This document shows positions 1 through 64,000 of a stretch of DNA of 64,000 nucleotides, in pieces. Positions within the stretch are counted from its first letter, which is position 1. Each line of letters starts with the position of its first letter. The notes beneath the pieces are model-generated. The model was given only the letters and a program-made list of their open reading frames with translations. It did not search any database and was not told the DNA's origin. The position numbers and the translations under genes were made by a program. This DNA is from Lachnospiraceae bacterium (GTDB lineage: Bacteria > Bacillota > Clostridia > Lachnospirales > Lachnospiraceae). The stretch spans positions 3,300-67,299 of the forward strand of contig JAILIS010000039.1 in the NCBI GenBank assembly GCA_024695145.1, given 5' to 3'.

Positions 1-832
<832 letters not shown>

Positions 833-846
833 TCATTCTCCAATGA

Positions 847-1737
847 TCATGTTTTTGCTTTTTTCTTTTTAAGTGCCCGGGTTCCGGCAGATATCTCCGT
901 AATCTCCTGCGTGATCCTGCTCTGGCGGGCGTGATTGTATTCAAGCCTCAGCTCTCCCATCAGCTTGGTTGCGTTCTTATCGGCTTCGTCCATGGCGTTC
1001 ATCCTGGCACTCTGTTCACAGCAGTAACTGTCCACCAGTGCACTGTAGAGATATTCCGCAATATAGCTTCTGACTATGTTCTCAAGCACGCTCTCGGCGG
1101 AAGGATAAAAATCAAAATGCAGGTTCTCATCGATCTGGTCGGGAGTATAGAAATCCTTACGGTGAAAAGGCAGAAGCCTGACTGTGATCGCCTTCTGCTG
1201 TATGCCGTTCTCGAGATCCGTATAGATCAGGAAGATCTTTGATATCTTTCCGGCATCATACTCGGAAAGGATATACTCAGCCATACGCCTTGTCCTGTTC
1301 ATGGTCGGATTGTCGGCAGAAAACCTGAACTGGTCATCATACGGTATCCCTCTGACCTCGCAGTACTTACAGCCGTAGTCACCAACCATGTAATATACGC
1401 TCTCATGTTCCATGTCGCGGCTTTCGAATTCCTTGATGACCGCATGATTATAAAACCCCGCAAGTCCTTTGTCAGATGTCACGACGATATAAGCATACGC
1501 ACCGGAAAGATCGTGCGATCCGTCTGCCGGATACATATACGGACTGTCTATCGTTCGCTTGGAACGGAATATCCTCTTGATCTCATTGTTCAGCGCGTCA
1601 AAGTGCGGTCTGGTGCGCTCAAGCTCTGCACGGGCCCTGCGCATCTTGCTCGAGGAGATCATGTACATGGCTTTGGTGATCTTCTCGGTGTCGGCAACCG
1701 ACTTCATGCGTGATCGTATCTCTCTTATGTCAGACAT
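847..1737 (-). CDS. atpG: F1 ATP synthase gamma subunit
   Basis: 296 aa. MSDIREIRSRMKSVADTEKITKAMYMISSSKMRRA is a typical gamma N-terminus, and the C-terminal ITQEITEI motif is present. It sits between alpha and beta. Confidence 0.9.
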   Translation of the reverse strand: MSDIREIRSRMKSVADTEKITKAMYMISSSKMRRARAELERTRPHFDALNNEIKRIFRSKRTIDSPYMYPADGSHDLSGAYAYIVVTSDKGLAGFYNHAVIKEFESRDMEHESVYYMVGDYGCKYCEVRGIPYDDQFRFSADNPTMNRTRRMAEYILSEYDAGKISKIFLIYTDLENGIQQKAITVRLLPFHRKDFYTPDQIDENLHFDFYPSAESVLENIVRSYIAEYLYSALVDSYCCEQSARMNAMDEADKNATKLMGELRLEYNHARQSRITQEITEISAGTRALKKKKAKT

Positions 1738-3451
1738 TTTGCCTCTTTACCGCATCCAATATCCTGAGCCTGTCATCATCGGACAGCACGCCCTGATCGT
1801 TTATCCTGCTGACTATGTCGCGGCACTGCGCCATGACGGCTTTGATGATCTTACGGATCGCCTCTCCTGACTCATCCGGCTCGATCGTCTCAAACTTGTC
1901 CGTGGTCGCTATGACAAGAGCAAATACCTGCTCCGCCGCGCTCATCGGATGATTGGGTTTCTGTTTCAAAAGGCCCATCAGACCTTCGCCGTACCTGATC
2001 TGTTTCTTCGTGACCTCATCCATATCTCCGGAAAACTGCGAAAAGCTCTCCATCTCCCTGTACTGCGCGAGATCAAGCTTAAGCGATCCGGTGGCTTTTT
2101 TCACTGCCTTTGTCTGTGCATCTCCACCGACACGCGATACGGACAGACCCACATTGATCGCGGGACGCTGTCCTAACCGGAACAGTCCTCCGGAGAGGAA
2201 TATCTGACCGTCGGTGATGGATATGACATTTGTCGGGATATATGCCGATACATCTTCTTCCTGAGTCTCGATGACAGGCAGTGCGGTAAGGCTTCCGCCT
2301 CCCCTCTCGTCGCTAAGATGTGCCGCCCTCTCAAGAAGCCTTGAATGCAGATAGAAAACATCCCCGGGATAAGCCTCACGTCCGGGAGCCCGCTCAAGCA
2401 GCAGACTTATGGAACGGTAGGCGATCGCATGCTTCGTAAGATCATCGTAAACGATCAGAACATCACGGCCCTTTTCCATAAAGTATTCGGCCATGGCACA
2501 TCCGGCATACGGTGCTATGTACAGCAGCGGTGACGGATCGGCTGCGGATGCGTTAACTACTATTGTATAATCAAGGGCACCGTTCTTTTTGAGCGAATCA
2601 ACGATCCTCGCCACGGAGCTCGATTTCTGGCCAATGGAAACATATACGCATATAACGTCCTTGCCCTTCTGGTTGAGTATCGTATCCGTGACTATCGTGC
2701 TCTTTCCGGTCTGGCGGTCGCCTATGATCAGCTCACGCTGTCCGCGGCCTATCGGAAACATCGAATCGATGGCAAGTATCCCCGTTTCAAGCGGAACGTT
2801 TACCGGCTGTCTATCTATGACCGCAGGCGCCTCGCTGTCAACTTCGCGATAGTCATCGGCAATGATATCACCGAGGCCGTCTATCGGTACCCCGAGCGGA
2901 TCCACCACGCGTCCGAGAAATCCTTCGCCCACGGGTACGCCGGCAACTCTTCCGGTGCGCTTTACAAGACTGCCCTCACATACTTCCTCTTCTGCATCAA
3001 AAAGGATACAGGCGACCTCATCACGCCGAAGATCGAGTGCCATTCCGCGCACTCCGCCGGAGAACAGGAGGATCTCCCCGTATGATGTGTCGGCCAGTCC
3101 GCTGACTGTAGCAATACCGTCACCGACCGTGGTCACGGTACCAATCTCGTCAACCATCACGGTCGGAGTCCAGTCTTTCAGTGTATCCTTGATAAGCGGG
3201 ATTATATCGGTGCGTTCATTTCGGAGAGCATACAGCGCATCCTGAAGCTGTCTGAGCCTTCCCTTTGTATTCCAGTCGTACACATCGGTTCCGACTACGA
3301 GCCTGAAACCTCCGGTGATGCCGCCGGACTGCTTCCATCCTATAGGTATGGATCTTCCGTATTTATCTTTGAGAAAATCAGCCAGTCTGCCGAGATCATC
3401 GTCAGACGGCTTTTCACTGCTGTACAGCAGTGCGGTTGTGATCTCATCCAT
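1730..3451 (-). CDS. atpA: F1 ATP synthase alpha subunit with an N-terminal delta(OSCP) C-terminal-domain-like extension
   Basis: The alpha core is present: VGDGIATVSGL, Walker A GDRQTGKS, and the C-terminal helical domain. I chose the start at ATG 3451 (MDEITT), which overlaps the atpF stop as ATGGATGA. The upstream part of the track ORF overlaps atpF and was rejected. The first ~76 aa resemble the delta C-terminal half (ITGGFRLVVGTDVYDWNTKGRLRQL). Confidence 0.85.
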   Translation of the reverse strand: MDEITTALLYSSEKPSDDDLGRLADFLKDKYGRSIPIGWKQSGGITGGFRLVVGTDVYDWNTKGRLRQLQDALYALRNERTDIIPLIKDTLKDWTPTVMVDEIGTVTTVGDGIATVSGLADTSYGEILLFSGGVRGMALDLRRDEVACILFDAEEEVCEGSLVKRTGRVAGVPVGEGFLGRVVDPLGVPIDGLGDIIADDYREVDSEAPAVIDRQPVNVPLETGILAIDSMFPIGRGQRELIIGDRQTGKSTIVTDTILNQKGKDVICVYVSIGQKSSSVARIVDSLKKNGALDYTIVVNASAADPSPLLYIAPYAGCAMAEYFMEKGRDVLIVYDDLTKHAIAYRSISLLLERAPGREAYPGDVFYLHSRLLERAAHLSDERGGGSLTALPVIETQEEDVSAYIPTNVISITDGQIFLSGGLFRLGQRPAINVGLSVSRVGGDAQTKAVKKATGSLKLDLAQYREMESFSQFSGDMDEVTKKQIRYGEGLMGLLKQKPNHPMSAAEQVFALVIATTDKFETIEPDESGEAIRKIIKAVMAQCRDIVSRINDQGVLSDDDRLRILDAVKRQNV

Positions 3452-3944
3452 TGTCACTGTTCCTGTCTGTATCCTGCACTTTTTCAAAGAAAGAGTCAAA
3501 ATCATCATGCAGGCCTTCATCCTTCATGACGATCTTCTCGGCTGCCATTGCGACATAGTCGGCGATCTCCGTCTGTGCTCTTGCTATCAGGCGGTCATGT
3601 TCCTTCTGTGCCTTGTCTCTGGCATCCTCCACGATGGATGATGCCCTGTTGTGTGCATCACTGATGATCTTTTCTCTTTCGGCTTCCGCGGCGGCACTTG
3701 TTCGTGCGCGTTCAAGCGCAGTCTCTTTTTCAGCCTCCGCAAGCTTTGACTCATACTCTCCCTTCAGCTTTTCGGCGTCCGAGAGTGCATCTTTTGTATC
3801 CCTGTCTCTCTTTCGGTACTCTTCCTCGCGCTTATCCATGAAGTCATGAACCGGCTTGTACAGAAGAATATAGAGTATGCCGAACAGAAGGACCAGATTG
3901 AACAGATGCAGCAGTATCTGCTGCACATCAATGTTTAGTGGCAT
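3444..3944 (-). CDS. atpF: Fo ATP synthase subunit b
   Basis: 166 aa. It has one N-terminal TM (LLHLFNLVLLFGILYILLYKPV) followed by a long charged A/E/K/R-rich helix. It sits between c and alpha. Confidence 0.85.
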   Translation of the reverse strand: MPLNIDVQQILLHLFNLVLLFGILYILLYKPVHDFMDKREEEYRKRDRDTKDALSDAEKLKGEYESKLAEAEKETALERARTSAAAEAEREKIISDAHNRASSIVEDARDKAQKEHDRLIARAQTEIADYVAMAAEKIVMKDEGLHDDFDSFFEKVQDTDRNSDNG

Positions 3945-3962
3945 AGTATACTCCTGTTTTGC

Positions 3963-4322
3963 TTATAATACGAATATGATAAGGATCGCCACGATCAGCG
4001 CATAGATTATGGCCGTCTCGACGAACACGAGGCCCAGCATCATGGCTGTCCTAATCTTGCCTTCGGCTTCCGGCTGTCTTGCGATACCCTCAACCGTCTT
4101 CCAGATGACAAGGCCCATTGAGATGGCGCCCGCTGCCGCAACGACCGCAATGGCTATGCCTGCTGCCCATGCCTTGGAATGAACGTTTGCCGCTTCATCT
4201 GACATTGCCGCAACAGCAACTTCACTGCTGTCAGCTGCATAGGCATTCTTTGGTGCAAACAGTCCTCCGAGCACCAGTGCGATCATCAGCACTGCGGCGA
4301 TTTTTACGATTACCTTGTTCAT
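3963..4322 (-). CDS. atpE: Fo ATP synthase subunit c with a ~39-aa signal-peptide-like N-terminal extension
   Basis: The C-terminal 80 aa form a canonical c hairpin: the GIARQPEA loop and carboxylate E in [15 protein letters not shown] strong AGGAGGAAGG SD lies just upstream of ATG 4322. The internal Met (MSDEAAN) has no SD. Confidence 0.85.
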
Positions 4323-4334
4323 TTATCCTTCCTC

Positions 4335-5171
4335 CTAAACTTTATTTAGAGCAGCCGTATCCTGATCTGCAGGATGGCGCTCGCTGACCTCTCCGTAGAA
4401 CAGTGCCGTCAGCATCGTAAGCACATACGCCTGGATCAGCGCATGAAGCATCGTGAACATAACGGCCACGAAAACGGGGATGATAAAACTTGTTGTCATA
4501 TAATAGTAAACAAGTTCGGTAACAAGTGCTCCGGAGAGCAGTGCACCGAACAGACGAAAGCTCATTGAGATCGGCAGGGAGAAATCCTTTAATGTGTTGA
4601 GCACACCCTTGAAACCGTTACCCGCGATCCCTCCGGACAGTATCACGCTGTATGAAAATACTCCCATACAGATGGCACCGTTGATATCCGCAAGCGGCGC
4701 GGGAAGTGCGATATACCCTCCGTTCGTTGCCGGCACCAGAACGCCGAGAAGCTCGAACATCGTTCCGACAAATATATATGTTCCGGCGGTAAAAACATAC
4801 GCGCCGAGAAAAGCATGTCTGTGAGGACTGTTTGATACCGCAAGGCCGTCAAAGATACCTACCGCCTGCTCGAGCAGAAGCTGGAACCTGCCGGGCTGAT
4901 CCTTAAACCTCGGTATCGCAAAGACACGTACAAACAGAGCGAAGATAAAAATGATAAAGGTCACGGTGTAAGCACTTATCACGGCCGGATTGACTGGTCC
5001 GAACCACAGAAAGTTTACCTTGGAATGCTCATGCAGCACCGCATCTTTCATGATCGTTCTGATAGGCTCCTCTTCCTGAGCCGGATCCGTGGTCAGTACG
5101 GCCCCGATGAGAATGATCAGCAATATGACAGCCCATATTATGATAAAACGTTTTCTGCTCTTAGCGTCCAT
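4335..5171 (-). CDS. atpB: Fo ATP synthase subunit a
   Basis: 278 aa polytopic membrane protein at the first position of the atp cluster. It contains MSFRLFGA, the subunit-a RLFGN-type Arg motif. Confidence 0.85.
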   Translation of the reverse strand: MDAKSRKRFIIIWAVILLIILIGAVLTTDPAQEEEPIRTIMKDAVLHEHSKVNFLWFGPVNPAVISAYTVTFIIFIFALFVRVFAIPRFKDQPGRFQLLLEQAVGIFDGLAVSNSPHRHAFLGAYVFTAGTYIFVGTMFELLGVLVPATNGGYIALPAPLADINGAICMGVFSYSVILSGGIAGNGFKGVLNTLKDFSLPISMSFRLFGALLSGALVTELVYYYMTTSFIIPVFVAVMFTMLHALIQAYVLTMLTALFYGEVSERHPADQDTAALNKV

Positions 5172-5177
5172 AGTCTC

Positions 5178-6629
5178 TTATACCCTGATATCGGCATCGA
5201 CACCGATCAGTTCCCTGTTTGCGTCGATAACGGGTCTTACATGCTCCTTAAGATATTTTTCAACCTGATACGCACTTCTTCCGGTGTAATCCTCCGGTAC
5301 CATATATGCATTCAGTTCATCCATTGTAAGGTTAAAATCATCCGATCCAGCAATAAGCTCGAGAAGGTCATTGTCCGCTCCGTCGCGCTTCACATGTGCA
5401 CCGGCTTCCATGGACAGCTTCCTGATGGATTCGTGAAGTTCCTGTCTGTTGCCCCCTGCCTTGACCGCATCCATCATGATATTCTCCGTGACCATAAACG
5501 GAAGCTCCGCAAGAAGATGTTTCCTGATGACCTTGGAATTGACAACGAGTCCGTTCGTAACATTGATGCACAGATCCAGAATGCCGTCGGTCGCAAGAAA
5601 TCCTTCCGCAACGGACAGCCGCTTATTGGCCGAATCATCAAGTGTCCTCTCAAACCACTGTGTCGCCGATGTGATCGCAGGATTGAGAGCATCTATCATG
5701 ACATATCTCGACAGCGATGCTATGCGCTCGCTTCTCATCGGGTTTCTTTTGTATGCCATTGCCGAGGACCCTATCTGGTCTTTCTCAAAAGGCTCCTCTA
5801 TCTCTTTAAGATGCTGCAGTAGCCTTATATCGTTTGACATCTTGTGTGCGCTCGCAGCTATACCGGCAAGGACATTCATCACACGCGTATCCGTCTTTCT
5901 CGAATATGTCTGGCCGCTTACGGGAACACATCCGTCAAATCCCATTTTGGATGCGATCATGTCGTCGATCCGGTCAAGCTTTTCGCTGTCATCATTGAAC
6001 AGTTCCTTAAATGATGCCTGCGTTCCGGTCGTCCCTTTGCATCCGAGCAGTTTTAGCGATGCACTCACATATTCAAGATCCTCAAGATCGATCATGAACT
6101 CGTTTATCCAAAGCGTTGCGCGCTTTCCTACAGTAGTCGGCTGTGCCGGCTGAAAATGCGTAAAGGCAAGAGTGGGCTCATCTTTATGTGCATCTGCAAA
6201 ATCGGCCAGAACGTTTATTACATTAACGAGCTTTTTCTTAACAAGTTCAAGTGCCTCACGCATTATGATGATGTCGGTATTGTCGCCGACATAACAGCTC
6301 GTCGCTCCGAGATGTATTATCCCTGCGGCTTTCGGACACTGCTTACCATAAGCAAAGACATGACTCATGACATCATGTCTTACTTCCTTCTCACGCGCTC
6401 TGGCAACATCATAGTTGATATCGCTGACATGCGCCTTCATCTCTTCTATCATTTCATCCGTGATAACGGGTTTTCCGTCCGATGACAGTCCGAGCTCTTT
6501 CTCCGTTTCGGCTAAAGCTATCCAAAGCTTTCTCCATGTCGAAAACTTCTTGTCCTGGGAAAATATATACTGCATCTCCTTTGACGCATACCGCTCGGAA
6601 AGCGGACTCGTATATGTATCCGTATTCAT
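5178..6629 (-). CDS. purB: adenylosuccinate lyase
   Basis: 483 aa. The N-terminus YTSPLSERYASKEMQYIFS and the fumarate-lyase signature GSSAMAYKRNP are both present. Confidence 0.9.
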   Translation of the reverse strand: MNTDTYTSPLSERYASKEMQYIFSQDKKFSTWRKLWIALAETEKELGLSSDGKPVITDEMIEEMKAHVSDINYDVARAREKEVRHDVMSHVFAYGKQCPKAAGIIHLGATSCYVGDNTDIIIMREALELVKKKLVNVINVLADFADAHKDEPTLAFTHFQPAQPTTVGKRATLWINEFMIDLEDLEYVSASLKLLGCKGTTGTQASFKELFNDDSEKLDRIDDMIASKMGFDGCVPVSGQTYSRKTDTRVMNVLAGIAASAHKMSNDIRLLQHLKEIEEPFEKDQIGSSAMAYKRNPMRSERIASLSRYVMIDALNPAITSATQWFERTLDDSANKRLSVAEGFLATDGILDLCINVTNGLVVNSKVIRKHLLAELPFMVTENIMMDAVKAGGNRQELHESIRKLSMEAGAHVKRDGADNDLLELIAGSDDFNLTMDELNAYMVPEDYTGRSAYQVEKYLKEHVRPVIDANRELIGVDADIRV

Positions 6630-6647
6630 TATCCACCTCGTTATGAT

Positions 6648-7517
6648 CTACAGTTTTTTGCCGGTCAGCATCTCATAGCCCTGAAGATACTTGTGTATCG
6701 TTTCTTTTGTGACCTCCTCGGGAAGCTTCCATGAGTGTCCCGGGTTGTTCGTAAGCCAGTCCCTTGCAAACTGTTTATCAAATGACATCTGTCCCCTTCC
6801 GGGCTCATACTGATCCTTCGCCCAGAATCTTGACGAATCGGGAGTAAGCACCTCATCGCCGAGTACGATGTTATTGTTATCGTCCAGACCGAATTCGAAC
6901 TTTGTATCGGCTATTATTATACCCCTTTCTTCGGCATATTGCGCACATTTATTGTAAATGGCCAGGGAATAACTGCTGATCGCCTCGAAGTATTCTTTTC
7001 CTCTGCCCGGAAATCTCTTCTCAAGATACGCCGTACATTCTTCAAAGGAGACATTCTCATCATGTTCGCCGATCTCCGCCTTGGTTGAAGGTGTAAATAT
7101 GGCCTCGGGAAATTTGTCTGATTCCCTAAGGCCATCGGCGACTTTCATCTTGCAGACGGTTTTGCTCTTTTGATATTCTTTCCATGCGGTACCCGTTATG
7201 TACCCTCTTACTATACACTCCACAGGAAGCATTTCCAGTTTCTTCACCAGCATGCTTCTGCCCGCGAATTCATCATTTCTGAAATACTCAGGCATATCAT
7301 TTACATCTGTCGAGATCATGTGATTGGGCACTATATCCTTTGTATAGTCAAACCAGAATTTTGACATCTGTGTCAGAACCCTGCCCTTGTCCGTTATCAC
7401 ATTATCCAGTATGACATCAAAGCAGCTTATCCTGTCCGTAGCCACTATGACAAGATTCTCTCCGACATCATATATCTGCCTGACTTTTCCTTCTTTTACG
7501 GGTGTAAACTGTTTCAT
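6648..7517 (-). CDS. purC: phosphoribosylaminoimidazole-succinocarboxamide (SAICAR) synthase
   Basis: 289 aa. The call rests on EGKVRQIYD, ATDRISCFD and the IIIADTKFEFG motifs. Confidence 0.9.
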   Translation of the reverse strand: MKQFTPVKEGKVRQIYDVGENLVIVATDRISCFDVILDNVITDKGRVLTQMSKFWFDYTKDIVPNHMISTDVNDMPEYFRNDEFAGRSMLVKKLEMLPVECIVRGYITGTAWKEYQKSKTVCKMKVADGLRESDKFPEAIFTPSTKAEIGEHDENVSFEECTAYLEKRFPGRGKEYFEAISSYSLAIYNKCAQYAEERGIIIADTKFEFGLDDNNNIVLGDEVLTPDSSRFWAKDQYEPGRGQMSFDKQFARDWLTNNPGHSWKLPEEVTKETIHKYLQGYEMLTGKKL

Positions 7518-7538
7518 GATCTGTCCTTTCCAAAAATA

Positions 7539-9413
7539 CTACTCTACTGTAACACTTTTTGCAAGATTCCTCGGTTTGTCGACATCGAGTCCCTTGGACA
7601 CGCTCAGATAATAACCGAGAAGCTGAAGCGGTATGATCGCAAGGCTGCCGATAAAATGTTCATCGACTTTCGGGACGTAGACAGGGAAATTCACCGAGTC
7701 TTCAACATCATATTTGCCGTATGACGTGATCCCCATCAGATAAGCTCCGCGGCTCTTGCACTCCATCATATTGGAGAGCGTCTTCTCATACAGATCGCTC
7801 TGTGTCAGTGTTCCTATTACGAGAGTCCCGTCTTCTATGAGCGATATCGTACCGTGTTTCATCTCACCGGCCGCATATGCTTCGGAGTGGATGTAACTGA
7901 TCTCTTTCATCTTGAGGGAGCCCTCGAGACAGACGGCATAATCTATGCCTCTTCCGATAAAGAATATGTCCCTGGCGTTACTGTACTTCGAAGCAAACCA
8001 CTGTATCCTCTCCTTGTCCTCGAGTACCTTGTTCATCTTGTCGGGGATCGTCAGAAGTTCCTCGAGATAATTACCGGTTTCCGTCATGCAGGAGCGTACC
8101 TCGGCAAACTTTATCGCAAGTATGAACATGCACACGAGCTGACAGCTGTATGCCTTGGTCGTTGCCACCGATATCTCGGGACCGCCGAGAGTATACATGC
8201 AGTAGTCGGCCTCACGTGCGATGGATGAACCCATGACGTTGACTATGGCGAGCGTTTTGACTCCTTTTTCCTTTGCCATACGAAGCGCGGCAAGAGAATC
8301 TGCAGTCTCTCCCGACTGAGATATTATAATAACGATCGAGTCTTCGGGCAAACGATTTTTCCTGTAGCGAAACTCCGAAGCAAGTTCGACCCTTACGAGA
8401 AAATCACCGAATTCCTCAAGCACATACTGTGCCTCCATTCCTACATGCCATGCACTGCCGCAGGCGACTATGTACATGTTCGAGAAGCTCTTTATCTCGT
8501 CATCACTTATCCCCACGTCAGACAGGTCGATTTTCAGACCGTCCTCGGTTTCTTTTATATATTTGTGCAGCGTATCGAGAACAACCTGGGGCTGCTCATG
8601 GATCTCCTTCATCATGAAGTGCTCGAATCCGCCCCTCTCAGCTGCCTGTGCGTCCCACTCAATGGAAGTCAGTTCTTTCTCGATCTTATCTCCGTCAAGG
8701 TTGTAGAACGTAACTTCCCCCGCATTGATCTCGGCCATCTCGAGATTGCCTATGTAGTACACGTTTCTCGTATGGGACAGGATCGCGGGTACGTCTGATG
8801 CCACAAAAGACTCGCTGTCGTTGACGCCGATTATCATGGGCGAGTCTTTTCTGGCAACAAAAAGCTTGTCGGGATGATCGGCAAACATCACAACAAGCGC
8901 ATAGGACCCCCGCACCCTGACTATTGTCTTGGCCAGGGCGTCGATGGGACCCATCTGATATTTTTTGTAATAATAGTCCACGAGCTTGATCAGGACCTCG
9001 GTATCGGTTTCGGAATAGAAATGATATCCGTGCCTCTCCATCTTGGCCTTCAGTTCCTGATAGTTCTCGATGATACCGTTATGAACACCGACAACTTCCG
9101 ACTCTACAACACCCGAACCGGAATTGGTGCAGTTGCCGGACACGTGCGGATGTGCGTTGGTCTTGCTCGGAGCGCCGTGAGTAGCCCACCTTGTATGGCC
9201 CATTCCGCATGTTCCCACAAGGGCGCGTCCCTCATCGGTCTTCTCGATGAGGTTATGAAGCTTGCCTATCGTCTTGACGACTTCCGCCGGGGCATCACCG
9301 TCTCTTACCGTGATACCGGCTGAATCGTAGCCTCTGTATTCAAGTTTGGCAAGTCCCTGCAGAAGTATTGGGGCTGCCTGTTTGTCTCCGACGTAACCGA
9401 CTATTCCGCACAT
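7539..9413 (-). CDS. glmS: glutamine--fructose-6-phosphate aminotransferase
   Basis: 624 aa. It starts with the MCGIVGYVG Ntn-amidotransferase motif, contains two SIS domains, and ends with the C-terminal KSVTVE. Confidence 0.95.
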   Translation of the reverse strand: MCGIVGYVGDKQAAPILLQGLAKLEYRGYDSAGITVRDGDAPAEVVKTIGKLHNLIEKTDEGRALVGTCGMGHTRWATHGAPSKTNAHPHVSGNCTNSGSGVVESEVVGVHNGIIENYQELKAKMERHGYHFYSETDTEVLIKLVDYYYKKYQMGPIDALAKTIVRVRGSYALVVMFADHPDKLFVARKDSPMIIGVNDSESFVASDVPAILSHTRNVYYIGNLEMAEINAGEVTFYNLDGDKIEKELTSIEWDAQAAERGGFEHFMMKEIHEQPQVVLDTLHKYIKETEDGLKIDLSDVGISDDEIKSFSNMYIVACGSAWHVGMEAQYVLEEFGDFLVRVELASEFRYRKNRLPEDSIVIIISQSGETADSLAALRMAKEKGVKTLAIVNVMGSSIAREADYCMYTLGGPEISVATTKAYSCQLVCMFILAIKFAEVRSCMTETGNYLEELLTIPDKMNKVLEDKERIQWFASKYSNARDIFFIGRGIDYAVCLEGSLKMKEISYIHSEAYAAGEMKHGTISLIEDGTLVIGTLTQSDLYEKTLSNMMECKSRGAYLMGITSYGKYDVEDSVNFPVYVPKVDEHFIGSLAIIPLQLLGYYLSVSKGLDVDKPRNLAKSVTVE

Positions 9414-9428
9414 AAGGTTTCTCCTTTT

Positions 9429-10160
9429 TTATCCTTTGTATCCGATCTCATCAGCCAGTTTCTTTTCGATCACCACATATGCGTCCCTGTGCAGTCTCAT
9501 AAATGTCGCGGGGCACATCGGATCGATCCTGTCTTCGAGCAGAAGCTTTCTGGCAGCTTCCTGCTTGTTGCCGTTGATGATCATCAGAAGTGTCTTGGCC
9601 TTCATTATGGAACCCATTCCCATTGTGACCGCATATCTGGGAACTTCGTCACGGTTTGCAAAGAATCTTGTGTTGGCATCGATCGTGCTGTCCTCAAGGG
9701 TCTCCTTGTGAGCCTTCTCGTAAAGAACCGCACCGGGCTCGTTGAATCCGAGGTGTCCGTCGGGACCTACTCCGAGTACCTGCAGATCGATATCCGTTCT
9801 GTCGAGGATATCGTTGAACTCTTTAAGGTTGGCTTCAACATCACCGGTTCCTTTTGCCACATAGGTATTTGCCTTGTCGATGTTGATGTGGTTAAACAGA
9901 TTGTCATCCATAAAGAATCTGTAACTCTGGGGATGTGTGGGCTCAAGGCCTACATACTCGTCGAGGTTGACGGAATGAACCTTTGAAAAATCAAGTCCTT
10001 CATCCTTACACCTTCTGGCAAGTTCCTGATACATTCCTACAGGGCTCGAACCCGTTGCAAGTCCGAGTGTGCAGTCGGGCTTTTCGCGAACCAGCTTTTC
10101 GATGATGTCCGCTGCCTTCTTTGCTCCGTCTTCATAACTGTCTGCTACTATAACCTTCAT
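9429..10160 (-). CDS. nagB: glucosamine-6-phosphate deaminase
   Basis: 243 aa. The call rests on LGLATGSSPVGMY, NLDEYVGL and LGVGPDGHLGFNEPG. Confidence 0.9.
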   Translation of the reverse strand: MKVIVADSYEDGAKKAADIIEKLVREKPDCTLGLATGSSPVGMYQELARRCKDEGLDFSKVHSVNLDEYVGLEPTHPQSYRFFMDDNLFNHINIDKANTYVAKGTGDVEANLKEFNDILDRTDIDLQVLGVGPDGHLGFNEPGAVLYEKAHKETLEDSTIDANTRFFANRDEVPRYAVTMGMGSIMKAKTLLMIINGNKQEAARKLLLEDRIDPMCPATFMRLHRDAYVVIEKKLADEIGYKG

Positions 10161-10188
10161 GTTCTCTTCCTCCCAAATTTAAAACTGC

Positions 10189-10854
10189 CTATGCTTCTTT
10201 TATGACTATCTTCTTAGCCTCCTTGTATATGCTGTTTGCGGGGATCACTCCGCGTACGCATGATACGGGATATACGTTTGAATCCCTGCCGATGACGGTC
10301 CCGGGATTGAGCACGCTGTTACAGCCTACTTCCACCCTGTCACCGAGCATGGCTCCGACCTTCTTGCGGCCGGTCTCTATCTTCTCGTCCGCGCCCTTGA
10401 TCACAACAAGCTTCTTGTCTGATTTTACATTACTCGTTATGGAGCCGGCTCCCATATGAGCCTTGTATCCGAGGATCGAATCTCCAACATAATTGTAGTG
10501 AGGAACCTGTACGTTGTCGAAAAGGATAACGTTCTTGAGTTCAGTGGAGTTGCCTACAACACAGTTGTCGCCGACAAGTGCCGATCCCCTTATGAACGCG
10601 CCGGGACGGATCTCGGTCTGATGGCCTATGATGCACGGGCCGCCGATATAGTTGTTGGGATAACGCTTCGCATCTTTTGCGATCCACACATCCTCTTCCG
10701 GATGATCATATTCGTCTTCGGGCAGAGTCGACCCGATCTGAAGGATCAGTTCCTTGATGCCTTCAAGTGCTTCCCAGGGGTATGTAAACCCTTTCAGATA
10801 CTCTCCTGCCACCGAATGAGACAGGTCATAAAGATCATTAACGGTACAGTTCAT
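10189..10854 (-). CDS. left-handed beta-helix (hexapeptide-repeat) acetyltransferase resembling the GlmU C-terminal domain
   Basis: Hexapeptide repeats include IRPGAFIRGSALVGDNCVVGNSTELKNV and MGAGSITSNVKSD. I moved the start to ATG 10854 (MNCTVND) because the track start overlaps the glmM 3' end. No nucleotidyltransferase domain is present. Confidence 0.6.
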   Translation of the reverse strand: MNCTVNDLYDLSHSVAGEYLKGFTYPWEALEGIKELILQIGSTLPEDEYDHPEEDVWIAKDAKRYPNNYIGGPCIIGHQTEIRPGAFIRGSALVGDNCVVGNSTELKNVILFDNVQVPHYNYVGDSILGYKAHMGAGSITSNVKSDKKLVVIKGADEKIETGRKKVGAMLGDRVEVGCNSVLNPGTVIGRDSNVYPVSCVRGVIPANSIYKEAKKIVIKEA

Positions 10855-10882
10855 TTTCCTTCCTTTCCGGCCTGATGTATGT

Positions 10883-12445
10883 TTATCTGACCTTAACAAG
10901 ATGTCCTGACTGTTTCATGGCTTCTATTATCTCATCAACGCACTTCTCGCAGTCTTTGTATGTGGACGCTTCCGACATCACGCGAAGAACGGGCTCGGTG
11001 CCTGATGCACGCAGGAGCACGCGCCCTTCATTTCCGAGATAATCCGTAGTGGAGTCAACAGCCTTCTTGACTGCGGGATCGTCGAGAGTCTTTTCCTTGT
11101 CATCCACTTCCACGTTCTTTAATACCTGGGGATACATCTTTACTTCCGATGCAAGGACCGAAAGAGGCAGATGTGTCTCTACAAGCACGGTCATGAGCAT
11201 GATCGCGGTAACAAGGCCGTCACCCGTGTGAGCATATTTTCTGAAGATCACGTGTCCGGACTGCTCTCCGCCGATCATGTGATCGTTCTCTTTCATGTTT
11301 TCGTAGACATATCTGTCTCCGACTTTGGTCTTCTCATATTCGATGCCGATGTTGTCGAATGCCTTGTAAAGTCCGAAGTTTGACATTACGGTAGTTACGA
11401 CCGTATTGCTCGGAAGCATACCCTTGTTCTTGAAATGCTTTGCACAGATGTACATTATCATGTCGCCGTTTACAACATCACCGTATTCGTCAACGGCAAG
11501 ACATCTGTCGGCATCACCGTCAAAAGCAAATCCGACATCGACTTTGTTTTCCCTGACATATTTCTGAAGTCCCTCAATGTGTGTGCTTCCGGCATTCAGA
11601 TTGATATTGTCGCCGTCGGGAGTATTGTTCATCACGCTGACTTTTGCTCCGAGAGCATCAAATACGGCGCGGCCGATCATCCATGCACTTCCGTTCGCAC
11701 AGTCAAGTGCGACCTTGCATTTTTCAAAAGATACCGGTGCTATGCTCGTAAGATAACCGATGTAACGGTTACGTCCCGAGTAGAAGTCGATCGTGCGGCC
11801 GATCTTGTTGTCGGTAGCCCATTTGACATCGTCAAGTTCGTCATCTATGAACTGCTCGACAAGATCCTGAACCTCATCTTCCATCTTCTCGCCTTCGGAA
11901 TTCATAAGCTTGATCCCGTTATCAAAGAACGGATTGTGGCTGGCGGAGATCATTATGCCGCAGTCAAAACCTTCAGTCCTTGTGATATGGCTGACACACG
12001 GAGTTGTTGTTACATGGAGGAGATATGAGTCTCCGCCCGAGGATGTGATACCTGCGGAAAGCGCGTTCTCGTACATATATGAGGAACGTCTGGTATCCTT
12101 GCCTATAACGATCTTCGCGGGACGCTCCTTTCCGTAGTACCATCCGAGAAAGCGTCCGATCTTGAACGCATGCTCCGCCGTGAGCACTTCTCCCGCCTTG
12201 CCGCGGAAGCCGTCTGTACCAAAGTATTTGCCCATAACTGTCCTCTCTTTCTTCCTGATATTATCTGCTTTACGGTGTGCTTCCTTTGTTCTTCCGTCAA
12301 AAGGCCTTACGGCATTTGCCGGGATCAGCCAGAGCTTGCCTTCCTTTTTGGCTCCGGCTATCTTTCCGTTCCGGCACAGCATCGTGATCCGACGCTGTGT
12401 CATGTCCCATTTTGCAGATGCTTCGTTAACATCGAGATATTTCAT
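10883..12445 (-). CDS. glmM: phosphoglucosamine mutase with an N-terminal ~70-aa helix-turn-helix extension
   Basis: The mutase core starts at MGKYFGTDGFRG (Met71, ATG 12235) and contains the SASHNP phosphoserine loop. The in-frame upstream 70 aa (DVNEASAKWDMTQRRITMLCRNGKIAGAKKEGKLWLIP) look like an excisionase/MerR-type HTH. ATG 12445 has an AAAGGG SD and lies ~45 nt downstream of a TTGACA-16-TATAAT promoter. Confidence 0.8.
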   Translation of the reverse strand: MKYLDVNEASAKWDMTQRRITMLCRNGKIAGAKKEGKLWLIPANAVRPFDGRTKEAHRKADNIRKKERTVMGKYFGTDGFRGKAGEVLTAEHAFKIGRFLGWYYGKERPAKIVIGKDTRRSSYMYENALSAGITSSGGDSYLLHVTTTPCVSHITRTEGFDCGIMISASHNPFFDNGIKLMNSEGEKMEDEVQDLVEQFIDDELDDVKWATDNKIGRTIDFYSGRNRYIGYLTSIAPVSFEKCKVALDCANGSAWMIGRAVFDALGAKVSVMNNTPDGDNINLNAGSTHIEGLQKYVRENKVDVGFAFDGDADRCLAVDEYGDVVNGDMIMYICAKHFKNKGMLPSNTVVTTVMSNFGLYKAFDNIGIEYEKTKVGDRYVYENMKENDHMIGGEQSGHVIFRKYAHTGDGLVTAIMLMTVLVETHLPLSVLASEVKMYPQVLKNVEVDDKEKTLDDPAVKKAVDSTTDYLGNEGRVLLRASGTEPVLRVMSEASTYKDCEKCVDEIIEAMKQSGHLVKVR

Positions 12446-12487
12446 TATGAAACCCTTTCAACACAAGATATTGTAGTACACACGATA

Positions 12488-12515
12488 ATTATACATTTCC
12501 GGCGGTATTTGTCAA
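12488..12515 (-). promoter_or_regulatory. sigma-A type promoter for the glmM operon
   Basis: On the minus strand, TTGACA (12515-12510), a 16-nt spacer and TATAAT (12493-12488) lie ~45 nt upstream of the glmM ATG. Confidence 0.55.
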
Positions 12516-12518
12516 GAT

Positions 12519-12566
12519 ATAAAAAATGCGTATGTCAAGATATTGATTTTGTATCTTGACATACGC
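12519..12566 (-). terminator. rho-independent terminator after dapL
   Basis: A perfect 15-bp stem GCGTATGTCAAGATA / TATCTTGACATACGC with a 9-nt loop is followed on the minus strand by ATTTTTTAT. It lies ~50 nt downstream of the dapL stop. Confidence 0.8.
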
Positions 12567-12614
12567 TATGTATGGATCACACCGCAAGGAGCCGTACGAC
12601 CGGCATATAGTCTC

Positions 12615-13826
12615 CTACATCTTACGTATCCGGTCAACTGCCTCGCGTGTATTTTCATGGCTTCCGAACGATGTAAGCCGGAAGTACCCCTCTCCGCACG
12701 ATCCGAAGCCCGACCCCGGGGTACCGACTACATTTGCGTTCTCGAGCAGCCGGTCGAAGAATTCCCAACTTGACAAACCGTCGGGTGTCGCCATCCAAAC
12801 ATATGGGGAATTGACCCCGCCGTAAACGGTGTATCCCGCCTCCTTAAGGCCTGACAGGATGTACTTTGCATTCTCCATATAGTAATCTATTAGGCCTCTT
12901 ATCTCCTTCTTTCCCTCATCCGAATATACCGCCTCTCCGGCACGCTGTACTATATAAGGTGCTCCGTTGTATTTTGTGGCGTGTCTCCTTGCCCAGAGCG
13001 AATGAAGTGATACGCCGCGTTTTAAGGCCTTTGGAACGACCGCATATCCGAGGCGCAGTCCCGTAAATCCCGCGTTCTTCGAAAACGAACGAAGCTCTAT
13101 CGCACACTCTTTTGCCCCGCTGCATTCATATATGGAATGGGGGATGTTCTCTTCACTGATATATGCTTCATATGCCGCATCAAATATTATGACCGAGCCG
13201 TTCTTATTGGCATAGTCGACCCAGTTCTGAAGTGCATCCTTTGTGATCGCTTCTCCCGTGGGATTGTTCGGAAAACACAGATAGATTATGTCCGCACCCG
13301 TTTTGGGAAGTTCCGGAACAAAACCGTTTTCGGCAGTGCACGGAAGGTAGATTATGTCAGAGTATCTGCCGGCATCTGCGACAAAATCACCCGCACGCCC
13401 TGCCATTACGTTTGAGTCAACATACACCGGATATACCGGGTCGCATACGGCCACTTTATTGTCACCTGCGAAAATCTCCTGGATATTACCGGAATCGGGC
13501 TTGGCTCCGTCGGATATGAATATCTCGTCTTCCTCGATCTCACACCCCCTTGCCTTGAAATCATTATCGCATATCGCTTTGCGCAGAAAATCATATCCGA
13601 GATCCGGTGCATATCCCCTGAACGTCTTCTCGTCGGCCATCTCATCTACGGCATTATGAAGCGCGCCGATCACCGACGGTGTGAGCGGCCTCGTGACATC
13701 TCCTATCCCGAGTCTTATTATCTTCCTGTCGGGATTACCCGCCGCGTACTCGCCTACTTTCTTCGCTATGGTAGAAAAAAGATAGCTTCCCTGCAGTTTC
13801 TGATAGTTGTCGTTGATCTTAACCAT
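12615..13826 (-). CDS. dapL: LL-diaminopimelate aminotransferase
   Basis: [24 protein letters not shown] is the characteristic DapL N-terminus, and the PLP-Lys motif [14 protein letters not shown] is present. I set the start at ATG 13826, which has a GGAGGAAGC SD. The track start further upstream has none. Confidence 0.85.
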
Positions 13827-16149
13827 GATGCTTCCTCCATTTTTCAAGTTTCTCCTCGTCTTCATATGAAAAGCTGTACCCTTCGGCCTCTTCAAGGATA
13901 TCCCTTATCGTCTCATCATCATTATCCTTTTCGGCTTCAAGGAGTGCTTCAAAAATACTCTCGACAATGAATCTGTCGGGAACGACTCCTCTTTTTCCCT
14001 CATGTCCCGTATCCATTGTCTCATACTGCATCAGATGCTTCATGACGGCACTATGGTTGTTTCTGATATATTCGATATCATTGTCTTTTGCTGCCGTCTC
14101 AAGTGCAAACGCTTCACCGGCAAGTTTTCCCGCACCGATGATCTGGGCGGAACTTTTCAGTGCATGGACCTTTGCCGCGTAGGCATTCCAGTTGCCTTCC
14201 TTATAATAGCTGTCTATCTCATCGCACGACTCTTTTGCAAGATCCGCAAACATTCCGAGCATCGTTTCAAAAGCCTCTGCAGAACCGCAGTTCTTTATGC
14301 CTTCGCTGCGATCGATCCCCGGTATGATTTTTTCCGGTATGTTCTTTTCCGTTTTCGTTTTAACAGCGGTCGTCTGTTTGACAGTGATCTTTGATGCAGG
14401 CAGATGAGTACGCATGACTTCTTCGAGCTGGCTTCCCGAAACGGGCTTTACAAGATATCCGTCAAATCCGCACTTTGCATAAAGTTCCCGGTCTTTGCTG
14501 CCGGCATTTGCCGTCAGCACGATCACAGGCGTTTTGAGGTTACGTCCGTTATCCTGCTGTCTTATGCGTTTCATGCATTCTATACCGTCCATCCCCGGCA
14601 TCATATGGTCCATGAGTATGACATCATATGCCTTTTCCATGGTGAGCTTTAATGCCTCTTCGCCGCTCAGTACCGTGTCCGTTGAGATCTCGGTGTCTTT
14701 AAGCAGTTTCTTTTCAACCTCAAGGTTCATCCTGTTATCATCTACGATCAGGACCGCGGCCGATGCCGCACTGAAACCGACAAAATGACCGTCGGCATAT
14801 GCCTCGCCGGCATCGCCGGAAATATCAAATTCCCCGGTCGGATCCGGATCGATAACCTTCTGAAGAAGAGTGACCGTGAACGTGGTACCTTTTGAATATT
14901 CACTGTCAACACCGACGTCACCTTTCATAAGATCCGTCAGCTGTTTTACTATTGACAGGCCGAGTCCGGTTCCCTCAATACCAGCATTCTTTTCTTCGTC
15001 CGCTCTTGTGAACGCATCGAACAGATAAGGGATGACCTCCTGTCTGATGCCCATTCCGGTATCCGTGACGCGGAATATCAGTCTGATGTTTTCATCATCC
15101 GTCTTCTCATATCCCACGCGTAAAGTAACAGATCCTTCTTCCGTATATTTGACGGCATTGTTTAACAGATTGACAAGTATCTGTTTGATACGGACTTCGT
15201 CGCCGTGAAGGATACGCGGAACACTGTGATCGACCGTGACATTGAGATCAAGCCCCTTTTCTGCCGCAGGCGCCCACATCATGTTGGCGATCTCGGACAT
15301 GAGTTTTGCAACGTTATAATCAACCGGCACTATTTCCATCCTTCCGGCTTCTATCCTTGAAAAATCAAGCAGATCGTTGATAAGTGCCAGCAGCATACGG
15401 CCCGCCGTCTGAATGTTTCGTGAATCCTTTCTGATCTCATCGGTTGCATCGGGATTGCGAAGGATGATCTCGTTCAGTCCCATGATGGAGTTGATCGGTG
15501 TACGTATCTCATGGCTCATGTTCGAGAAGAACCGGTTTTGTGACTGTGACAGCTCCTCAACCTTCTTTGTCTCCTCTTTAACGCGCGCATTTTCCTGCTT
15601 AAACACACGGTTCTGAAACCATGTCATTACAAAGCATATATAACCGACCTCTACTACGGCAAGAGCGACATCGATGCTCTTTACCCGTCTCGTATGAACA
15701 TCGTTGAGTTCCGGGTAATAATACCCTATGGTAAACATTGCCGCGACTATGATCGTATGGATGATAAGTGCCGTAATGCGCCATCTGCCCGGCAGCATAA
15801 GTCCTATGTACAGATACGCAAATATGAGCCAGGGGACAACGGCGCCTTCAGAACCGCCTCCGAATAAGAAAACTATCGGAAGTATCACGACGATCAGTCC
15901 GAAAGACAGGATCTTGGCCGCAACATCCGTCTTTTTTGTCCGCACCCCGATGATCGTGATCACGTGAACAACAAAAAAGGCGATGACAAGTGTTAAGATC
16001 TCGACCCTGTTGTCGACATACAGCAAGTCACCGATGATCGCCAGCCCCATGACTGCGGTTGCCGCCAGCGTCAGGACCACAAACACACGCTCCCGAAGGC
16101 TTCTGGATCGATCGGTTATAAGCTTTCTGACGCTGTTATCAAGCCTCAT
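13819..16149 (-). CDS. hybrid sensor histidine kinase (multi-TM N-terminus, HisKA/HATPase, receiver, C-terminal Hpt)
   Basis: It has ~5 predicted TM helices. The H-box is [11 protein letters not shown] and the G2 box is GTGLGLSIV. The receiver is [13 protein letters not shown]...[13 protein letters not shown]. The Hpt-like motif is [16 protein letters not shown]. Confidence 0.8.
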
Positions 16150-19048
16150 GTTCCGCCTCCCGACCGTTCATCCCGCTGATCATCCTCTCAAGCATCTCCA
16201 TATTGACGGGCTGATTTACCCACGGAAAATCTGCCGCCTCGGGTACTTTACTGATAACGGCAAAACGGTCATATCCGATCATCAGCATCTTCCGTCTTTT
16301 AACCGACATATCGATACAAAACCTTGAAAGGGATGAGAGCCCGTCCGCATCATCAGCAATACCCTTCGGCAGACAGATAACAGCCAGAGCCAAAGAGCTG
16401 CCCTGATCGTTATTATCGGGCTTTCCTATAAAGGATGCGACACTGTAGCCGAGGGCCGAAAGTTTTTTGATGACCCCGGTCATGACCGCACTCTTCTTAT
16501 ATAAAAATACTTCTATAACATCATCCGAACGTCTCTTAACCTTTTCATCGGGAAGATACTGCGCGAGCATACTCTCGAGCCTGGCCGATTCTATCGGTTT
16601 GGTAAGATAATTGTCAAATCCCGCCTCTATATACTGCTGTCTCGCTCCGGCGACGGCATTTGCGGTAAGGCATATTGCCGGGGTGGTAAGGTTCGGATTG
16701 TCAGACTGAGCGCGCATTTCATGAAGTGTTTCTATCCCGTCCTTCTGCGGCATCATATGGTCAAAAAGTATGACGTCATATTTTGTCTTCGCGGAAAGCT
16801 TCAGTCCTTCATCCCCGTCCTTTGCCGTATCTATCACGATCTGAGTCTTTTTGAGAAGACTCTTTACAACTCTTAAGTTCATCGGACTGTCGTCAATGAC
16901 AAGGATCCTCGCTTCGGGCGCGGTAAATTTCTCACGGTATGATTTTCTTATGTTAAGACGGTTCCTGTATGCCGATCTGTAATCTCCGAGTTCTTCATTT
17001 TTTACGACTTTCTGTTTCAGGGTGAAATAAAACCGTGACCCTTTCCCGTACGTACTTTCAACATTGAGAGTCGAACCCATAAGTTCAAGAAGGCGCTGGG
17101 TTATGTTCATTCCGAGTCCCGTGCCCTCAATGTTACGGTTGCGCTTTTCCTCTATCCTGTCAAACTGTGAAAAAAGCCTGGAGATATCCTCTTTTTTTAT
17201 ACCGATACCGGTATCTTCCACGGATACGTACAGGTTTACATAATTCTGGTCGGATCCCTCTTCATCCAGCCTGACAGTGAAGGATATCTTCCCCTTCTGC
17301 GTGAACTTTACGGCATTTGACAGCATGTTTGTCACCAGCTGTCTGATGCGGTTCTCATCACCGTACAGATATCTCGGGATCTTAGGATCAAAATCAAGGA
17401 CCAGATCAAGGCCTCTCTCCTCTGTCAGCTTGATCATCATATTCGACAGATCATTGAGTGACTCCGAAAGATCATACTCTCTCGGTTCGATCCCCATATC
17501 ACCGGACTCTATCCTTGAAAAATCAAGTATATTGTTGACGATACCGAGCAGCGCGCCTCCTGCGCTTCTGATGCCTTCGGAATACCCGATTATGTTGGCA
17601 TCTCCGCTCTCCCTCAGTATCATCTCGTTCATACCGAGAACAGTATTGATGGGAGTCCTGATCTCATGAGACATATTGGCAAGAAACGAACTCTTAGCCT
17701 CATTGGCGGCCTCTGCGATCATCTTTTCCGCTTCGAGTTCATGAACCATGGTCTTTTCATAGTATATACAGTTTTCCCTGTGGTTGAACCCGTTATGGAT
17801 GGCCGTTGCCATCTGCATACAGCTTTCGTAGCCGCAGCACGTACAGTCTATGTGCCGCGAATCATCGGTCAGCTTGTTCATGCTGGCAAATATCTCCTCA
17901 AGCTGTGCCTCCGACGGAACCTCATAACGACAGTCACCGGATCTGTCAGTATATCCTCTCAGATAATCTTCAAGATTCAGGCCGGAAAACTGGGCGTTGT
18001 AGTTTTTAAGCCGTTCTTCGGGACTGTCCGGCCTTGACCACGCGTCGCCGCTCTGTGTTTTCTTGGAAGACTCGCGTATATCAAGAAGTGTATAGAGTGC
18101 ATCTTCGGTGGCTGACTTTTCGGGATCGACAGCCGTTCCGCATATACATCCCTGTTTGCAGTTAAGAGCGTCAATGAACAGAAACGGTGTTCTGCCTTCC
18201 CTTATCCTGTCTTTGTTGTCATGCATCCATTCATACAGATGCCGCTCTCCTTCCACCTGCCGGATATATACCTGATCACCGAGGAACCACCTTACGTTTT
18301 CCGCAAGACCTCCGGGAGTGGGATAAAATGATCCGAGTCCGTATTCTATCTCGCTGTGGACCGGTGATCCTGTTATGTTATGTTCATGAACATACTTCAT
18401 CAGATGATCAAAGGTGACGTTGTACTGAACCAGCCCGCTGTTGTGAGGATCTTCTATCTCCATCTTCTTGGCAATGCACGGACTGATGAACGCCAGATCA
18501 TCGGTGATTCCCATCTCTTTTCTGGCATATATGGCCGCGCACATGAGAGGGCTCTGAACCGGAAATACCTTCGGCAGCAGTTCCGGAAGATAGCGTTCTA
18601 TATAAGATACGACCGCCGGGCACGGCTGGGATATTCCTCCCGTAAAATCATATTTCTCAATGTAGTTAAGGTATCCCCAGGTTGTTATGTCGGCTCCGAA
18701 AGCAACACTTATGATGCGGTTTACACCCGCCTCCTTAAGACCTCCGAGAACACTTTCGTATTCATCCGGATAGTTGGCCCGAAACGCCGGTGCCAGAAGC
18801 AGTGATATCTTCTTCCCGCTTTTAAGGTCGGCAAAAAAACGTTCCGTGTCATCGTTGAATTCCCTTGCGCCGTGCACGCACACATCAATACAGCTTCCGC
18901 AGGCAACACATTTGCTGCCGTTGACATCGATCCTGGCCTTTCCGTTTTCCTCTTTGGAAATACATGCACCTATGGCACTGCAAACCTTTATACATTTATT
19001 GCATCCTATACAGTTGTCATTTGTGTAAACTATGCTTTTTTCGATCAT
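16139..19048 (-). CDS. hybrid histidine kinase with an N-terminal 2x[4Fe-4S] ferredoxin and [FeFe]-hydrogenase-like H-domain (putative sensory hydrogenase kinase)
   Basis: Two ferredoxin motifs are present: CIGCNKCIKVC and CVACGSCIDVC. H-cluster-like motifs are SQPCPAV (P1-like), SPCIAKKME (P2, PCxxKxxE) and NCKQGCICG (P3, CxxGCxxG). An extra CTCCGYESC-x16-C motif follows. Downstream are the H-box [16 protein letters not shown], and the receiver ILVIDDSPMNL...VILFDHMMPQKDG. Confidence 0.75.
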   Translation of the reverse strand: MIEKSIVYTNDNCIGCNKCIKVCSAIGACISKEENGKARIDVNGSKCVACGSCIDVCVHGAREFNDDTERFFADLKSGKKISLLLAPAFRANYPDEYESVLGGLKEAGVNRIISVAFGADITTWGYLNYIEKYDFTGGISQPCPAVVSYIERYLPELLPKVFPVQSPLMCAAIYARKEMGITDDLAFISPCIAKKMEIEDPHNSGLVQYNVTFDHLMKYVHEHNITGSPVHSEIEYGLGSFYPTPGGLAENVRWFLGDQVYIRQVEGERHLYEWMHDNKDRIREGRTPFLFIDALNCKQGCICGTAVDPEKSATEDALYTLLDIRESSKKTQSGDAWSRPDSPEERLKNYNAQFSGLNLEDYLRGYTDRSGDCRYEVPSEAQLEEIFASMNKLTDDSRHIDCTCCGYESCMQMATAIHNGFNHRENCIYYEKTMVHELEAEKMIAEAANEAKSSFLANMSHEIRTPINTVLGMNEMILRESGDANIIGYSEGIRSAGGALLGIVNNILDFSRIESGDMGIEPREYDLSESLNDLSNMMIKLTEERGLDLVLDFDPKIPRYLYGDENRIRQLVTNMLSNAVKFTQKGKISFTVRLDEEGSDQNYVNLYVSVEDTGIGIKKEDISRLFSQFDRIEEKRNRNIEGTGLGMNITQRLLELMGSTLNVESTYGKGSRFYFTLKQKVVKNEELGDYRSAYRNRLNIRKSYREKFTAPEARILVIDDSPMNLRVVKSLLKKTQIVIDTAKDGDEGLKLSAKTKYDVILFDHMMPQKDGIETLHEMRAQSDNPNLTTPAICLTANAVAGARQQYIEAGFDNYLTKPIESARLESMLAQYLPDEKVKRRSDDVIEVFLYKKSAVMTGVIKKLSALGYSVASFIGKPDNNDQGSSLALAVICLPKGIADDADGLSSLSRFCIDMSVKRRKMLMIGYDRFAVISKVPEAADFPWVNQPVNMEMLERMISGMNGREAEHEA

Positions 19049-19114
19049 CTGCTCCGGTAAAAACCGTTTCCTCTCGTGATGTGCTTAAGATTATACCACA
19101 TAATCTGTCCCTAC

Positions 19115-19143
19115 TTGACTTTTTATGATGTCAAGCGTATATT
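19115..19143 (+). promoter_or_regulatory. candidate sigma-A promoter for purA
   Basis: TTGACT (19115-19120), a 17-nt spacer and TATATT (19138-19143). The predicted start falls in GGGC at ~19150. Confidence 0.5.
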
Positions 19144-19153
19144 TCTTTTGGGC

Positions 19154-19190
19154 AAAGGTGCCATAGCTGTGGTTATGGCACCTTTTTTTA
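19154..19190 (+). terminator. intrinsic-terminator-like hairpin in the purA 5' leader (candidate attenuator)
   Basis: A 12-bp stem AAAGGTGCCATA / TATGGCACCTTT with an 8-nt loop, where GGCACC is followed by seven Ts. It lies between the candidate promoter and the purA ATG (19227). There is no plus-strand gene upstream for it to terminate. Confidence 0.6.
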
Positions 19191-19226
19191 GTCGGATGCA
19201 AAGCTTCATGCGGAAAGGATTATATC

Positions 19227-20525
19227 ATGGTTAAAGCGGTAGTCGGTGCCAACTGGGGTGATGAAGGCAAAGGAAAGATCACGGATATGCTCGCTCAGAA
19301 CGCTGATGTTGTTGTGCGTTTTCAGGGCGGAGCCAATGCGGGGCATACCATTAAGAACAGATACGGTAAATTTGCACTCCACACTCTCCCGTCAGGCGTG
19401 TTCAATGAGAATACGGTAAATATAATAGGCAACGGAGTGGCACTGAACATCCCGATACTCATGAAGGAACTCGAGGATATAGTTTCAAAGGGTGTTCCCA
19501 AGCCCGTGATCCTGATCTCGGAGCGGGCCCAGATCATCATGCCCTATCATATCAAATTTGATGAGTACGAAGAGGAGCGTCTCGGCGGCAGATCATTCGG
19601 ATCGACCAAGTCGGGGATCGCGCCTTTTTACTCTGACAAATTTGCCAAGATCGGTTTCCAGGTCAGTGATCTGTGGGACAGTGAAAAAGCACTCATGCAG
19701 AAGATAGAAAGCGTGTCTGTACAGAAGAACGTTCTGCTTGAGCATCTGTATCACAAGAGTGCTATCGATCCCGAAGAGACTTTTGCCACCCTTATGAAAT
19801 ACAAAGAGATGATAGCCCCGTATGTATGCGACGTTTCATCATTTTTATACGACGCTTTAAAGGCGGATAAGACGATCCTTCTCGAAGGACAGCTCGGAAC
19901 GCTCAAAGACTGCGATCACGGTATATATCCCATGGTCACATCATCAAATACCATCGCGGCTTACGGAGCTGTCGGATGCGGGATACCGCCGTATGAGATA
20001 AAGCAGATCATCTCTGTCGTAAAAGCTTATTCGTCATCTGTAGGTGCGGGAGAATTCGTCAGTGAGATACATGATGAAGAGGCAGCGGATGAACTGCGCC
20101 GCCGCGGAGGTGACGGAGGCGAATACGGTGCCACGACCGGACGTCCGCGCAGAATGGGATGGTTCGACTGTGTGGCGACACATTACGGATGCCGTCTTCA
20201 GGGGACAACGGATGTTGCGTTTACGGTTCTCGATGTACTCGGATATCTCGATGAGATACCTGTATGTGTCGGTTATGAGATAGACGGAAAAGTGACGAAA
20301 GAATTCCCGGTGACGAGACTGCTTCGCTGCGCAAAGCCCGTTTACGAGACGCTTCCCGGGTGGAATTGCGATATCTCCGGAATACGAGAGTATGAAAAGC
20401 TTCCCGAAAACTGCAGAAAGTATATAGAGTTCATCGAAAAGCATATAGGTTATCCAATCACCATGATAAGCAACGGACCTGCGAGAGATGATATCATCTA
20501 CCGCAGGTCGCCGCTTAACAAATGA
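19227..20525 (+). CDS. purA: adenylosuccinate synthetase
   Basis: 432 aa. The P-loop GANWGDEGKGKITD, GGANAGHT and the TTGRPRR motifs are present. Confidence 0.95.
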   Translation: MVKAVVGANWGDEGKGKITDMLAQNADVVVRFQGGANAGHTIKNRYGKFALHTLPSGVFNENTVNIIGNGVALNIPILMKELEDIVSKGVPKPVILISERAQIIMPYHIKFDEYEEERLGGRSFGSTKSGIAPFYSDKFAKIGFQVSDLWDSEKALMQKIESVSVQKNVLLEHLYHKSAIDPEETFATLMKYKEMIAPYVCDVSSFLYDALKADKTILLEGQLGTLKDCDHGIYPMVTSSNTIAAYGAVGCGIPPYEIKQIISVVKAYSSSVGAGEFVSEIHDEEAADELRRRGGDGGEYGATTGRPRRMGWFDCVATHYGCRLQGTTDVAFTVLDVLGYLDEIPVCVGYEIDGKVTKEFPVTRLLRCAKPVYETLPGWNCDISGIREYEKLPENCRKYIEFIEKHIGYPITMISNGPARDDIIYRRSPLNK

Positions 20526-20543
20526 TATATAAATGAGATCTTT

Positions 20544-21473
20544 TTACTCAAACAGAGCCGTTGAATAGTATCTGTCACCGCTGTCCGGAAGAAGGGCCAC
20601 TATTGTTTTGCCCTTGTTCTCGGGTCTCTTTGCAAGCTCGATAGCGCCGTAAAGAGCTGCTCCGCTTGATATTCCGACGGATATCCCTTCCTTCTTTGCA
20701 AGAAGCTTTGCGGTATCAAATGCGGCCTGGCCGGGTGCTTTGAACACTTCGTCATAGATCTTGGTGTTTAACACATCGGGAACAAAGCCTGCTCCGATAC
20801 CCTGGATCTTGTGTGCTCCGCTTCTTCCTTCGGAGAGCACCGGTGAATCTTCGGGCTCAAGAGCCACAACTTTCACGTTCGGATTCTGCTCCTTGAGATA
20901 CTCTCCGGTCCCCGTAACGGTTCCGCCTGTTCCCACGCCTGCTATGAATATATCAACCTTTCCGTCAGTGTCTTTCCATATCTCGGGACCCGTGGTCGCC
21001 TTGTGGATGGCCGGATTGGCGGGGTTGACGAACTGTCCCGGAATAAATCCGCCGGGAATCTCTTTTGCAAGCTCCTCTGCCTTTGCGATCGCACCCTTCA
21101 TTCCCTTTGTTCCGTCAGTGAGCACTATCTCCGCACCATATGCCTTTAGAATGTTCCTTCTCTCAACACTCATCGTCTCGGGCATCGTAAAGATCGCTCT
21201 GTATCCTTTTGAAGCGGCGATGGCCGCAAGACCGATACCTGTGTTTCCGCTTGTGGGCTCGATTATTACCGATCCTTCCTTAAGCACTCCTCTCTTTTCG
21301 GCGTCTTCGATCATCGCCTTGGCGATCCTGTCCTTGACCGAACCGGCGGGATTGAAATACTCAAGCTTTACGAGGACTGTTGCCTCAAGTCCCAGTTCCT
21401 TTTCAATGTTCGTAACCTCTACAAGAGGGGTGTTTCCTATGAGTTCTACTGCGTTTTTATAAATATTGGCCAT
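20544..21473 (-). CDS. cysK: cysteine synthase A (O-acetylserine sulfhydrylase)
   Basis: The N-terminus is [20 protein letters not shown], with [14 protein letters not shown] (PLP Lys) and [11 protein letters not shown] set the start at 21473, because the track start overlaps the metY 3' end. Confidence 0.9.
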
Positions 21474-21492
21474 GATGATTATCTCCTTTTTG

Positions 21493-22773
21493 TTATATTG
21501 CTGCAAATGCATTGTCAAGATCTGCGATTATGTCGTCTATATGCTCGGTTCCTATCGACAGACGGATCGTACCCGGCTTGATATCCTGTTCGAGAAGCTC
21601 TTCCTCAGACAGCTGTGAATGGGTCGTTGTTGCCGGATGGATCACAAGACTCTTTACATCAGCCACGTTTGCCAGAAGTGAGAATATCTTGAGGCTGTCG
21701 ATAAACTTCCATGCCGCATCCTGTCCGCCTTTTATGTCAAATGTGAATATCGATCCCCCGCCGTTCGGGAAGTATCTCTCATATACAGCATGATCGGGAT
21801 GGTCTGCAAGTGAAGGATGGTTGACTTTTTCAACCTTCGGATGCTTTGACAGATACTCAACGACTTTTTTCGTATTAAATATGTGTCTCTCAAGACGGAG
21901 CGAAAGTGTTTCCACACCCTGCAGGAGAAGAAACGCTGCAAAAGGCGAGATCGTTGCCCCCGTATCACGAAGCAGTATCGCACGGATAAAGGTCACGAAC
22001 GCTGCGGGGCCTACTGCATCATAGAACGATACTCCATGATAGCTCGGATTCGGAGCTGCTATGTTGGGATATTTGCCTGATGCCTTCCAGTCAAATTTAC
22101 CGGATTCTACTATTATACCACCAAGTGTGGTTCCGTGACCTCCTATGAACTTGGTTGCGGAATGAACAACGATGTCGGCACCATGTTCAATAGGTCTGAT
22201 CAGAAACGGTGTTCCGAACGTGTTGTCGACCACAACGGGCAGTCCGTGTTTGTGAGCTATTTCGGCGATCGCATCGATATCGGGAATATCACTGTTGGGA
22301 TTGCCGAGAGTCTCAAGATATACGACTCTTGTATCATCCGTAATGGCGTCTTCTACCTCCTTGAGATTGTGTGCATCAACAAACGTAGTCTTGATGCCGT
22401 ACTGGGGAAGCGTATGTGCAAAGAGGTTATATGTGCCGCCGTATATCGTCTTCTGTGCAACCACATGACCGCCGTTTGCGGCAAGAGCCTCGATCGTATA
22501 TGTTATCGCTGCCGCACCCGATGCAAGAGCAAGTGCCTCGCTTCCTCCTTCAAGAGCTGCCAGCCTCTTTTCAAGTACATCCTGTGTGGAATTGGTAAGT
22601 CTCCCGTATATATTACCGGCATCCGCAAGTCCGAAACGGTCTGCCGCATGTTTGCTGTCATGAAATACATATGATGTTGTCTGATATATGGGGACCGCCC
22701 TGGCATCCGTTGCGGGATCCGGTGATTCCTGTCCTACGTGAAGCTGAAGTGTTTCAAATCTGTAATTGCTCAT
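21493..22773 (-). CDS. metY: O-acetylhomoserine (thiol)-lyase / sulfhydrylase
   Basis: 426 aa. The N-terminus [20 protein letters not shown] and [11 protein letters not shown] (PLP Lys) are present. Confidence 0.9.
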
Positions 22774-22830
22774 GATACTTTCTCCTTTTCCTGACCTGAT
22801 GATTTTGAATTAACGATGTCCTTTGTCCTG

Positions 22831-22860
22831 ACATAAAAGCAGCCCGGGTATATCCCGGGC
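22831..22860 (-). terminator. intrinsic terminator inside the metY leader
   Basis: On the minus strand, GCCCGGG-AUAUA-CCCGGGC is followed by UGCUUUUAU. It lies ~70 nt upstream of the metY ATG and ~190 nt downstream of the promoter. Confidence 0.6.
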
Positions 22861-23061
22861 ACGTGCTCTTCCATATCTGTTGCATGTGATCCCCGTCACA
22901 TTCGACAACAGACACTATCAGGACATACGGACATTTTGTCACCTGTCCCGGCACATACCCGGAAGCGCTCAGGACAACACCAGATCTTGTCATGCAGATT
23001 ATTTGGTCTGATATACATTCCGTATCTCCTTTCCCTAAGAGTTTTCGCTTGAACTGACGAT

Positions 23062-23090
23062 ACTATAACACCATTAACCTACTATGTCAA
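23062..23090 (-). promoter_or_regulatory. sigma-A promoter of the metY-cysK leader
   Basis: On the minus strand, TTGACA (23090-23085), a 17-nt spacer and TATAGT (23067-23062). Confidence 0.6.
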
Positions 23091-23114
23091 TAGGTATTAT
23101 GGAAAAAATTTTTT

Positions 23115-23633
23115 TCACTTCCCGATCCGCCTCAAAAAAACGGTCTTTGCAAGCGGAACTGCGATAAGGTTCGCAAGCACCAGGCAGACTATTCCCTGCA
23201 TGGCATTACTCATTATCGACGCGGCTGCTGCGAGTCCGTATCCAAGCAGTGTCGATTCATACAGGAAGTACCCGAATACCATTATGATCTCGGCTATGAT
23301 ACCTCCGATGATACGTGCTGCCGCATCCGGAAGATTTCTGTCTGATGAGACCCTGAATATGACAGCCGCGGTAAACGCCATTGCAAACTTGATAACGGCG
23401 GTTCCGGGAACATAAGCAGGATACCCTGACAGAAAATCGGCCAGAGCGGATCCGACTGCCGCAGCGGCAGCTCCGTAAGGATTTCCGAGAAGCCACGCCG
23501 AAAGCAGGACCACGGTATCTCCAATGTTCACATAGCCGTTTGTTCCGGGTGTCGGAACTTTGATTATCATTGTCGCGATGGCAGTCATGGCAGCCAGCAT
23601 TGATGCGGCAACGACAGGTTGCAGTTTTTTCAT
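23115..23633 (-). CDS. ECF-transporter substrate-binding (S) component, unknown substrate
   Basis: ~172 aa and 5-6 TM. The motif GYVNIGDTVVLLSAWLLGNPYGAAAAAVGSALADFLSGY is typical of ECF S components. I set the start at ATG 23633, which has an AAAGGAGGAG SD. No ECF A/T genes are adjacent. Confidence 0.6.
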   Translation of the reverse strand: MKKLQPVVAASMLAAMTAIATMIIKVPTPGTNGYVNIGDTVVLLSAWLLGNPYGAAAAAVGSALADFLSGYPAYVPGTAVIKFAMAFTAAVIFRVSSDRNLPDAAARIIGGIIAEIIMVFGYFLYESTLLGYGLAAAASIMSNAMQGIVCLVLANLIAVPLAKTVFLRRIGK

Positions 23634-23671
23634 AATTCTCCTCCTTTTGTGATGTTTTTTATCGGAACGGT

Positions 23672-24904
23672 TCAGCTGTTCAGCATGATAACGGATGCAA
23701 GACTTCCCCGGTTTCCTTTTGTTCCCCTGTGCGAAAAATATTTTTCGGGATGACACATCGTACACTCTCCCGTGATGTCGATATTCTCCTGACGGACTCC
23801 GAGCATCACGAGTCTGTGCGCAACAACGCCGCGAAGATCGAGCATGAACTTGTCATCCCGCGGAGTGTAATAGCGCTCTGCCGCTTCTCCTGTCAGATCC
23901 TTTACGGCTTCGATCACTTCACCGCCGACCTCAAAACAACAACTGTCAATGGCAGGTCCTATGGCAGCGCATATATCTCCGGGACTGCTTCCAAGCTTTA
24001 CAAATGCGTCGACCGCGTTCTTCTCGATATCCGCAACCGTACTTCTCCAGCCGCAGTGAACGGCACCGGCAATACCGGCTCTTTTATCGTGTAACAGGAG
24101 CGGCACGCAGTCGGCCGTAAAGATCGCGAGCGGTACTTGTGGCCTATTTGTCACATAACCGTCGCACACATTCATCTCACCTTTTCCGTACGCAGGCCGA
24201 AGATCTTTCTCATCCACGATGCAGACCGTATTTTCATGTACCTGTTTCCCGCATACAAAGCTCTTTTGTTTAATACCCGCCGATTCAAGAAATCTCCTCC
24301 AGTTCTCGGTGACACGCGCAGGCTCATCACCCCTGTTCATCCCGAGATTCAATGTGGAAAACATCCCGTCACTGACACCGCCGGTGCGTGTGGAAAATCC
24401 GTGAGGACACGTTATGAGGGCTGACTTTAACGTGTTGATATCTTCTGTAAGATCCCTCCATTCAACGAGCTTCTCGCCCTCATACCTGACCAGCATGTCG
24501 ATCCTCTTTCGTCCGTTCAGAAGAGGTGTCAGAAAGAGTCTGTCGCCCTCCCATGTCGGAAGATCCGGTATCCTGTCTTTCGGAACCCACAAGAGGTCTC
24601 CTTCATCGCAGTCTTCCTTAAGATCTCCCGTAAAACCTTCAGCCGAATACAGATACATATCTTCATCTTCCCATGTATCCGAGACAAACTTTATAATTCC
24701 GTGCAGGTGATAATCGGTGAGCGTAAGGCCGGTCTCTTCATAAACTTCCCTGATCAGGCACTCGTCTGCGCTCTCTCCTTCTTCAAACTTTCCGCCGACA
24801 CCGATCCACTTTCCTTCGTTAAGATCGTTCTCCTTTTTTGTACGGTGAAGGAGCAGGTATTCATTTCTGTCATTTTTGATATAACACAAAGTTGAATTCA
24901 TCAT
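23672..24904 (-). CDS. Nudix hydrolase (MutT-like) fused to a YfiH/PgeF (LACC1-type purine nucleoside enzyme / laccase-domain) protein
   Basis: The Nudix box is GGKFEEGESADECLIREVYEETGL. The C-terminal half has YfiH motifs: HGFSTRTGGVS, KQVHEN, ADCVPLL, HCGWR and CTMCHPEKYFSHR. I set the start at MMNSTL (24904). The longer track ORF would overlap the divergent MATE gene. Confidence 0.75.
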   Translation of the reverse strand: MMNSTLCYIKNDRNEYLLLHRTKKENDLNEGKWIGVGGKFEEGESADECLIREVYEETGLTLTDYHLHGIIKFVSDTWEDEDMYLYSAEGFTGDLKEDCDEGDLLWVPKDRIPDLPTWEGDRLFLTPLLNGRKRIDMLVRYEGEKLVEWRDLTEDINTLKSALITCPHGFSTRTGGVSDGMFSTLNLGMNRGDEPARVTENWRRFLESAGIKQKSFVCGKQVHENTVCIVDEKDLRPAYGKGEMNVCDGYVTNRPQVPLAIFTADCVPLLLHDKRAGIAGAVHCGWRSTVADIEKNAVDAFVKLGSSPGDICAAIGPAIDSCCFEVGGEVIEAVKDLTGEAAERYYTPRDDKFMLDLRGVVAHRLVMLGVRQENIDITGECTMCHPEKYFSHRGTKGNRGSLASVIMLNS

Positions 24905-24971
24905 ATTGTGACGTATTATATCACAAAAAATCAAAACGACAACCTTTTCGTATTGTGGTACAATCCTTTCT

Positions 24972-26357
24972 ATGGATAAAGATAAAATTGCCGCGATCCG
25001 GCAGTATGAGACAATGACAAAAACGCCGGTCCACAGGCTGATCATCATGCTTGCGATACCGACGATACTGAGCATGATGGTCACTACGATATATAATCTT
25101 GTAGATACCGCTTTTGTCGGAACACTCGGAACTTCGGCAAGCGGTGCGGTAGGCGTTGTATTCGGCTTTATGTCGATACTTCAGGCTTTCGGTTTCATGT
25201 TCGGGCAGGGCTCCGGTTCACTTCTTTCGAGAAAGCTCGGCGCAAAGGATCCGGTGACGGCGAGCCGTGTCGCATCGACAGGTTTTGCTGCTTCATTTAT
25301 AAGCGGCGTGGTGATCGCGGTCGGCGGTTTTTTATTTGAGGACAAGCTGATTGCCATGCTCGGCAGCACCGATACTATAGCGCCTTATGCAAAAGCTTAT
25401 CTTAACAACATAATGTTTGTCGCACCATTCTGCTCGTCGAGCTTTACCCTCAACAATATTCTCAGATATGAAGGCAAAGCAAAGCTCGGAATGATAGGAC
25501 TGCTCACGGGCGGGATACTCAACATCGGCGGAGATGCACTCTTCATATTCGGTATGAATATGGGTATCGCGGGAGCGGGTCTTTCAACAGCCATCTCGCA
25601 GGTCATCAGTTTTGCCATTCTGCTCTTCATGTTCATATCCGGCAGGACACAGTCAAAACTGACGTTTTCCAACATAGTGATCAAAGGCCGTATGCTCGCG
25701 GAGATCATAGAGATCGGCTTTCCGTCTCTTCTTCGCCAGGGTCTCGGGAGTCTCGCAACTATACTTGTCAACTTCAAGGCCGCAAGATATGCGGGAGATG
25801 CAGGTGTGTCCGCAATGACGATAGTCACGAGAGTGTCCTTTTTCCTGTTCGCGATCGCTCTCGGTATAGGTCAGGGATTCCAGCCGGTATGTGCCTTCAA
25901 TTACGGCGCCGGTATGTATAAACGTCAGCGGGATGCTTACCGCTTCACCATCATATTGTCGGAGATCGTGCTTGCGGTACTGACTGTATTTGCCATGATC
26001 TTCTCCGGAGGTCTGATCCGGATATTTCGTGATGATCCCGCAGTCATCGAGATCGGAACAAGAGCACTTCGGCTTCTGTGCATTGCTCAGCTGTTCCTGC
26101 CGATAGTGATGGTAACCGAAATGCTGATGCAGTCAAGCGGAAAAAAAATCCCCGCCGCAGTATTGTCGTCACTGCGCGGGGGTATCATCTTCATTCCGCT
26201 CCTGTTCATACTTCCCGCTTTTCGCGGTCTTTACGGTGTACAGGAAGCTCAGCCTCTGTCATATATACTCTCAACGCCCGTCGCGATGCTTATGGCTAAA
26301 CAGTTCTTTCGGACAACTCCAAAAGAAGACAGGTCATCAGACAGTAACGATGTATAA
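24972..26357 (+). CDS. MATE family efflux transporter
   Basis: 461 aa and 12 TM. The N-terminus TPVHRLIIMLAIPTILSMMVTTIYNLVDTAFVG is typical of MATE proteins. Confidence 0.85.
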   Translation: MDKDKIAAIRQYETMTKTPVHRLIIMLAIPTILSMMVTTIYNLVDTAFVGTLGTSASGAVGVVFGFMSILQAFGFMFGQGSGSLLSRKLGAKDPVTASRVASTGFAASFISGVVIAVGGFLFEDKLIAMLGSTDTIAPYAKAYLNNIMFVAPFCSSSFTLNNILRYEGKAKLGMIGLLTGGILNIGGDALFIFGMNMGIAGAGLSTAISQVISFAILLFMFISGRTQSKLTFSNIVIKGRMLAEIIEIGFPSLLRQGLGSLATILVNFKAARYAGDAGVSAMTIVTRVSFFLFAIALGIGQGFQPVCAFNYGAGMYKRQRDAYRFTIILSEIVLAVLTVFAMIFSGGLIRIFRDDPAVIEIGTRALRLLCIAQLFLPIVMVTEMLMQSSGKKIPAAVLSSLRGGIIFIPLLFILPAFRGLYGVQEAQPLSYILSTPVAMLMAKQFFRTTPKEDRSSDSNDV

Positions 26358-26359
26358 GG

Positions 26360-27223
26360 CTATCTTTCGTTTGCCAGGAAGAACAGTGCGATCGTTCCGG
26401 GTCCCGCGTGGGATCCTATTATCATACCTATCTCTGTGATAAGCGCACATTTGTTGCCGCCTTCTGCCACTATCATGCTTTCAAGTTCCCTGGCATCCTC
26501 CAGACAGTCCCCGTGGGATATGAAATACAGGCCACCTGCCGGGTCAAGCGCTGTTTCCATATACTTCTTCGCTATCGTCTTGAGCGACTGTGTCCTTCCT
26601 CTGACTTTCATGATGTTGATGAGATGGCCTTCATTATCGACATGAAGAACCGGCTTGATCCCGAGCACTCCGCCGGCAAATGCCGCGGCTGCACTCACTC
26701 TCCCGCCTCTCTTTAAATAGACGAGATCCTCGACCGTGAACCAGTGTGCCGTCTTCGGAATGATCTCCCTTACATACGATGCAACCTCGTCAAGCGATGC
26801 ACCGTTTTTCTTCTTTTCAACCGCAAGGTGCAGTATCAGTCCCTGACCGGCCGATGCCGCAAGAGTGTCTATCGTAACGATCTTACGGTCGGGATATTCC
26901 TCACGAAGCTCATTAGCAGCCATCTCGGCTGACGATGATGTCGCCGATATTCCGGAAGAAAATCCGAGATACAAAATGTCGTTACCTTCCTTTATCGCTT
27001 CCTCAAACAGATCCTTAAAGTTCTGGGAATTGACGGCACTCGTTTTGCTGACTTCTCCTGCACGCATCCTTGCGTAAAATTCACTCTTCGACATTCCTCC
27101 CTCGGGATGCTCGATACCGTCCTCAAAATGAAACGTAAGTCCCTTAAACCCGACACCCCAGTCCCTGAGTGTCTCAAATTCAATATCACAGCCTGTATCA
27201 GACATGATCACATAATTAGCCAT
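26360..27223 (-). CDS. DegV family fatty-acid-binding protein
   Basis: 287 aa. The MANYVIMSDTGCD start and the overall DegV pattern (TSAVN, ISHGDC) support the call. Confidence 0.85.
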   Translation of the reverse strand: MANYVIMSDTGCDIEFETLRDWGVGFKGLTFHFEDGIEHPEGGMSKSEFYARMRAGEVSKTSAVNSQNFKDLFEEAIKEGNDILYLGFSSGISATSSSAEMAANELREEYPDRKIVTIDTLAASAGQGLILHLAVEKKKNGASLDEVASYVREIIPKTAHWFTVEDLVYLKRGGRVSAAAAFAGGVLGIKPVLHVDNEGHLINIMKVRGRTQSLKTIAKKYMETALDPAGGLYFISHGDCLEDARELESMIVAEGGNKCALITEIGMIIGSHAGPGTIALFFLANER

Positions 27224-27395
27224 AGATCCTCCTCATCAAATGACACAATCTAATTTTCAATATTAGATTATCAAGTGGACTTGATTATGTCAATAGAAAA
27301 AAACTGATGAAATCTTGTCTGCGTAATGATATAATCTTTTTTAAACCGACATACGGCTATGTGTCGTAAATATAACGGAATTCGGAGACAAGAAC

Positions 27396-28004
27396 ATGGA
27401 CTTTGATAAGGAGCTGGTTGCAGGCAAACTCCGCCGCTGGGAAAAATATCTGGAGGATTTCACTCTGCCGTCATGGAACGATATTCCCGATATCGGCCTG
27501 TATATGGAGCAGGTCATCATTCTCCTTCGCGAATATCTCGATTACCTTCCCCCCGAGCTCAAGGATGAGCAGATCATAACCGCTGCCACGATCAACAACT
27601 ATGTCAGAACAAAGATAATGCCTGAACCCGTCAAAAAAAAGTATTACAGGCAGCATATAGCATATCTTGTCATGATATGCACGATGAAGCAGATACTGCC
27701 TATAGCGGTGATATCAAAGATCATACCGATGGACATATCGGAGGATGAGATAAGAAACATCTACGACAGGTATTCCGACAGGCACAAGAAAACGATCAGA
27801 TATTTTCTGAAACAGATAAGACTTGTGGCAGGTCCGATACTCGATCACAAAGAGATCGTTGATGAGTGTGTGACCGATACCGCGGATCTTATAACGATGT
27901 GTACCATATATGCGGGATTTTCCAAACTGATGGCCGAGAAGCTCCTGCTGCTCGACGGCAAGGATCTTTCAAACGGAGGAAGCATAGAGATAAGAAAGAG
28001 GTGA
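27396..28004 (+). CDS. DUF1836-family protein
   Basis: 202 aa. LPSWNDIPDIGLYMEQVIILLREYL is the characteristic DUF1836 motif. It is divergent from degV, a common pairing. Confidence 0.7.
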   Translation: MDFDKELVAGKLRRWEKYLEDFTLPSWNDIPDIGLYMEQVIILLREYLDYLPPELKDEQIITAATINNYVRTKIMPEPVKKKYYRQHIAYLVMICTMKQILPIAVISKIIPMDISEDEIRNIYDRYSDRHKKTIRYFLKQIRLVAGPILDHKEIVDECVTDTADLITMCTIYAGFSKLMAEKLLLLDGKDLSNGGSIEIRKR

Positions 28005-28019
28005 GCTGTCTCACCTCTT
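27996..28019. terminator. bidirectional terminator hairpin spanning two convergent stop codons
   Basis: A 10-bp stem AAGAGGTGAG / CTCACCTCTT with a 4-nt loop. A T-rich tract follows on the plus strand (ATGTTTTTCTC) and a TTTCTTATC tract on the minus strand. The hairpin contains the DUF1836 stop (28002-28004) and the GGDEF gene stop (28011-28013). Confidence 0.6.
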
Positions 28020-29849
28020 ATGTTTTTCTCTCTTTTCTTTGTACATTTCCTGATCCGCAAGTTCTATAAGAGAACTGAGCGGCTTGTCATTATCATAGCT
28101 GACCATATGATATCCGATACTCGCATCGACCATATAGGGTCTTTCGCCTCCGTCATTGAGCTGTTTCATGGAGCGTCTTATCCTTGCAATGTTATCCTCA
28201 ACCTCTTCTTCCGACAGTCCTCTTCCGAACACAACAAATTCATCGCCGCCGTATCTCATCAGAAGATCTTCCCTGCTCCGGCTCTTGCGAAGTACATCCG
28301 CCATATCACAGATCATACGGTCTCCCATCTCATGACCGAGTGCATCATTTACTTTTTTGAGGCCGTCAAGATCAAGGAAGATAAAGTACATTTCCTCTTT
28401 GTTCCTTCTCGCATCTCTTACGACTTCTTCGGAAAACTTGAAAAATCCGGCCCTGTTATATACGTGGGTCATAGGATCGAACACCCACATCTCATCCAGG
28501 GTCTTGATCATATGCTGCATTTTCCTAAGGTTTTTGACCTGTTCGAGAGCATTTGAGAGCGTCATCATCAGAACCCTGTAGAATTCCGAGAACAGCGGCA
28601 TCTGCGAATTCCGTATTATTGATATCCCGTAAAACCGCTCCCTGTAATGCAGCGAATCGATTATATACAGATTGCCTCCGACATTCGGATCGAACCTCGG
28701 ATGTCTTTCCCTGACATACTCTTTGCTGATCGTGCTGAACTTTCCGTCATAATAATTGATCCCGCTCATGATATCCGTATCGGGAGTATCATCATCGTCG
28801 CTGTCCCCGATGAGCAGGCAGAAAGCATCACCGCCCAGATCCTGTATGCACGGTTTCAGGATATCACACACGTCCCGGGGTGATTTTGCATTGGTAAGCT
28901 CAACCGTCAGTTCGCTTATCATCTCGGCATATCTTGCCTCGCGAAGCTTGTTGCGCGCGTACTGATTGACGACTATACGATGGTTGACGGGACGCACCGC
29001 ACCGCAGCCGCAGCTTTCGGCATACACGGGCTTGGAAAGAATGACGGGACTCTTATCATAATCCTTCTGGTCGATGGCCCGTATAACGTTTTTATATGCA
29101 GTTTCACCGACCTTTATCTCAAAACGGTTGATGGATGTGATCCTCGGGTAATGGTTGGCCGCCTCAAATATATTGTCGTAACCCGAAAGTATCGTATCTT
29201 CCGGAACCCTTATCCCTCTGTCGGAAAGAGCATAGAAAGCACCCAGAGCCATCTGATCGTTGGCACATACATAAGCGTCCGCAGTAAGTAAACCGTTTTC
29301 TTCAAAATAGTGAACGGCCGCCCTTCCGCTCCGTGCATAATAATCTCCAGTATAGCATCTTTTAGGATCCAGTTTCATACCGCATCTGATCATTTCCATC
29401 TCAAATACACGCTTACGTGTCACGGAATCGATGGAATCATCCGGTCCGCTTATGAAATTAACGGTCTTCACATTATGCTCATTTATCAGATGCCTTGACA
29501 GCGTCTGCATGGCAGACTCATTGTCGGAACTGACATTTATCATTCCGGGTATCGGACAGTCTATCGATGCCGCGGGCTTGTTCTGTGTAAGTATCTTGGC
29601 GATGAGCTTTGACCTGATCTTTGCCGAATAGATACTCTCCGCATAGATGATGAATCCGTCATAAACGGAAAAATCATCATACAGCATCGCAGCCGCCTCA
29701 CCGTTGTTGAACTCATCATCGGTGGAAAGTGTCAGGCAGTACACGATGACATTATTTCCGTCCTTTTCAGCGGCATCGGAAATACCTTCAAGAACCTTAC
29801 GCTGCGAATCCAGTTGCAACTCACCAAGAAAGACTGCGATATTATACAT
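28011..29849 (-). CDS. diguanylate cyclase with an N-terminal LacI/periplasmic-binding-protein-type sugar-binding domain (no HTH, no signal peptide)
   Basis: The N-terminal ~270 aa resemble a LacI-family effector domain (VNFISGPDDS, AYVCANDQMALGA, SGYDNI). The C-terminal domain is GGDEF (RYGGDEFVVF). Confidence 0.75.
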   Translation of the reverse strand: MYNIAVFLGELQLDSQRKVLEGISDAAEKDGNNVIVYCLTLSTDDEFNNGEAAAMLYDDFSVYDGFIIYAESIYSAKIRSKLIAKILTQNKPAASIDCPIPGMINVSSDNESAMQTLSRHLINEHNVKTVNFISGPDDSIDSVTRKRVFEMEMIRCGMKLDPKRCYTGDYYARSGRAAVHYFEENGLLTADAYVCANDQMALGAFYALSDRGIRVPEDTILSGYDNIFEAANHYPRITSINRFEIKVGETAYKNVIRAIDQKDYDKSPVILSKPVYAESCGCGAVRPVNHRIVVNQYARNKLREARYAEMISELTVELTNAKSPRDVCDILKPCIQDLGGDAFCLLIGDSDDDDTPDTDIMSGINYYDGKFSTISKEYVRERHPRFDPNVGGNLYIIDSLHYRERFYGISIIRNSQMPLFSEFYRVLMMTLSNALEQVKNLRKMQHMIKTLDEMWVFDPMTHVYNRAGFFKFSEEVVRDARRNKEEMYFIFLDLDGLKKVNDALGHEMGDRMICDMADVLRKSRSREDLLMRYGGDEFVVFGRGLSEEEVEDNIARIRRSMKQLNDGGERPYMVDASIGYHMVSYDNDKPLSSLIELADQEMYKEKREKHKR

Positions 29850-29858
29850 TTACTCTCC

Positions 29859-30704
29859 TTACATTCCCAAAAAACGCTCAAGAGCAGGCATCAGCTCTTC
29901 CGCTTCGCTTCTTCCGAGTTCATAAGTCTCCCTCATGACAAGCGGATCGTGACAGATATGTCCTATCGGCAGCGGAGACTTCGGACAGATCACAAAATTA
30001 CGTCCCGCTTTTTCCTGACGAAGGCAGTATTCAAACTGCTCATTATAAGCTATATGTCTTACCTTCATGGCATGAATGAGATTCGGATAGTTCCTGTACT
30101 TTATCCTGATAAGGGGCAATGTACGGTCTTCGCTCTTACGGTATCCTCTCGGCTTTGTCAATACCGTAACATTCCTCTCACAGCCCAGTGCTTCCGAAGC
30201 CTTGAGCGGTATGGAATCCGATATGCCTCCGTCAAGATATCTGCCTCCGTCGATAGCGACTATATTGGACACAAGCGGCATTGAGGAACTGGCCCTCATC
30301 CACTCAAGTTCTTCATATGAGGCGTCAGCCATCCGGTGATATCCGGCTTCTCCCGTTTTCACGTCGGTAACAACGACGTAGAAGGGGATCCCCGAGTCGA
30401 TAAATGCACCCTCGTCAAACCTGTCAAGTTCACTCGGAAGTGTATGATAACAGAACTGCGCCCCGAAGATGTCACCCGTCCTGATCAGTGATGAGATACT
30501 GCAGTATCTCTTGTCGGTCGCATATTTCATATTGTACCGGATCGTCCTGCCGATCTGTCCGGATACATAATTGCACCCGAAACATGCACCGGCACTTACG
30601 CCGATGACGTTCTCAAGCTTTATCCCGTTTTCCATCAGAACGTCGAGTACTCCCGCGGTAAACAGTCCGCGCATAGCACCGCCTTCAAGAACCAGTCCGG
30701 TCAT
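29859..30704 (-). CDS. patatin-like phospholipase
   Basis: The oxyanion motif is GGAMRG and the nucleophile elbow is GVSAGA. A DGG catalytic Asp motif (YLDGGISD) is also present. Confidence 0.85.
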   Translation of the reverse strand: MTGLVLEGGAMRGLFTAGVLDVLMENGIKLENVIGVSAGACFGCNYVSGQIGRTIRYNMKYATDKRYCSISSLIRTGDIFGAQFCYHTLPSELDRFDEGAFIDSGIPFYVVVTDVKTGEAGYHRMADASYEELEWMRASSSMPLVSNIVAIDGGRYLDGGISDSIPLKASEALGCERNVTVLTKPRGYRKSEDRTLPLIRIKYRNYPNLIHAMKVRHIAYNEQFEYCLRQEKAGRNFVICPKSPLPIGHICHDPLVMRETYELGRSEAEELMPALERFLGM

Positions 30705-31582
30705 ACTACAAACTCCGCTGCTTCACGTATATTTTCGATCTGAGCCCTGTCCACCATGCCGCCGAATTCCCCGTCCAGATTCCAAGGGATCGGCTCATCG
30801 GATTCGATAAAAAGCTTTGAGCATTTGAAACATATAACATTGTCCGACTTGATCCTGCGGTCCAGGATAGCCGGCGCTATCAGATTGAACTCCCTGATGT
30901 TGTCCGGAGCACGGACCAGCATAACCTCGAATATTCCGTCGTTAAGCTTTACATCAGGTCCCGGAAGAGCCTTGATCCCTCCGACCGAATCGGAATTCGT
31001 CACAAGACCCACGAGAAAATTATCACTCAGTACATTTCCGTCATAGGAGATACGAAGCGGTATCGATCTGATGGACGGAAGCTTCTTGACGCACTCCGCA
31101 AGGTATGCCGTATATCCGAATAAATTCTTCAGATTCTGATCGGTCTCGTATGTCACATCCGTAAACAGTCCGAATGCGGCAACATATACGAAAAACCGGG
31201 AATTGAACTTTCCGAGATCACATATAAACGTCCTGTCTCCCGACGCCGTGACTGCAGCCCTTTTAACGGTCCTCGGCAGTCCTATGCTCCTTGCAAAATC
31301 ATTTGTTGAGCCTGTAGGCAGGTAGCCTATCGGTACTTTCACGCCGGCAGACATGATGCCGGTCACTATCTCGTCAAGTGTACCGTCTCCTCCGGCGCAT
31401 ACGACCCTGTCATAATCTGCGCTCCACTGCCTGGCTATAACCTCACCGTCACCCGGACACTGAGTCGGATATACCGTGACTCTGTATCCTTTCTTGGTAA
31501 ACGTATCTATAATATCTCCGAGATGGGTTCCGATACTGCCCTTTCCGGCTCTCGGATTGTATATAAAAAGCAAGGTTTTCAT
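30701..31582 (-). CDS. diacylglycerol/lipid kinase family protein (YegS/DagK-like)
   Basis: The N-terminus is MKTLLFIYNPRAGKG, with GGDGTLDE. I set the start at ATG 31582. The 84 codons further upstream in the track ORF cross the divergent promoter region and overlap the 5' end of the divergent SPFH gene. Confidence 0.8.
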   Translation of the reverse strand: MKTLLFIYNPRAGKGSIGTHLGDIIDTFTKKGYRVTVYPTQCPGDGEVIARQWSADYDRVVCAGGDGTLDEIVTGIMSAGVKVPIGYLPTGSTNDFARSIGLPRTVKRAAVTASGDRTFICDLGKFNSRFFVYVAAFGLFTDVTYETDQNLKNLFGYTAYLAECVKKLPSIRSIPLRISYDGNVLSDNFLVGLVTNSDSVGGIKALPGPDVKLNDGIFEVMLVRAPDNIREFNLIAPAILDRRIKSDNVICFKCSKLFIESDEPIPWNLDGEFGGMVDRAQIENIREAAEFVV

Positions 31583-31690
31583 ACCGCTGATTTTAACATA
31601 AACATACCCCGAAAACAAGAAAGCCCGGCTTTCGTGAAATATGATATAATACGTTCTGGAGAATAGAAAAGCATGAAAGGAGCTTTTGTT

Positions 31691-32578
31691 ATGGAAGGTT
31701 TGATTTTTCTGTTGATAGTACTTCTTATCGTACTGATCCTGTGTATCAGGTGCATATGTATAGTACCGCAGGCCAACGCATGGGTTGTCGAATTCCTCGG
31801 AAAATACTACAGCACATGGGCAGCCGGTCTTCATCTCAAGGTGCCCTTCTTCTACAGGATAGTCAAGAAAGTTTCATTAAAGGAGCAGGTTGCGGACTTT
31901 GAGCCCCAGCCGGTCATCACAAAGGATAACGTTACAATGATGGTAGACTCCGTTGTGTTCTTCTCGGTATTTGATGCCAAGCTTTTCACATACGGTGTTG
32001 AACGCCCGATCGCGGCGATCGAGAATCTGTCCGCAACAACGCTTCGTAACATAATCGGAAGCATGACTCTCGACGAAACACTGACGAGCCGTGACGACAT
32101 CAATTCCCAGATCACCGTGATACTTGACGAAGCTACGGATAAATGGGGAATAAAAGTCAGCCGCGTGGAAGTTAAGAACATAATGCCGCCACAGTCCATA
32201 CAGGATGCCATGGAGAAGCAGATGCGTGCCGAGCGTGAAAAACGTGAAGCCATCCTTACTGCCGAAGGAAAGAAACAGTCCGCGATCACTCTTGCGGAAG
32301 GTGAAAAACAGGCAGCCATCCTTCGTGCCGAAGCCGTTAAGGAACAGCGCATACGCGAAGCCGAAGGTGAGGCCGAAGCACTCCTTGCGGTCCAGAAGGC
32401 CAAGGCCGAGGGTATCAGGCTCATCAATGAAGCTAATCCGACACAGCAGTATCTCACGCTCCAGTCATTTGATGCAGTCGCGAAGATGGCAGACGGCCAG
32501 GCTACCAAAGTGATCGTTCCTTCCGATCTTGCCAACCTTGCAGGTGCGATCACGGCCATTGCCGAAAGCTCCAAATAA
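31691..32578 (+). CDS. SPFH/band-7 (stomatin-like) membrane protein
   Basis: It has an N-terminal TM, the SPFH core (VDSVVFFSVFD, TLRNIIGSMTLDETLTSRD) and a C-terminal A/E-rich coiled coil. ATG 31691 has an AAAGGAG SD 8 nt upstream. The alternative start is 31673. Confidence 0.8.
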   Translation: MEGLIFLLIVLLIVLILCIRCICIVPQANAWVVEFLGKYYSTWAAGLHLKVPFFYRIVKKVSLKEQVADFEPQPVITKDNVTMMVDSVVFFSVFDAKLFTYGVERPIAAIENLSATTLRNIIGSMTLDETLTSRDDINSQITVILDEATDKWGIKVSRVEVKNIMPPQSIQDAMEKQMRAEREKREAILTAEGKKQSAITLAEGEKQAAILRAEAVKEQRIREAEGEAEALLAVQKAKAEGIRLINEANPTQQYLTLQSFDAVAKMADGQATKVIVPSDLANLAGAITAIAESSK

Positions 32579-32592
32579 GAAACGGAGGAAAG

Positions 32593-33012
32593 ATGAGCAG
32601 TATTTTTTCGATACTCATAGTTGTCATCATCTGCTTTTTCGTTATCAGAAAATCGACAAAGCAGTCACCGGGGAGCCGGAATAATAACAACACAAAAGGG
32701 CCTGCTGCGAAAGTGCAGCGGCCCCGCGGATATACCAATTACAGGCCTCACAAAGATCTAGTCAGCGTAAGCCGGGATATGGGCGACAGAAAAGGGGCCG
32801 CCCTGCGGGATGACCGGCACAACGACTGGCTGGCCAGACAGCTCGAAGAAGAGCACCGCGCATTTAAGGCCACGAGCGAGATGTTCGACCTCAAGATCGA
32901 GCACGCGAGTCATTGTGATGCAAAGTTGCTTGAACAGTTTCACAGAAAAAACTGTACGGCCGAAGGTATCGATCTCGCAAACGGATCAACGGTCGTGAAA
33001 AAGGCCCGTTAA
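32593..33012 (+). CDS. hypothetical single-pass membrane protein
   Basis: 139 aa. A GGAGGAAAG SD lies directly upstream. It has the N-terminal TM SIFSILIVVIICFFVI. I recognised no family. Confidence 0.5.
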   Translation: MSSIFSILIVVIICFFVIRKSTKQSPGSRNNNNTKGPAAKVQRPRGYTNYRPHKDLVSVSRDMGDRKGAALRDDRHNDWLARQLEEEHRAFKATSEMFDLKIEHASHCDAKLLEQFHRKNCTAEGIDLANGSTVVKKAR

Positions 33013-34050
33013 GTTCAGCACGATTCCGACGATCTTCGTAAAGATCACGGAGGAAATATACGCGCAAATAAAGCTTAAGGGAACCGTAAGGCAGAACCAC
33101 CAGAAGCCTTCCGTGGCGCTTGATACATACCGCTTGACGTAGCTGTATATTATCGCGTCATACGCTCCCGCAAACAGATATATCTCAAATGACACACGGC
33201 TTATCGAGGCCAGGACCGCGGGTATGATACCCGGAAGAGTCTTAACGTCATAAAACAGCAGGAATATACAGACGGTGCATATGGAAATGAACAGCGTTCC
33301 GTATGTGCCGTCTGCAGTTGATATCAGATTCCAGTCAAAGAGCCCCGTCGATGTGAACCTCATGCTTATGAATGCTTCAAGCACAACAATTATCACAAGA
33401 ACAAGCAGCAGCACTCTCCTGTCGGGACGCCATCTCCTGTCCCTTACCGCTATCCCGAGAAAATAAAAGAGCACCGGATATATCCCGGTAAAGTAAGAAG
33501 GTGCGATATAGTTAAACACAGGATATAAACAGCATAAGAACACAAGTGTGACGATGAGTATGTTCTGCTCGCGCATATCAAGTGCATACCACATTTTGTT
33601 GAGAAAAGGGATCAGAAGAAAAAGGCACAGGTACAGTCCCATGAACCACGCTATCTGGTAGTTTCCGAGGTTTTTGAAGATCCCCCGGAGATCATATATC
33701 TTTCCGTAGAGACGGTTATACAGCAGCATCTTGGCAACCGAGATCACGACATACGATATCAGAAGCGGGATCAGTGCGAAATAGTGCAATCTGTCCGCCT
33801 TCTTCCGGCTCTTAAAGTATCCGGTCAGCATGAAAAACAGCGGTACTGCCGTGACAAACAGCCATCGCAGGCCCGTCATCACAAACATCTTCGGGCCGTT
33901 CATCGGTTCGTTGTAATAGCCTATGTTCAGATAAAAATGCGCCCCCACAACGAACACGCATGCGATCGTCCTTACAAGATCGGGTCCGCACTGCCGCGCA
34001 GCCGATCTGTCCCTCGTCCCGTTTTCTTCATTTACAAGCTCCGCTTCCAT
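32986..34050 (-). CDS. acyltransferase family 3 membrane protein
   Basis: 354 aa and ~10 TM. The LVRTIACVFVVGAHF N-terminal motif is typical of acyltransferase_3. Confidence 0.7.
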   Translation of the reverse strand: MEAELVNEENGTRDRSAARQCGPDLVRTIACVFVVGAHFYLNIGYYNEPMNGPKMFVMTGLRWLFVTAVPLFFMLTGYFKSRKKADRLHYFALIPLLISYVVISVAKMLLYNRLYGKIYDLRGIFKNLGNYQIAWFMGLYLCLFLLIPFLNKMWYALDMREQNILIVTLVFLCCLYPVFNYIAPSYFTGIYPVLFYFLGIAVRDRRWRPDRRVLLLVLVIIVVLEAFISMRFTSTGLFDWNLISTADGTYGTLFISICTVCIFLLFYDVKTLPGIIPAVLASISRVSFEIYLFAGAYDAIIYSYVKRYVSSATEGFWWFCLTVPLSFICAYISSVIFTKIVGIVLNLTGLFHDR

Positions 34051-36420
34051 TTACTGCTCCCTCAGTATAAAATCCTTATCCTCGTCAATGATATCGACCA
34101 TGATCTTCGCAAACCTGGGATCGAACTGTGTTCCGCTGCATCTTATGATCTCCGCCCTTGCCTCTGCCTGTGTGAGCGGTTCCCTGTAACTGCGGTTGCT
34201 TGTCATCGCATCATATGAGTCTGCTACGGCAATGATCCTCGCAACCTCCGGAATATCCTCCCCGGCAAGGCCGTCGGGATATCCTTTTCCGTCATATCTC
34301 TCATGATGCCATCTTGCGCCTCGTGTGATATTGGGCATTTCCTTTATCGTTTCGAGTATCTGATTGCCGATGACGGGATGTTCTTTGATGATGTCATATT
34401 CTTCATCCGTCAGCTTATCCTTCTTGTTTATTATGGCATCGGGTATACCGATCTTTCCGACATCATGAAGAAGACCGATTATATATATCTCATCCTGTTC
34501 CTTATCGTCATAGCCGTAGTGCATGGCAATAAGCTTTGAATACTCCGCCACGCGGTTCGAATGGCCGTTCGTGTATTTATCCTTGGCATCGATCGCATGC
34601 GCAAGAGCCTTTATGATATGTATACCGAGCTGTTCGACCTCTTCGGCCTTTTTCTCGATCTCCCTGTTCATGTGCATGCGCAGGTGAGCCAGGTTCATCA
34701 GATTGGAGATACGCAGATTAAACACTTCATCCGAGATCGGCATACTGATAAAATCAACCGCTCCGAGTTCCAGGCAGCGCCTCTCCGTATCCGGATCCTC
34801 TACGCCGGTAAATATGATCGGAACATGCCTGAAAGTTCCTCCGAGATCGCGGATCGCAACTGCCGTATCAGCACCGCTCATATTTTCCATGGCCGCATTT
34901 ATTATGACAATATCCGGAATGTTATCATGAAGATGATTAATAAGCTCCTCTTTGCTTTTTGCCGGTGTGACATCATATCCGTGCAGGCAAAGTGAATGCA
35001 TCATCATGTCAAGAGAGGCTTCATCATCATCGGCTATAGCTATGCGGTTATCTTCTTCCCCTCTTTCGGGAACGTTGGCGGTTATCTCCGGATCCGTGCT
35101 CTGCGTTTCAACGGCAAGTTCAACCAGTCCGCTGTATTCATTACTCTTCCACGCTCTCATGACACGATCGGTCACGCGGCTGACGTTGTAATCACTTATT
35201 TCGGGAAGCATCAGGAAGAAATGATTGCCTCCGATCTGCATCATGATATCACTGTTTCGAAGAGATTCCTGAAGCAGCTCCCGAAGGCTCAGCATTATCT
35301 TTTCCCTCTCCGACTGTGACAGATCACTGTGTAAAAATCTTGCGGTAAAGAGCATCTTATATGCCGTTCCGCGGTATCTGTCCATGTATCTGATCATGTA
35401 CCTGTATACATTACCGAAAGCTTCCCTTCCCATCCACATGGCATTCTGGGGGATGCTTCTCTCCTCCAGTATCGTGGTGAGCATATCAAGATTGATATCG
35501 GGCGGGATCTCCTCGGCGGACTGCTCATCTTTAAAAAGCGCATATCCGTGCTTGCCGTTATTCTTTATCATGTAGAGTGCCCTGTCGCTCAAACGGAACA
35601 GAGTGTTAAAATCAGTCCCCTGTTCCGGGACATAAACAGCCCCTACAGATGTTCCGAGAGGGATACTCATACCATCCCTCATGATATCGTGACTCTGTTT
35701 TGCAAGATCACGGTTAACTCCTTCCGTAAACCTGCTGATCTCCTTCTCACTCTTCATGTTCTCGGCAAACAGGAGGAACTCGTCTCCTCCTACTCTTCCG
35801 AATGTGCATGGGAATATCATGTTCCGTCTTATTATCTCGGAAAACATGGCAAGAATACGGTCGCCCATTTCATGACCGTATATATCATTGACAAGTTTAA
35901 ACGAATCAAGATCGAGGATCATCAGAACACCGGATCTTGTCCGGCAAAGTGCTGATATATGCTCCTCGGCGTTATATTTGTTGAGAAAGCCCGTGAGCTT
36001 GTCGATCGTCGCTTCCTCTTCATACTTCAGCAGTTGTCCTCTGGTGCTTATGATCTTCTCAACACGGCGGGTCAGAACATCCGGATCAAAGGGTTTTCTT
36101 ATATAGTCCGATACCCCCATCTCAAATCCTTTGCTCTCGTGTGACCTGTCCTCATCGGCAGTCAGAAATACGATGGGAACAGCCGGTATGCCAAGCTCAC
36201 TCTCAAGTTCCCTGAAGCGCTCATATGTTGTAAAGCCGTTCATTTCCGGCATGTTGATGTCAAGAAGGATCAGATCGGGAGCACCGTTCATGCGGACATA
36301 TTCAAGAAGACTGCTTCCTGATTTTAACGCAGTGACTCTCATACTGTTCTTGGACAGGATCTCTCCGGCCACCTTGAGGTTCGTGACATCATCATCTACG
36401 ACCATTATCCATGCTGCCAT
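34051..36420 (-). CDS. dual-receiver c-di-GMP protein: REC-GGDEF-linker-REC-HD-GYP
   Basis: REC1 is IMVVDDDVTNL...LILLDINMPEMNG. The GGDEF motif is RVGGDEFLLF. REC2 is IAIADDDEASL...IVIINAAMENMSG. The HD-GYP motifs are HDVGKIG and HHERYDGKGYP. Confidence 0.8.
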   Translation of the reverse strand: MAAWIMVVDDDVTNLKVAGEILSKNSMRVTALKSGSSLLEYVRMNGAPDLILLDINMPEMNGFTTYERFRELESELGIPAVPIVFLTADEDRSHESKGFEMGVSDYIRKPFDPDVLTRRVEKIISTRGQLLKYEEEATIDKLTGFLNKYNAEEHISALCRTRSGVLMILDLDSFKLVNDIYGHEMGDRILAMFSEIIRRNMIFPCTFGRVGGDEFLLFAENMKSEKEISRFTEGVNRDLAKQSHDIMRDGMSIPLGTSVGAVYVPEQGTDFNTLFRLSDRALYMIKNNGKHGYALFKDEQSAEEIPPDINLDMLTTILEERSIPQNAMWMGREAFGNVYRYMIRYMDRYRGTAYKMLFTARFLHSDLSQSEREKIMLSLRELLQESLRNSDIMMQIGGNHFFLMLPEISDYNVSRVTDRVMRAWKSNEYSGLVELAVETQSTDPEITANVPERGEEDNRIAIADDDEASLDMMMHSLCLHGYDVTPAKSKEELINHLHDNIPDIVIINAAMENMSGADTAVAIRDLGGTFRHVPIIFTGVEDPDTERRCLELGAVDFISMPISDEVFNLRISNLMNLAHLRMHMNREIEKKAEEVEQLGIHIIKALAHAIDAKDKYTNGHSNRVAEYSKLIAMHYGYDDKEQDEIYIIGLLHDVGKIGIPDAIINKKDKLTDEEYDIIKEHPVIGNQILETIKEMPNITRGARWHHERYDGKGYPDGLAGEDIPEVARIIAVADSYDAMTSNRSYREPLTQAEARAEIIRCSGTQFDPRFAKIMVDIIDEDKDFILREQ

Positions 36421-36510
36421 ATCTCGTCCTTTCGAAAAAAAACACCGGTAGTACTAAAAATTTACCATATGTACGCCATAAACTCAAATAAATGTGTTAA
36501 AATATGAAGT

Positions 36511-36924
36511 ATGAAAAGGCTGAAGCTTCTGAAAGGAGTATTAAAACGGACTCATGCGGACAGGCTGATAGCGGGATTCATACTGTTCTTTCTGCTCGAT
36601 GCTTTCCTGATCATGCTAATAGAGCCCGGCATAACAAATTACCGTGATGCCGTTTGGTACTGCTACGCCGTATTTTCAACGGCGGGTTTCGGAGACTTTA
36701 CAGCCGTGACTATCCTGGGCCGGGCACTGTCAATACTGCTCACCGTGTACACGATCCTTATCGTGGCCATAGTCACAGGTGTTGTTGTTGCGTTTTATAA
36801 TGACGTGGTGGCAATGAAATACAAGGCGAGCAAGGCAGAGATACTCGATAAGCTGGAAAATCTGGACAAGCTGTCAAAAGATGAACTGAAAGAGCTGTCC
36901 GAGCGGATCAATAAAATTATTTAA
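36511..36924 (+). CDS. minimal 2-TM potassium channel
   Basis: 137 aa. It has two TMs flanking a pore helix and the filter AVFSTAGFGDF (a TxGYGD variant). The tail is a coiled coil. Confidence 0.75.
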   Translation: MKRLKLLKGVLKRTHADRLIAGFILFFLLDAFLIMLIEPGITNYRDAVWYCYAVFSTAGFGDFTAVTILGRALSILLTVYTILIVAIVTGVVVAFYNDVVAMKYKASKAEILDKLENLDKLSKDELKELSERINKII

Positions 36925-36929
36925 GAGGA

Positions 36930-37346
36930 ATGGAAATGTCAAAGCAATTAACCGTAACAGCAAAAACAGCCAAGCTTGATGAGGTGCTGGAATTTATAGG
37001 CGCAATACTCGAGGAAGCGGACTGCCCCATGAAAACAAAACTCCAGCTCGATGTAGCTGTGGAGGAGATCTTTGTCAATATTGCAAACTATGCATATGGG
37101 GATGCCGAAGGAACTGCCGTGATATCTGCCGATATAACCGAAAACCCAAAGGCAGTCGTGATAGAATTTCGTGACACCGGTAAGCCTTTTGATCCGCTGG
37201 CCAAACCGGATCCTGATACAACTCTCTCTGCCGCGGAACGTCAGATCGGCGGACTCGGGATCTTTATGGTCAAGAAGAGCATGGATGAAGTGGCTTACCG
37301 TTACGAAGATTCACAGAATATCTTCACCATGCGGAAACTTTTCTGA
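36930..37346 (+). CDS. small GHKL ATPase, SpoIIAB/RsbW-like (HATPase_c_2-type)
   Basis: 138 aa. The N-box is EEIFVNIANY, G1 is FRDTGKPFDP and G2 is IGGLGIFMV. It starts 5 nt after the K+ channel stop. No STAS or sigma gene is adjacent. Confidence 0.65.
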   Translation: MEMSKQLTVTAKTAKLDEVLEFIGAILEEADCPMKTKLQLDVAVEEIFVNIANYAYGDAEGTAVISADITENPKAVVIEFRDTGKPFDPLAKPDPDTTLSAAERQIGGLGIFMVKKSMDEVAYRYEDSQNIFTMRKLF

Positions 37347-37352
37347 TATCTT

Positions 37353-37910
37353 TTACAAGAGCCCTGCTCTTTTCATCGATCTTTTAAGCACATCACCGAC
37401 AAGACCGGAGAGGATTAGTTTCAGAATGCCGGTCGGGATAAAAGGGATCACGCATGCCGCCAGAGCGACTGAAACGGTTGAATCGGCGGCATAAACAAAC
37501 CAGACCGTACCTGCAGCGTAGTTGATAAGCACTCCGCCGAGAAGGCCTGCCCAGCAGAGCGGATTTTTAATTCCTTTATCAGCTGCCAGTCCGGATATAA
37601 AAGCCATGATCGGAAAAGAAAGAATGAATCCTCCGGTCACACCGAAAACTGCTCCTATCCCACCCGTCATATTGGCCAGAACCGGTACTCCGACAGTCGC
37701 AAGCAGAACATATATGAGGGTCGATATCGTCCCTCTTTTGGCTCCAAGAACTATTCCCGCAAGAGGTACCGCAAGCGTCTGCAATGTAAGAGGTACTCCG
37801 CCGGGAAGGGGGATCGATATCTGAGCCATCACGGCTATTATCGCGGTGAATATCGCCGTATAGCATATATCCCTTACATTGACCGTTGTTGCTTTTGACC
37901 GACTCTCCAT
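37353..37910 (-). CDS. bioY: biotin transporter S component
   Basis: 185 aa. The call rests on ISIPLPGGVPLTLQTLAVPLAGIVLG and TGGFILSFP motifs. Confidence 0.85.
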   Translation of the reverse strand: MESRSKATTVNVRDICYTAIFTAIIAVMAQISIPLPGGVPLTLQTLAVPLAGIVLGAKRGTISTLIYVLLATVGVPVLANMTGGIGAVFGVTGGFILSFPIMAFISGLAADKGIKNPLCWAGLLGGVLINYAAGTVWFVYAADSTVSVALAACVIPFIPTGILKLILSGLVGDVLKRSMKRAGLL

Positions 37911-38803
37911 TATAAATGTTCCTCACTTTTCATTATTATCGACATATGATTGTACGGTATCTCTATACCGTTCCTTCCGAGCGCTTCAAAAACCCGCGTG
38001 TTGATATCATCCTTGAGCTTCTCGCCCGCTATCTCAGCATTATAGTACACGGTCACTGCCATTACAAGCGCGCTGTCCGAAAGATCGATGAAATAGATGT
38101 TCCCGTAATCTTTGCTGCCGTCCTTTTGTATCCTGCCCGGTATCGAGTACGGACTGCTCTTTACGGCATCCGATATTACTTTCTTTGTCTTTTCTATATC
38201 ACAATCATAGCTTACGGGAAACTTGAAAAGAGCGGATCTTTGCACATCTCCGAAACTGTAATTAAGTATCGATGCGGAGTTGATCCTGCTGTTGGGAATG
38301 ACCATCCTGAGAGTATCGATCCTTGCAAGGACAACATGCCTCATCGTGATACTCTCCACGATCCCGACCGTTCCGTCCTCAAGTTCGATCCTGTCACCGA
38401 GATCAAACGGCTTGTATATACTGATGAGCAGTCCGGAAAGAATATCCTTTATCACATCCTGCGCCGCAAAACCTATCACACCCGTGATGACAGCGGCACT
38501 TCCGAGAAGCGAACCGCCCACATTCTTCCAGCCGAGAATAGATATTATGACCACAGCGGCGACACCGACCGAAGCCATCCTCTCGAGGAACTCTATGTGG
38601 ATCCGGTTACCCCGCTTGTTTCGAAGTGTTCGAAACAGTCGGTGGACCAGCTTTTTTAACAGCCAGTACAGTAATATATATGCGCCGGTCCCCAGGATGA
38701 CCACGATGAAAGTGATCAGAACCGCAGTGGAACCGGCACCGACTTTGGTCATCCCGCATTCCTTTAAAAATTCCGTAAGCAGTGTGTAAGCAGTATTCAT
38801 CAA
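37910..38803 (-). CDS. mechanosensitive ion channel (MscS family)
   Basis: 297 aa and 3 TM, followed by the beta domain SGLLISIYKPFDLGDRIELEDGTVGIVESITMRHV. Confidence 0.85.
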   Translation of the reverse strand: MMNTAYTLLTEFLKECGMTKVGAGSTAVLITFIVVILGTGAYILLYWLLKKLVHRLFRTLRNKRGNRIHIEFLERMASVGVAAVVIISILGWKNVGGSLLGSAAVITGVIGFAAQDVIKDILSGLLISIYKPFDLGDRIELEDGTVGIVESITMRHVVLARIDTLRMVIPNSRINSASILNYSFGDVQRSALFKFPVSYDCDIEKTKKVISDAVKSSPYSIPGRIQKDGSKDYGNIYFIDLSDSALVMAVTVYYNAEIAGEKLKDDINTRVFEALGRNGIEIPYNHMSIIMKSEEHL

Positions 38804-38825
38804 TTACCGCGCTTTCTCCATATCC

Positions 38826-39539
38826 TTATCCGATATTTCTGACTCTTCCGATGGAAATATAATTTCCGAGTACCGCATCGTAGTCGGAGCCCTCCTCCGA
38901 TGCCGGAGCATGAACTCCTTCAACCATCAGCCGTACTCCCCCGTCACTGAATCTTTCGATCTCATTGTAATGATCTTCAAAATAAGCCAGCCGGGATACT
39001 TTTCTGTCCCTCAGTATACCATTGCATTCTTTCAAAGAACAGCCCGGAAAATTGACGTTGATTATCTGTCCCGGGATATACGGCTCTTTGATAAGCTCAC
39101 CGATAAGCTCTTTTAAGTACCTGTCGGTAACCTCATGACATTCTCCGAAATCCTCGGAAAAAGCTATGGCGCGTATCCCCTGGAATTCTGCTTCAAAAGC
39201 AGCTCCGGCCGTTGCCGAATACTGTATGTCTGATGCCATGTTATACCCGTAATTGATGCCGGAGAACACTATATCTGGCTTGTGAGGCATGATATTGAGG
39301 CTCCCAACTCTGACACAGTCCGCAGGGGTCCCGCTGCACGAAAATGCCGTGACTCCCTCAACCGGAAAATCATGCGGATGCAGATCGATATGCTGACGCA
39401 GCGTGATACTGTGTGATGTGGCACTGTTCTGCTCATGCGGTGCCACAACCCAAACATTGCCGAAGCATGTTGCAGCTTCGGCAAGTCTAACGATCCCGTC
39501 TGAGATTATCCCGTCATCATTCGTGATAAGAATATCCAT
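38826..39539 (-). CDS. surE: 5'/3'-nucleotidase SurE
   Basis: The MDILITNDDGI start motif and GINYGYN are present. I set the start at ATG 39539, because the track start overlaps marR. Confidence 0.85.
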   Translation of the reverse strand: MDILITNDDGIISDGIVRLAEAATCFGNVWVVAPHEQNSATSHSITLRQHIDLHPHDFPVEGVTAFSCSGTPADCVRVGSLNIMPHKPDIVFSGINYGYNMASDIQYSATAGAAFEAEFQGIRAIAFSEDFGECHEVTDRYLKELIGELIKEPYIPGQIINVNFPGCSLKECNGILRDRKVSRLAYFEDHYNEIERFSDGGVRLMVEGVHAPASEEGSDYDAVLGNYISIGRVRNIG

Positions 39540-39546
39540 AAAACCC

Positions 39547-39993
39547 TCAGGGCGTATCAAGGAACTTGTACAGCAGCCTGTACAATTCACCGGCTTCCTC
39601 GCGGGTAAGAGGCGATCCGTTCTCGGAAATCTTAAGAGGTATGTCCCTGCACTTTTCCTTAAGATCATTCCCCTTTCCGGTGATGCTCACTATCGTGACT
39701 CTTTCGTCTTCCTTGGAGCGTTCCCTCGTGATATAGCCTTCTTTCTCAAGATGTTTGAGGAGCGGTGTGAGCGTTCCGGCATCAAGATGCAGTATACTGC
39801 CAAGCTGACCGACGTTCACTTTCTCGAGCTCCCACAGTACCATGAACACGACATACTGCGTATAAGTCAGACCGAGCGGTTTGAGATACGGTGTATAGGC
39901 GTTTACGACCTTTCTGCTGCACGCATACAGCGGGAAGCATACTTGATTTTTCAATAATAACTGTTCGTATTCCTGTGCCATATTCCCTGTCAC
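39547..39993 (-). CDS. MarR-family regulator, OhrR-like (single conserved N-terminal Cys)
   Basis: NQVCFPLYACSRKV...LTYTQYVVFMVLWE...LDAGTLTPLLKHLEKEGYITRERSKEDER closely parallels B. subtilis OhrR as I recall it. Confidence 0.75.
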   Translation of the reverse strand: MTGNMAQEYEQLLLKNQVCFPLYACSRKVVNAYTPYLKPLGLTYTQYVVFMVLWELEKVNVGQLGSILHLDAGTLTPLLKHLEKEGYITRERSKEDERVTIVSITGKGNDLKEKCRDIPLKISENGSPLTREEAGELYRLLYKFLDTP

Positions 39994-40536
39994 CTACAAT
40001 AGTCCTTCAACACATTTGTCGACCATATCCATTTTAGCAGTTGGTTCAAATCTTGCAACCACATTTCCGTTTCGGTCCACAACAAATTTTGTAAAGTTCC
40101 ATTTTATCTCGGAATTATTCTTGTAGTCCTTGTCGATCTTTGAAAGCATGGCAGACATCGCAAGAGCCTTTGGCCCTTTTCCGAACCCTTCAAAGCCTTT
40201 CTGCTCCTTCAGATATCGAAACAGGCCTATGGCGTTCTCACCGTTTACGTCCGCTTTCTTCATCTGGGGGAACTTTGTGTTGTACTTGAGTGTACAAAAT
40301 TCATGGATCTCTTCATCAGTTCCGGGAGTCTGGCCCGCAAACTGGTTGCAGGGAACATCGATCACCTCGAATCCTCTGTCATGATACTTTTCGTACATAG
40401 CCTCGATATCCTTGTAATGAGGAGTGAATCCGCATCCGGTGGCAGTATTGACTACAAGTACCACCTTGCCTTCGTATTCCTTCATGGATATCTCTTCGCC
40501 TGATGCCGCAGTTACGTTTTGATCATAAAATCCCAT
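39994..40536 (-). CDS. glutathione peroxidase family protein (Cys type)
   Basis: 180 aa. The call rests on VVNTATGCGFTPHY, FEVIDVPCNQFAGQ and the WNFTKF motifs. Confidence 0.85.
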   Translation of the reverse strand: MGFYDQNVTAASGEEISMKEYEGKVVLVVNTATGCGFTPHYKDIEAMYEKYHDRGFEVIDVPCNQFAGQTPGTDEEIHEFCTLKYNTKFPQMKKADVNGENAIGLFRYLKEQKGFEGFGKGPKALAMSAMLSKIDKDYKNNSEIKWNFTKFVVDRNGNVVARFEPTAKMDMVDKCVEGLL

Positions 40537-40577
40537 AATATGGCCCTCCTTTGTTTTATTTATTTATGTTTGACCAT

Positions 40578-40606
40578 ATTATATTGTGTCCTATTTAATT
40601 TGTCAA
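40578..40606 (-). promoter_or_regulatory. consensus sigma-A promoter for gpx-ohrR-surE
   Basis: On the minus strand, TTGACA (40606-40601, overlapping the stop of the small Cys-rich ORF), a 17-nt spacer and TATAAT (40583-40578). Confidence 0.65.
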
Positions 40607-40779
40607 GGAGTTTTTTTACGGCAGCCTGCGCACATTTTACAATGTGCGCAGTTCCCGCCGCAGGAGGAGAAACCTTTCCTTTTGTCTGATATGAGTTTCC
40701 AAATGATCGCTGCAACGATCACGGCAAGGATCGCAAGCACAACTATCGTCCCTGCATTGTCGCTTATCCATGTAAGCAT
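40603..40779 (-). CDS. FeoB-associated Cys-rich small membrane protein (58 aa)
   Basis: It is below the ORF-track size cutoff. My translation is MLTWISDNAGTIVVLAILAVIVAAIIWKLISDKRKGFSSCGGNCAHCKMCAGCRKKTP. It has one TM and a CxxxCxxCxxCxxC tail. It starts 4 nt after the feoB stop. Confidence 0.8.
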   Translation of the reverse strand: MLTWISDNAGTIVVLAILAVIVAAIIWKLISDKRKGFSSCGGNCAHCKMCAGCRKKTP

Positions 40780-40783
40780 TTTC

Positions 40784-43180
40784 TTACCCCGTTATGGTAA
40801 GCTTGTCCGCTTCCTTGTACTTCTTAAAGAACAACATGTATATGATGGCCGCGAGCACGGCTACGGCAAAGATCAGACCGATAATGCTGACTGTGCCGGT
40901 GAAAAGTCCGCCGAACTGGTTGATCATCAGTGCTATGGCATACGCGAAGCCGCACTGGTATAAGATCGCAAACCATGTCCACCTGGGATTGTTCATCTCA
41001 CGCTTGATCGCACCTATGGCGGCAAAGCACGGTGCGCACAGCAGATTGAATACCAGGAATGAGAATCCCGTCACTCCGGTAAATGCGGCCGAAAGCGCCT
41101 GCCATGCAGTCATATCTCCGCCGCCGTACAGAATGCCCATCGTTCCGACAATGTTTTCCTTTGCCACAAGACCGGTAATGGACGCAACGGCTGCCTGCCA
41201 GTTACCCCATCCGAGCGGAGCGAATATCCATGCGATGGCGCCGCCTATTTTGGCAAGGATCGAAAGATCGAGTTCTTCATCCGACAGCATCCTGAATCCG
41301 TCCGAGGCAAATCCGAAATAACTTGTGAACCAGACAACGATCGTTGACAGAAGGATTATGGTGCCGGCCTTCTTGATGAACGACCATCCGCGCTCCCACA
41401 TCGAACGTAGAACGTTTACAAGAGTAGGCATGTGATACGCGGGAAGTTCCATAACAAACGGAGCCGGATCACCAGCGAACATCTTGGTTTTCTTGAGCAT
41501 TATTCCCGACACAACGATGGCCGCCATGCCGATAAAATATGCCGATGTCGATACCCATGCGGATCCGCCGAAGATCGCACCTGCTATCATTGCAATGAAC
41601 GGTACCTTTGCACCGCAGGGGATAAATGTCGTAGTCATGATCGTCATACGGCGGTCACGTTCGTTTTCTATTGTACGGCTGGCCATGACACCGGGAACTC
41701 CGCAGCCCACACCGATGAGCATCGGTATGAATGATTTTCCGGACAGGCCGAACCTTCTGAACACACGGTCAAGCACAAACGCTATACGTGCCATGTAGCC
41801 GCAGGCCTCGAGGAATGCCAGCATGAAGAAGAGAACGAGCATCTGGGGCACGAAACCGAGCACGGCACCTACGCCGGCCACGATACCGTCAAGGATCAGT
41901 CCCTTCAGCCAGTCGGCAACCCCGATACTGTCAAGAGCTGACTCGACAAGACTCGGAATACCGGGGATCCATGTGCCGTACTGTGCAGGATCGGGTTCTT
42001 CACCTATCCGCTCCACGGTGGCAAGAGCTTCATCGTAATCGGCAATGCTTGCCGTCTCTTCCGATGTCTCGAGCGTCTCCTCATCTTCAACCGTATATGT
42101 AAACTCTCCCGACGGTGCGCTGCCGTTTTCTTCAACGTAAGCATCATAACCGTCCACGATCGCCGAAGCTTCTGCATATTCTTCAGCTATCTCACCGTAG
42201 CCTCCGTCCATACCGAACAGATGGAATCCGTCGCCGAAAAGACCGTCGTTTGCCCAATCCGTAGCCGGTGCACCGACAGCCACCATGGCTATCCAGTATA
42301 CAAGGAACATGACCACGCCGAATATGATCAGACCCAGGATACGGTTGGTCACGATCTTATCGATCTTGTCGGATGTGGTAAGAGCTCCGGCATTTTTCTT
42401 CTTATAACATGACTTGATGACTTCGGCGATATATATGTATCTCTCGTTCGTGATTATCGACTCGGCATCATCATCGAGTTCCTTCTCGGCGGCCTCGATA
42501 TCCTTCTCTATATGAGAAAGCTTGTCGGCGCTGATGTTCATCTTCTCCATGACTTTGTCGTCACGCTCGAATATCTTTATCGCATACCATCTCTGCTGTT
42601 CCTCGGGCATGTCATGAACGACCGCCTCTTCTATATGGGCTATCGCATGCTCCACAGGTCCGGAGAAACTGTGAAGAGGTACGGTCTTACCGCTGTTCGC
42701 GGCTTTGATCGCCTCCTCGGCTGCAGCCATCGTTCCGTCACCCTTCAGCGCGGATATCTCTATGACCTTGCACCCGAGCTGTCTTGACAGTTCTTCGATA
42801 TTTATAATGTCCCCGTTCTTTCTGACAACATCTATCATGTTGACAGCGACTACAACGGGTATTCCGAGCTCGGTGAGCTGTGTCGTAAGATACAGGTTTC
42901 TTTCAAGGTTTGTTCCGTCTATTATATTCAGTATCGCATCGGGACGCTCCCCTACCAGATAGTTCCTGGCAACCACTTCCTCCAGTGTATACGGAGAAAG
43001 TGAATATATGCCGGGAAGGTCTGTTATGGTCACATCATCATGCTTTTTGAGCTTTCCTTCTTTCTTTTCAACGGTTACTCCGGGCCAGTTTCCCACAAAC
43101 TGATTGGAACCGGTCAGAGAGTTGAACAGTGTTGTCTTTCCGCTGTTCGGATTTCCCGCAAGTGCTATACGCAAACTCAT
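40784..43180 (-). CDS. feoB: ferrous iron transporter FeoB
   Basis: 798 aa. The N-terminal G domain is IALAGNPNSGKTTLFN, followed by a large polytopic permease. Confidence 0.95.
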   Translation of the reverse strand: MSLRIALAGNPNSGKTTLFNSLTGSNQFVGNWPGVTVEKKEGKLKKHDDVTITDLPGIYSLSPYTLEEVVARNYLVGERPDAILNIIDGTNLERNLYLTTQLTELGIPVVVAVNMIDVVRKNGDIINIEELSRQLGCKVIEISALKGDGTMAAAEEAIKAANSGKTVPLHSFSGPVEHAIAHIEEAVVHDMPEEQQRWYAIKIFERDDKVMEKMNISADKLSHIEKDIEAAEKELDDDAESIITNERYIYIAEVIKSCYKKKNAGALTTSDKIDKIVTNRILGLIIFGVVMFLVYWIAMVAVGAPATDWANDGLFGDGFHLFGMDGGYGEIAEEYAEASAIVDGYDAYVEENGSAPSGEFTYTVEDEETLETSEETASIADYDEALATVERIGEEPDPAQYGTWIPGIPSLVESALDSIGVADWLKGLILDGIVAGVGAVLGFVPQMLVLFFMLAFLEACGYMARIAFVLDRVFRRFGLSGKSFIPMLIGVGCGVPGVMASRTIENERDRRMTIMTTTFIPCGAKVPFIAMIAGAIFGGSAWVSTSAYFIGMAAIVVSGIMLKKTKMFAGDPAPFVMELPAYHMPTLVNVLRSMWERGWSFIKKAGTIILLSTIVVWFTSYFGFASDGFRMLSDEELDLSILAKIGGAIAWIFAPLGWGNWQAAVASITGLVAKENIVGTMGILYGGGDMTAWQALSAAFTGVTGFSFLVFNLLCAPCFAAIGAIKREMNNPRWTWFAILYQCGFAYAIALMINQFGGLFTGTVSIIGLIFAVAVLAAIIYMLFFKKYKEADKLTITG

Positions 43181-43198
43181 CTTTATCTCTTCCTTCCT

Positions 43199-43462
43199 TT
43201 ATCTGACTTCGATCATTTCCGCATCTGCTTTACGGATCGACAGTTCATAATTCCTGACGTTGATCTCGATCGGATCGCCTAAAGGCGCAACCTTTCGTAC
43301 GAGTACCTCCGTGTTCTTTGTGATACCCATATCCATTATGCGTCTCTTTACCGCTCCCTCTCCGTGGAGCTTGACGACCGTGGCCTTTTCTCCGATCTTA
43401 ACGTCTCTTAAAGTCCTCACTGTGATCTCCTCCTTTAACACTTCCAAACAATGCATTGTCAC
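43199..43462 (-). CDS. feoA: FeoA domain protein
   Basis: 87 aa, SH3-like FeoA pattern (RRIMDMGITKNTEVLVRKVAPLGDPIEI). Confidence 0.8.
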   Translation of the reverse strand: MTMHCLEVLKEEITVRTLRDVKIGEKATVVKLHGEGAVKRRIMDMGITKNTEVLVRKVAPLGDPIEINVRNYELSIRKADAEMIEVR

Positions 43463-43675
43463 TCAGATCATGATCTTTCTTGCCAGTTCATCACTGACTG
43501 CCACCCGGCTCTCTTTGACCTTAACTATCAGATTGTTGCCGAGAGAATTGATCACACTGACCTCTCCTCCGACATTGAATCCGAGATCCTCCAGGTGCTT
43601 TTTTACTTCCGGGCTCCCGCCGATCTTTCTGATGATCTGGGGCTGTCCCGCTTCCGCGAAAACAAGCGGCATCAT
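43463..43675 (-). CDS. feoA: FeoA domain protein (second copy)
   Basis: 70 aa. It contains KKHLEDLGFNVGGEVSVI. A GGAAGGAGGA SD lies upstream. Confidence 0.75.
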   Translation of the reverse strand: MMPLVFAEAGQPQIIRKIGGSPEVKKHLEDLGFNVGGEVSVINSLGNNLIVKVKESRVAVSDELARKIMI

Positions 43676-43697
43676 TTACATCCTCCTTCCGTTTCGA

Positions 43698-43784
43698 TTA
43701 GCTGCCGCTAACCAAACGATTCTTTTTACCGGTAAAAACATTTCAGCCACCGATTATTATAGTTAGCAATGGCTAATATGTCAA
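43698..43784 (-). promoter_or_regulatory. feo promoter with two TTAGC-N4-GCTAA palindromes and a 16-bp perfect palindrome
   Basis: On the minus strand, TTGACA (43784-43779), a 17-nt spacer and TATAAT (43761-43756). The spacer contains TTAGCCATTGCTAA (43763-43776). A second copy, TTAGCTGCCGCTAA, is at 43698-43711 next to the SD. TTTTTACCGGTAAAAA is at 43723-43738. Confidence 0.6.
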
Positions 43785-43814
43785 GGGTTTATTAATGTGA
43801 TCACGGCAGGATTT

Positions 43815-44939
43815 CTACGTTTCTTCGCTGAAATCGGTATCCATGGCGATCTGAAGTTCGTGATCGGGGAATTCTTCCGAAACCTTTTGAAGCACATCGG
43901 AATAGACCTTATTGCGGTCATGCGCATCAAAGCTTATGACGATATCGAACCTTATGGTCTTTTCGACTTTGTCGATATAGAAGCCGTGCATCTGAAGAAC
44001 GTAAGGCTCCTTCGCTATGATGGCGGCCACTTTCTTTCTGGCCTCAACAGCGTCGGGGTCCTGTGTATTATATGAATATACACCGATGGCGGTAAGTATC
44101 ACATCATGCTCCTCGTATACCCTGACCTGTATCTTTCGAAGCAGCTTGTCGAGATCATCCGCCGACAGGGTGTCCGGCACTTCTATATGAACCGAACCGT
44201 TATATGATTCCGGTCCGTAATTGTGCATAACAAGATCATAGACGCCGTTGACTTCCGGATAGGAGGCTATCGTCTGTTTTATGCTGCGCGCAAGAGATGC
44301 ATCGACACGCTCACCGAGAATCTTTGACAGGGTTTCCCTTAACATATCAAATCCTGCTTTTACTATGATCAGAGCTATCAGCGCACCAAGCCATGCTTCA
44401 AGAGACAGTCCGAAGATCATGTATACGGCAGCAGCCGCAAGCGTGGACGCACTTATAACGGAATCGAGCATCGCATCATCTCCCGAATTGACAAGTGCAT
44501 CGGAGTTGACTTTTTTGCCAATGCTTTTTACATATCTTCCGAGAGCTATCTTCACAAGCACGGCGACGCCCACAATGATCAGTGATGCCGTGCTGTAATC
44601 AGGTGTATCCGGATGTATGATCTTTTTAACGGATTCGACAAAGGCGGTTATACCGGCATACAGAACGATCACCGATATGATCATGGCGGAAAGGTATTCC
44701 ACCCTGCCGTATCCGAACGGATGCTTTTTATCGGGTTCCCTGCCGGCAAGCTTTGTTCCTATTATTGTTATGACGGAGCTGGCCGCATCGGATATATTGT
44801 TCACGGCATCCATCACTATAGCAACGGAACTGGCCGTGATCCCGACAACGGCTTTGAATATCGCAAGGAGCACATTGGCAGCGATCCCCGTTATACTGGT
44901 CCTGATTATCGTACTGTTTCTTTCCGAGCGTTCATCCAT
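43815..44939 (-). CDS. cation diffusion facilitator (CDF) family metal efflux transporter
   Basis: 374 aa and 6 TM. It has the DAVNNISD and SGDDAMLDS metal-site motifs plus a C-terminal cytoplasmic domain. Confidence 0.8.
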   Translation of the reverse strand: MDERSERNSTIIRTSITGIAANVLLAIFKAVVGITASSVAIVMDAVNNISDAASSVITIIGTKLAGREPDKKHPFGYGRVEYLSAMIISVIVLYAGITAFVESVKKIIHPDTPDYSTASLIIVGVAVLVKIALGRYVKSIGKKVNSDALVNSGDDAMLDSVISASTLAAAAVYMIFGLSLEAWLGALIALIIVKAGFDMLRETLSKILGERVDASLARSIKQTIASYPEVNGVYDLVMHNYGPESYNGSVHIEVPDTLSADDLDKLLRKIQVRVYEEHDVILTAIGVYSYNTQDPDAVEARKKVAAIIAKEPYVLQMHGFYIDKVEKTIRFDIVISFDAHDRNKVYSDVLQKVSEEFPDHELQIAMDTDFSEET

Positions 44940-45130
44940 GTTATCAACCTGCCTTTGATCTATTATTTAGTAGCGTTTACAGCTTTCATTGATTATACAT
45001 TATCACGCGTGAAAATGTATATATCGTTTTGATCTTCCGTTTTGCGGCAAAACTGATGTGACTTTTTGCTCCTGCTGTCTTATAATATTTATTCAGACAC
45101 AGATCGATAATATCACAGGAGGATAAATAA

Positions 45131-45814
45131 ATGAACAGATTCAAAAGGGCCGTCGCCGTCATAATACTCGCGGTATCAGTTATGGTTCTTCTTGCAGGCT
45201 GCAGTGCAAATATCAATGTATCAACGCGACCTGATAACGATGCGCCCGCCGGCTCCGCATCTTCCGATGACTCTATGCCCGAAGAAGATGGCAGCACGGA
45301 TGAAGAAGTCCCTCCCCGTGATCAGGGAATATGGTTTATGGGCGGACTTGTAAGTGATGAAAAAGGCTTCTACATGAAGGTGGCCATTTACAGGCTGGAC
45401 GGTGACGGAGTTGCCGTAGTAACGGACGGAGAAGATATATATTACGGCGAATATGAGACCAAAGACACCGGGTTTGATGACGGGACGCCGTGGACACTTA
45501 TCAAGGTCGGAGGTAAACAGTTCGGTTACTATTTCGGTGACAATAATGACAGCTTTATCGTAGATAATGATAACAACAGGATCAAAGCGGTCGATATGGA
45601 TGAAGCGGCCGGCATGGAGCTGTTTGAGGCAACCGACATGAATGACGATTTTGAGGGAGATATATCTTTTCTCGAGGAACAGTCCGGCGTCAGGGAATTT
45701 AAAGATTTCGACGACATCATCGCACATCTTGAGCCCGGCCAGGGATATGCCTACATCAAACTTACGGGAAGCGACGTTTTTGTTCAGTCCCGGTCGCTTA
45801 TCGCGATTCCGTAA
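45131..45814 (+). CDS. lipoprotein, unknown function
   Basis: The signal peptide carries the lipobox VLLAGCSA. A GGAGGA SD lies upstream. The 3' end overlaps the convergent regulator gene by 31 bp. Confidence 0.6.
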   Translation: MNRFKRAVAVIILAVSVMVLLAGCSANINVSTRPDNDAPAGSASSDDSMPEEDGSTDEEVPPRDQGIWFMGGLVSDEKGFYMKVAIYRLDGDGVAVVTDGEDIYYGEYETKDTGFDDGTPWTLIKVGGKQFGYYFGDNNDSFIVDNDNNRIKAVDMDEAAGMELFEATDMNDDFEGDISFLEEQSGVREFKDFDDIIAHLEPGQGYAYIKLTGSDVFVQSRSLIAIP

Positions 45815-46413
45815 TGTCTGGCCATCAGGGCGAGCTCCAGCCTGCTCCTGTAGCCGGATTTTTGAAGCATGTTCGTTATGTGCATCTTGACGGTCGATTG
45901 GGCCATGGAAAGGTTTTCCGCTATCTCCTTGTTGGAAGCACCTGTCACGAGTTCCTTTAATACCTCAGTCTCCTTATCGGTGAAATCCGTACTCATTGTA
46001 TTTCCGATCGGAACCTCGACCTGCTCGCTTGGGTAAACGATCTCGCCCGACATGACCCGGTCCATTATCTCCTGAATTGACTGTTCCTGGATCTCTTTCT
46101 GCCAGAAGCCTTCAACTCCTGTCTCTTTCGCCCTTTTTTCATATGACAGTTCAGGCATGGAAGTAACCACGATTATCTTCACATCAGGCTTTGCGATCTT
46201 GATCATCTCCGACGCATCAAGTCCGTTCATACTGCCCGGAAAAAGCACATCCATCAACACCAGATCGGTATCGTTTTTTTCAATATACTTTACCGCCTGC
46301 AAAGCTGTCGGAAACGATGCGGCAAGTTTATAATCCCCGGATCTTTTTACGGTATTTTCAAAAATCTCGCGTATCATCCGGAAATCCTCGGCGATTACCA
46401 CTTTATATGACAT
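45784..46413 (-). CDS. LuxR/NarL-family response regulator
   Basis: The receiver is VVIAEDFRMIRE...LVLMDVLFPG. The C-terminal HTH is TDKETEVLKELVTGASNKEIAENLSMAQSTVKMHITN. I set the start at MSYKV (46413). Confidence 0.85.
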   Translation of the reverse strand: MSYKVVIAEDFRMIREIFENTVKRSGDYKLAASFPTALQAVKYIEKNDTDLVLMDVLFPGSMNGLDASEMIKIAKPDVKIIVVTSMPELSYEKRAKETGVEGFWQKEIQEQSIQEIMDRVMSGEIVYPSEQVEVPIGNTMSTDFTDKETEVLKELVTGASNKEIAENLSMAQSTVKMHITNMLQKSGYRSRLELALMARHYGIAISDRD

Positions 46414-55896: not shown

Positions 55897-56889
55897 TCAC
55901 CCCGAAATCACCGCCAATACTTTCTGCTCTATAAAATCAACCCTGTCAAAGATCCTCGGTTTGAATGTGCCGGTCATTCCTACGGATACATTCTTTTCTT
56001 TGTTTACATAGATGATATTTCCGCTGTCGCCGATAGCCGTATAAACCTCTCTGTCATCATAGGGTTTATACCATAAGTAGCAATAGTTCATGAAACCAAA
56101 CCGCTCATCCAGTTTAAGATAGGATTTTGTCATTTCTTTTATGTATTCTTCAGAGACGATCGTTTTGCCGTTATATATACCGCCGTTTAGCACCATGGCC
56201 CCTATCACTGCCATATCTCTTGCCGACATGCATAATCCCCAGCCTGCGGTCACGCTGCCCTGAGGATCAGTGTACCACTCATATTTTCTGGGATTTTTGT
56301 TCATGAAGAAATCAAACTGATCTTCCTTGGAACTGTCTCCGTGTGGTATTCGCTCAGGAAGTCCCAACGGCTCAAACAGATTCCTGTTGGCAAAATCAAT
56401 GCACTTCCGGCCGGTTGATCTCTCGATTATCCCTGTCAAAATCTGAATACCGAGCGTGGCATATCTGAACTTGCCGGTGATCCCTTTTCGCCCGCCGAGA
56501 TAATCCAATACCGCCAAAGTCCAGTCATCAGAGGTACATACATTCTTCCAAGGTTCCGATCTTCCTTTATACGGAGCCGTCATCGTGAGCAGATGCCTGA
56601 TCGTAACATCGTAGACGGTCTTCTCCCCGCGCTTTACATTGTAATCCGGAAAAAAGTCCATCACCTTCTGATCAACGCTCCCGATATAGCCATGATCCAG
56701 TGCTATACCGGCAAGCAGCCCCATCACACCTTTGGTCACGGAATTGACATTCATCGCATCCCGGGTCTTAAATCCATGCCAGCAATCATCATAAACGGCG
56801 GAACCGTCTTTGATCGCATATATCTGGCAGATGTTGCTCTCATTTCCGCTGCTTTTGCAAATAAGATCATGAAGTTGTTTTTTATCCAT
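55897..56889 (-). CDS. serine hydrolase, beta-lactamase (class C/PBP-like) family
   Basis: 330 aa with the SxxK motif NSVTKG. No signal peptide is obvious. Confidence 0.7.
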   Translation of the reverse strand: MDKKQLHDLICKSSGNESNICQIYAIKDGSAVYDDCWHGFKTRDAMNVNSVTKGVMGLLAGIALDHGYIGSVDQKVMDFFPDYNVKRGEKTVYDVTIRHLLTMTAPYKGRSEPWKNVCTSDDWTLAVLDYLGGRKGITGKFRYATLGIQILTGIIERSTGRKCIDFANRNLFEPLGLPERIPHGDSSKEDQFDFFMNKNPRKYEWYTDPQGSVTAGWGLCMSARDMAVIGAMVLNGGIYNGKTIVSEEYIKEMTKSYLKLDERFGFMNYCYLWYKPYDDREVYTAIGDSGNIIYVNKEKNVSVGMTGTFKPRIFDRVDFIEQKVLAVISG

Positions 56890-56969
56890 TATAAAAGCCT
56901 CCTCTCAGTACAGATCAGGACGTCCCAAGAAAAGGCTAATATGATTAAAAATCATTTTCAAGAAGAATC

Positions 56970-57863
56970 TTAAATCTGACTTGTATTACCCGAATATCTG
57001 TCCGGGGAGCTTATGCTTTCAATAAGTTCACGCGTCTCATCTTTAAACTCACGCGAACACGAAGTGTAAACAGCTACCGCCAGGAAGAACAGCATGTTGG
57101 TGTACCTTATCAGCATACTGATCTCTGTTGTATAAGAAGATAACAATTGACTTCCTATCAGATTACTGAACATATGCACAAGTGCCCCGGCGAGAATGCT
57201 CCTGTTAGTCTTGACGTACACGAATGATACAAAAACGCTCAACAGCATAACACTCGGGATGAACATTACCGCATGAAAAACAGAATCCTTCAGTAAGTTA
57301 TACTGTGCCTGACCGGGTGTAAAGTACCACGGAAGATGCCATATTGCCCATATGAATCCAAGTATCAGAGAGCCCCTAAGGAATCCAAACTTTATCAGAA
57401 GTCTGTCGAGTGCATAACCTCTCCAGCCAAACTCCTCATTGAGCGGACCGGAGATCAGCGAGATTAACAGGACGAGCAGAATATTCAGCGGATTTGCTGC
57501 TATCGCCTTGATATAATCCATTGTCGGCATATCAAATCCCAACAGGAAAACACCGGTCACTATGCTTACCGCTGACAGAAAAGTGAAAACCCCGATCGTT
57601 ATAAGAGGCCATTTCCATCCGGCCAGTTTGAAGCTGAAACAACGTCGGAAATAGTCTGCCCGTATATCTTTGGGGTATGTCAGAAAAACCAAAAACAAAG
57701 CCACGACCGATGGGGCTCCGCCACCGAAATAGAATATAAAAGTTCCTGCACCTGTTTCCGTAAACCCGAATATGACCGGAATAAATCCGCATATCCACGT
57801 CCATGCAAGCGTGACCGTAAAAAATACCATCAGATATTTTGTTGACATCCAGTTTTTCTTCAT
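56970..57863 (-). CDS. CPBP family intramembrane glutamic endopeptidase (CAAX/Abi)
   Basis: A multi-TM protein with the EEFGWRGY motif, FIWAIWH and HMFSN. Confidence 0.8.
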   Translation of the reverse strand: MKKNWMSTKYLMVFFTVTLAWTWICGFIPVIFGFTETGAGTFIFYFGGGAPSVVALFLVFLTYPKDIRADYFRRCFSFKLAGWKWPLITIGVFTFLSAVSIVTGVFLLGFDMPTMDYIKAIAANPLNILLVLLISLISGPLNEEFGWRGYALDRLLIKFGFLRGSLILGFIWAIWHLPWYFTPGQAQYNLLKDSVFHAVMFIPSVMLLSVFVSFVYVKTNRSILAGALVHMFSNLIGSQLLSSYTTEISMLIRYTNMLFFLAVAVYTSCSREFKDETRELIESISSPDRYSGNTSQI

Positions 57864-57927
57864 TGATTTTTCCTTCTTAACTGCCGTAGATCGATCTCAT
57901 TTTCTACACCTGCCTGTGACTACAGGC

Positions 57928-59697
57928 TCATATGGTCAGGAACAGATTGTTAAGGTTCAGCGTATTATCATACTTCGCCTCCTTAACAAGCCGCATTACC
58001 ATTTTGATACCGATGTGCGAATAAGGGTCATCATACTTGTACAGTTCATAATATCTTACAGGGTCAAAGCTTTGGCAGTCATCGCGGATACGGAACAGAG
58101 TGTCCTCATCGTTGACGATGATCCTTACGTCTATACTATGTGCTTTTCCGTCCGCAAATCCGTACCGGATGGTATTGTTCACCATCTCCTCTATCGCCAG
58201 GGCAATATACATCCCGGTTTTTCTTTCAAGCCCGCGCCTGCGACAAAAATCCGACGCGCTTTTCGACACTTCGACAACATCTTCCTGTTTTGTCACAACC
58301 CGGACAAACAGATCGTTTTCATCCGTTCCCCGTATTTCGGACATCATCAGAATATCATCTGATCTGTGAACGGGTTTTTTGTTTTTAACGGAAACATACA
58401 CAAATACAAAGAGGAGTGTAAGAACTTCGCCACAGGTTATGCTCAGCCATACCCCGGTGGCGCCGAGAAAAGATCCGAGTATCAGTGCGCTTATCGTCGT
58501 CATAATGAAGTTCTGCATCATACAGATGACCATGGTAAGCCCGGTGTGCCCTATTCCCTGATAATAATTCTTGAGCACGCCGTTTATAACACACGGGATA
58601 TACGACGGCACGACCAGTCTCATGCCCAGGGCAGCTATACCAACGACAGATACATCTTTTATAAAAATCATAGCGACAGGTTCTGCAGCGATCAGTATTA
58701 TGATATCAAATACCAGGTATATCGTGATCCCATAAGCAAGCAATGTCTTCACGGTCTCTTTGAGCGATCTTTTATCCTTATCCGCAAAGAACATCGAAGA
58801 AAGTGTCAGCGAAACGAAACTGACAGCCGAACCGATCGAAAACAGCGCGCTTCCAACCGCAGATGTGACAGAATAAGCTGCCACGGCAACAAAACCCCCG
58901 TAATATGTCAGCAGATTATTCCGAACCAACGGCAGGAGGACCAGACAGACCTGATTGACAAGAACCGGTGTGCCTTCCCTGAACATTGACAGGAAGACTG
59001 CTTTGTCAAGAAGCGATGCCCTGAATCTGAAAATGCAGTTCTTATCCAGGAAAAAGGATACCACAAACGCTATGGCGATATAGTGACTGAGCGCAGACGC
59101 AAGCCCCATTCCGAGCATACCGAACCTGAACACAAAAACATTTAACAGGTCAAACAAAACGTCGCCGATACTCATCGCGCCTATAGCTCCGAGCAGTCTT
59201 TTTCGTTTTCCCGCAATTTGCATAAACGGCACCATGATCTGTTGGAGCATGAGCGCAGGAGCGCCGAGAACAAACCCTCGTAAATAGTCCCGGGTCAATG
59301 TAAACACCGGGGCTTCCGCTGTGTCGGCTCCGACTCCGAGGAGTGTGCACAGCGGATCCGCAAAAATAAAAACAACAGCGATACCGATGACGGATATTAC
59401 GAGTGAGGCCGTGACCGCTGCGGTAAAGCATCTGTTCGTTCCTTTCCTGTCACCGACGCCCATTGTTCTTGCGCACAGAACCTGTGAACCGGCTCCGATC
59501 ATAGTACTTATCGCAGTAAATATAAGCACCATCGGAGAAGCATATCCGTATGCACTGATACCGTCAACTCCGAGGAAACGACCGATCACGATACTGTCTA
59601 TCAGCAGGCAGATCATACCAGTCACGGTTGATAATATCTGCGTAAGCATCATTTTTCTGATTATCGTTCTAATCATTGAAACATATCCTTTGTGCAC
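57928..59697 (-). CDS. MATE efflux transporter fused to a C-terminal SpoIIAB/RsbW-like GHKL domain
   Basis: The first ~450 aa form a 12-TM MATE core. The C-terminal ~135 aa have the N-box EEMVNNTIRY and a G1-like RIRDDCQSFDP. The G2 region is degenerate (SHIGIKM). The domain is similar to the stand-alone protein at 36930-37346. Confidence 0.7.
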   Translation of the reverse strand: MHKGYVSMIRTIIRKMMLTQILSTVTGMICLLIDSIVIGRFLGVDGISAYGYASPMVLIFTAISTMIGAGSQVLCARTMGVGDRKGTNRCFTAAVTASLVISVIGIAVVFIFADPLCTLLGVGADTAEAPVFTLTRDYLRGFVLGAPALMLQQIMVPFMQIAGKRKRLLGAIGAMSIGDVLFDLLNVFVFRFGMLGMGLASALSHYIAIAFVVSFFLDKNCIFRFRASLLDKAVFLSMFREGTPVLVNQVCLVLLPLVRNNLLTYYGGFVAVAAYSVTSAVGSALFSIGSAVSFVSLTLSSMFFADKDKRSLKETVKTLLAYGITIYLVFDIIILIAAEPVAMIFIKDVSVVGIAALGMRLVVPSYIPCVINGVLKNYYQGIGHTGLTMVICMMQNFIMTTISALILGSFLGATGVWLSITCGEVLTLLFVFVYVSVKNKKPVHRSDDILMMSEIRGTDENDLFVRVVTKQEDVVEVSKSASDFCRRRGLERKTGMYIALAIEEMVNNTIRYGFADGKAHSIDVRIIVNDEDTLFRIRDDCQSFDPVRYYELYKYDDPYSHIGIKMVMRLVKEAKYDNTLNLNNLFLTI

Positions 59698-60767
59698 AGT
59701 CTTTCATTCAGCTTTTGCCGTTCATATTGAAGTACATCAAGAGCATCGCTGTCGGAAGAAAACATCCCGGCCATATTACCGATGATCTCATCCGCTTTTT
59801 CAAGTATATCTTCCCCGTCTATCTTTACTCCGGAAAGGTCGTACAAGGCGGCTTTCTTGTGATCATCGATCGCCTTCTTCTGTAGTTCTGGAGTAAGAAC
59901 AAAGTCATCAAACGTCCACAGGTATTTTATGAGCAGATCCGTGAACTTCAGATCAAGGATGTCGACCCCAAGTGGTTCAAACGGATTGATATCAAACAGT
60001 CGCAGCTCAATATGGCTGATCCCGTTTTCAAAGTTTTCGACATGATTTTTTCCCTTTGGTTTTAATCGTACGGGAAGATAGAGCTCCGACAGCGAAAAGA
60101 GCGAACCGTTATCAATATAGTATTTAAGGCTTGAGACAAGATCATTCAGGTTATCATAATTCAGGACCGGTGTGAATTTATTCCAAAAGCCTGTTTCACT
60201 GTTGCGTATGGAGGAATAATCGCTTCTGACTATGCCTCTTTCTCCGTCGGCATATAAAGAACGGTCATATAATGGGCTTGCCGCCGTTAAGAGCAACAGA
60301 AGCCAGCTGTGCACATAAAGCTGCCTGTAAAGCTTAAGATAGTACTCCTGCCTGAATATTTTGTCGTCAAATGAAATATTAAAATGAACGCCCGAAAGAA
60401 GATATATTCTCTTTCCGTACTTTTCCCCGATCTTATTTCGATAGAGCGTCTTTTCGCGAAGAGGTCCCGAAAATTTTGCGATCAATATCTCGCTTTCATC
60501 TTCAAAATGCGGAGGATTACTGTACATCCACAGGCTTTCACCTGTTTTCGCAAGCTCATTGCGGACATACCCGTCAAGCTCTTTGAGCGATCCCATAAGC
60601 TTATCTATGCTGTCATATACAGGCGTAACGATCTCTAGATGATTCTCGCAAAAATCCTTTGTTATGCTATCGTTGCCGTCAAACGGGTGCGGCGTGGATG
60701 CAAGCCGCCCGTTGCAATCGATACGGAGCGTTTCACGCTCAAGTCCGTAATAACTTTTTAATAACAT
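59673..60767 (-). CDS. gshA: glutamate--cysteine ligase (short GshA-type)
   Basis: YYGLERETLRIDCNGRLASTPHPF parallels E. coli GshA GLERETLRV...G.LA.T.HP. LLSGVHFNISF parallels ISGVHYNFS. Confidence 0.7.
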   Translation of the reverse strand: MLLKSYYGLERETLRIDCNGRLASTPHPFDGNDSITKDFCENHLEIVTPVYDSIDKLMGSLKELDGYVRNELAKTGESLWMYSNPPHFEDESEILIAKFSGPLREKTLYRNKIGEKYGKRIYLLSGVHFNISFDDKIFRQEYYLKLYRQLYVHSWLLLLLTAASPLYDRSLYADGERGIVRSDYSSIRNSETGFWNKFTPVLNYDNLNDLVSSLKYYIDNGSLFSLSELYLPVRLKPKGKNHVENFENGISHIELRLFDINPFEPLGVDILDLKFTDLLIKYLWTFDDFVLTPELQKKAIDDHKKAALYDLSGVKIDGEDILEKADEIIGNMAGMFSSDSDALDVLQYERQKLNERLCTKDMFQ

Positions 60768-60859
60768 AGAATACCCCCTATGTCGGCTTCGACTTCGGAA
60801 GGCGGCTCTTCGTTATGATCAGGATCTTCTTCCTCCGGTTTAATAAAGATCCACTTCGA

Positions 60860-61333
60860 TCATGACTCATTAACCAGTTTTCCGGTCATATGCTCCGGGA
60901 TCAGTTCCAGACAATTCACACGAGGAAAAGCATTCGTAAGTTCCTTTTGGAGATATTCCTCATCGTCCGTAAACTTCCTACAGAGCATGGTGCAGATCTC
61001 ACGCTTTTTTTCTTCATCTTCCACGACGCGGATACGTCCAAACACGACAACGCTGTTAATGTTCAACGACCATTCCCCCTCTTTTCGGTATCCCTGATCG
61101 TACACGCAATAGCTTACTTTATCGCACTTTACTATCGCATCCATCTTATGGCCTTCCTTGGCTCCGTGAAAGTAAATGTGGCCGTCTTCCATATACAGAT
61201 GATTCATCGGGATCCCATACGGGTATCCATCATCACCAATCATGGAAAGAACGCCTCTCGGCTGCTCCTTAAGAACACGGATGCACTCTTCCTCACTGAT
61301 CTGCTGTTTAAATCGCCTCATTTCTCTAAACAT
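60860..61333 (-). CDS. pyridoxamine 5'-phosphate oxidase family (Nim-like flavin-binding) protein
   Basis: 157 aa. The call rests on MRRFKQQISEEECIRVLKE, DGYPYGIPMNH and the HIYFHGAKEGHK pattern. Confidence 0.7.
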   Translation of the reverse strand: MFREMRRFKQQISEEECIRVLKEQPRGVLSMIGDDGYPYGIPMNHLYMEDGHIYFHGAKEGHKMDAIVKCDKVSYCVYDQGYRKEGEWSLNINSVVVFGRIRVVEDEEKKREICTMLCRKFTDDEEYLQKELTNAFPRVNCLELIPEHMTGKLVNES

Positions 61334-61612
61334 ATCAACATCCTTCCTCGCTATCCATCACGAATTACAGGAATGCTCCTTAGTTGATTTTATATAAGAA
61401 TAATGTCCGGAAAGACTGTGTCCCTGCTCCGGCGAAACCGGATTCTGATTCCATTGGGATTCCTTTTGCTCGATGAATATAACGGTCGGACAGAAACAGA
61501 ACCGGTCCCTTTTCCCGCTGATCCTTCGCTTACATAATAGGACGGAACCCTCGCTATAACACAGGAGATATCAGGGATAAGGGAAACTGCGATGAGAGCC
61601 ATTTCACTGCCC

Positions 61613-62158
61613 TTAACACATAATATTAAGTGTCTTTTTCGCTCCCCTGCACCATTTCAGGTAGGCTTCATAAGTATCTATCCCAAATGTGACCGTCAGA
61701 TAGTAATAAACATGATCCTTCCGGTCCAGCACCTTTTCCAGGGTTTCTTTATATGTACGCAAAACTGCCAGATCCGCTCTCACCTGCTCCTCAAAGTATC
61801 CTATATTCCTAAGGGCAGTATCTTTGTCCTGCGCTCCGCCAAAATACAGTTTCAACAGAGTTTCATATTTCAGATCGTTTGTAGCCTGTTTTGCATTCAA
61901 CCAATCCTTTAGGGTATCTGTCCCTTTATCGGTAATGTGATACAGGATCTTTTCCCGTCTGCCTTCTGTCTCTGACCGGCGCTTTTTGACAAGCCCGGAC
62001 TTTTCCATATCAGAGAGCGCCGGATATATGTTTCCGAAGCTTCCTTTCCAGAAAAAACTGATCGCTCCGTCTATCCGCTTTTTAATGTCATATCCCGTCA
62101 GATCTTCATGAAACAAAAGACCCAGGATCACCAGATCAATTTTTCTGTCTTTAGCCAT
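61613..62158 (-). CDS. PadR family transcriptional regulator
   Basis: 181 aa. ILGLLFHEDLTGYDIKKRI and GNIYPALSDMEKSGLV form a PadR winged helix. Confidence 0.8.
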   Translation of the reverse strand: MAKDRKIDLVILGLLFHEDLTGYDIKKRIDGAISFFWKGSFGNIYPALSDMEKSGLVKKRRSETEGRREKILYHITDKGTDTLKDWLNAKQATNDLKYETLLKLYFGGAQDKDTALRNIGYFEEQVRADLAVLRTYKETLEKVLDRKDHVYYYLTVTFGIDTYEAYLKWCRGAKKTLNIMC

Positions 62159-62162
62159 ATTC

Positions 62163-62891
62163 TTATCTCCATTTCATCTTGTATTTCAGAACTCTTTGCG
62201 GGCATTCATCCACACAGGCCCCACACCCGATACATTCCGTACACTTCGAATTTATCCCTTCCGATACCATCTGTTTTACATCAAGACCCATAGGACAGGC
62301 TCTGCTGCATTTACCGCATGAGATACACTTATCCCGAGCCGCCTCTATATGAAGCTGTGGAATATGCAGCCATCTTCCCACGGTGCTTCCGATCACCATG
62401 AACGGTGCCATCCAGCAGATGTAATGACATGCTGCTCTGCGTCCATGGATTAGTGCCGGGAGCACAAGGATGAGTAACACACCATAGTATATCACATAGT
62501 TATATATACCGGAGATGGAGATGCCGTGATCCGTCATATAAAACGGATCAATGGTCACATCATTCTTACCGAGGATAAATGTAACGATGACGGCGATAAT
62601 CCAGATGATAAAGAGCACATACTTGATCCGGTTCCTTCCACCCTGCTTTGAAGGTTTGTTATTTATTCGGAGCACGCATTCCTGAACTCCCCCCGCCGGA
62701 CAGAGATGCCCGCACCACGCACGCCCGAAGAACATGGACAATACAAGCATTGATACAAACACGATGAAGCTGCCGTTCACGATATGCTCCGACGCGGCCT
62801 GGATGATCAGGTACGGCGAGAAATACCATATCGTTATAGGAAACAATAAAAAGGAAATGAAAATTATCGTTTTTCTGATTTTCTGTCTCAT
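62163..62891 (-). CDS. membrane-bound 4Fe-4S binding protein (NapH/MauN-like)
   Basis: It has TM helices with FGRAWCGHLCPAG. The C-terminus carries CISCGKCSRACP and CTECIGCGACVDECP. Confidence 0.75.
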   Translation of the reverse strand: MRQKIRKTIIFISFLLFPITIWYFSPYLIIQAASEHIVNGSFIVFVSMLVLSMFFGRAWCGHLCPAGGVQECVLRINNKPSKQGGRNRIKYVLFIIWIIAVIVTFILGKNDVTIDPFYMTDHGISISGIYNYVIYYGVLLILVLPALIHGRRAACHYICWMAPFMVIGSTVGRWLHIPQLHIEAARDKCISCGKCSRACPMGLDVKQMVSEGINSKCTECIGCGACVDECPQRVLKYKMKWR

Positions 62892-63169
62892 GATCCAACC
62901 TCCGACAATATATCGTTTTGATGTATCTGTTTGATATATTATCGGGGGTGCGGCATAATGTCAAGTACTTACTTCGGTTGATTGCAATAAAAGATCTCGC
63001 AAGATGGCCGGCCGGCTCTCTGTTATAAAACTTGAATTTGCAGATTTTGATTTATCGATGCCTGAAATTGCTCCTATTGGACGCTATGGGCATCGGAATT
63101 ATTGCAAAGCCTGTAATTATGCCCAAATCTACTGCATACCTATACTATGCGCTTGATCTGAACCTTTAC

Positions 63170-63212
63170 CCAAAAAGACAAAAAGAAAGAAGCTCCGACA
63201 AGAGCCTCTTTC
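63170..63212 (-). terminator. rho-independent terminator after the 63228 gene
   Basis: On the minus strand, GAAAGAGGCTC-ttgtcg-GAGCTTCTTTC (11 bp with one G-U pair) is followed by TTTTTGTCTTTTT. Confidence 0.75.
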
Positions 63213-63227
63213 AGTACCATTATATGA

Positions 63228-64000
63228 CTATTTGACGGTAATTGTTGTATTCAGGGCATCAGAACCTACAAAGTCCATCTTTATTGAGTGTTCCCCGTTT
63301 CCTAATGACTTCAAATACTCGTCAGTAAAAGTAATCGTAAACAATCCGTTTGGCAACCTTGTGATCTTGTAATACTTTCCGTTACCGGGAAGGCGCTTGC
63401 CGTTAACGTATACGTTTGCTAACGAGGTGTACAGCCTGCGGATAACCATAACGTGACCTGCGCCGCTATTCTTGTCATATACTGTTCCTGCAGGCGAGTA
63501 AACATCAATATCGGCCTGTATCATCATATCTTTGATAGAGTTGAATATCGCTTCGACAACAGCGGGATCGTTAAGATTCTGGACAGTTGGTGTCTGTTGT
63601 TCGGGCAAGGTTGTAACAACAGCGGTACTATGCCCCTCTTGCTCCTCTTGCTCATGTCGTTCCTGTCGTTCCTGTCGTTTCTGCATATCGATATATCTTT
63701 CGTAAGTGTTAACGGAAGGTGCATTATTGCTGCTGGTATTGGTAACATTTTCATCAACATTATCGTCAGGATCCGGACCTCCACTTAATGGTATTATCTC
63801 AAGAATGGTCAGTCCTGCGAGAAGTGACTTTACTCCATTTACATAATTTTTCAATACGCTATAGGTGGTTTGGGTACCGCCTGAATTGGGATCTCTGAAG
63901 GATTCCAGCTCATAATACGTATATGTATTGGGACATTCCCTCGCGGCGTCTGCTTTAGCTTCTGCAGACCATCCACTAAATTCCCTTTTTTGCTCATCCG
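63228..64000 (-). CDS. C-terminal part of a larger protein (open through the window end), unknown function
   Basis: The frame stays open upstream of the track's TTG start, reading ...DEQKREFSGWSAEAKADAARECPNTYTYYELESFRDPNSGG.... It contains a Q/E/R-rich linker and a C-terminal beta-rich module. Confidence 0.5.
   Translation of the reverse strand, partial: DEQKREFSGWSAEAKADAARECPNTYTYYELESFRDPNSGGTQTTYSVLKNYVNGVKSLLAGLTILEIIPLSGGPDPDDNVDENVTNTSSNNAPSVNTYERYIDMQKRQERQERHEQEEQEGHSTAVVTTLPEQQTPTVQNLNDPAVVEAIFNSIKDMMIQADIDVYSPAGTVYDKNSGAGHVMVIRRLYTSLANVYVNGKRLPGNGKYYKITRLPNGLFTITFTDEYLKSLGNGEHSIKMDFVGSDALNTTITVK
63635..63683. repeat. short tandem 9-nt repeats inside the coding sequence
   Basis: cctcttgct occurs twice (63635-63652). 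tcgttcctg occurs three times, the last copy with one mismatch (63657-63683). Together they encode RQERQERHEQEEQE. Confidence 0.7.

What the first reader, a model, noticed from the sequence alone, without database searches (positions are those of the whole stretch)
3224..3451. ATP synthase alpha carries only the C-terminal half of delta as an N-terminal fusion, and no separate atpH exists
Between atpF (stop 3444) and the alpha core there is no delta gene. Instead, the alpha ORF starts at ATG 3451, overlapping the atpF stop as ATGGATGA.

It encodes ~76 aa resembling the delta/OSCP C-terminal domain (...IPIGWKQSGGITGGFRLVVGTDVYDWNTKGRLRQLQ). It then continues in frame into the alpha N-terminal helix (TDIIPLIKDTLKDW) and barrel (VGDGIATVSGL).

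The delta N-terminal domain normally grips the alpha N-termini, and it is absent here. A covalent link could replace it, but that gives three delta-CTD copies per F1. The alternative is an internal start at Met 3157 that yields untagged alpha.
Basis: partly seen in the sequence, partly recalled or inferred. Interest (0 to 1): 0.6.

Follow-up and report, generated by a model that had tools for sequence, protein, structure and literature searches.

The report
Natural delta-CTD–alpha fused ATP synthase
This rumen Lachnospiraceae bacterium has a second ATP synthase whose alpha subunit carries the stalk-docking half of delta; engineers built the same design in 2025 and got up to three stator stalks and about twice as many protons per ATP, and that paper had already noted natural cases.

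Summary
The fused ORF is real. ATG 3451 overlaps the atpF stop by 8 nt. [quoted passage not shown] The frame then runs into a bona fide alpha (TIGR00962, 693 bits).

"No separate atpH exists" holds only for this operon. Another contig of the same genome carries a canonical atpBEFHAGDC operon with a 184-aa delta.

The fusion is widespread. About 40 of 300 sampled Lachnospiraceae genera have the truncated form and about 21 have a full-length delta-alpha fusion. It also occurs in Oscillospiraceae, Anaerovoracaceae and Christensenellaceae. In five genomes that are 98-100% complete it is the only F-type alpha and the only OSCP hit. Loss of the delta N-domain happened more than once (AU test p = 0.009). 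No conserved internal start exists.

The closest known thing is the engineered Bacillus PS3 deltaDeltaN-alpha enzyme (PDB 9JC1; Ueno et al. 2025), which binds up to three b2-a stators and has H+/ATP 5.9 against 3.1. That paper and a 2026 preprint already note natural delta-alpha fusions, and this scan has reported the same kind on many other genomes.

Verdict: a new member of a known, still untested kind. Several stalks in vivo is inferred, not shown (about 0.45-0.5).

The parts
4335..5171 (-). atpB, Fo subunit a. It is 278 aa, has an N-terminal hydrophobic extension and keeps the FRLFG arginine motif.
   Evidence: PF00119, 67.6 bits. It is divergent and falls below the NCBIfam cut-offs. Homologues of 264-296 aa occur in related fused operons.
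3963..4322 (-). atpE, Fo subunit c. It is 119 aa with a signal-peptide-like N-terminal extension. The hairpin reads ...GIARQPE...VFVETAIIY. Met sits where Na+-binding c subunits have Gln, so it is probably H+-type.
   Evidence: PF00137, 49.8 bits, residues 53-115. The extension is conserved in the window's clade. Ion specificity is inferred from the Na+ motif of Ilyobacter tartaricus as I remember it.
3444..3944 (-). atpF, peripheral-stalk subunit b. It is 166 aa and is the only b gene in the operon. Its stop overlaps the alpha start by 8 nt.
   Evidence: PF00430, 69.3 bits. No OSCP hit in b. Sequence.
3224..3451 (-). Delta (OSCP) C-terminal domain, residues 1-76 of the fused protein. Secondary structure is beta-alpha-beta-beta-beta-alpha.
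   Evidence: PF00213 positions 102-172 of 172, 25.7 bits. PDB profile hits to delta C-terminal domains and to the engineered 9jc1_I. AlphaFold secondary structure and Foldseek hits. Alignment to the genome's own canonical delta.
3158..3223 (-). Short linker (YALRNERT) plus the alpha N-terminal amphipathic helix (DIIPLIKDTLKDW), residues 77-98.
   Evidence: Aligned to PS3 alpha residues 7 onwards. Predicted helix 83-93 with a low-pLDDT linker. The spacing from YDW to Walker A is 186 aa here and in 47 of 86 relatives; the engineered fusion has 189.
1730..3157 (-). Alpha subunit core: beta-barrel, nucleotide-binding domain with GDRQTGKS, and C-terminal domain. The stop codon is included.
   Evidence: TIGR00962, 693 bits against a cut-off of 484. 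PF02874, PF00006 and PF00306 all hit. The best PDB matches are alpha chains.
847..1737 (-). atpG, gamma subunit (296 aa). Its start overlaps the alpha stop.
   Evidence: PF00231, 279 bits.
2..826 (-). atpD, beta subunit, cut by the window edge. The full 461-aa gene and a 138-aa epsilon gene follow on the contig.
   Evidence: ORF lists of the window and of L004 (G000:C26:1-4200).

Best explanation
The window encodes a complete second F-type ATP synthase: a, c, b, deltaDeltaN-alpha, gamma and beta, with epsilon just outside the window.

Shown:
- The delta N-terminal domain is gone.
- The delta C-terminal domain, the part that docks the b2 stalk, is translated as the N-terminus of every alpha subunit.
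- Translation is coupled to atpF through an 8-nt overlap.
- The gene is intact, conserved, under purifying selection, and widespread in gut and rumen Clostridia.
- In some genomes it is the only F-type alpha and the only delta-like sequence.

Inferred with good support (about 0.85): the covalent link replaces the delta N-domain's grip on alpha, so the enzyme needs no free delta.

Inferred by analogy only (about 0.45-0.5):
- All three alphas carry a docking site and nothing sits on the three-fold axis.
- The enzyme could therefore bind more than one b2-a stator unit, up to three.
- That would move two to three times more ions per ATP, allowing ATP synthesis at a lower ion-motive force, or more ions pumped per ATP.

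In this genome the fused enzyme, with a probably H+-type c subunit, coexists with a conventional single-delta operon whose c subunit carries a Na+-binding signature.
For: - Sequence and domains.
- Delta-CTD identity by profile and by fold.
- Alignment to the genome's own delta: the protein starts exactly at the first strand of the CTD.
- Purifying selection on the extension.
- Conservation:
  - 70 clusters of 568-635 aa, nearly all 572-591 aa.
  - About 40 truncated and about 21 full-length fusions among 300 Lachnospiraceae genera.
  - Other Clostridia families and cultured strains, including Faecalibacterium gallinarum JCM 17207, Catonella morbi ATCC 51271 and Lachnospiraceae bacterium KH1P17.
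- Sole F-type alpha and sole OSCP hit in G295, G063, G110, G165 and G016, all 98-100% complete.
- No conserved internal start; the YDW to Walker A spacing is tightly conserved at 184-193 aa in 80 of 86 genes.
- The fusion lineage is one clade apart from canonical alphas. One origin of the truncated forms is rejected, p-AU 0.009.
- Engineered twin:
  - PDB 9jc1_I aligns colinearly, query 5-528 to chain 4-530.
  - It binds 0, 1, 2 or 3 stalks in 15, 51, 26 and 8% of particles.
  - a and b are 2.4 and 2.0 times the wild-type amount.
  - H+/ATP is 5.9 against 3.1, and the equilibrium pmf is 68 against 133 mV.
- A natural two-stalk, two-a F1Fo exists in Chloroflexus aurantiacus, which has a shortened delta N-domain.
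Against: - Nothing here measures protein. No junction-spanning peptide, subunit stoichiometry, structure or ion/ATP ratio exists for any natural fusion.
- The number of stalks may be capped by how much a and b is made, by c-ring size, or by the enlarged a and c subunits of this clade.
- Even the engineered enzyme was mostly single-stalk on cryo-EM grids.
- Full-length delta-alpha fusions, which keep the axis-occupying N-domain, are also common. Fusion by itself therefore need not mean several stalks.
- Ech was not found in this 85%-complete genome, so a dedicated low-pmf H+ circuit is not evident.
- The AlphaFold models have only moderate confidence: mean pLDDT 69 for the full protein and 65 for the N-terminus.
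Confidence: 0.5

Rival explanations
1. The fusion is real and anchors the stator, but the working enzyme has the usual single b2-a stalk. One of the three delta-CTDs is used and two stay idle. The fusion only simplifies assembly, and the N-domain was lost because the tether made it redundant.
For: - Every natural F-type enzyme solved so far has one stalk, except Chloroflexus.
- 51% of engineered particles had one stalk.
- Full-length fusions with three N-domains are frequent, so fusion does not require a free axis.
- Repeated N-domain loss fits neutral decay of a redundant domain as well as it fits selection.
- A later check quoted in this scan's notes priced the many-stalk reading low for a related b-delta-alpha fusion. 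That is an unchecked note.
Against: - The unoptimised engineered enzyme took up about two stalks on average by SDS-PAGE and doubled its H+/ATP. Extra stalks therefore bind readily once the sites exist.
- No symmetry-breaking element is visible in the operon.
Confidence: 0.38
2. The long form is made, but plain alpha is also produced by an internal start (Met 3157) or by cleavage of the linker. F1 would then hold a mix, for example one tagged and two untagged alphas.
For: - ATG 3157 exists, preceded by GTG.
- The linker is predicted to be flexible, pLDDT 45-58.
- A scan note reports a possible internal start in a cultivable carrier of a related fusion. That is an unchecked note.
Against: - The Met is present only in the window's closest relatives.
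- There is no SD upstream of it.
- Only 2 of 86 family members have ATG plus an SD-like motif at the junction, against 7 of 86 in a control region.
- A start at 3157 would delete the conserved alpha N-terminal helix.
Confidence: 0.07
3. The fused enzyme borrows the free, full-length delta of the canonical operon on contig C39. The N-domain function would then be supplied in trans.
For: A 184-aa delta is encoded in the same genome.
Against: - Five near-complete genomes have the truncated fusion and no other OSCP-like sequence or F-type alpha.
- The two alpha lineages are far apart, separated by a branch of 1.47 changes per site.
Confidence: 0.04
4. The fusion is an assembly or sequencing artefact, or a decaying pseudogene, that merged a broken atpH with atpA.
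For: The genome is an 85%-complete draft in 47 contigs.
Against: - The same architecture with the same start appears in well over 100 independent assemblies, including isolates.
- dN/dS is far below 1.
- All other subunit genes are intact.
Confidence: 0.01

Closest known systems
Engineered deltaDeltaN-alpha fused FoF1 of Bacillus PS3 (PDB 9JC1; Ueno et al., Nat Commun 2025, PMC12229609; bioRxiv 10.1101/2024.08.27.609901)
   Same: - The delta N-domain is deleted.
- The delta C-domain (PS3 residues 105-178) is fused to the N-terminus of alpha, and the alpha N-terminal helix is kept.
- The chain length is 580 aa against 573 aa here.
- The alignment is colinear, query 5-528 to chain 4-530.
- The YDx to Walker A spacing is 189 against 186 aa.
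   Different: - It is man-made, with a GGSGGS-type linker and an epsilon lacking its C-terminal domain.
- Its stalk number (up to 3) and H+/ATP (5.9) were measured. For the natural enzyme nothing has been measured.
- The natural operon also has enlarged a and c subunits.
Natural delta-alpha fusions noted in print: Acidaminococcus fermentans and UniProt G4Q3K6 and A0A1I2C5T3 (Ueno et al. 2025, Discussion), and the phylogenomic survey in bioRxiv 10.64898/2026.10.01.756066
   Same: - Natural operons without a separate delta, in which delta or only its C-terminal part sits at the N-terminus of alpha.
- Ueno et al. predict several stalks for them.
   Different: - Those reports amount to a few sentences.
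- The Ueno Discussion passages name only A. fermentans and two UniProt IDs, and a word search of the 2026 preprint found no 'Lachnospiraceae' or 'Clostridia'. Their supplementary figures were not seen, so whether this lineage is covered there is unknown.
- Within what I could read, I found no mention of coexistence with a Na+-type canonical operon, of the series from full-length fusion to truncated fusion, or of repeated N-domain loss.
- I could not fetch their sequences to compare.
[quoted passage not shown]
   Same: It is a natural F-type enzyme in which a reduced delta N-domain goes with more than one b2-a stator and presumably more H+ per ATP.
   Different: Its delta is a free 157-aa subunit whose short N-domains dimerise. 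There is no fusion to alpha, and it has two stalks rather than potentially three.
Mycobacterial b-delta fusion (for example PDB 7JG5)
   Same: A peripheral-stalk subunit is fused covalently to a neighbour. Its delta C-domain is a structural match.
   Different: Delta is fused to b rather than to alpha, the N-domain is kept and enlarged, and there is one copy and one stalk per enzyme.
The two F-type ATP synthases (H+ and Na+) of rumen butyrivibrios (Schoelmerich et al., PNAS 2020, as summarised in PMC11026938)
   Same: These are Lachnospiraceae with two F-type operons: one with a Na+-signature c subunit and one without.
   Different: - The original paper was not available, so I do not know whether the butyrivibrio H+ enzyme is fused.
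- Ech was not found in this genome. Rnf was found.

Membership tests
F-type ATP synthase alpha subunit (NCBIfam TIGR00962, atpA) | Whole-protein score above the curated cut-off, with the alpha/beta barrel, nucleotide-binding and C-terminal domains | tested here: met
   693.2 bits against a cut-off of 484.45. PF02874, PF00006 and PF00306 are all above their cut-offs.
F-type ATP synthase alpha subunit (NCBIfam TIGR00962, atpA) | Operon context with b upstream and gamma and beta downstream | tested here: met
   The minus-strand order is a-c-b-[delta-CTD-alpha]-gamma-beta-epsilon.
Delta/OSCP subunit (Pfam PF00213) | N-terminal helical bundle that binds the alpha N-termini (profile positions about 1-100) | tested here: not met
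   Only profile positions 102-172 match. The protein starts at the first strand of the C-domain in the alignment with the genome's own delta. The upstream frame lies inside atpF.
Delta/OSCP subunit (Pfam PF00213) | C-terminal alpha/beta domain that binds the b C-terminus | tested here: met
   25.7 bits against a cut-off of 22.3. PDB profile hits to delta C-domains. Foldseek top hits are delta/OSCP chains, TM about 0.55 normalised to the query.
DeltaDeltaN-alpha fused F-ATP synthase (design of Ueno et al. 2025; natural cases predicted there) | Delta N-domain absent, delta C-domain fused in frame to the alpha N-terminus with the alpha N-terminal helix kept, and no separate delta gene in the operon | tested here: met
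DeltaDeltaN-alpha fused F-ATP synthase (design of Ueno et al. 2025; natural cases predicted there) | More than one peripheral stalk and a subunit per complex | not testable with these tools
   This needs subunit stoichiometry or cryo-EM. Only single-chain prediction was available here.
DeltaDeltaN-alpha fused F-ATP synthase (design of Ueno et al. 2025; natural cases predicted there) | Raised ion/ATP ratio and a lower threshold ion-motive force | not testable with these tools
   This is a biochemical measurement. It has been done only for the engineered enzyme.
N-ATPase (alternate F1Fo; Dibrova et al. 2010) | Operon order atpD-C-Q-R-B-E-F-A-G, with atpQ and atpR, and alt_F1F0 subunit models above cut-off | tested here: not met
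   The order here is B-E-F-A-G-D-C with no Q or R. TIGR03324 scores 631 against 750.5, and the other alt_F1F0 models are far below their cut-offs.
Mycobacterial-type b-delta fusion | OSCP domain fused to the C-terminus of a b subunit | tested here: not met
   b is 166 aa and hits only PF00430. NF009961 (B/delta) scores 18.5 against 328.

The most novel reading that the evidence does not exclude
The fused operon builds a natural multi-stator F-type ATP synthase with two or three b2-a units on one c-ring. Its H+/ATP ratio would be two to three times higher. It would act as a low gear beside the conventional one-stalk Na+ enzyme in the same cell. Gut and rumen Clostridia would have reached this design repeatedly, by first fusing delta to alpha and then losing the delta N-domain.
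Probability: 0.45. Interest if true: 0.85.

Novelty: new member of a known kind. Interest (0 to 1): 0.55.

Why it matters
The ion/ATP ratio of ATP synthase sets how little membrane energy a cell needs to make ATP. It was long thought to vary only with c-ring size. In 2025 an engineered deltaDeltaN-alpha enzyme and the Chloroflexus structure showed that extra stators are a second way to change it.

If the natural fusions found here also carry extra stators, then many abundant gut and rumen fermenters run a different gear ratio from the textbook one. Carriers include Lachnospiraceae, Faecalibacterium relatives, Mogibacterium, Oribacterium and Catonella. That would change ATP-yield estimates for fermentation.

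- How widespread the fusion is.
- Genomes in which the fusion is the only F-type enzyme.
- Coexistence with a Na+-type canonical operon.
- An evolutionary series: unfused, then full-length fusion, then truncated fusion, with the truncated form arising more than once.
- Named cultivable strains in which the prediction can be tested.

Tried and rejected
- **The search for related loci with alignments A1 and A2:** failed, because no stretch was conserved enough. I used degenerate DNA patterns instead.
- **The search of protein representatives with residues 1-100:** returned almost only contig-end fragments. A plausible reason is that full-length fusions cluster at 50% identity under ordinary alpha representatives. 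It could not count fusions worldwide.
- **The listing of cluster members:** gave no organism names beyond "Lachnospiraceae bacterium".
- **Schoelmerich et al. 2020 (PMC6969491):** not held, so I could not learn whether the butyrivibrio H+ enzyme is fused.
- **Ech (PF00346):** not found in this 85%-complete genome, so I dropped the idea of a dedicated Ech/H+ circuit here.
- **N-ATPase and b-delta fusion:** considered and rejected.
- **Internal start at Met 3157:** rejected.
- **dN/dS:** values are rough because dS is saturated.
- **Tree method:** the tree used the quick method. Only the AU test backs the claim of more than one truncation event.
Full report
**1. What is in the window**

On the minus strand lies a compact atp operon:

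| Gene | Coordinates | Product |
|---|---|---|
| atpB (a) | 5171-4335 | 278 aa |
| atpE (c) | 4322-3963 | 119 aa |
| atpF (b) | 3944-3444 | 166 aa |
| fused alpha ORF | 3451-1730 | 573 aa |
| atpG (gamma) | 1737-847 | 296 aa |
| atpD (beta) | 826 to the window edge | cut |

The rest of beta (461 aa in all) and a 138-aa epsilon follow on the contig. There is no room for a delta gene between them.

**2. The N-terminal extension is the delta C-terminal domain**

- Pfam places residues 4-73 on OSCP profile positions 102-172 of 172. The score is 25.7 bits against a gathering cut-off of 22.3. It is followed by the alpha barrel (100-167), nucleotide-binding and C-terminal domains.
- NCBIfam calls the core a true atpA: TIGR00962 at 693 bits against a cut-off of 484. 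The N-ATPase alpha model stays below its cut-off.
- Aligned with the genome's own canonical delta, the protein starts at the first beta-strand of the delta C-domain.
- A profile of relatives' N-termini hits only the C-domains of delta/OSCP chains in the PDB.
- An AlphaFold model of residues 1-100 has only moderate confidence (mean pLDDT 65). It shows a beta-alpha-beta-beta-beta-alpha unit followed by a linker and the alpha N-terminal helix. All of its top 42 Foldseek hits are delta/OSCP chains.
- The full-length model (mean pLDDT 69) gives the same elements and a low-confidence linker.

**3. "No separate atpH" is wrong for the genome**

The assembly has 47 contigs and is 85% complete. Contig C39 carries a canonical operon: a putative atpI-like ORF, then B-E-F-H-A-G-D-C, with a 184-aa delta (OSCP 147.5 bits) and a 501-aa alpha.

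- Its c subunit has the Gln...Glu-Thr-Thr...Tyr pattern of Na+-binding c subunits.
- The window's c subunit has Met at the Gln position and reads VETAIIY.
- That comparison rests on the Ilyobacter tartaricus motif as I remember it.

The window's operon is therefore a second F-type enzyme, probably H+-coupled. Rnf is present in the genome. Ech was not found.

**4. The fusion is real and widespread**

- Two rumen Lachnospiraceae MAGs have the same 573-aa protein, 71-74% identical in the N-terminus.
- 70 protein clusters of 568-635 aa (nearly all 572-591 aa) share the extension. Where a source names them, NCBI calls them simply "F0F1 ATP synthase subunit alpha".
- Among 300 Lachnospiraceae genera, one genome each:
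  - about 40 have an open frame of 579-650 aa covering the delta-CTD plus alpha;
  - about 21 have a stop-free frame of 669-697 aa holding a nearly complete delta plus alpha.
- dN/dS of the delta part against three relatives is about 0.07-0.18, though dS is saturated.
- Two pattern scans of 185,579 species genomes found the truncated form in Oscillospiraceae (including Faecalibacterium gallinarum JCM 17207), Anaerovoracaceae (Mogibacterium), Christensenellaceae, Eubacteriaceae, Catonella morbi ATCC 51271 and Lachnospiraceae bacterium KH1P17.
- The same scans found the full-length form in Oribacterium species, Lachnospiraceae bacterium A4, Muricoprocola aceti and Suilimivivens aceti.
- They also found unfused deltas of the same lineage in Mediterraneibacter, Blautia and Faecalicatena.

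**5. The enzyme does not need a free delta**

- In G295, G063, G110, G165 and G016 (98-100% complete), the fused gene is the only match above the atpA cut-off and the only OSCP hit. The other hits in those genomes are of the size expected for beta, V-type A/B and FliI; I assigned them by size and context and did not test them.
- In G000, G243, G156, G208, G211 and G182, a canonical operon is present as well.

**6. No hidden plain alpha**

- Met 3157 is shared only by the closest relatives.
- It has no Shine-Dalgarno sequence.
- It would remove the conserved alpha N-terminal helix.
- Across 86 distinct truncated-class genes, an in-frame ATG with an SD-like motif in the junction occurs in 2. A control stretch inside alpha gives 7.
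- 85 of the 86 genes have a start codon at the head of the delta-CTD.
- The distance from the delta YDW motif to the alpha Walker A is 186 aa in 47 of 86 genes and 184-193 aa in 80 of 86.

**7. Evolution**

- On a tree of alpha cores, all fusion-lineage alphas (67 rows, which include 2 unfused alphas of that lineage) are separated from the canonical alphas by a branch of 1.47 changes per site.
- Truncated forms sit in several places among the full-length fusions (quick method).
- Forcing all truncated forms into one clade costs 67 log-likelihood units, p-AU 0.009. Loss of the N-domain therefore happened more than once.
- The window's clade also has a c subunit with a signal-peptide-like extension and an enlarged a subunit.

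**8. What it works like**

The best PDB match to the N-terminal profile is 9jc1 chain I, described as "ATP synthase delta subunit, ATP synthase subunit alpha": 580 aa, three chains. It aligns colinearly with the window protein, query 5-528 to chain 4-530.

It is the engineered Bacillus PS3 enzyme of Ueno et al. (Nat Commun 2025, PMC12229609). In it, delta residues 2-104 were deleted and delta 105-178 was fused to alpha, so that each alpha can dock a b2 stalk. They reported:

| Measure | Engineered | Wild type |
|---|---|---|
| a subunit amount | 2.4x | 1x |
| b subunit amount | 2.0x | 1x |
| Particles with 0 / 1 / 2 / 3 stalks | 15 / 51 / 26 / 8% | not reported in what I read |
| H+/ATP | 5.9 | 3.1 |
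| Equilibrium pmf | 68 mV | 133 mV |

Every stalk they observed carried an a subunit. The engineered YDx to Walker A spacing is 189 aa, inside the natural range.

**9. What was already known**

- Ueno et al. note that Acidaminococcus fermentans and two UniProt entries have a natural delta-alpha fusion lacking the delta N-domain. They call a multi-stalk structure "highly likely" and awaiting verification.
- A 2026 preprint reports delta-alpha fusions, some with only the C-terminal part of delta, in a phylogenomic survey.
- Chloroflexus aurantiacus F1Fo has two stalks and two a subunits, with a shortened free delta.
- Niu et al. [quoted passage not shown]
- This scan's own notes hold 71 findings that match the query words for this kind, on other genomes. 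The eight I saw all report delta-alpha or b-delta-alpha fusions and point to the same engineered enzyme. I reached the same comparison independently through.

**10. Verdict**

- The covalent-link idea is supported. The internal-start alternative is not.
- The object is a new member of a known but experimentally untested kind.
- Shown: a real, conserved, selected fusion that stands alone in some genomes.
- Inferred: it anchors the stator without the delta N-domain (about 0.85), and it binds more than one b2-a stator (about 0.45-0.5).
- No protein-level or transcript-level evidence could be obtained.

Noticed in passing
window 3963-4322 (-), and the c genes in L005, L006, L138, L145, L168 and L144: The c subunit of the window's clade is 117-157 aa, with a signal-peptide-like N-terminal extension (…AYA/AD…). 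In full-length-fusion operons and in Catonella, c is a plain 72-76 aa. The a subunit of the same clade is enlarged to 264-296 aa.
   Followed up: partly
G000 contig C39, locus L003 5564-12159: This is a canonical second atp operon, B-E-F-H-A-G-D-C preceded by a putative atpI-like ORF. Its 84-aa c subunit carries a Na+-binding-type signature (GVGQG … AETTGLY).
   Followed up: partly
L144 2046-3065 (Candidatus Coproplasma stercoravium): Two delta C-terminal domains in tandem are fused to alpha, seen as two OSCP stretches.
   Followed up: partly
L120 1787-3106, and L132 (Ruminococcaceae / Candidatus Heritagella): A 785-aa ORF holds a duplicated delta N-terminal domain, then the C-domain, then alpha. 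The operon has two identical tandem c genes.
   Followed up: partly
L118, L124, L137, L141 (Catonella, including C. morbi ATCC 51271): These are truncated fusions with an acidic linker about 30 residues longer than in the window, between the delta-CTD and the alpha helix. The YDW to Walker A spacing is 205 aa.
   Followed up: no
L032 (G242, single-contig genome), L052 (G182), and L173, L189, L204, L224 and others: Here delta and alpha are separate genes but belong to the fusion lineage. This is either the pre-fusion state or a secondary split. The organisms include Mediterraneibacter, Blautia and Faecalicatena.
   Followed up: partly
L060, L068, L070-L072, L077, L078 and about 25 more loci: The degenerate DNA pattern for YDW-x-TKGR also hit many Planctomycetota contigs. 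None of them encodes YDWSTKGR in an alpha ORF. I did not examine what conserved gene this is.
   Followed up: no
window 5171-5178: The atpB start lies 6 nt after the purB stop, with no atpI. The purC-purB-atp genes are packed head to tail on one strand.
   Followed up: no
L194 (Absicoccus porci) and L216: These are ORFs of 585-592 aa with the delta-CTD motif at the N-terminus, but their Walker A did not match my GDRQTGK pattern. They may be divergent fused alphas outside Clostridia (Erysipelotrichaceae).
   Followed up: no

What the first reader, a model, noticed from the sequence alone, without database searches (positions are those of the whole stretch)
16139..19048. [FeFe]-hydrogenase-like domain fused to a hybrid histidine kinase (putative H2/redox sensor kinase)
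The 969-aa protein opens with two ferredoxin CxxCxxCxxxC motifs. It then carries recognisable versions of all three H-cluster motifs: SQPCPAV (P1), SPCIAKKME (P2) and NCKQGCICG (P3). The first Cys of the catalytic TSCCP doublet is missing, as expected for a non-catalytic or sensory enzyme.

A further C-x2-C-x4-C-x16-C motif (CTCCGYESC...C) follows. From memory, this spacing matches the accessory cluster of HydS-type sensory hydrogenases.

The protein continues directly into HisKA-HATPase-REC without a PAS domain. Histidine-kinase-linked group C [FeFe] hydrogenases have been predicted bioinformatically. To my knowledge they have not been characterised.
Basis: partly seen in the sequence, partly recalled or inferred. 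Interest (0 to 1): 0.75.

Follow-up and report, generated by a model that had tools for sequence, protein, structure and literature searches.

The report
Hydrogenase-like sensor fused to histidine kinase
This gene encodes a soluble signalling kinase whose input module looks like a non-catalytic iron-iron hydrogenase, so it probably reports hydrogen or redox state; it belongs to a large class that has been predicted from sequence but never tested at the bench.

Summary

- **Domains:** two ferredoxin 4-Cys motifs, an [FeFe]-hydrogenase H-domain (Pfam Fe_hyd_lg_C, 92.5 bits), a Cx2Cx4Cx16C cluster motif, then HisKA, HATPase_c and REC. No PAS domain.
- **H-cluster site:** all four Cys ligands, Lys358 and Glu361 (CpI numbering) are kept. 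Cys299 is Pro, Met353 is Ser and Met497 is Asn, the pattern of putative sensory hydrogenases.
- **Fold:** the AlphaFold model (pLDDT 89) matches solved [FeFe] hydrogenases.
a C-terminal pseudo-receiver domain, and an overlapping downstream hybrid kinase that supplies the Hpt domain this protein lacks.

The architecture is not rare. At least 55 of the top 150 representatives at 50% identity carry the same sensor-kinase fusion. The same cassette, at 65-76% identity, is also fused to chemoreceptor, GGDEF, GGDEF-EAL and HD-GYP outputs. The target's sensor sits closer to those than to other kinase-fused lineages.

No hydrogenase or maturase gene lies nearby, so H2 sensing versus Fe-S-only redox sensing stays open. 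I found no biochemical study of such a fusion.

Verdict: a new member of a known, predicted kind (HydDB group C). Interest is moderate.

The parts
16139..19048 (-). Whole gene: 969-aa soluble hybrid sensor kinase with a hydrogenase-like input cassette
   Evidence: ORF list and translation. Pfam domains. No TM-like segment.
18866..19033 (-). aa 6-61: 2x[4Fe-4S] ferredoxin-like domain (C13/16/19/23 and C47/50/53/57)
   Evidence: Fer4_6, Fer4_7 and Fer4 hits. Motifs located. The Cys are invariant in 65 homologues.
18137..18811 (-). aa 80-304: [FeFe]-hydrogenase H-domain (Fe_hyd_lg_C). The predicted fold continues to about aa 395.
   Evidence: Pfam 92.5 bits, E 4e-26. PDB sequence hits 8a6t_A at 9e-19 for the single sequence and 6e-23 for the profile. 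AF2 pLDDT 89.4 and Foldseek matches to HydA, CbA5H, DdH and CpI.
18611..18631 (-). P1 motif SQPCPAV (aa 140-146): Cys143 is the cluster ligand (CpI C300); Pro142 replaces the proton-relay Cys299
   Evidence: Alignments to solved hydrogenases. GGISQP(C)P: G137-P142 and P144 invariant, Cys143 and Ala145 at 90% or more, in 65 homologues; the motif is fully invariant in the 28-sequence alignment. QPCP is predominant in 57 kinase-fused clusters.
18458..18484 (-). P2 motif SPCIAKKME (aa 189-197): Ser189 at the Met353 position, Cys191 = C355, Lys194 = K358, Glu197 = E361
18137..18163 (-). P3 motif NCKQGCICG (aa 296-304): Asn296 at the Met497 position, Cys297 = C499, Cys301 = C503
17762..17851 (-). 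aa 400-429: accessory cluster motif C402-x2-C405-x4-C410-x16-C427 (Pfam FeS, PF04060). It lies directly before the helix that runs into the kinase.
   Evidence: Pfam 26.2 bits. All four Cys are invariant in every alignment. AF2 predicts helix 428-445. The same spacing is reported for HydS-type enzymes (PMC8163306).
17501..17698 (-). aa 451-516: HisKA/DHp domain with H-box SHEIRTP (His461)
   Evidence: Pfam. Motif. H461, E462, R464, T465 and P466 are invariant in 42 fused homologues.
17012..17362 (-). aa 563-679: HATPase_c catalytic domain (N box NAVKFT, G1 DTGIG, G2 GTGLG)
   Evidence: Pfam 96.3 bits. Motifs.
16565..16906 (-). aa 715-828: receiver domain (DD 719-720, phospho-acceptor Asp763 in FDHMMP, Lys817 in TKP)
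   Evidence: Pfam 85.8 bits. Motifs. Foldseek matches to REC structures.
16166..16519 (-). aa ~844-961: receiver-like (beta-alpha)5 domain with no recognisable acceptor Asp or conserved Lys (pseudo-receiver)
   Evidence: No Pfam hit at E<=10. No word-index homologues. Found locally in P0121, P0124, P0161 and two small X-REC proteins of L004. AF2 topology, and a Foldseek top hit to the PleD REC-REC' tandem, 1w25_A at E 9e-13.
13819..16149 (-). Downstream gene overlapping by 11 nt: 776-aa membrane hybrid kinase MASE11-HisKA-HATPase_c-REC-Hpt. It is the presumed relay partner that supplies the Hpt.
   Evidence: ORF list. Pfam. Hpt motif HALKSSA in the translation and 6-7 TM-like segments. Partnership is inferred from the overlap and from the conserved clustering with Hpt-bearing kinases in relatives.
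19049..19140 (-). Upstream region with a GGAG ribosome-binding site and a TGgTATAAT extended -10-like element (inferred promoter)
   Evidence: Read directly from the sequence. The consensus scan did not list it, so this is only an inference.

Best explanation
The gene encodes a cytoplasmic hybrid sensor histidine kinase. Its input module is a complete cassette of the putative sensory [FeFe]-hydrogenase type (HydDB group C).

Cassette layout: a 2x[4Fe-4S] ferredoxin domain, then an H-domain with all four H-cluster Cys ligands but without the catalytic proton-relay Cys, then a helical linker, then a fourth cluster site (Cx2Cx4Cx16C).

Proposed mechanism:
1. H2 binds and is slowly oxidised at the H-cluster.
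2. This sets the redox state of the cluster chain.
3. The last cluster's fourth ligand, Cys427, sits at the start of the helix that continues into the DHp helix carrying His461. Its redox or ligation state could therefore bias kinase against phosphatase activity.
4. Phosphate passes from His461 to Asp763 in the protein's own receiver.
5. The protein has no Hpt, so phosphate would pass on to the Hpt of the translationally coupled membrane kinase downstream (MASE11-HK-REC-Hpt), and from there to an unidentified response regulator.
6. The C-terminal pseudo-receiver probably serves docking or dimerisation, like the second receiver-like domain of PleD.

Shown here: the domain architecture, conservation of cofactor ligands and kinase residues, the fold, the family distribution, and operon overlap.

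Inferred only: [2Fe] subcluster loading, H2 as the signal, the direction of regulation, the phosphotransfer route, and the output.
For: **Architecture and motifs:**

**Homology of P1, P2 and P3 to solved hydrogenases:**

**Fold:** AF2 pLDDT 89.4, pTM 0.88. Foldseek top 50 are all [FeFe] hydrogenases.

**Purifying selection on cofactor residues:**
- 65 close homologues keep P1 GGISQP(C)P, with G137-P142 and P144 invariant and Cys143 at 90% or more. They also keep P2 (Ser189, Pro190, Cys191, Lys194, Lys195 and Glu197 invariant), P3 (Leu295, Asn296, Cys297, Gly300 and Cys301 invariant) and all four Cys of the accessory motif.
- The H-cluster and accessory-motif Cys are also kept in all but a few of 57 diverse kinase-fused clusters at 29-81% identity, and are invariant in a 42-sequence alignment of them.

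**The substitution pattern matches enzymes shown to bind a [2Fe] subcluster.** TmHydS has C299A, M353G and M497S. TamHydS has M353S. In sensory enzymes the Met353 position is Gly, Ser or Thr (PMC8163306; PMC10055695).

**The cassette behaves like a generic input domain.** The same module is fused to six outputs:
- HisKA-HATPase-REC, with or without Hpt and PAS
- MCPsignal
- GGDEF
- GGDEF-EAL
- HD-GYP
- REC alone

**The fusion point** is the same in all, a few residues after Cys427.

**Kinase and receiver residues** are intact.

**Relay partner:** the downstream kinase overlaps by 11 nt and carries the Hpt. Relatives either carry their own Hpt (L004, 1049 aa) or sit in islands of Hpt-bearing hybrid kinases.
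Against: - No hydE, hydF, hydG or catalytic hydrogenase gene lies anywhere in the 64-kb window.
- None lies within 10 kb of the relatives inspected either. This contrasts with HydS-type sensors, which sit next to the hydrogenases they are thought to control (PMC8163306).
- Motif conservation alone cannot prove [2Fe] loading. From general knowledge, eukaryotic Nar1/NARF proteins keep similar Cys motifs without it.
- Pro at the Cys299 position has no characterised precedent that I found. TmHydS has Ala there.
- Some authors discard group C2 sequences as unvalidated hydrogenases (PMC9431212) or could not find canonical P1-P3 motifs in C1 sequences (PMC11406978).
- The phosphorelay partner and the output are inferred from gene order only.
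Confidence: 0.55

Rival explanations
1. It is an Fe-S-only redox sensor kinase. The H-domain would hold just its [4Fe-4S] cubane with no [2Fe] subcluster. Together with the three other clusters it would report the reduction state of the ferredoxin or NAD(P)H pool, or damage by O2 or NO, to the kinase. H2 would not be the ligand.
For: - No maturase or hydrogenase genes in the window or beside relatives.
- Three second-sphere residues important in catalytic enzymes are replaced: Cys299 to Pro, Met353 to Ser, Met497 to Asn.
- The N-terminal 2x[4Fe-4S] domain is the usual ferredoxin-facing entry point in hydrogenases (PMC8163306).
- Published doubts exist about C1/C2 sequences being true hydrogenases.
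Against: - Residues whose known role is to hold the [2Fe] subcluster and its CN ligands are invariant across the 65-sequence alignment. These are the Lys358 and Glu361 equivalents, the APA motif and the PGG motif.
- The Lys358 and Glu361 equivalents and the PGG glycines are also at 90% or more in a 42-sequence alignment that reaches down to about 30% identity. That is hard to explain if the pocket were empty.
- TmHydS and TamHydS carry comparable substitutions and do bind the subcluster.
- From general knowledge, Lachnospiraceae are typically H2 producers with HydEFG encoded elsewhere in the genome.
Confidence: 0.3
2. It senses another small ligand of the H-cluster, such as CO or O2, rather than H2. 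The remodelled pocket (Pro142, Ser189, Asn296, invariant Cys170) would act as a gas-binding site whose occupancy switches the kinase.
For: - Sensory-type enzymes show altered CO and O2 reactivity, attributed to exactly these three positions (PMC8163306).
- There is an extra invariant Cys170 in the loop aligned with the CpI 'SPQQIF' segment near the subcluster.
Against: - There is no direct evidence.
- TamHydS and TmHydS become less, not more, CO-sensitive.
- H2 is the abundant relevant gas in the gut and rumen habitats suggested by the relatives' MAG names.
Confidence: 0.1
3. It is a catalytic hydrogenase with a kinase tail, or a decaying fusion without function.
For: The complete H-cluster ligand set is present. 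Some relatives (P0124, L005) have lost HATPase_c, which shows that the module can decay.
Against: - The proton-relay Cys is absent, and related sensory enzymes have very low turnover.
- The target ORF is intact, with every kinase and receiver catalytic residue present.
- The sensor cassette is strongly conserved, with 65-81% identity to many relatives.
Confidence: 0.05

Closest known systems
HydDB [FeFe] group C1, 'histidine kinase-linked (putative)' sensory hydrogenases (Sondergaard et al. 2016, PMC5037454)
   Same: A hydrogenase-like H-domain coupled to histidine-kinase signalling, with a predicted H2-sensing role and no biochemical characterisation.
   Different: - In published C1 examples the kinase is a neighbouring gene (Vallitalea), or only a HATPase_c domain is attached (Hydrogenedentota). 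Here the full HisKA-HATPase_c-REC is fused in one chain.
- By identity and NJ tree, the target's sensor is nearest to MCP- and GGDEF-fused cassettes, not to most other kinase-fused lineages.
HydDB [FeFe] group C2, 'chemotactic (putative)': hydrogenase-like domain fused to an MCP signalling domain, common in Lachnospiraceae
   Same: The sensor cassette (Fer4x2, H-domain, Cx2Cx4Cx16C) is 65-71% identical over its full length. It has the same GGISQPCP, FISPCIxKK and LNCxxGC motifs and the same fusion point after Cys427.
   Different: The output is a hybrid histidine kinase plus receiver plus pseudo-receiver, not an MCP signalling domain.
HydS of Thermotoga maritima (TmHydS, group C3 / M2f) and TamHydS of Thermoanaerobacter mathranii (group D / M2e), the only characterised putative sensory [FeFe] hydrogenases
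   Same: - An N-terminal 2x[4Fe-4S] domain.
- An H-domain lacking Cys299.
- A small or hydroxyl residue at the Met353 position (Ser here, as in TamHydS).
- A variable Met497 position.
[quoted passage not shown]
   Different: - No PAS domain (TmHydS has one).
- Direct fusion to a kinase (TamHydS has only a neighbouring HATPase-like gene).
- Pro rather than Ala at the Cys299 position.
- Not encoded next to a catalytic hydrogenase.
[NiFe] regulatory hydrogenase HoxBC with the kinase HoxJ (HydDB [NiFe] group 2b)
   Same: Works like it in concept: a low-turnover hydrogenase reports H2 to a histidine kinase of a two-component system.
   Different: The metal centre and fold are unrelated. The sensor and kinase are separate proteins that form a complex, and HoxJ contacts the hydrogenase through a PAS-like domain.
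PleD-type REC plus adaptor REC' tandem
   Same: The C-terminal 270 aa are predicted to fold as a receiver followed by a receiver-like domain with no recognisable phospho-acceptor. The Foldseek top hit is PleD, 1w25_A at E 9e-13.
   Different: Here the tandem ends a hybrid kinase rather than preceding a GGDEF domain. Sequence similarity of the second domain to any Pfam family is nil.

Membership tests
[FeFe]-hydrogenase H-domain (Pfam Fe_hyd_lg_C) | Scores above the curated Pfam threshold | tested here: met
   92.5 bits against a cut-off of 22.1, E 4.2e-26, aa 80-304.
[FeFe]-hydrogenase H-domain (Pfam Fe_hyd_lg_C) | Four Cys ligands of the H-cluster cubane and bridge (CpI C300, C355, C499, C503) | tested here: met
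   Cys143, Cys191, Cys297 and Cys301 align to them. In 65 close homologues Cys191, Cys297 and Cys301 are invariant and Cys143 is at 90% or more. All four are invariant in the 42 kinase-fused sequences.
[FeFe]-hydrogenase H-domain (Pfam Fe_hyd_lg_C) | Hydrogenase fold | tested here: met
   AF2 pLDDT 89.4. Foldseek matches 8a6t_A at E 3.6e-16 and TMq 0.64, and CpI 4xdc at E ~3.5e-14.
[FeFe]-hydrogenase H-domain (Pfam Fe_hyd_lg_C) | Binds the [2Fe] subcluster and activates H2 | not testable with these tools
   Needs maturation followed by FTIR, EPR and activity assays.
[FeFe]-hydrogenase H-domain (Pfam Fe_hyd_lg_C) | HydE, HydF and HydG maturases encoded in the same genome | tested here: inconclusive
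   None among the Pfam-scanned ORFs of the 64-kb window. The rest of the genome is not available.
Catalytic (group A) [FeFe] hydrogenase | Proton-relay Cys299 in TSCCP, plus Met353 and Met497 | tested here: not met
   The three positions are Pro142, Ser189 and Asn296. NCBIfam FeFe_hydrog_B1 scores 135.7 bits against a cut-off of 450.
Putative sensory [FeFe] hydrogenase (HydS-like, groups C and D) | N-terminal 2x[4Fe-4S] domain, loss of Cys299, and a small residue at the Met353 position | tested here: met
   The criteria come from PMC8163306 and PMC10055695.
Putative sensory [FeFe] hydrogenase (HydS-like, groups C and D) | C-terminal Cx2Cx4Cx16C cluster motif | tested here: met
   C402, C405, C410 and C427. 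Pfam FeS hit.
Putative sensory [FeFe] hydrogenase (HydS-like, groups C and D) | PAS domain after the cluster motif (M2f / C3 type) | tested here: not met
   No PAS hit in Pfam. The AF2 model shows only helices between aa 305 and 445.
Putative sensory [FeFe] hydrogenase (HydS-like, groups C and D) | Encoded next to the catalytic hydrogenase it regulates | tested here: not met
   The neighbours are purA, a second kinase, an aminotransferase and a phosphoglucomutase. Relatives likewise have no hydrogenase neighbours.
HydDB group C1 (histidine kinase-linked) | Association with a histidine kinase | tested here: met
   Fused in cis to HisKA-HATPase_c-REC.
HydDB group C1 (histidine kinase-linked) | Nearest neighbours among HydDB reference sequences are C1 (k-NN classifier) | not testable with these tools
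   HydDB references are not available here. An indirect test points the other way: the nearest non-kinase relatives are GGDEF- and MCP-fused at 65-76% identity, while other kinase-fused lineages are at most 52%.
Hybrid histidine kinase (HisKA family) | H-box His, N, G1 and G2 boxes, receiver Asp and Lys | tested here: met
   SHEIRTP (H461), NAVKFT, DTGIG, GTGLG, D763 and K817. All are conserved in 42 homologues.
Hybrid histidine kinase (HisKA family) | Hpt domain completing a His-Asp-His relay in cis | tested here: not met
   No Hpt hit. The C-terminus is a pseudo-receiver. Hpt is present in the overlapping downstream kinase and in cis in relative L004.
Nar1/NARF-like non-hydrogenase homologues | Clusters with NARF references and lacks [2Fe]-pocket residues | tested here: inconclusive
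   No NARF references were available. All structural and sequence top hits are true hydrogenases, and the Lys358 and Glu361 equivalents are conserved.

The most novel reading that the evidence does not exclude
The Fer4 / H-domain / Cx2Cx4Cx16C cassette may be a freely shuffled, general-purpose cytoplasmic H2 input module of gut and rumen Clostridia. It would wire H2 partial pressure directly to chemotaxis, c-di-GMP turnover and phosphorelays.

The protein in this window arose by grafting a chemoreceptor/GGDEF-type cassette onto a paralogous hybrid-kinase module. If so, it would be a PAS-less, single-chain [FeFe]-based H2-responsive two-component sensor.

The invariant Pro at the proton-relay position and the extra Cys170 would define a new way of tuning an H-cluster for sensing rather than catalysis.
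Probability: 0.35. Interest if true: 0.7.

Novelty: new member of a known kind. Interest (0 to 1): 0.45.

Why it matters
How putative sensory [FeFe] hydrogenases pass their signal on is an open question. The only characterised examples, TmHydS and TamHydS, have no measurable output attached, so their sensory role is still called putative (PMC8924675).

A single soluble chain in which the last Fe-S cluster abuts the kinase helix gives a direct biochemical read-out, namely autophosphorylation. H2 versus redox sensing could be tested with it.

The same cassette drives chemoreceptor, c-di-GMP and kinase outputs in Lachnospiraceae-type genomes. This suggests that fermenters in gut and rumen communities may adjust motility and lifestyle to H2, which bears on interspecies H2 transfer and methane output. 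That ecological link is inference, not shown here.

The value lies in the family rather than in this particular gene.

Tried and rejected
1. **+ strand reading of the given coordinates.** It is full of stop codons. The gene is on the minus strand.
2. **hydEFG or catalytic hydrogenase genes.** I looked across the window and beside relatives and found none. Genomic context therefore neither supports nor excludes H2 sensing.
3. **Naming the C-terminal 140 aa.** Pfam at E<=10 gave nothing, and a word-index homologue search gave nothing. Only local jackhmmer and structure prediction gave an answer.
4. **Formal HydDB A-D placement.** Reference sequences could not be fetched and the Greening 2016 paper is not held. 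I substituted identity comparisons and a midpoint-rooted NJ tree without bootstraps. That tree supports only the coarse statement about nearest neighbours.
5. **NCBIfam.** It gave no specific family for the sensor. FeFe_hydrog_B1 scored far below its cut-off.
6. **Experimental work on kinase- or MCP-fused [FeFe] sensors.** Literature searches found none in the held library.
7. **Cys-Cys geometry in the model.** Coordinates are not exposed to the scripting tool, so this could not be measured.
8. **The idea that the fusion is rare.** I rejected it after the representative search.
Full report
**Observation**

The coordinates 16139-19048 hold a 969-codon ORF with an ATG start, but on the minus strand. 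The plus-strand translation is broken by many stops.
- two CxxCxxCxxxC ferredoxin motifs (aa 13-23 and 47-57)
- SQPCPAV (aa 140-146)
- SPCIAKKME (aa 189-197)
- NCKQGCICG (aa 296-304)
- C402-x2-C405-x4-C410-x16-C427

Pfam gives the following hits and no PAS domain:

| Domain | Residues | Score |
|---|---|---|
| Fer4 models | 6-61 | several, some below cut-off |
| Fe_hyd_lg_C | 80-304 | 92.5 bits (cut-off 22.1), E 4e-26 |
| FeS (PF04060) | 400-429 | 26.2 bits (cut-off 23) |
| HisKA | 451-516 | 54.3 bits |
| HATPase_c | 563-679 | 96.3 bits |
| Response_reg | 715-828 | 85.8 bits |

The protein has no hydrophobic segment, so it is cytoplasmic. 21 of its 24 Cys lie in the first 427 residues. A GGAG ribosome-binding site and a TGgTATAAT element precede the start.

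**Is the N-terminal half really hydrogenase-like?**

Sequence searches against solved structures hit only [FeFe] hydrogenases in this region. HydA of bifurcating HydABC scores E 9e-19 with the single sequence and 6e-23 with a family profile. CbA5H, DdH and CpI follow.

The printed alignments give these residue equivalences to CpI:

| CpI residue | Role | Target residue |
|---|---|---|
| C300 | cluster ligand | Cys143 |
| C355 | cluster ligand | Cys191 |
| C499 | cluster ligand | Cys297 |
| C503 | cluster ligand | Cys301 |
| K358 | holds the [2Fe] site | Lys194 |
| E361 | holds the [2Fe] site | Glu197 |
| APA motif | holds the [2Fe] site | A86-P87-A88 |
| C299 | proton relay | Pro142 |
| M353 | second sphere | Ser189 |
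| M497 | second sphere | Asn296 |

An AlphaFold2 model of aa 1-446, built on 65 homologues, has pLDDT 89.4 and pTM 0.88. Its 50 best Foldseek matches in the PDB are all [FeFe] hydrogenases, led by 8a6t_A at E 3.6e-16 and TMq 0.64.

The substitution pattern is the one described for putative sensory enzymes. Cys299 is not conserved in M2e/M2f. The Met353 position is Gly, Ser or Thr. The Met497 position is variable. A Cx2Cx4Cx16C motif follows the H-domain (PMC8163306; PMC10055695). TmHydS and TamHydS carry such changes and still bind the [2Fe] subcluster, according to those papers.

All catalytic signatures of a HisKA-type kinase and a receiver are present:
- H-box SHEIRTP (His461)
- N box NAVKFT
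- G1 DTGIG and G2 GTGLG
- DD at 719-720, Asp763 and Lys817

There is no Hpt domain. Residues ~844-961 have no Pfam match even at E<=10 and no word-index homologues. A model predicts a (beta-alpha)5 receiver-like fold. The REC plus C-terminal tandem best matches the REC-REC' pair of PleD, 1w25_A at E 9e-13. I could not find the acceptor Asp or the conserved Lys in the alignment, so I call it a pseudo-receiver. The same domain occurs in P0121, P0124, P0161 and, in the order X-REC, in two small proteins of locus L004.

The next gene (13819-16149, minus strand) overlaps the target's end by 11 nt. It encodes a membrane hybrid kinase, MASE11-HisKA-HATPase_c-REC-Hpt, with an HALKSSA phosphotransfer motif. 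I infer that it supplies the missing Hpt.

**Relatives**

The sensor part alone finds 5703 proteins at E<=1e-10 among 8000 scored candidates. The best 120 are 65-76% identical over the whole cassette. None of those has a kinase. The top twelve end in GGDEF and the rest in an MCP signalling domain. They are annotated as Oscillospiraceae, Lachnospiraceae, Roseburia or Eubacterium. No hit exceeds 76%, so this exact protein is not in that collection.

A full-length search of 1.84 billion representatives at 50% identity shows that the kinase fusion is common. At least 55 of the top 150 representatives carry sensor plus HisKA/HATPase plus REC, with sensor identity 29-81%. In a set of 42:

| Pfam family | Sequences with a hit |
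|---|---|
| Fe_hyd_lg_C | 42 |
| HisKA | 42 |
| REC | 41 |
| FeS (PF04060) | 34 |
| Hpt | 18 |
| PAS | about 13 |

Across 57 such clusters the four H-cluster Cys and the four accessory-motif Cys are kept in all but a few sequences. The Cys299 position is mostly Pro ('QPCP'), and the Met353 position is Ser, Gly or Thr. Further outputs fused to the same cassette are GGDEF-EAL, HD-GYP and REC alone.

Sequence conservation runs up to about five residues past Cys427 and then switches to output-specific sequence. This is the behaviour of a portable input domain.

**Where the target sits**

Sensor identity of the target to its relatives:

| Relative | Sensor identity |
|---|---|
| Kinase-fused P0121-P0125 | 76-81% |
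| GGDEF-fused proteins | up to 76% |
| MCP-fused proteins | up to 71% |
| Any other kinase-fused lineage | at most 52% |

A midpoint-rooted NJ tree, without bootstraps, nests the target clade inside the MCP/GGDEF clade. Most kinase fusions form separate deep clades.

The target's kinase-receiver module is about 60% identical to many hybrid kinases that lack the sensor. One of these is the dCache kinase next to its homologue in L004.

The simplest reading is output swapping: a C2-like cassette joined to a paralogous hybrid-kinase module. On H-domain sequence, HydDB might therefore call it C2 rather than C1. I could not run that classifier.

**Genomic context**

The window is chromosomal. It holds ATP synthase, purine, cysteine/methionine and amino-sugar genes, and no hydrogenase or maturase among the ORFs scanned.

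The P0124 locus (L006) occupies the same slot: MatE, NUDIX, Cys_Met_Meta_PP, PALP and purA on one side, aminotransferase and phosphoglucomutase on the other. Its kinase island is larger, with dCache-HK, SBP_bac_3, Hyd-HK, HK-REC, HK-REC-DegV-Hpt, GlnA and ANTAR. L004 is similar and also has an HD-GYP protein.

MCP- and GGDEF-fused relatives sit among other chemoreceptors or next to a hybrid kinase. Context links the sensor to signalling networks, not to hydrogen metabolism. This differs from HydS.

**Mechanism**

The model I favour at 0.55 confidence has these steps:
1. H2 is slowly turned over at a sensory-type H-cluster.
2. Electrons equilibrate over the cluster chain.
3. The Cx2Cx4Cx16C cluster has its last ligand at the N-terminus of helix 428-445, which leads into the DHp. 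It sets kinase output.
4. Phosphate flows from His461 to Asp763, then to the Hpt of the neighbouring kinase, then to an unknown regulator.

The architecture, ligand conservation and fold are shown. The remaining steps are inferred.

The main rival (0.3) is an Fe-S-only redox or oxidant sensor with no [2Fe] subcluster. The lack of maturase or hydrogenase neighbours and the three second-sphere replacements favour it. Strict conservation of Lys194, Glu197 and the APA and PGG motifs across the family counts against it. Sensing of another gas (0.1) and a catalytic or decaying protein (0.05) are minor alternatives.

**Comparison with what is known**

HydDB lists [FeFe] groups C1 (histidine kinase-linked), C2 (chemotactic) and C3 (phosphatase-linked), all marked 'putative'.
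- Published C1 cases have a neighbouring kinase or only a HATPase_c domain.
- Some authors doubt or discard C1 and C2 sequences.
- Only PAS-type TmHydS and group D TamHydS have been characterised, and reviews still call the sensory role putative.
- I found no study of a kinase-, MCP- or GGDEF-fused member.

**Verdict**

The protein is a new member of a known, predicted class and belongs to a very large family, so it is not a surprise to a specialist. Its interest lies in three things: it is a tractable PAS-less single-chain test case for [FeFe]-based H2 signalling, it shows clear output swapping within the cassette family, and it raises the unexplained Pro142 and Cys170 features. Interest is 0.45.

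Noticed in passing
window 13819-16149 (-): A membrane hybrid kinase, MASE11-HisKA-HATPase_c-REC-Hpt, whose start overlaps the target's stop by 11 nt. It is the likely phosphorelay partner. The MASE11 hit is below the Pfam cut-off (20.4 against 27.3 bits).
   Followed up: partly
Proteins P0001-P0012, P0073, P0131, P0158, P0217, P0222: The same hydrogenase-like cassette is fused to GGDEF, GGDEF-EAL and HD-GYP domains. HydDB names a diguanylate-cyclase-linked class only for [NiFe] (2c), not for [FeFe], so c-di-GMP-coupled [FeFe] sensors appear to have no class name of their own.
   Followed up: partly
L005:9941-12472; L006:10001-12715 (P0124): Close relatives (77-80% identity in the sensor) have lost the HATPase_c domain but keep HisKA, REC and the pseudo-receiver. 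They sit directly upstream of a complete HK-REC gene, which suggests phosphorylation in trans or a phosphatase-only role.
   Followed up: no
L004:1-22643 and L006:6803-18136: The hydrogenase-like kinase lies in islands of three to four consecutive hybrid kinases. These include a dCache kinase and an HK-REC-DegV-Hpt fusion. L004 additionally has an HD-GYP protein and two small pseudo-receiver-REC proteins.
   Followed up: partly
window 57928-59697 (-): A 589-aa ORF combines a MatE efflux domain with a C-terminal HATPase_c_2 domain (anti-sigma-factor kinase type). This is an unusual pairing.
   Followed up: no
window 46403-54257 (-): Five consecutive large ORFs (418, 545, 582, 494 and 559 aa) have no Pfam hit at E<=1e-5. 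They lie just upstream of a NarL-type response regulator (45784-46449).
   Followed up: no
window 19154-19185 (+): A strong 14-bp hairpin followed by a T-run lies about 40 nt upstream of the purA start, in the divergent intergenic region shared with the target gene. It could be an attenuator or a bidirectional element.
   Followed up: no
window 28011-29849 (-) and 34051-36420 (-): Two more c-di-GMP signalling genes lie in the window: a Peripla_BP-GGDEF protein and a REC-GGDEF-HD-GYP protein with two receiver stretches. The latter is a candidate end point for the relay, but no evidence links them.
   Followed up: no
window 1730-3520 (-): The ATP synthase alpha-subunit ORF is 596 aa. It has about 120 extra N-terminal residues that overlap the b-subunit ORF (3444-3944). 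No separate delta subunit was seen between them, but the 119-aa ORF at 3963-4322 and other short ORFs in the operon were not scanned. This could be a fused or mis-started delta subunit.
   Followed up: no
target aa 170 and 373 (window ~18537-18539 and ~17928-17930): There are two extra Cys outside any recognised cluster motif. Cys170 is invariant and Cys373 nearly invariant in 65 close homologues. Cys170 lies in the loop aligned with the CpI 'SPQQIF' segment near the [2Fe] site.
   Followed up: partly
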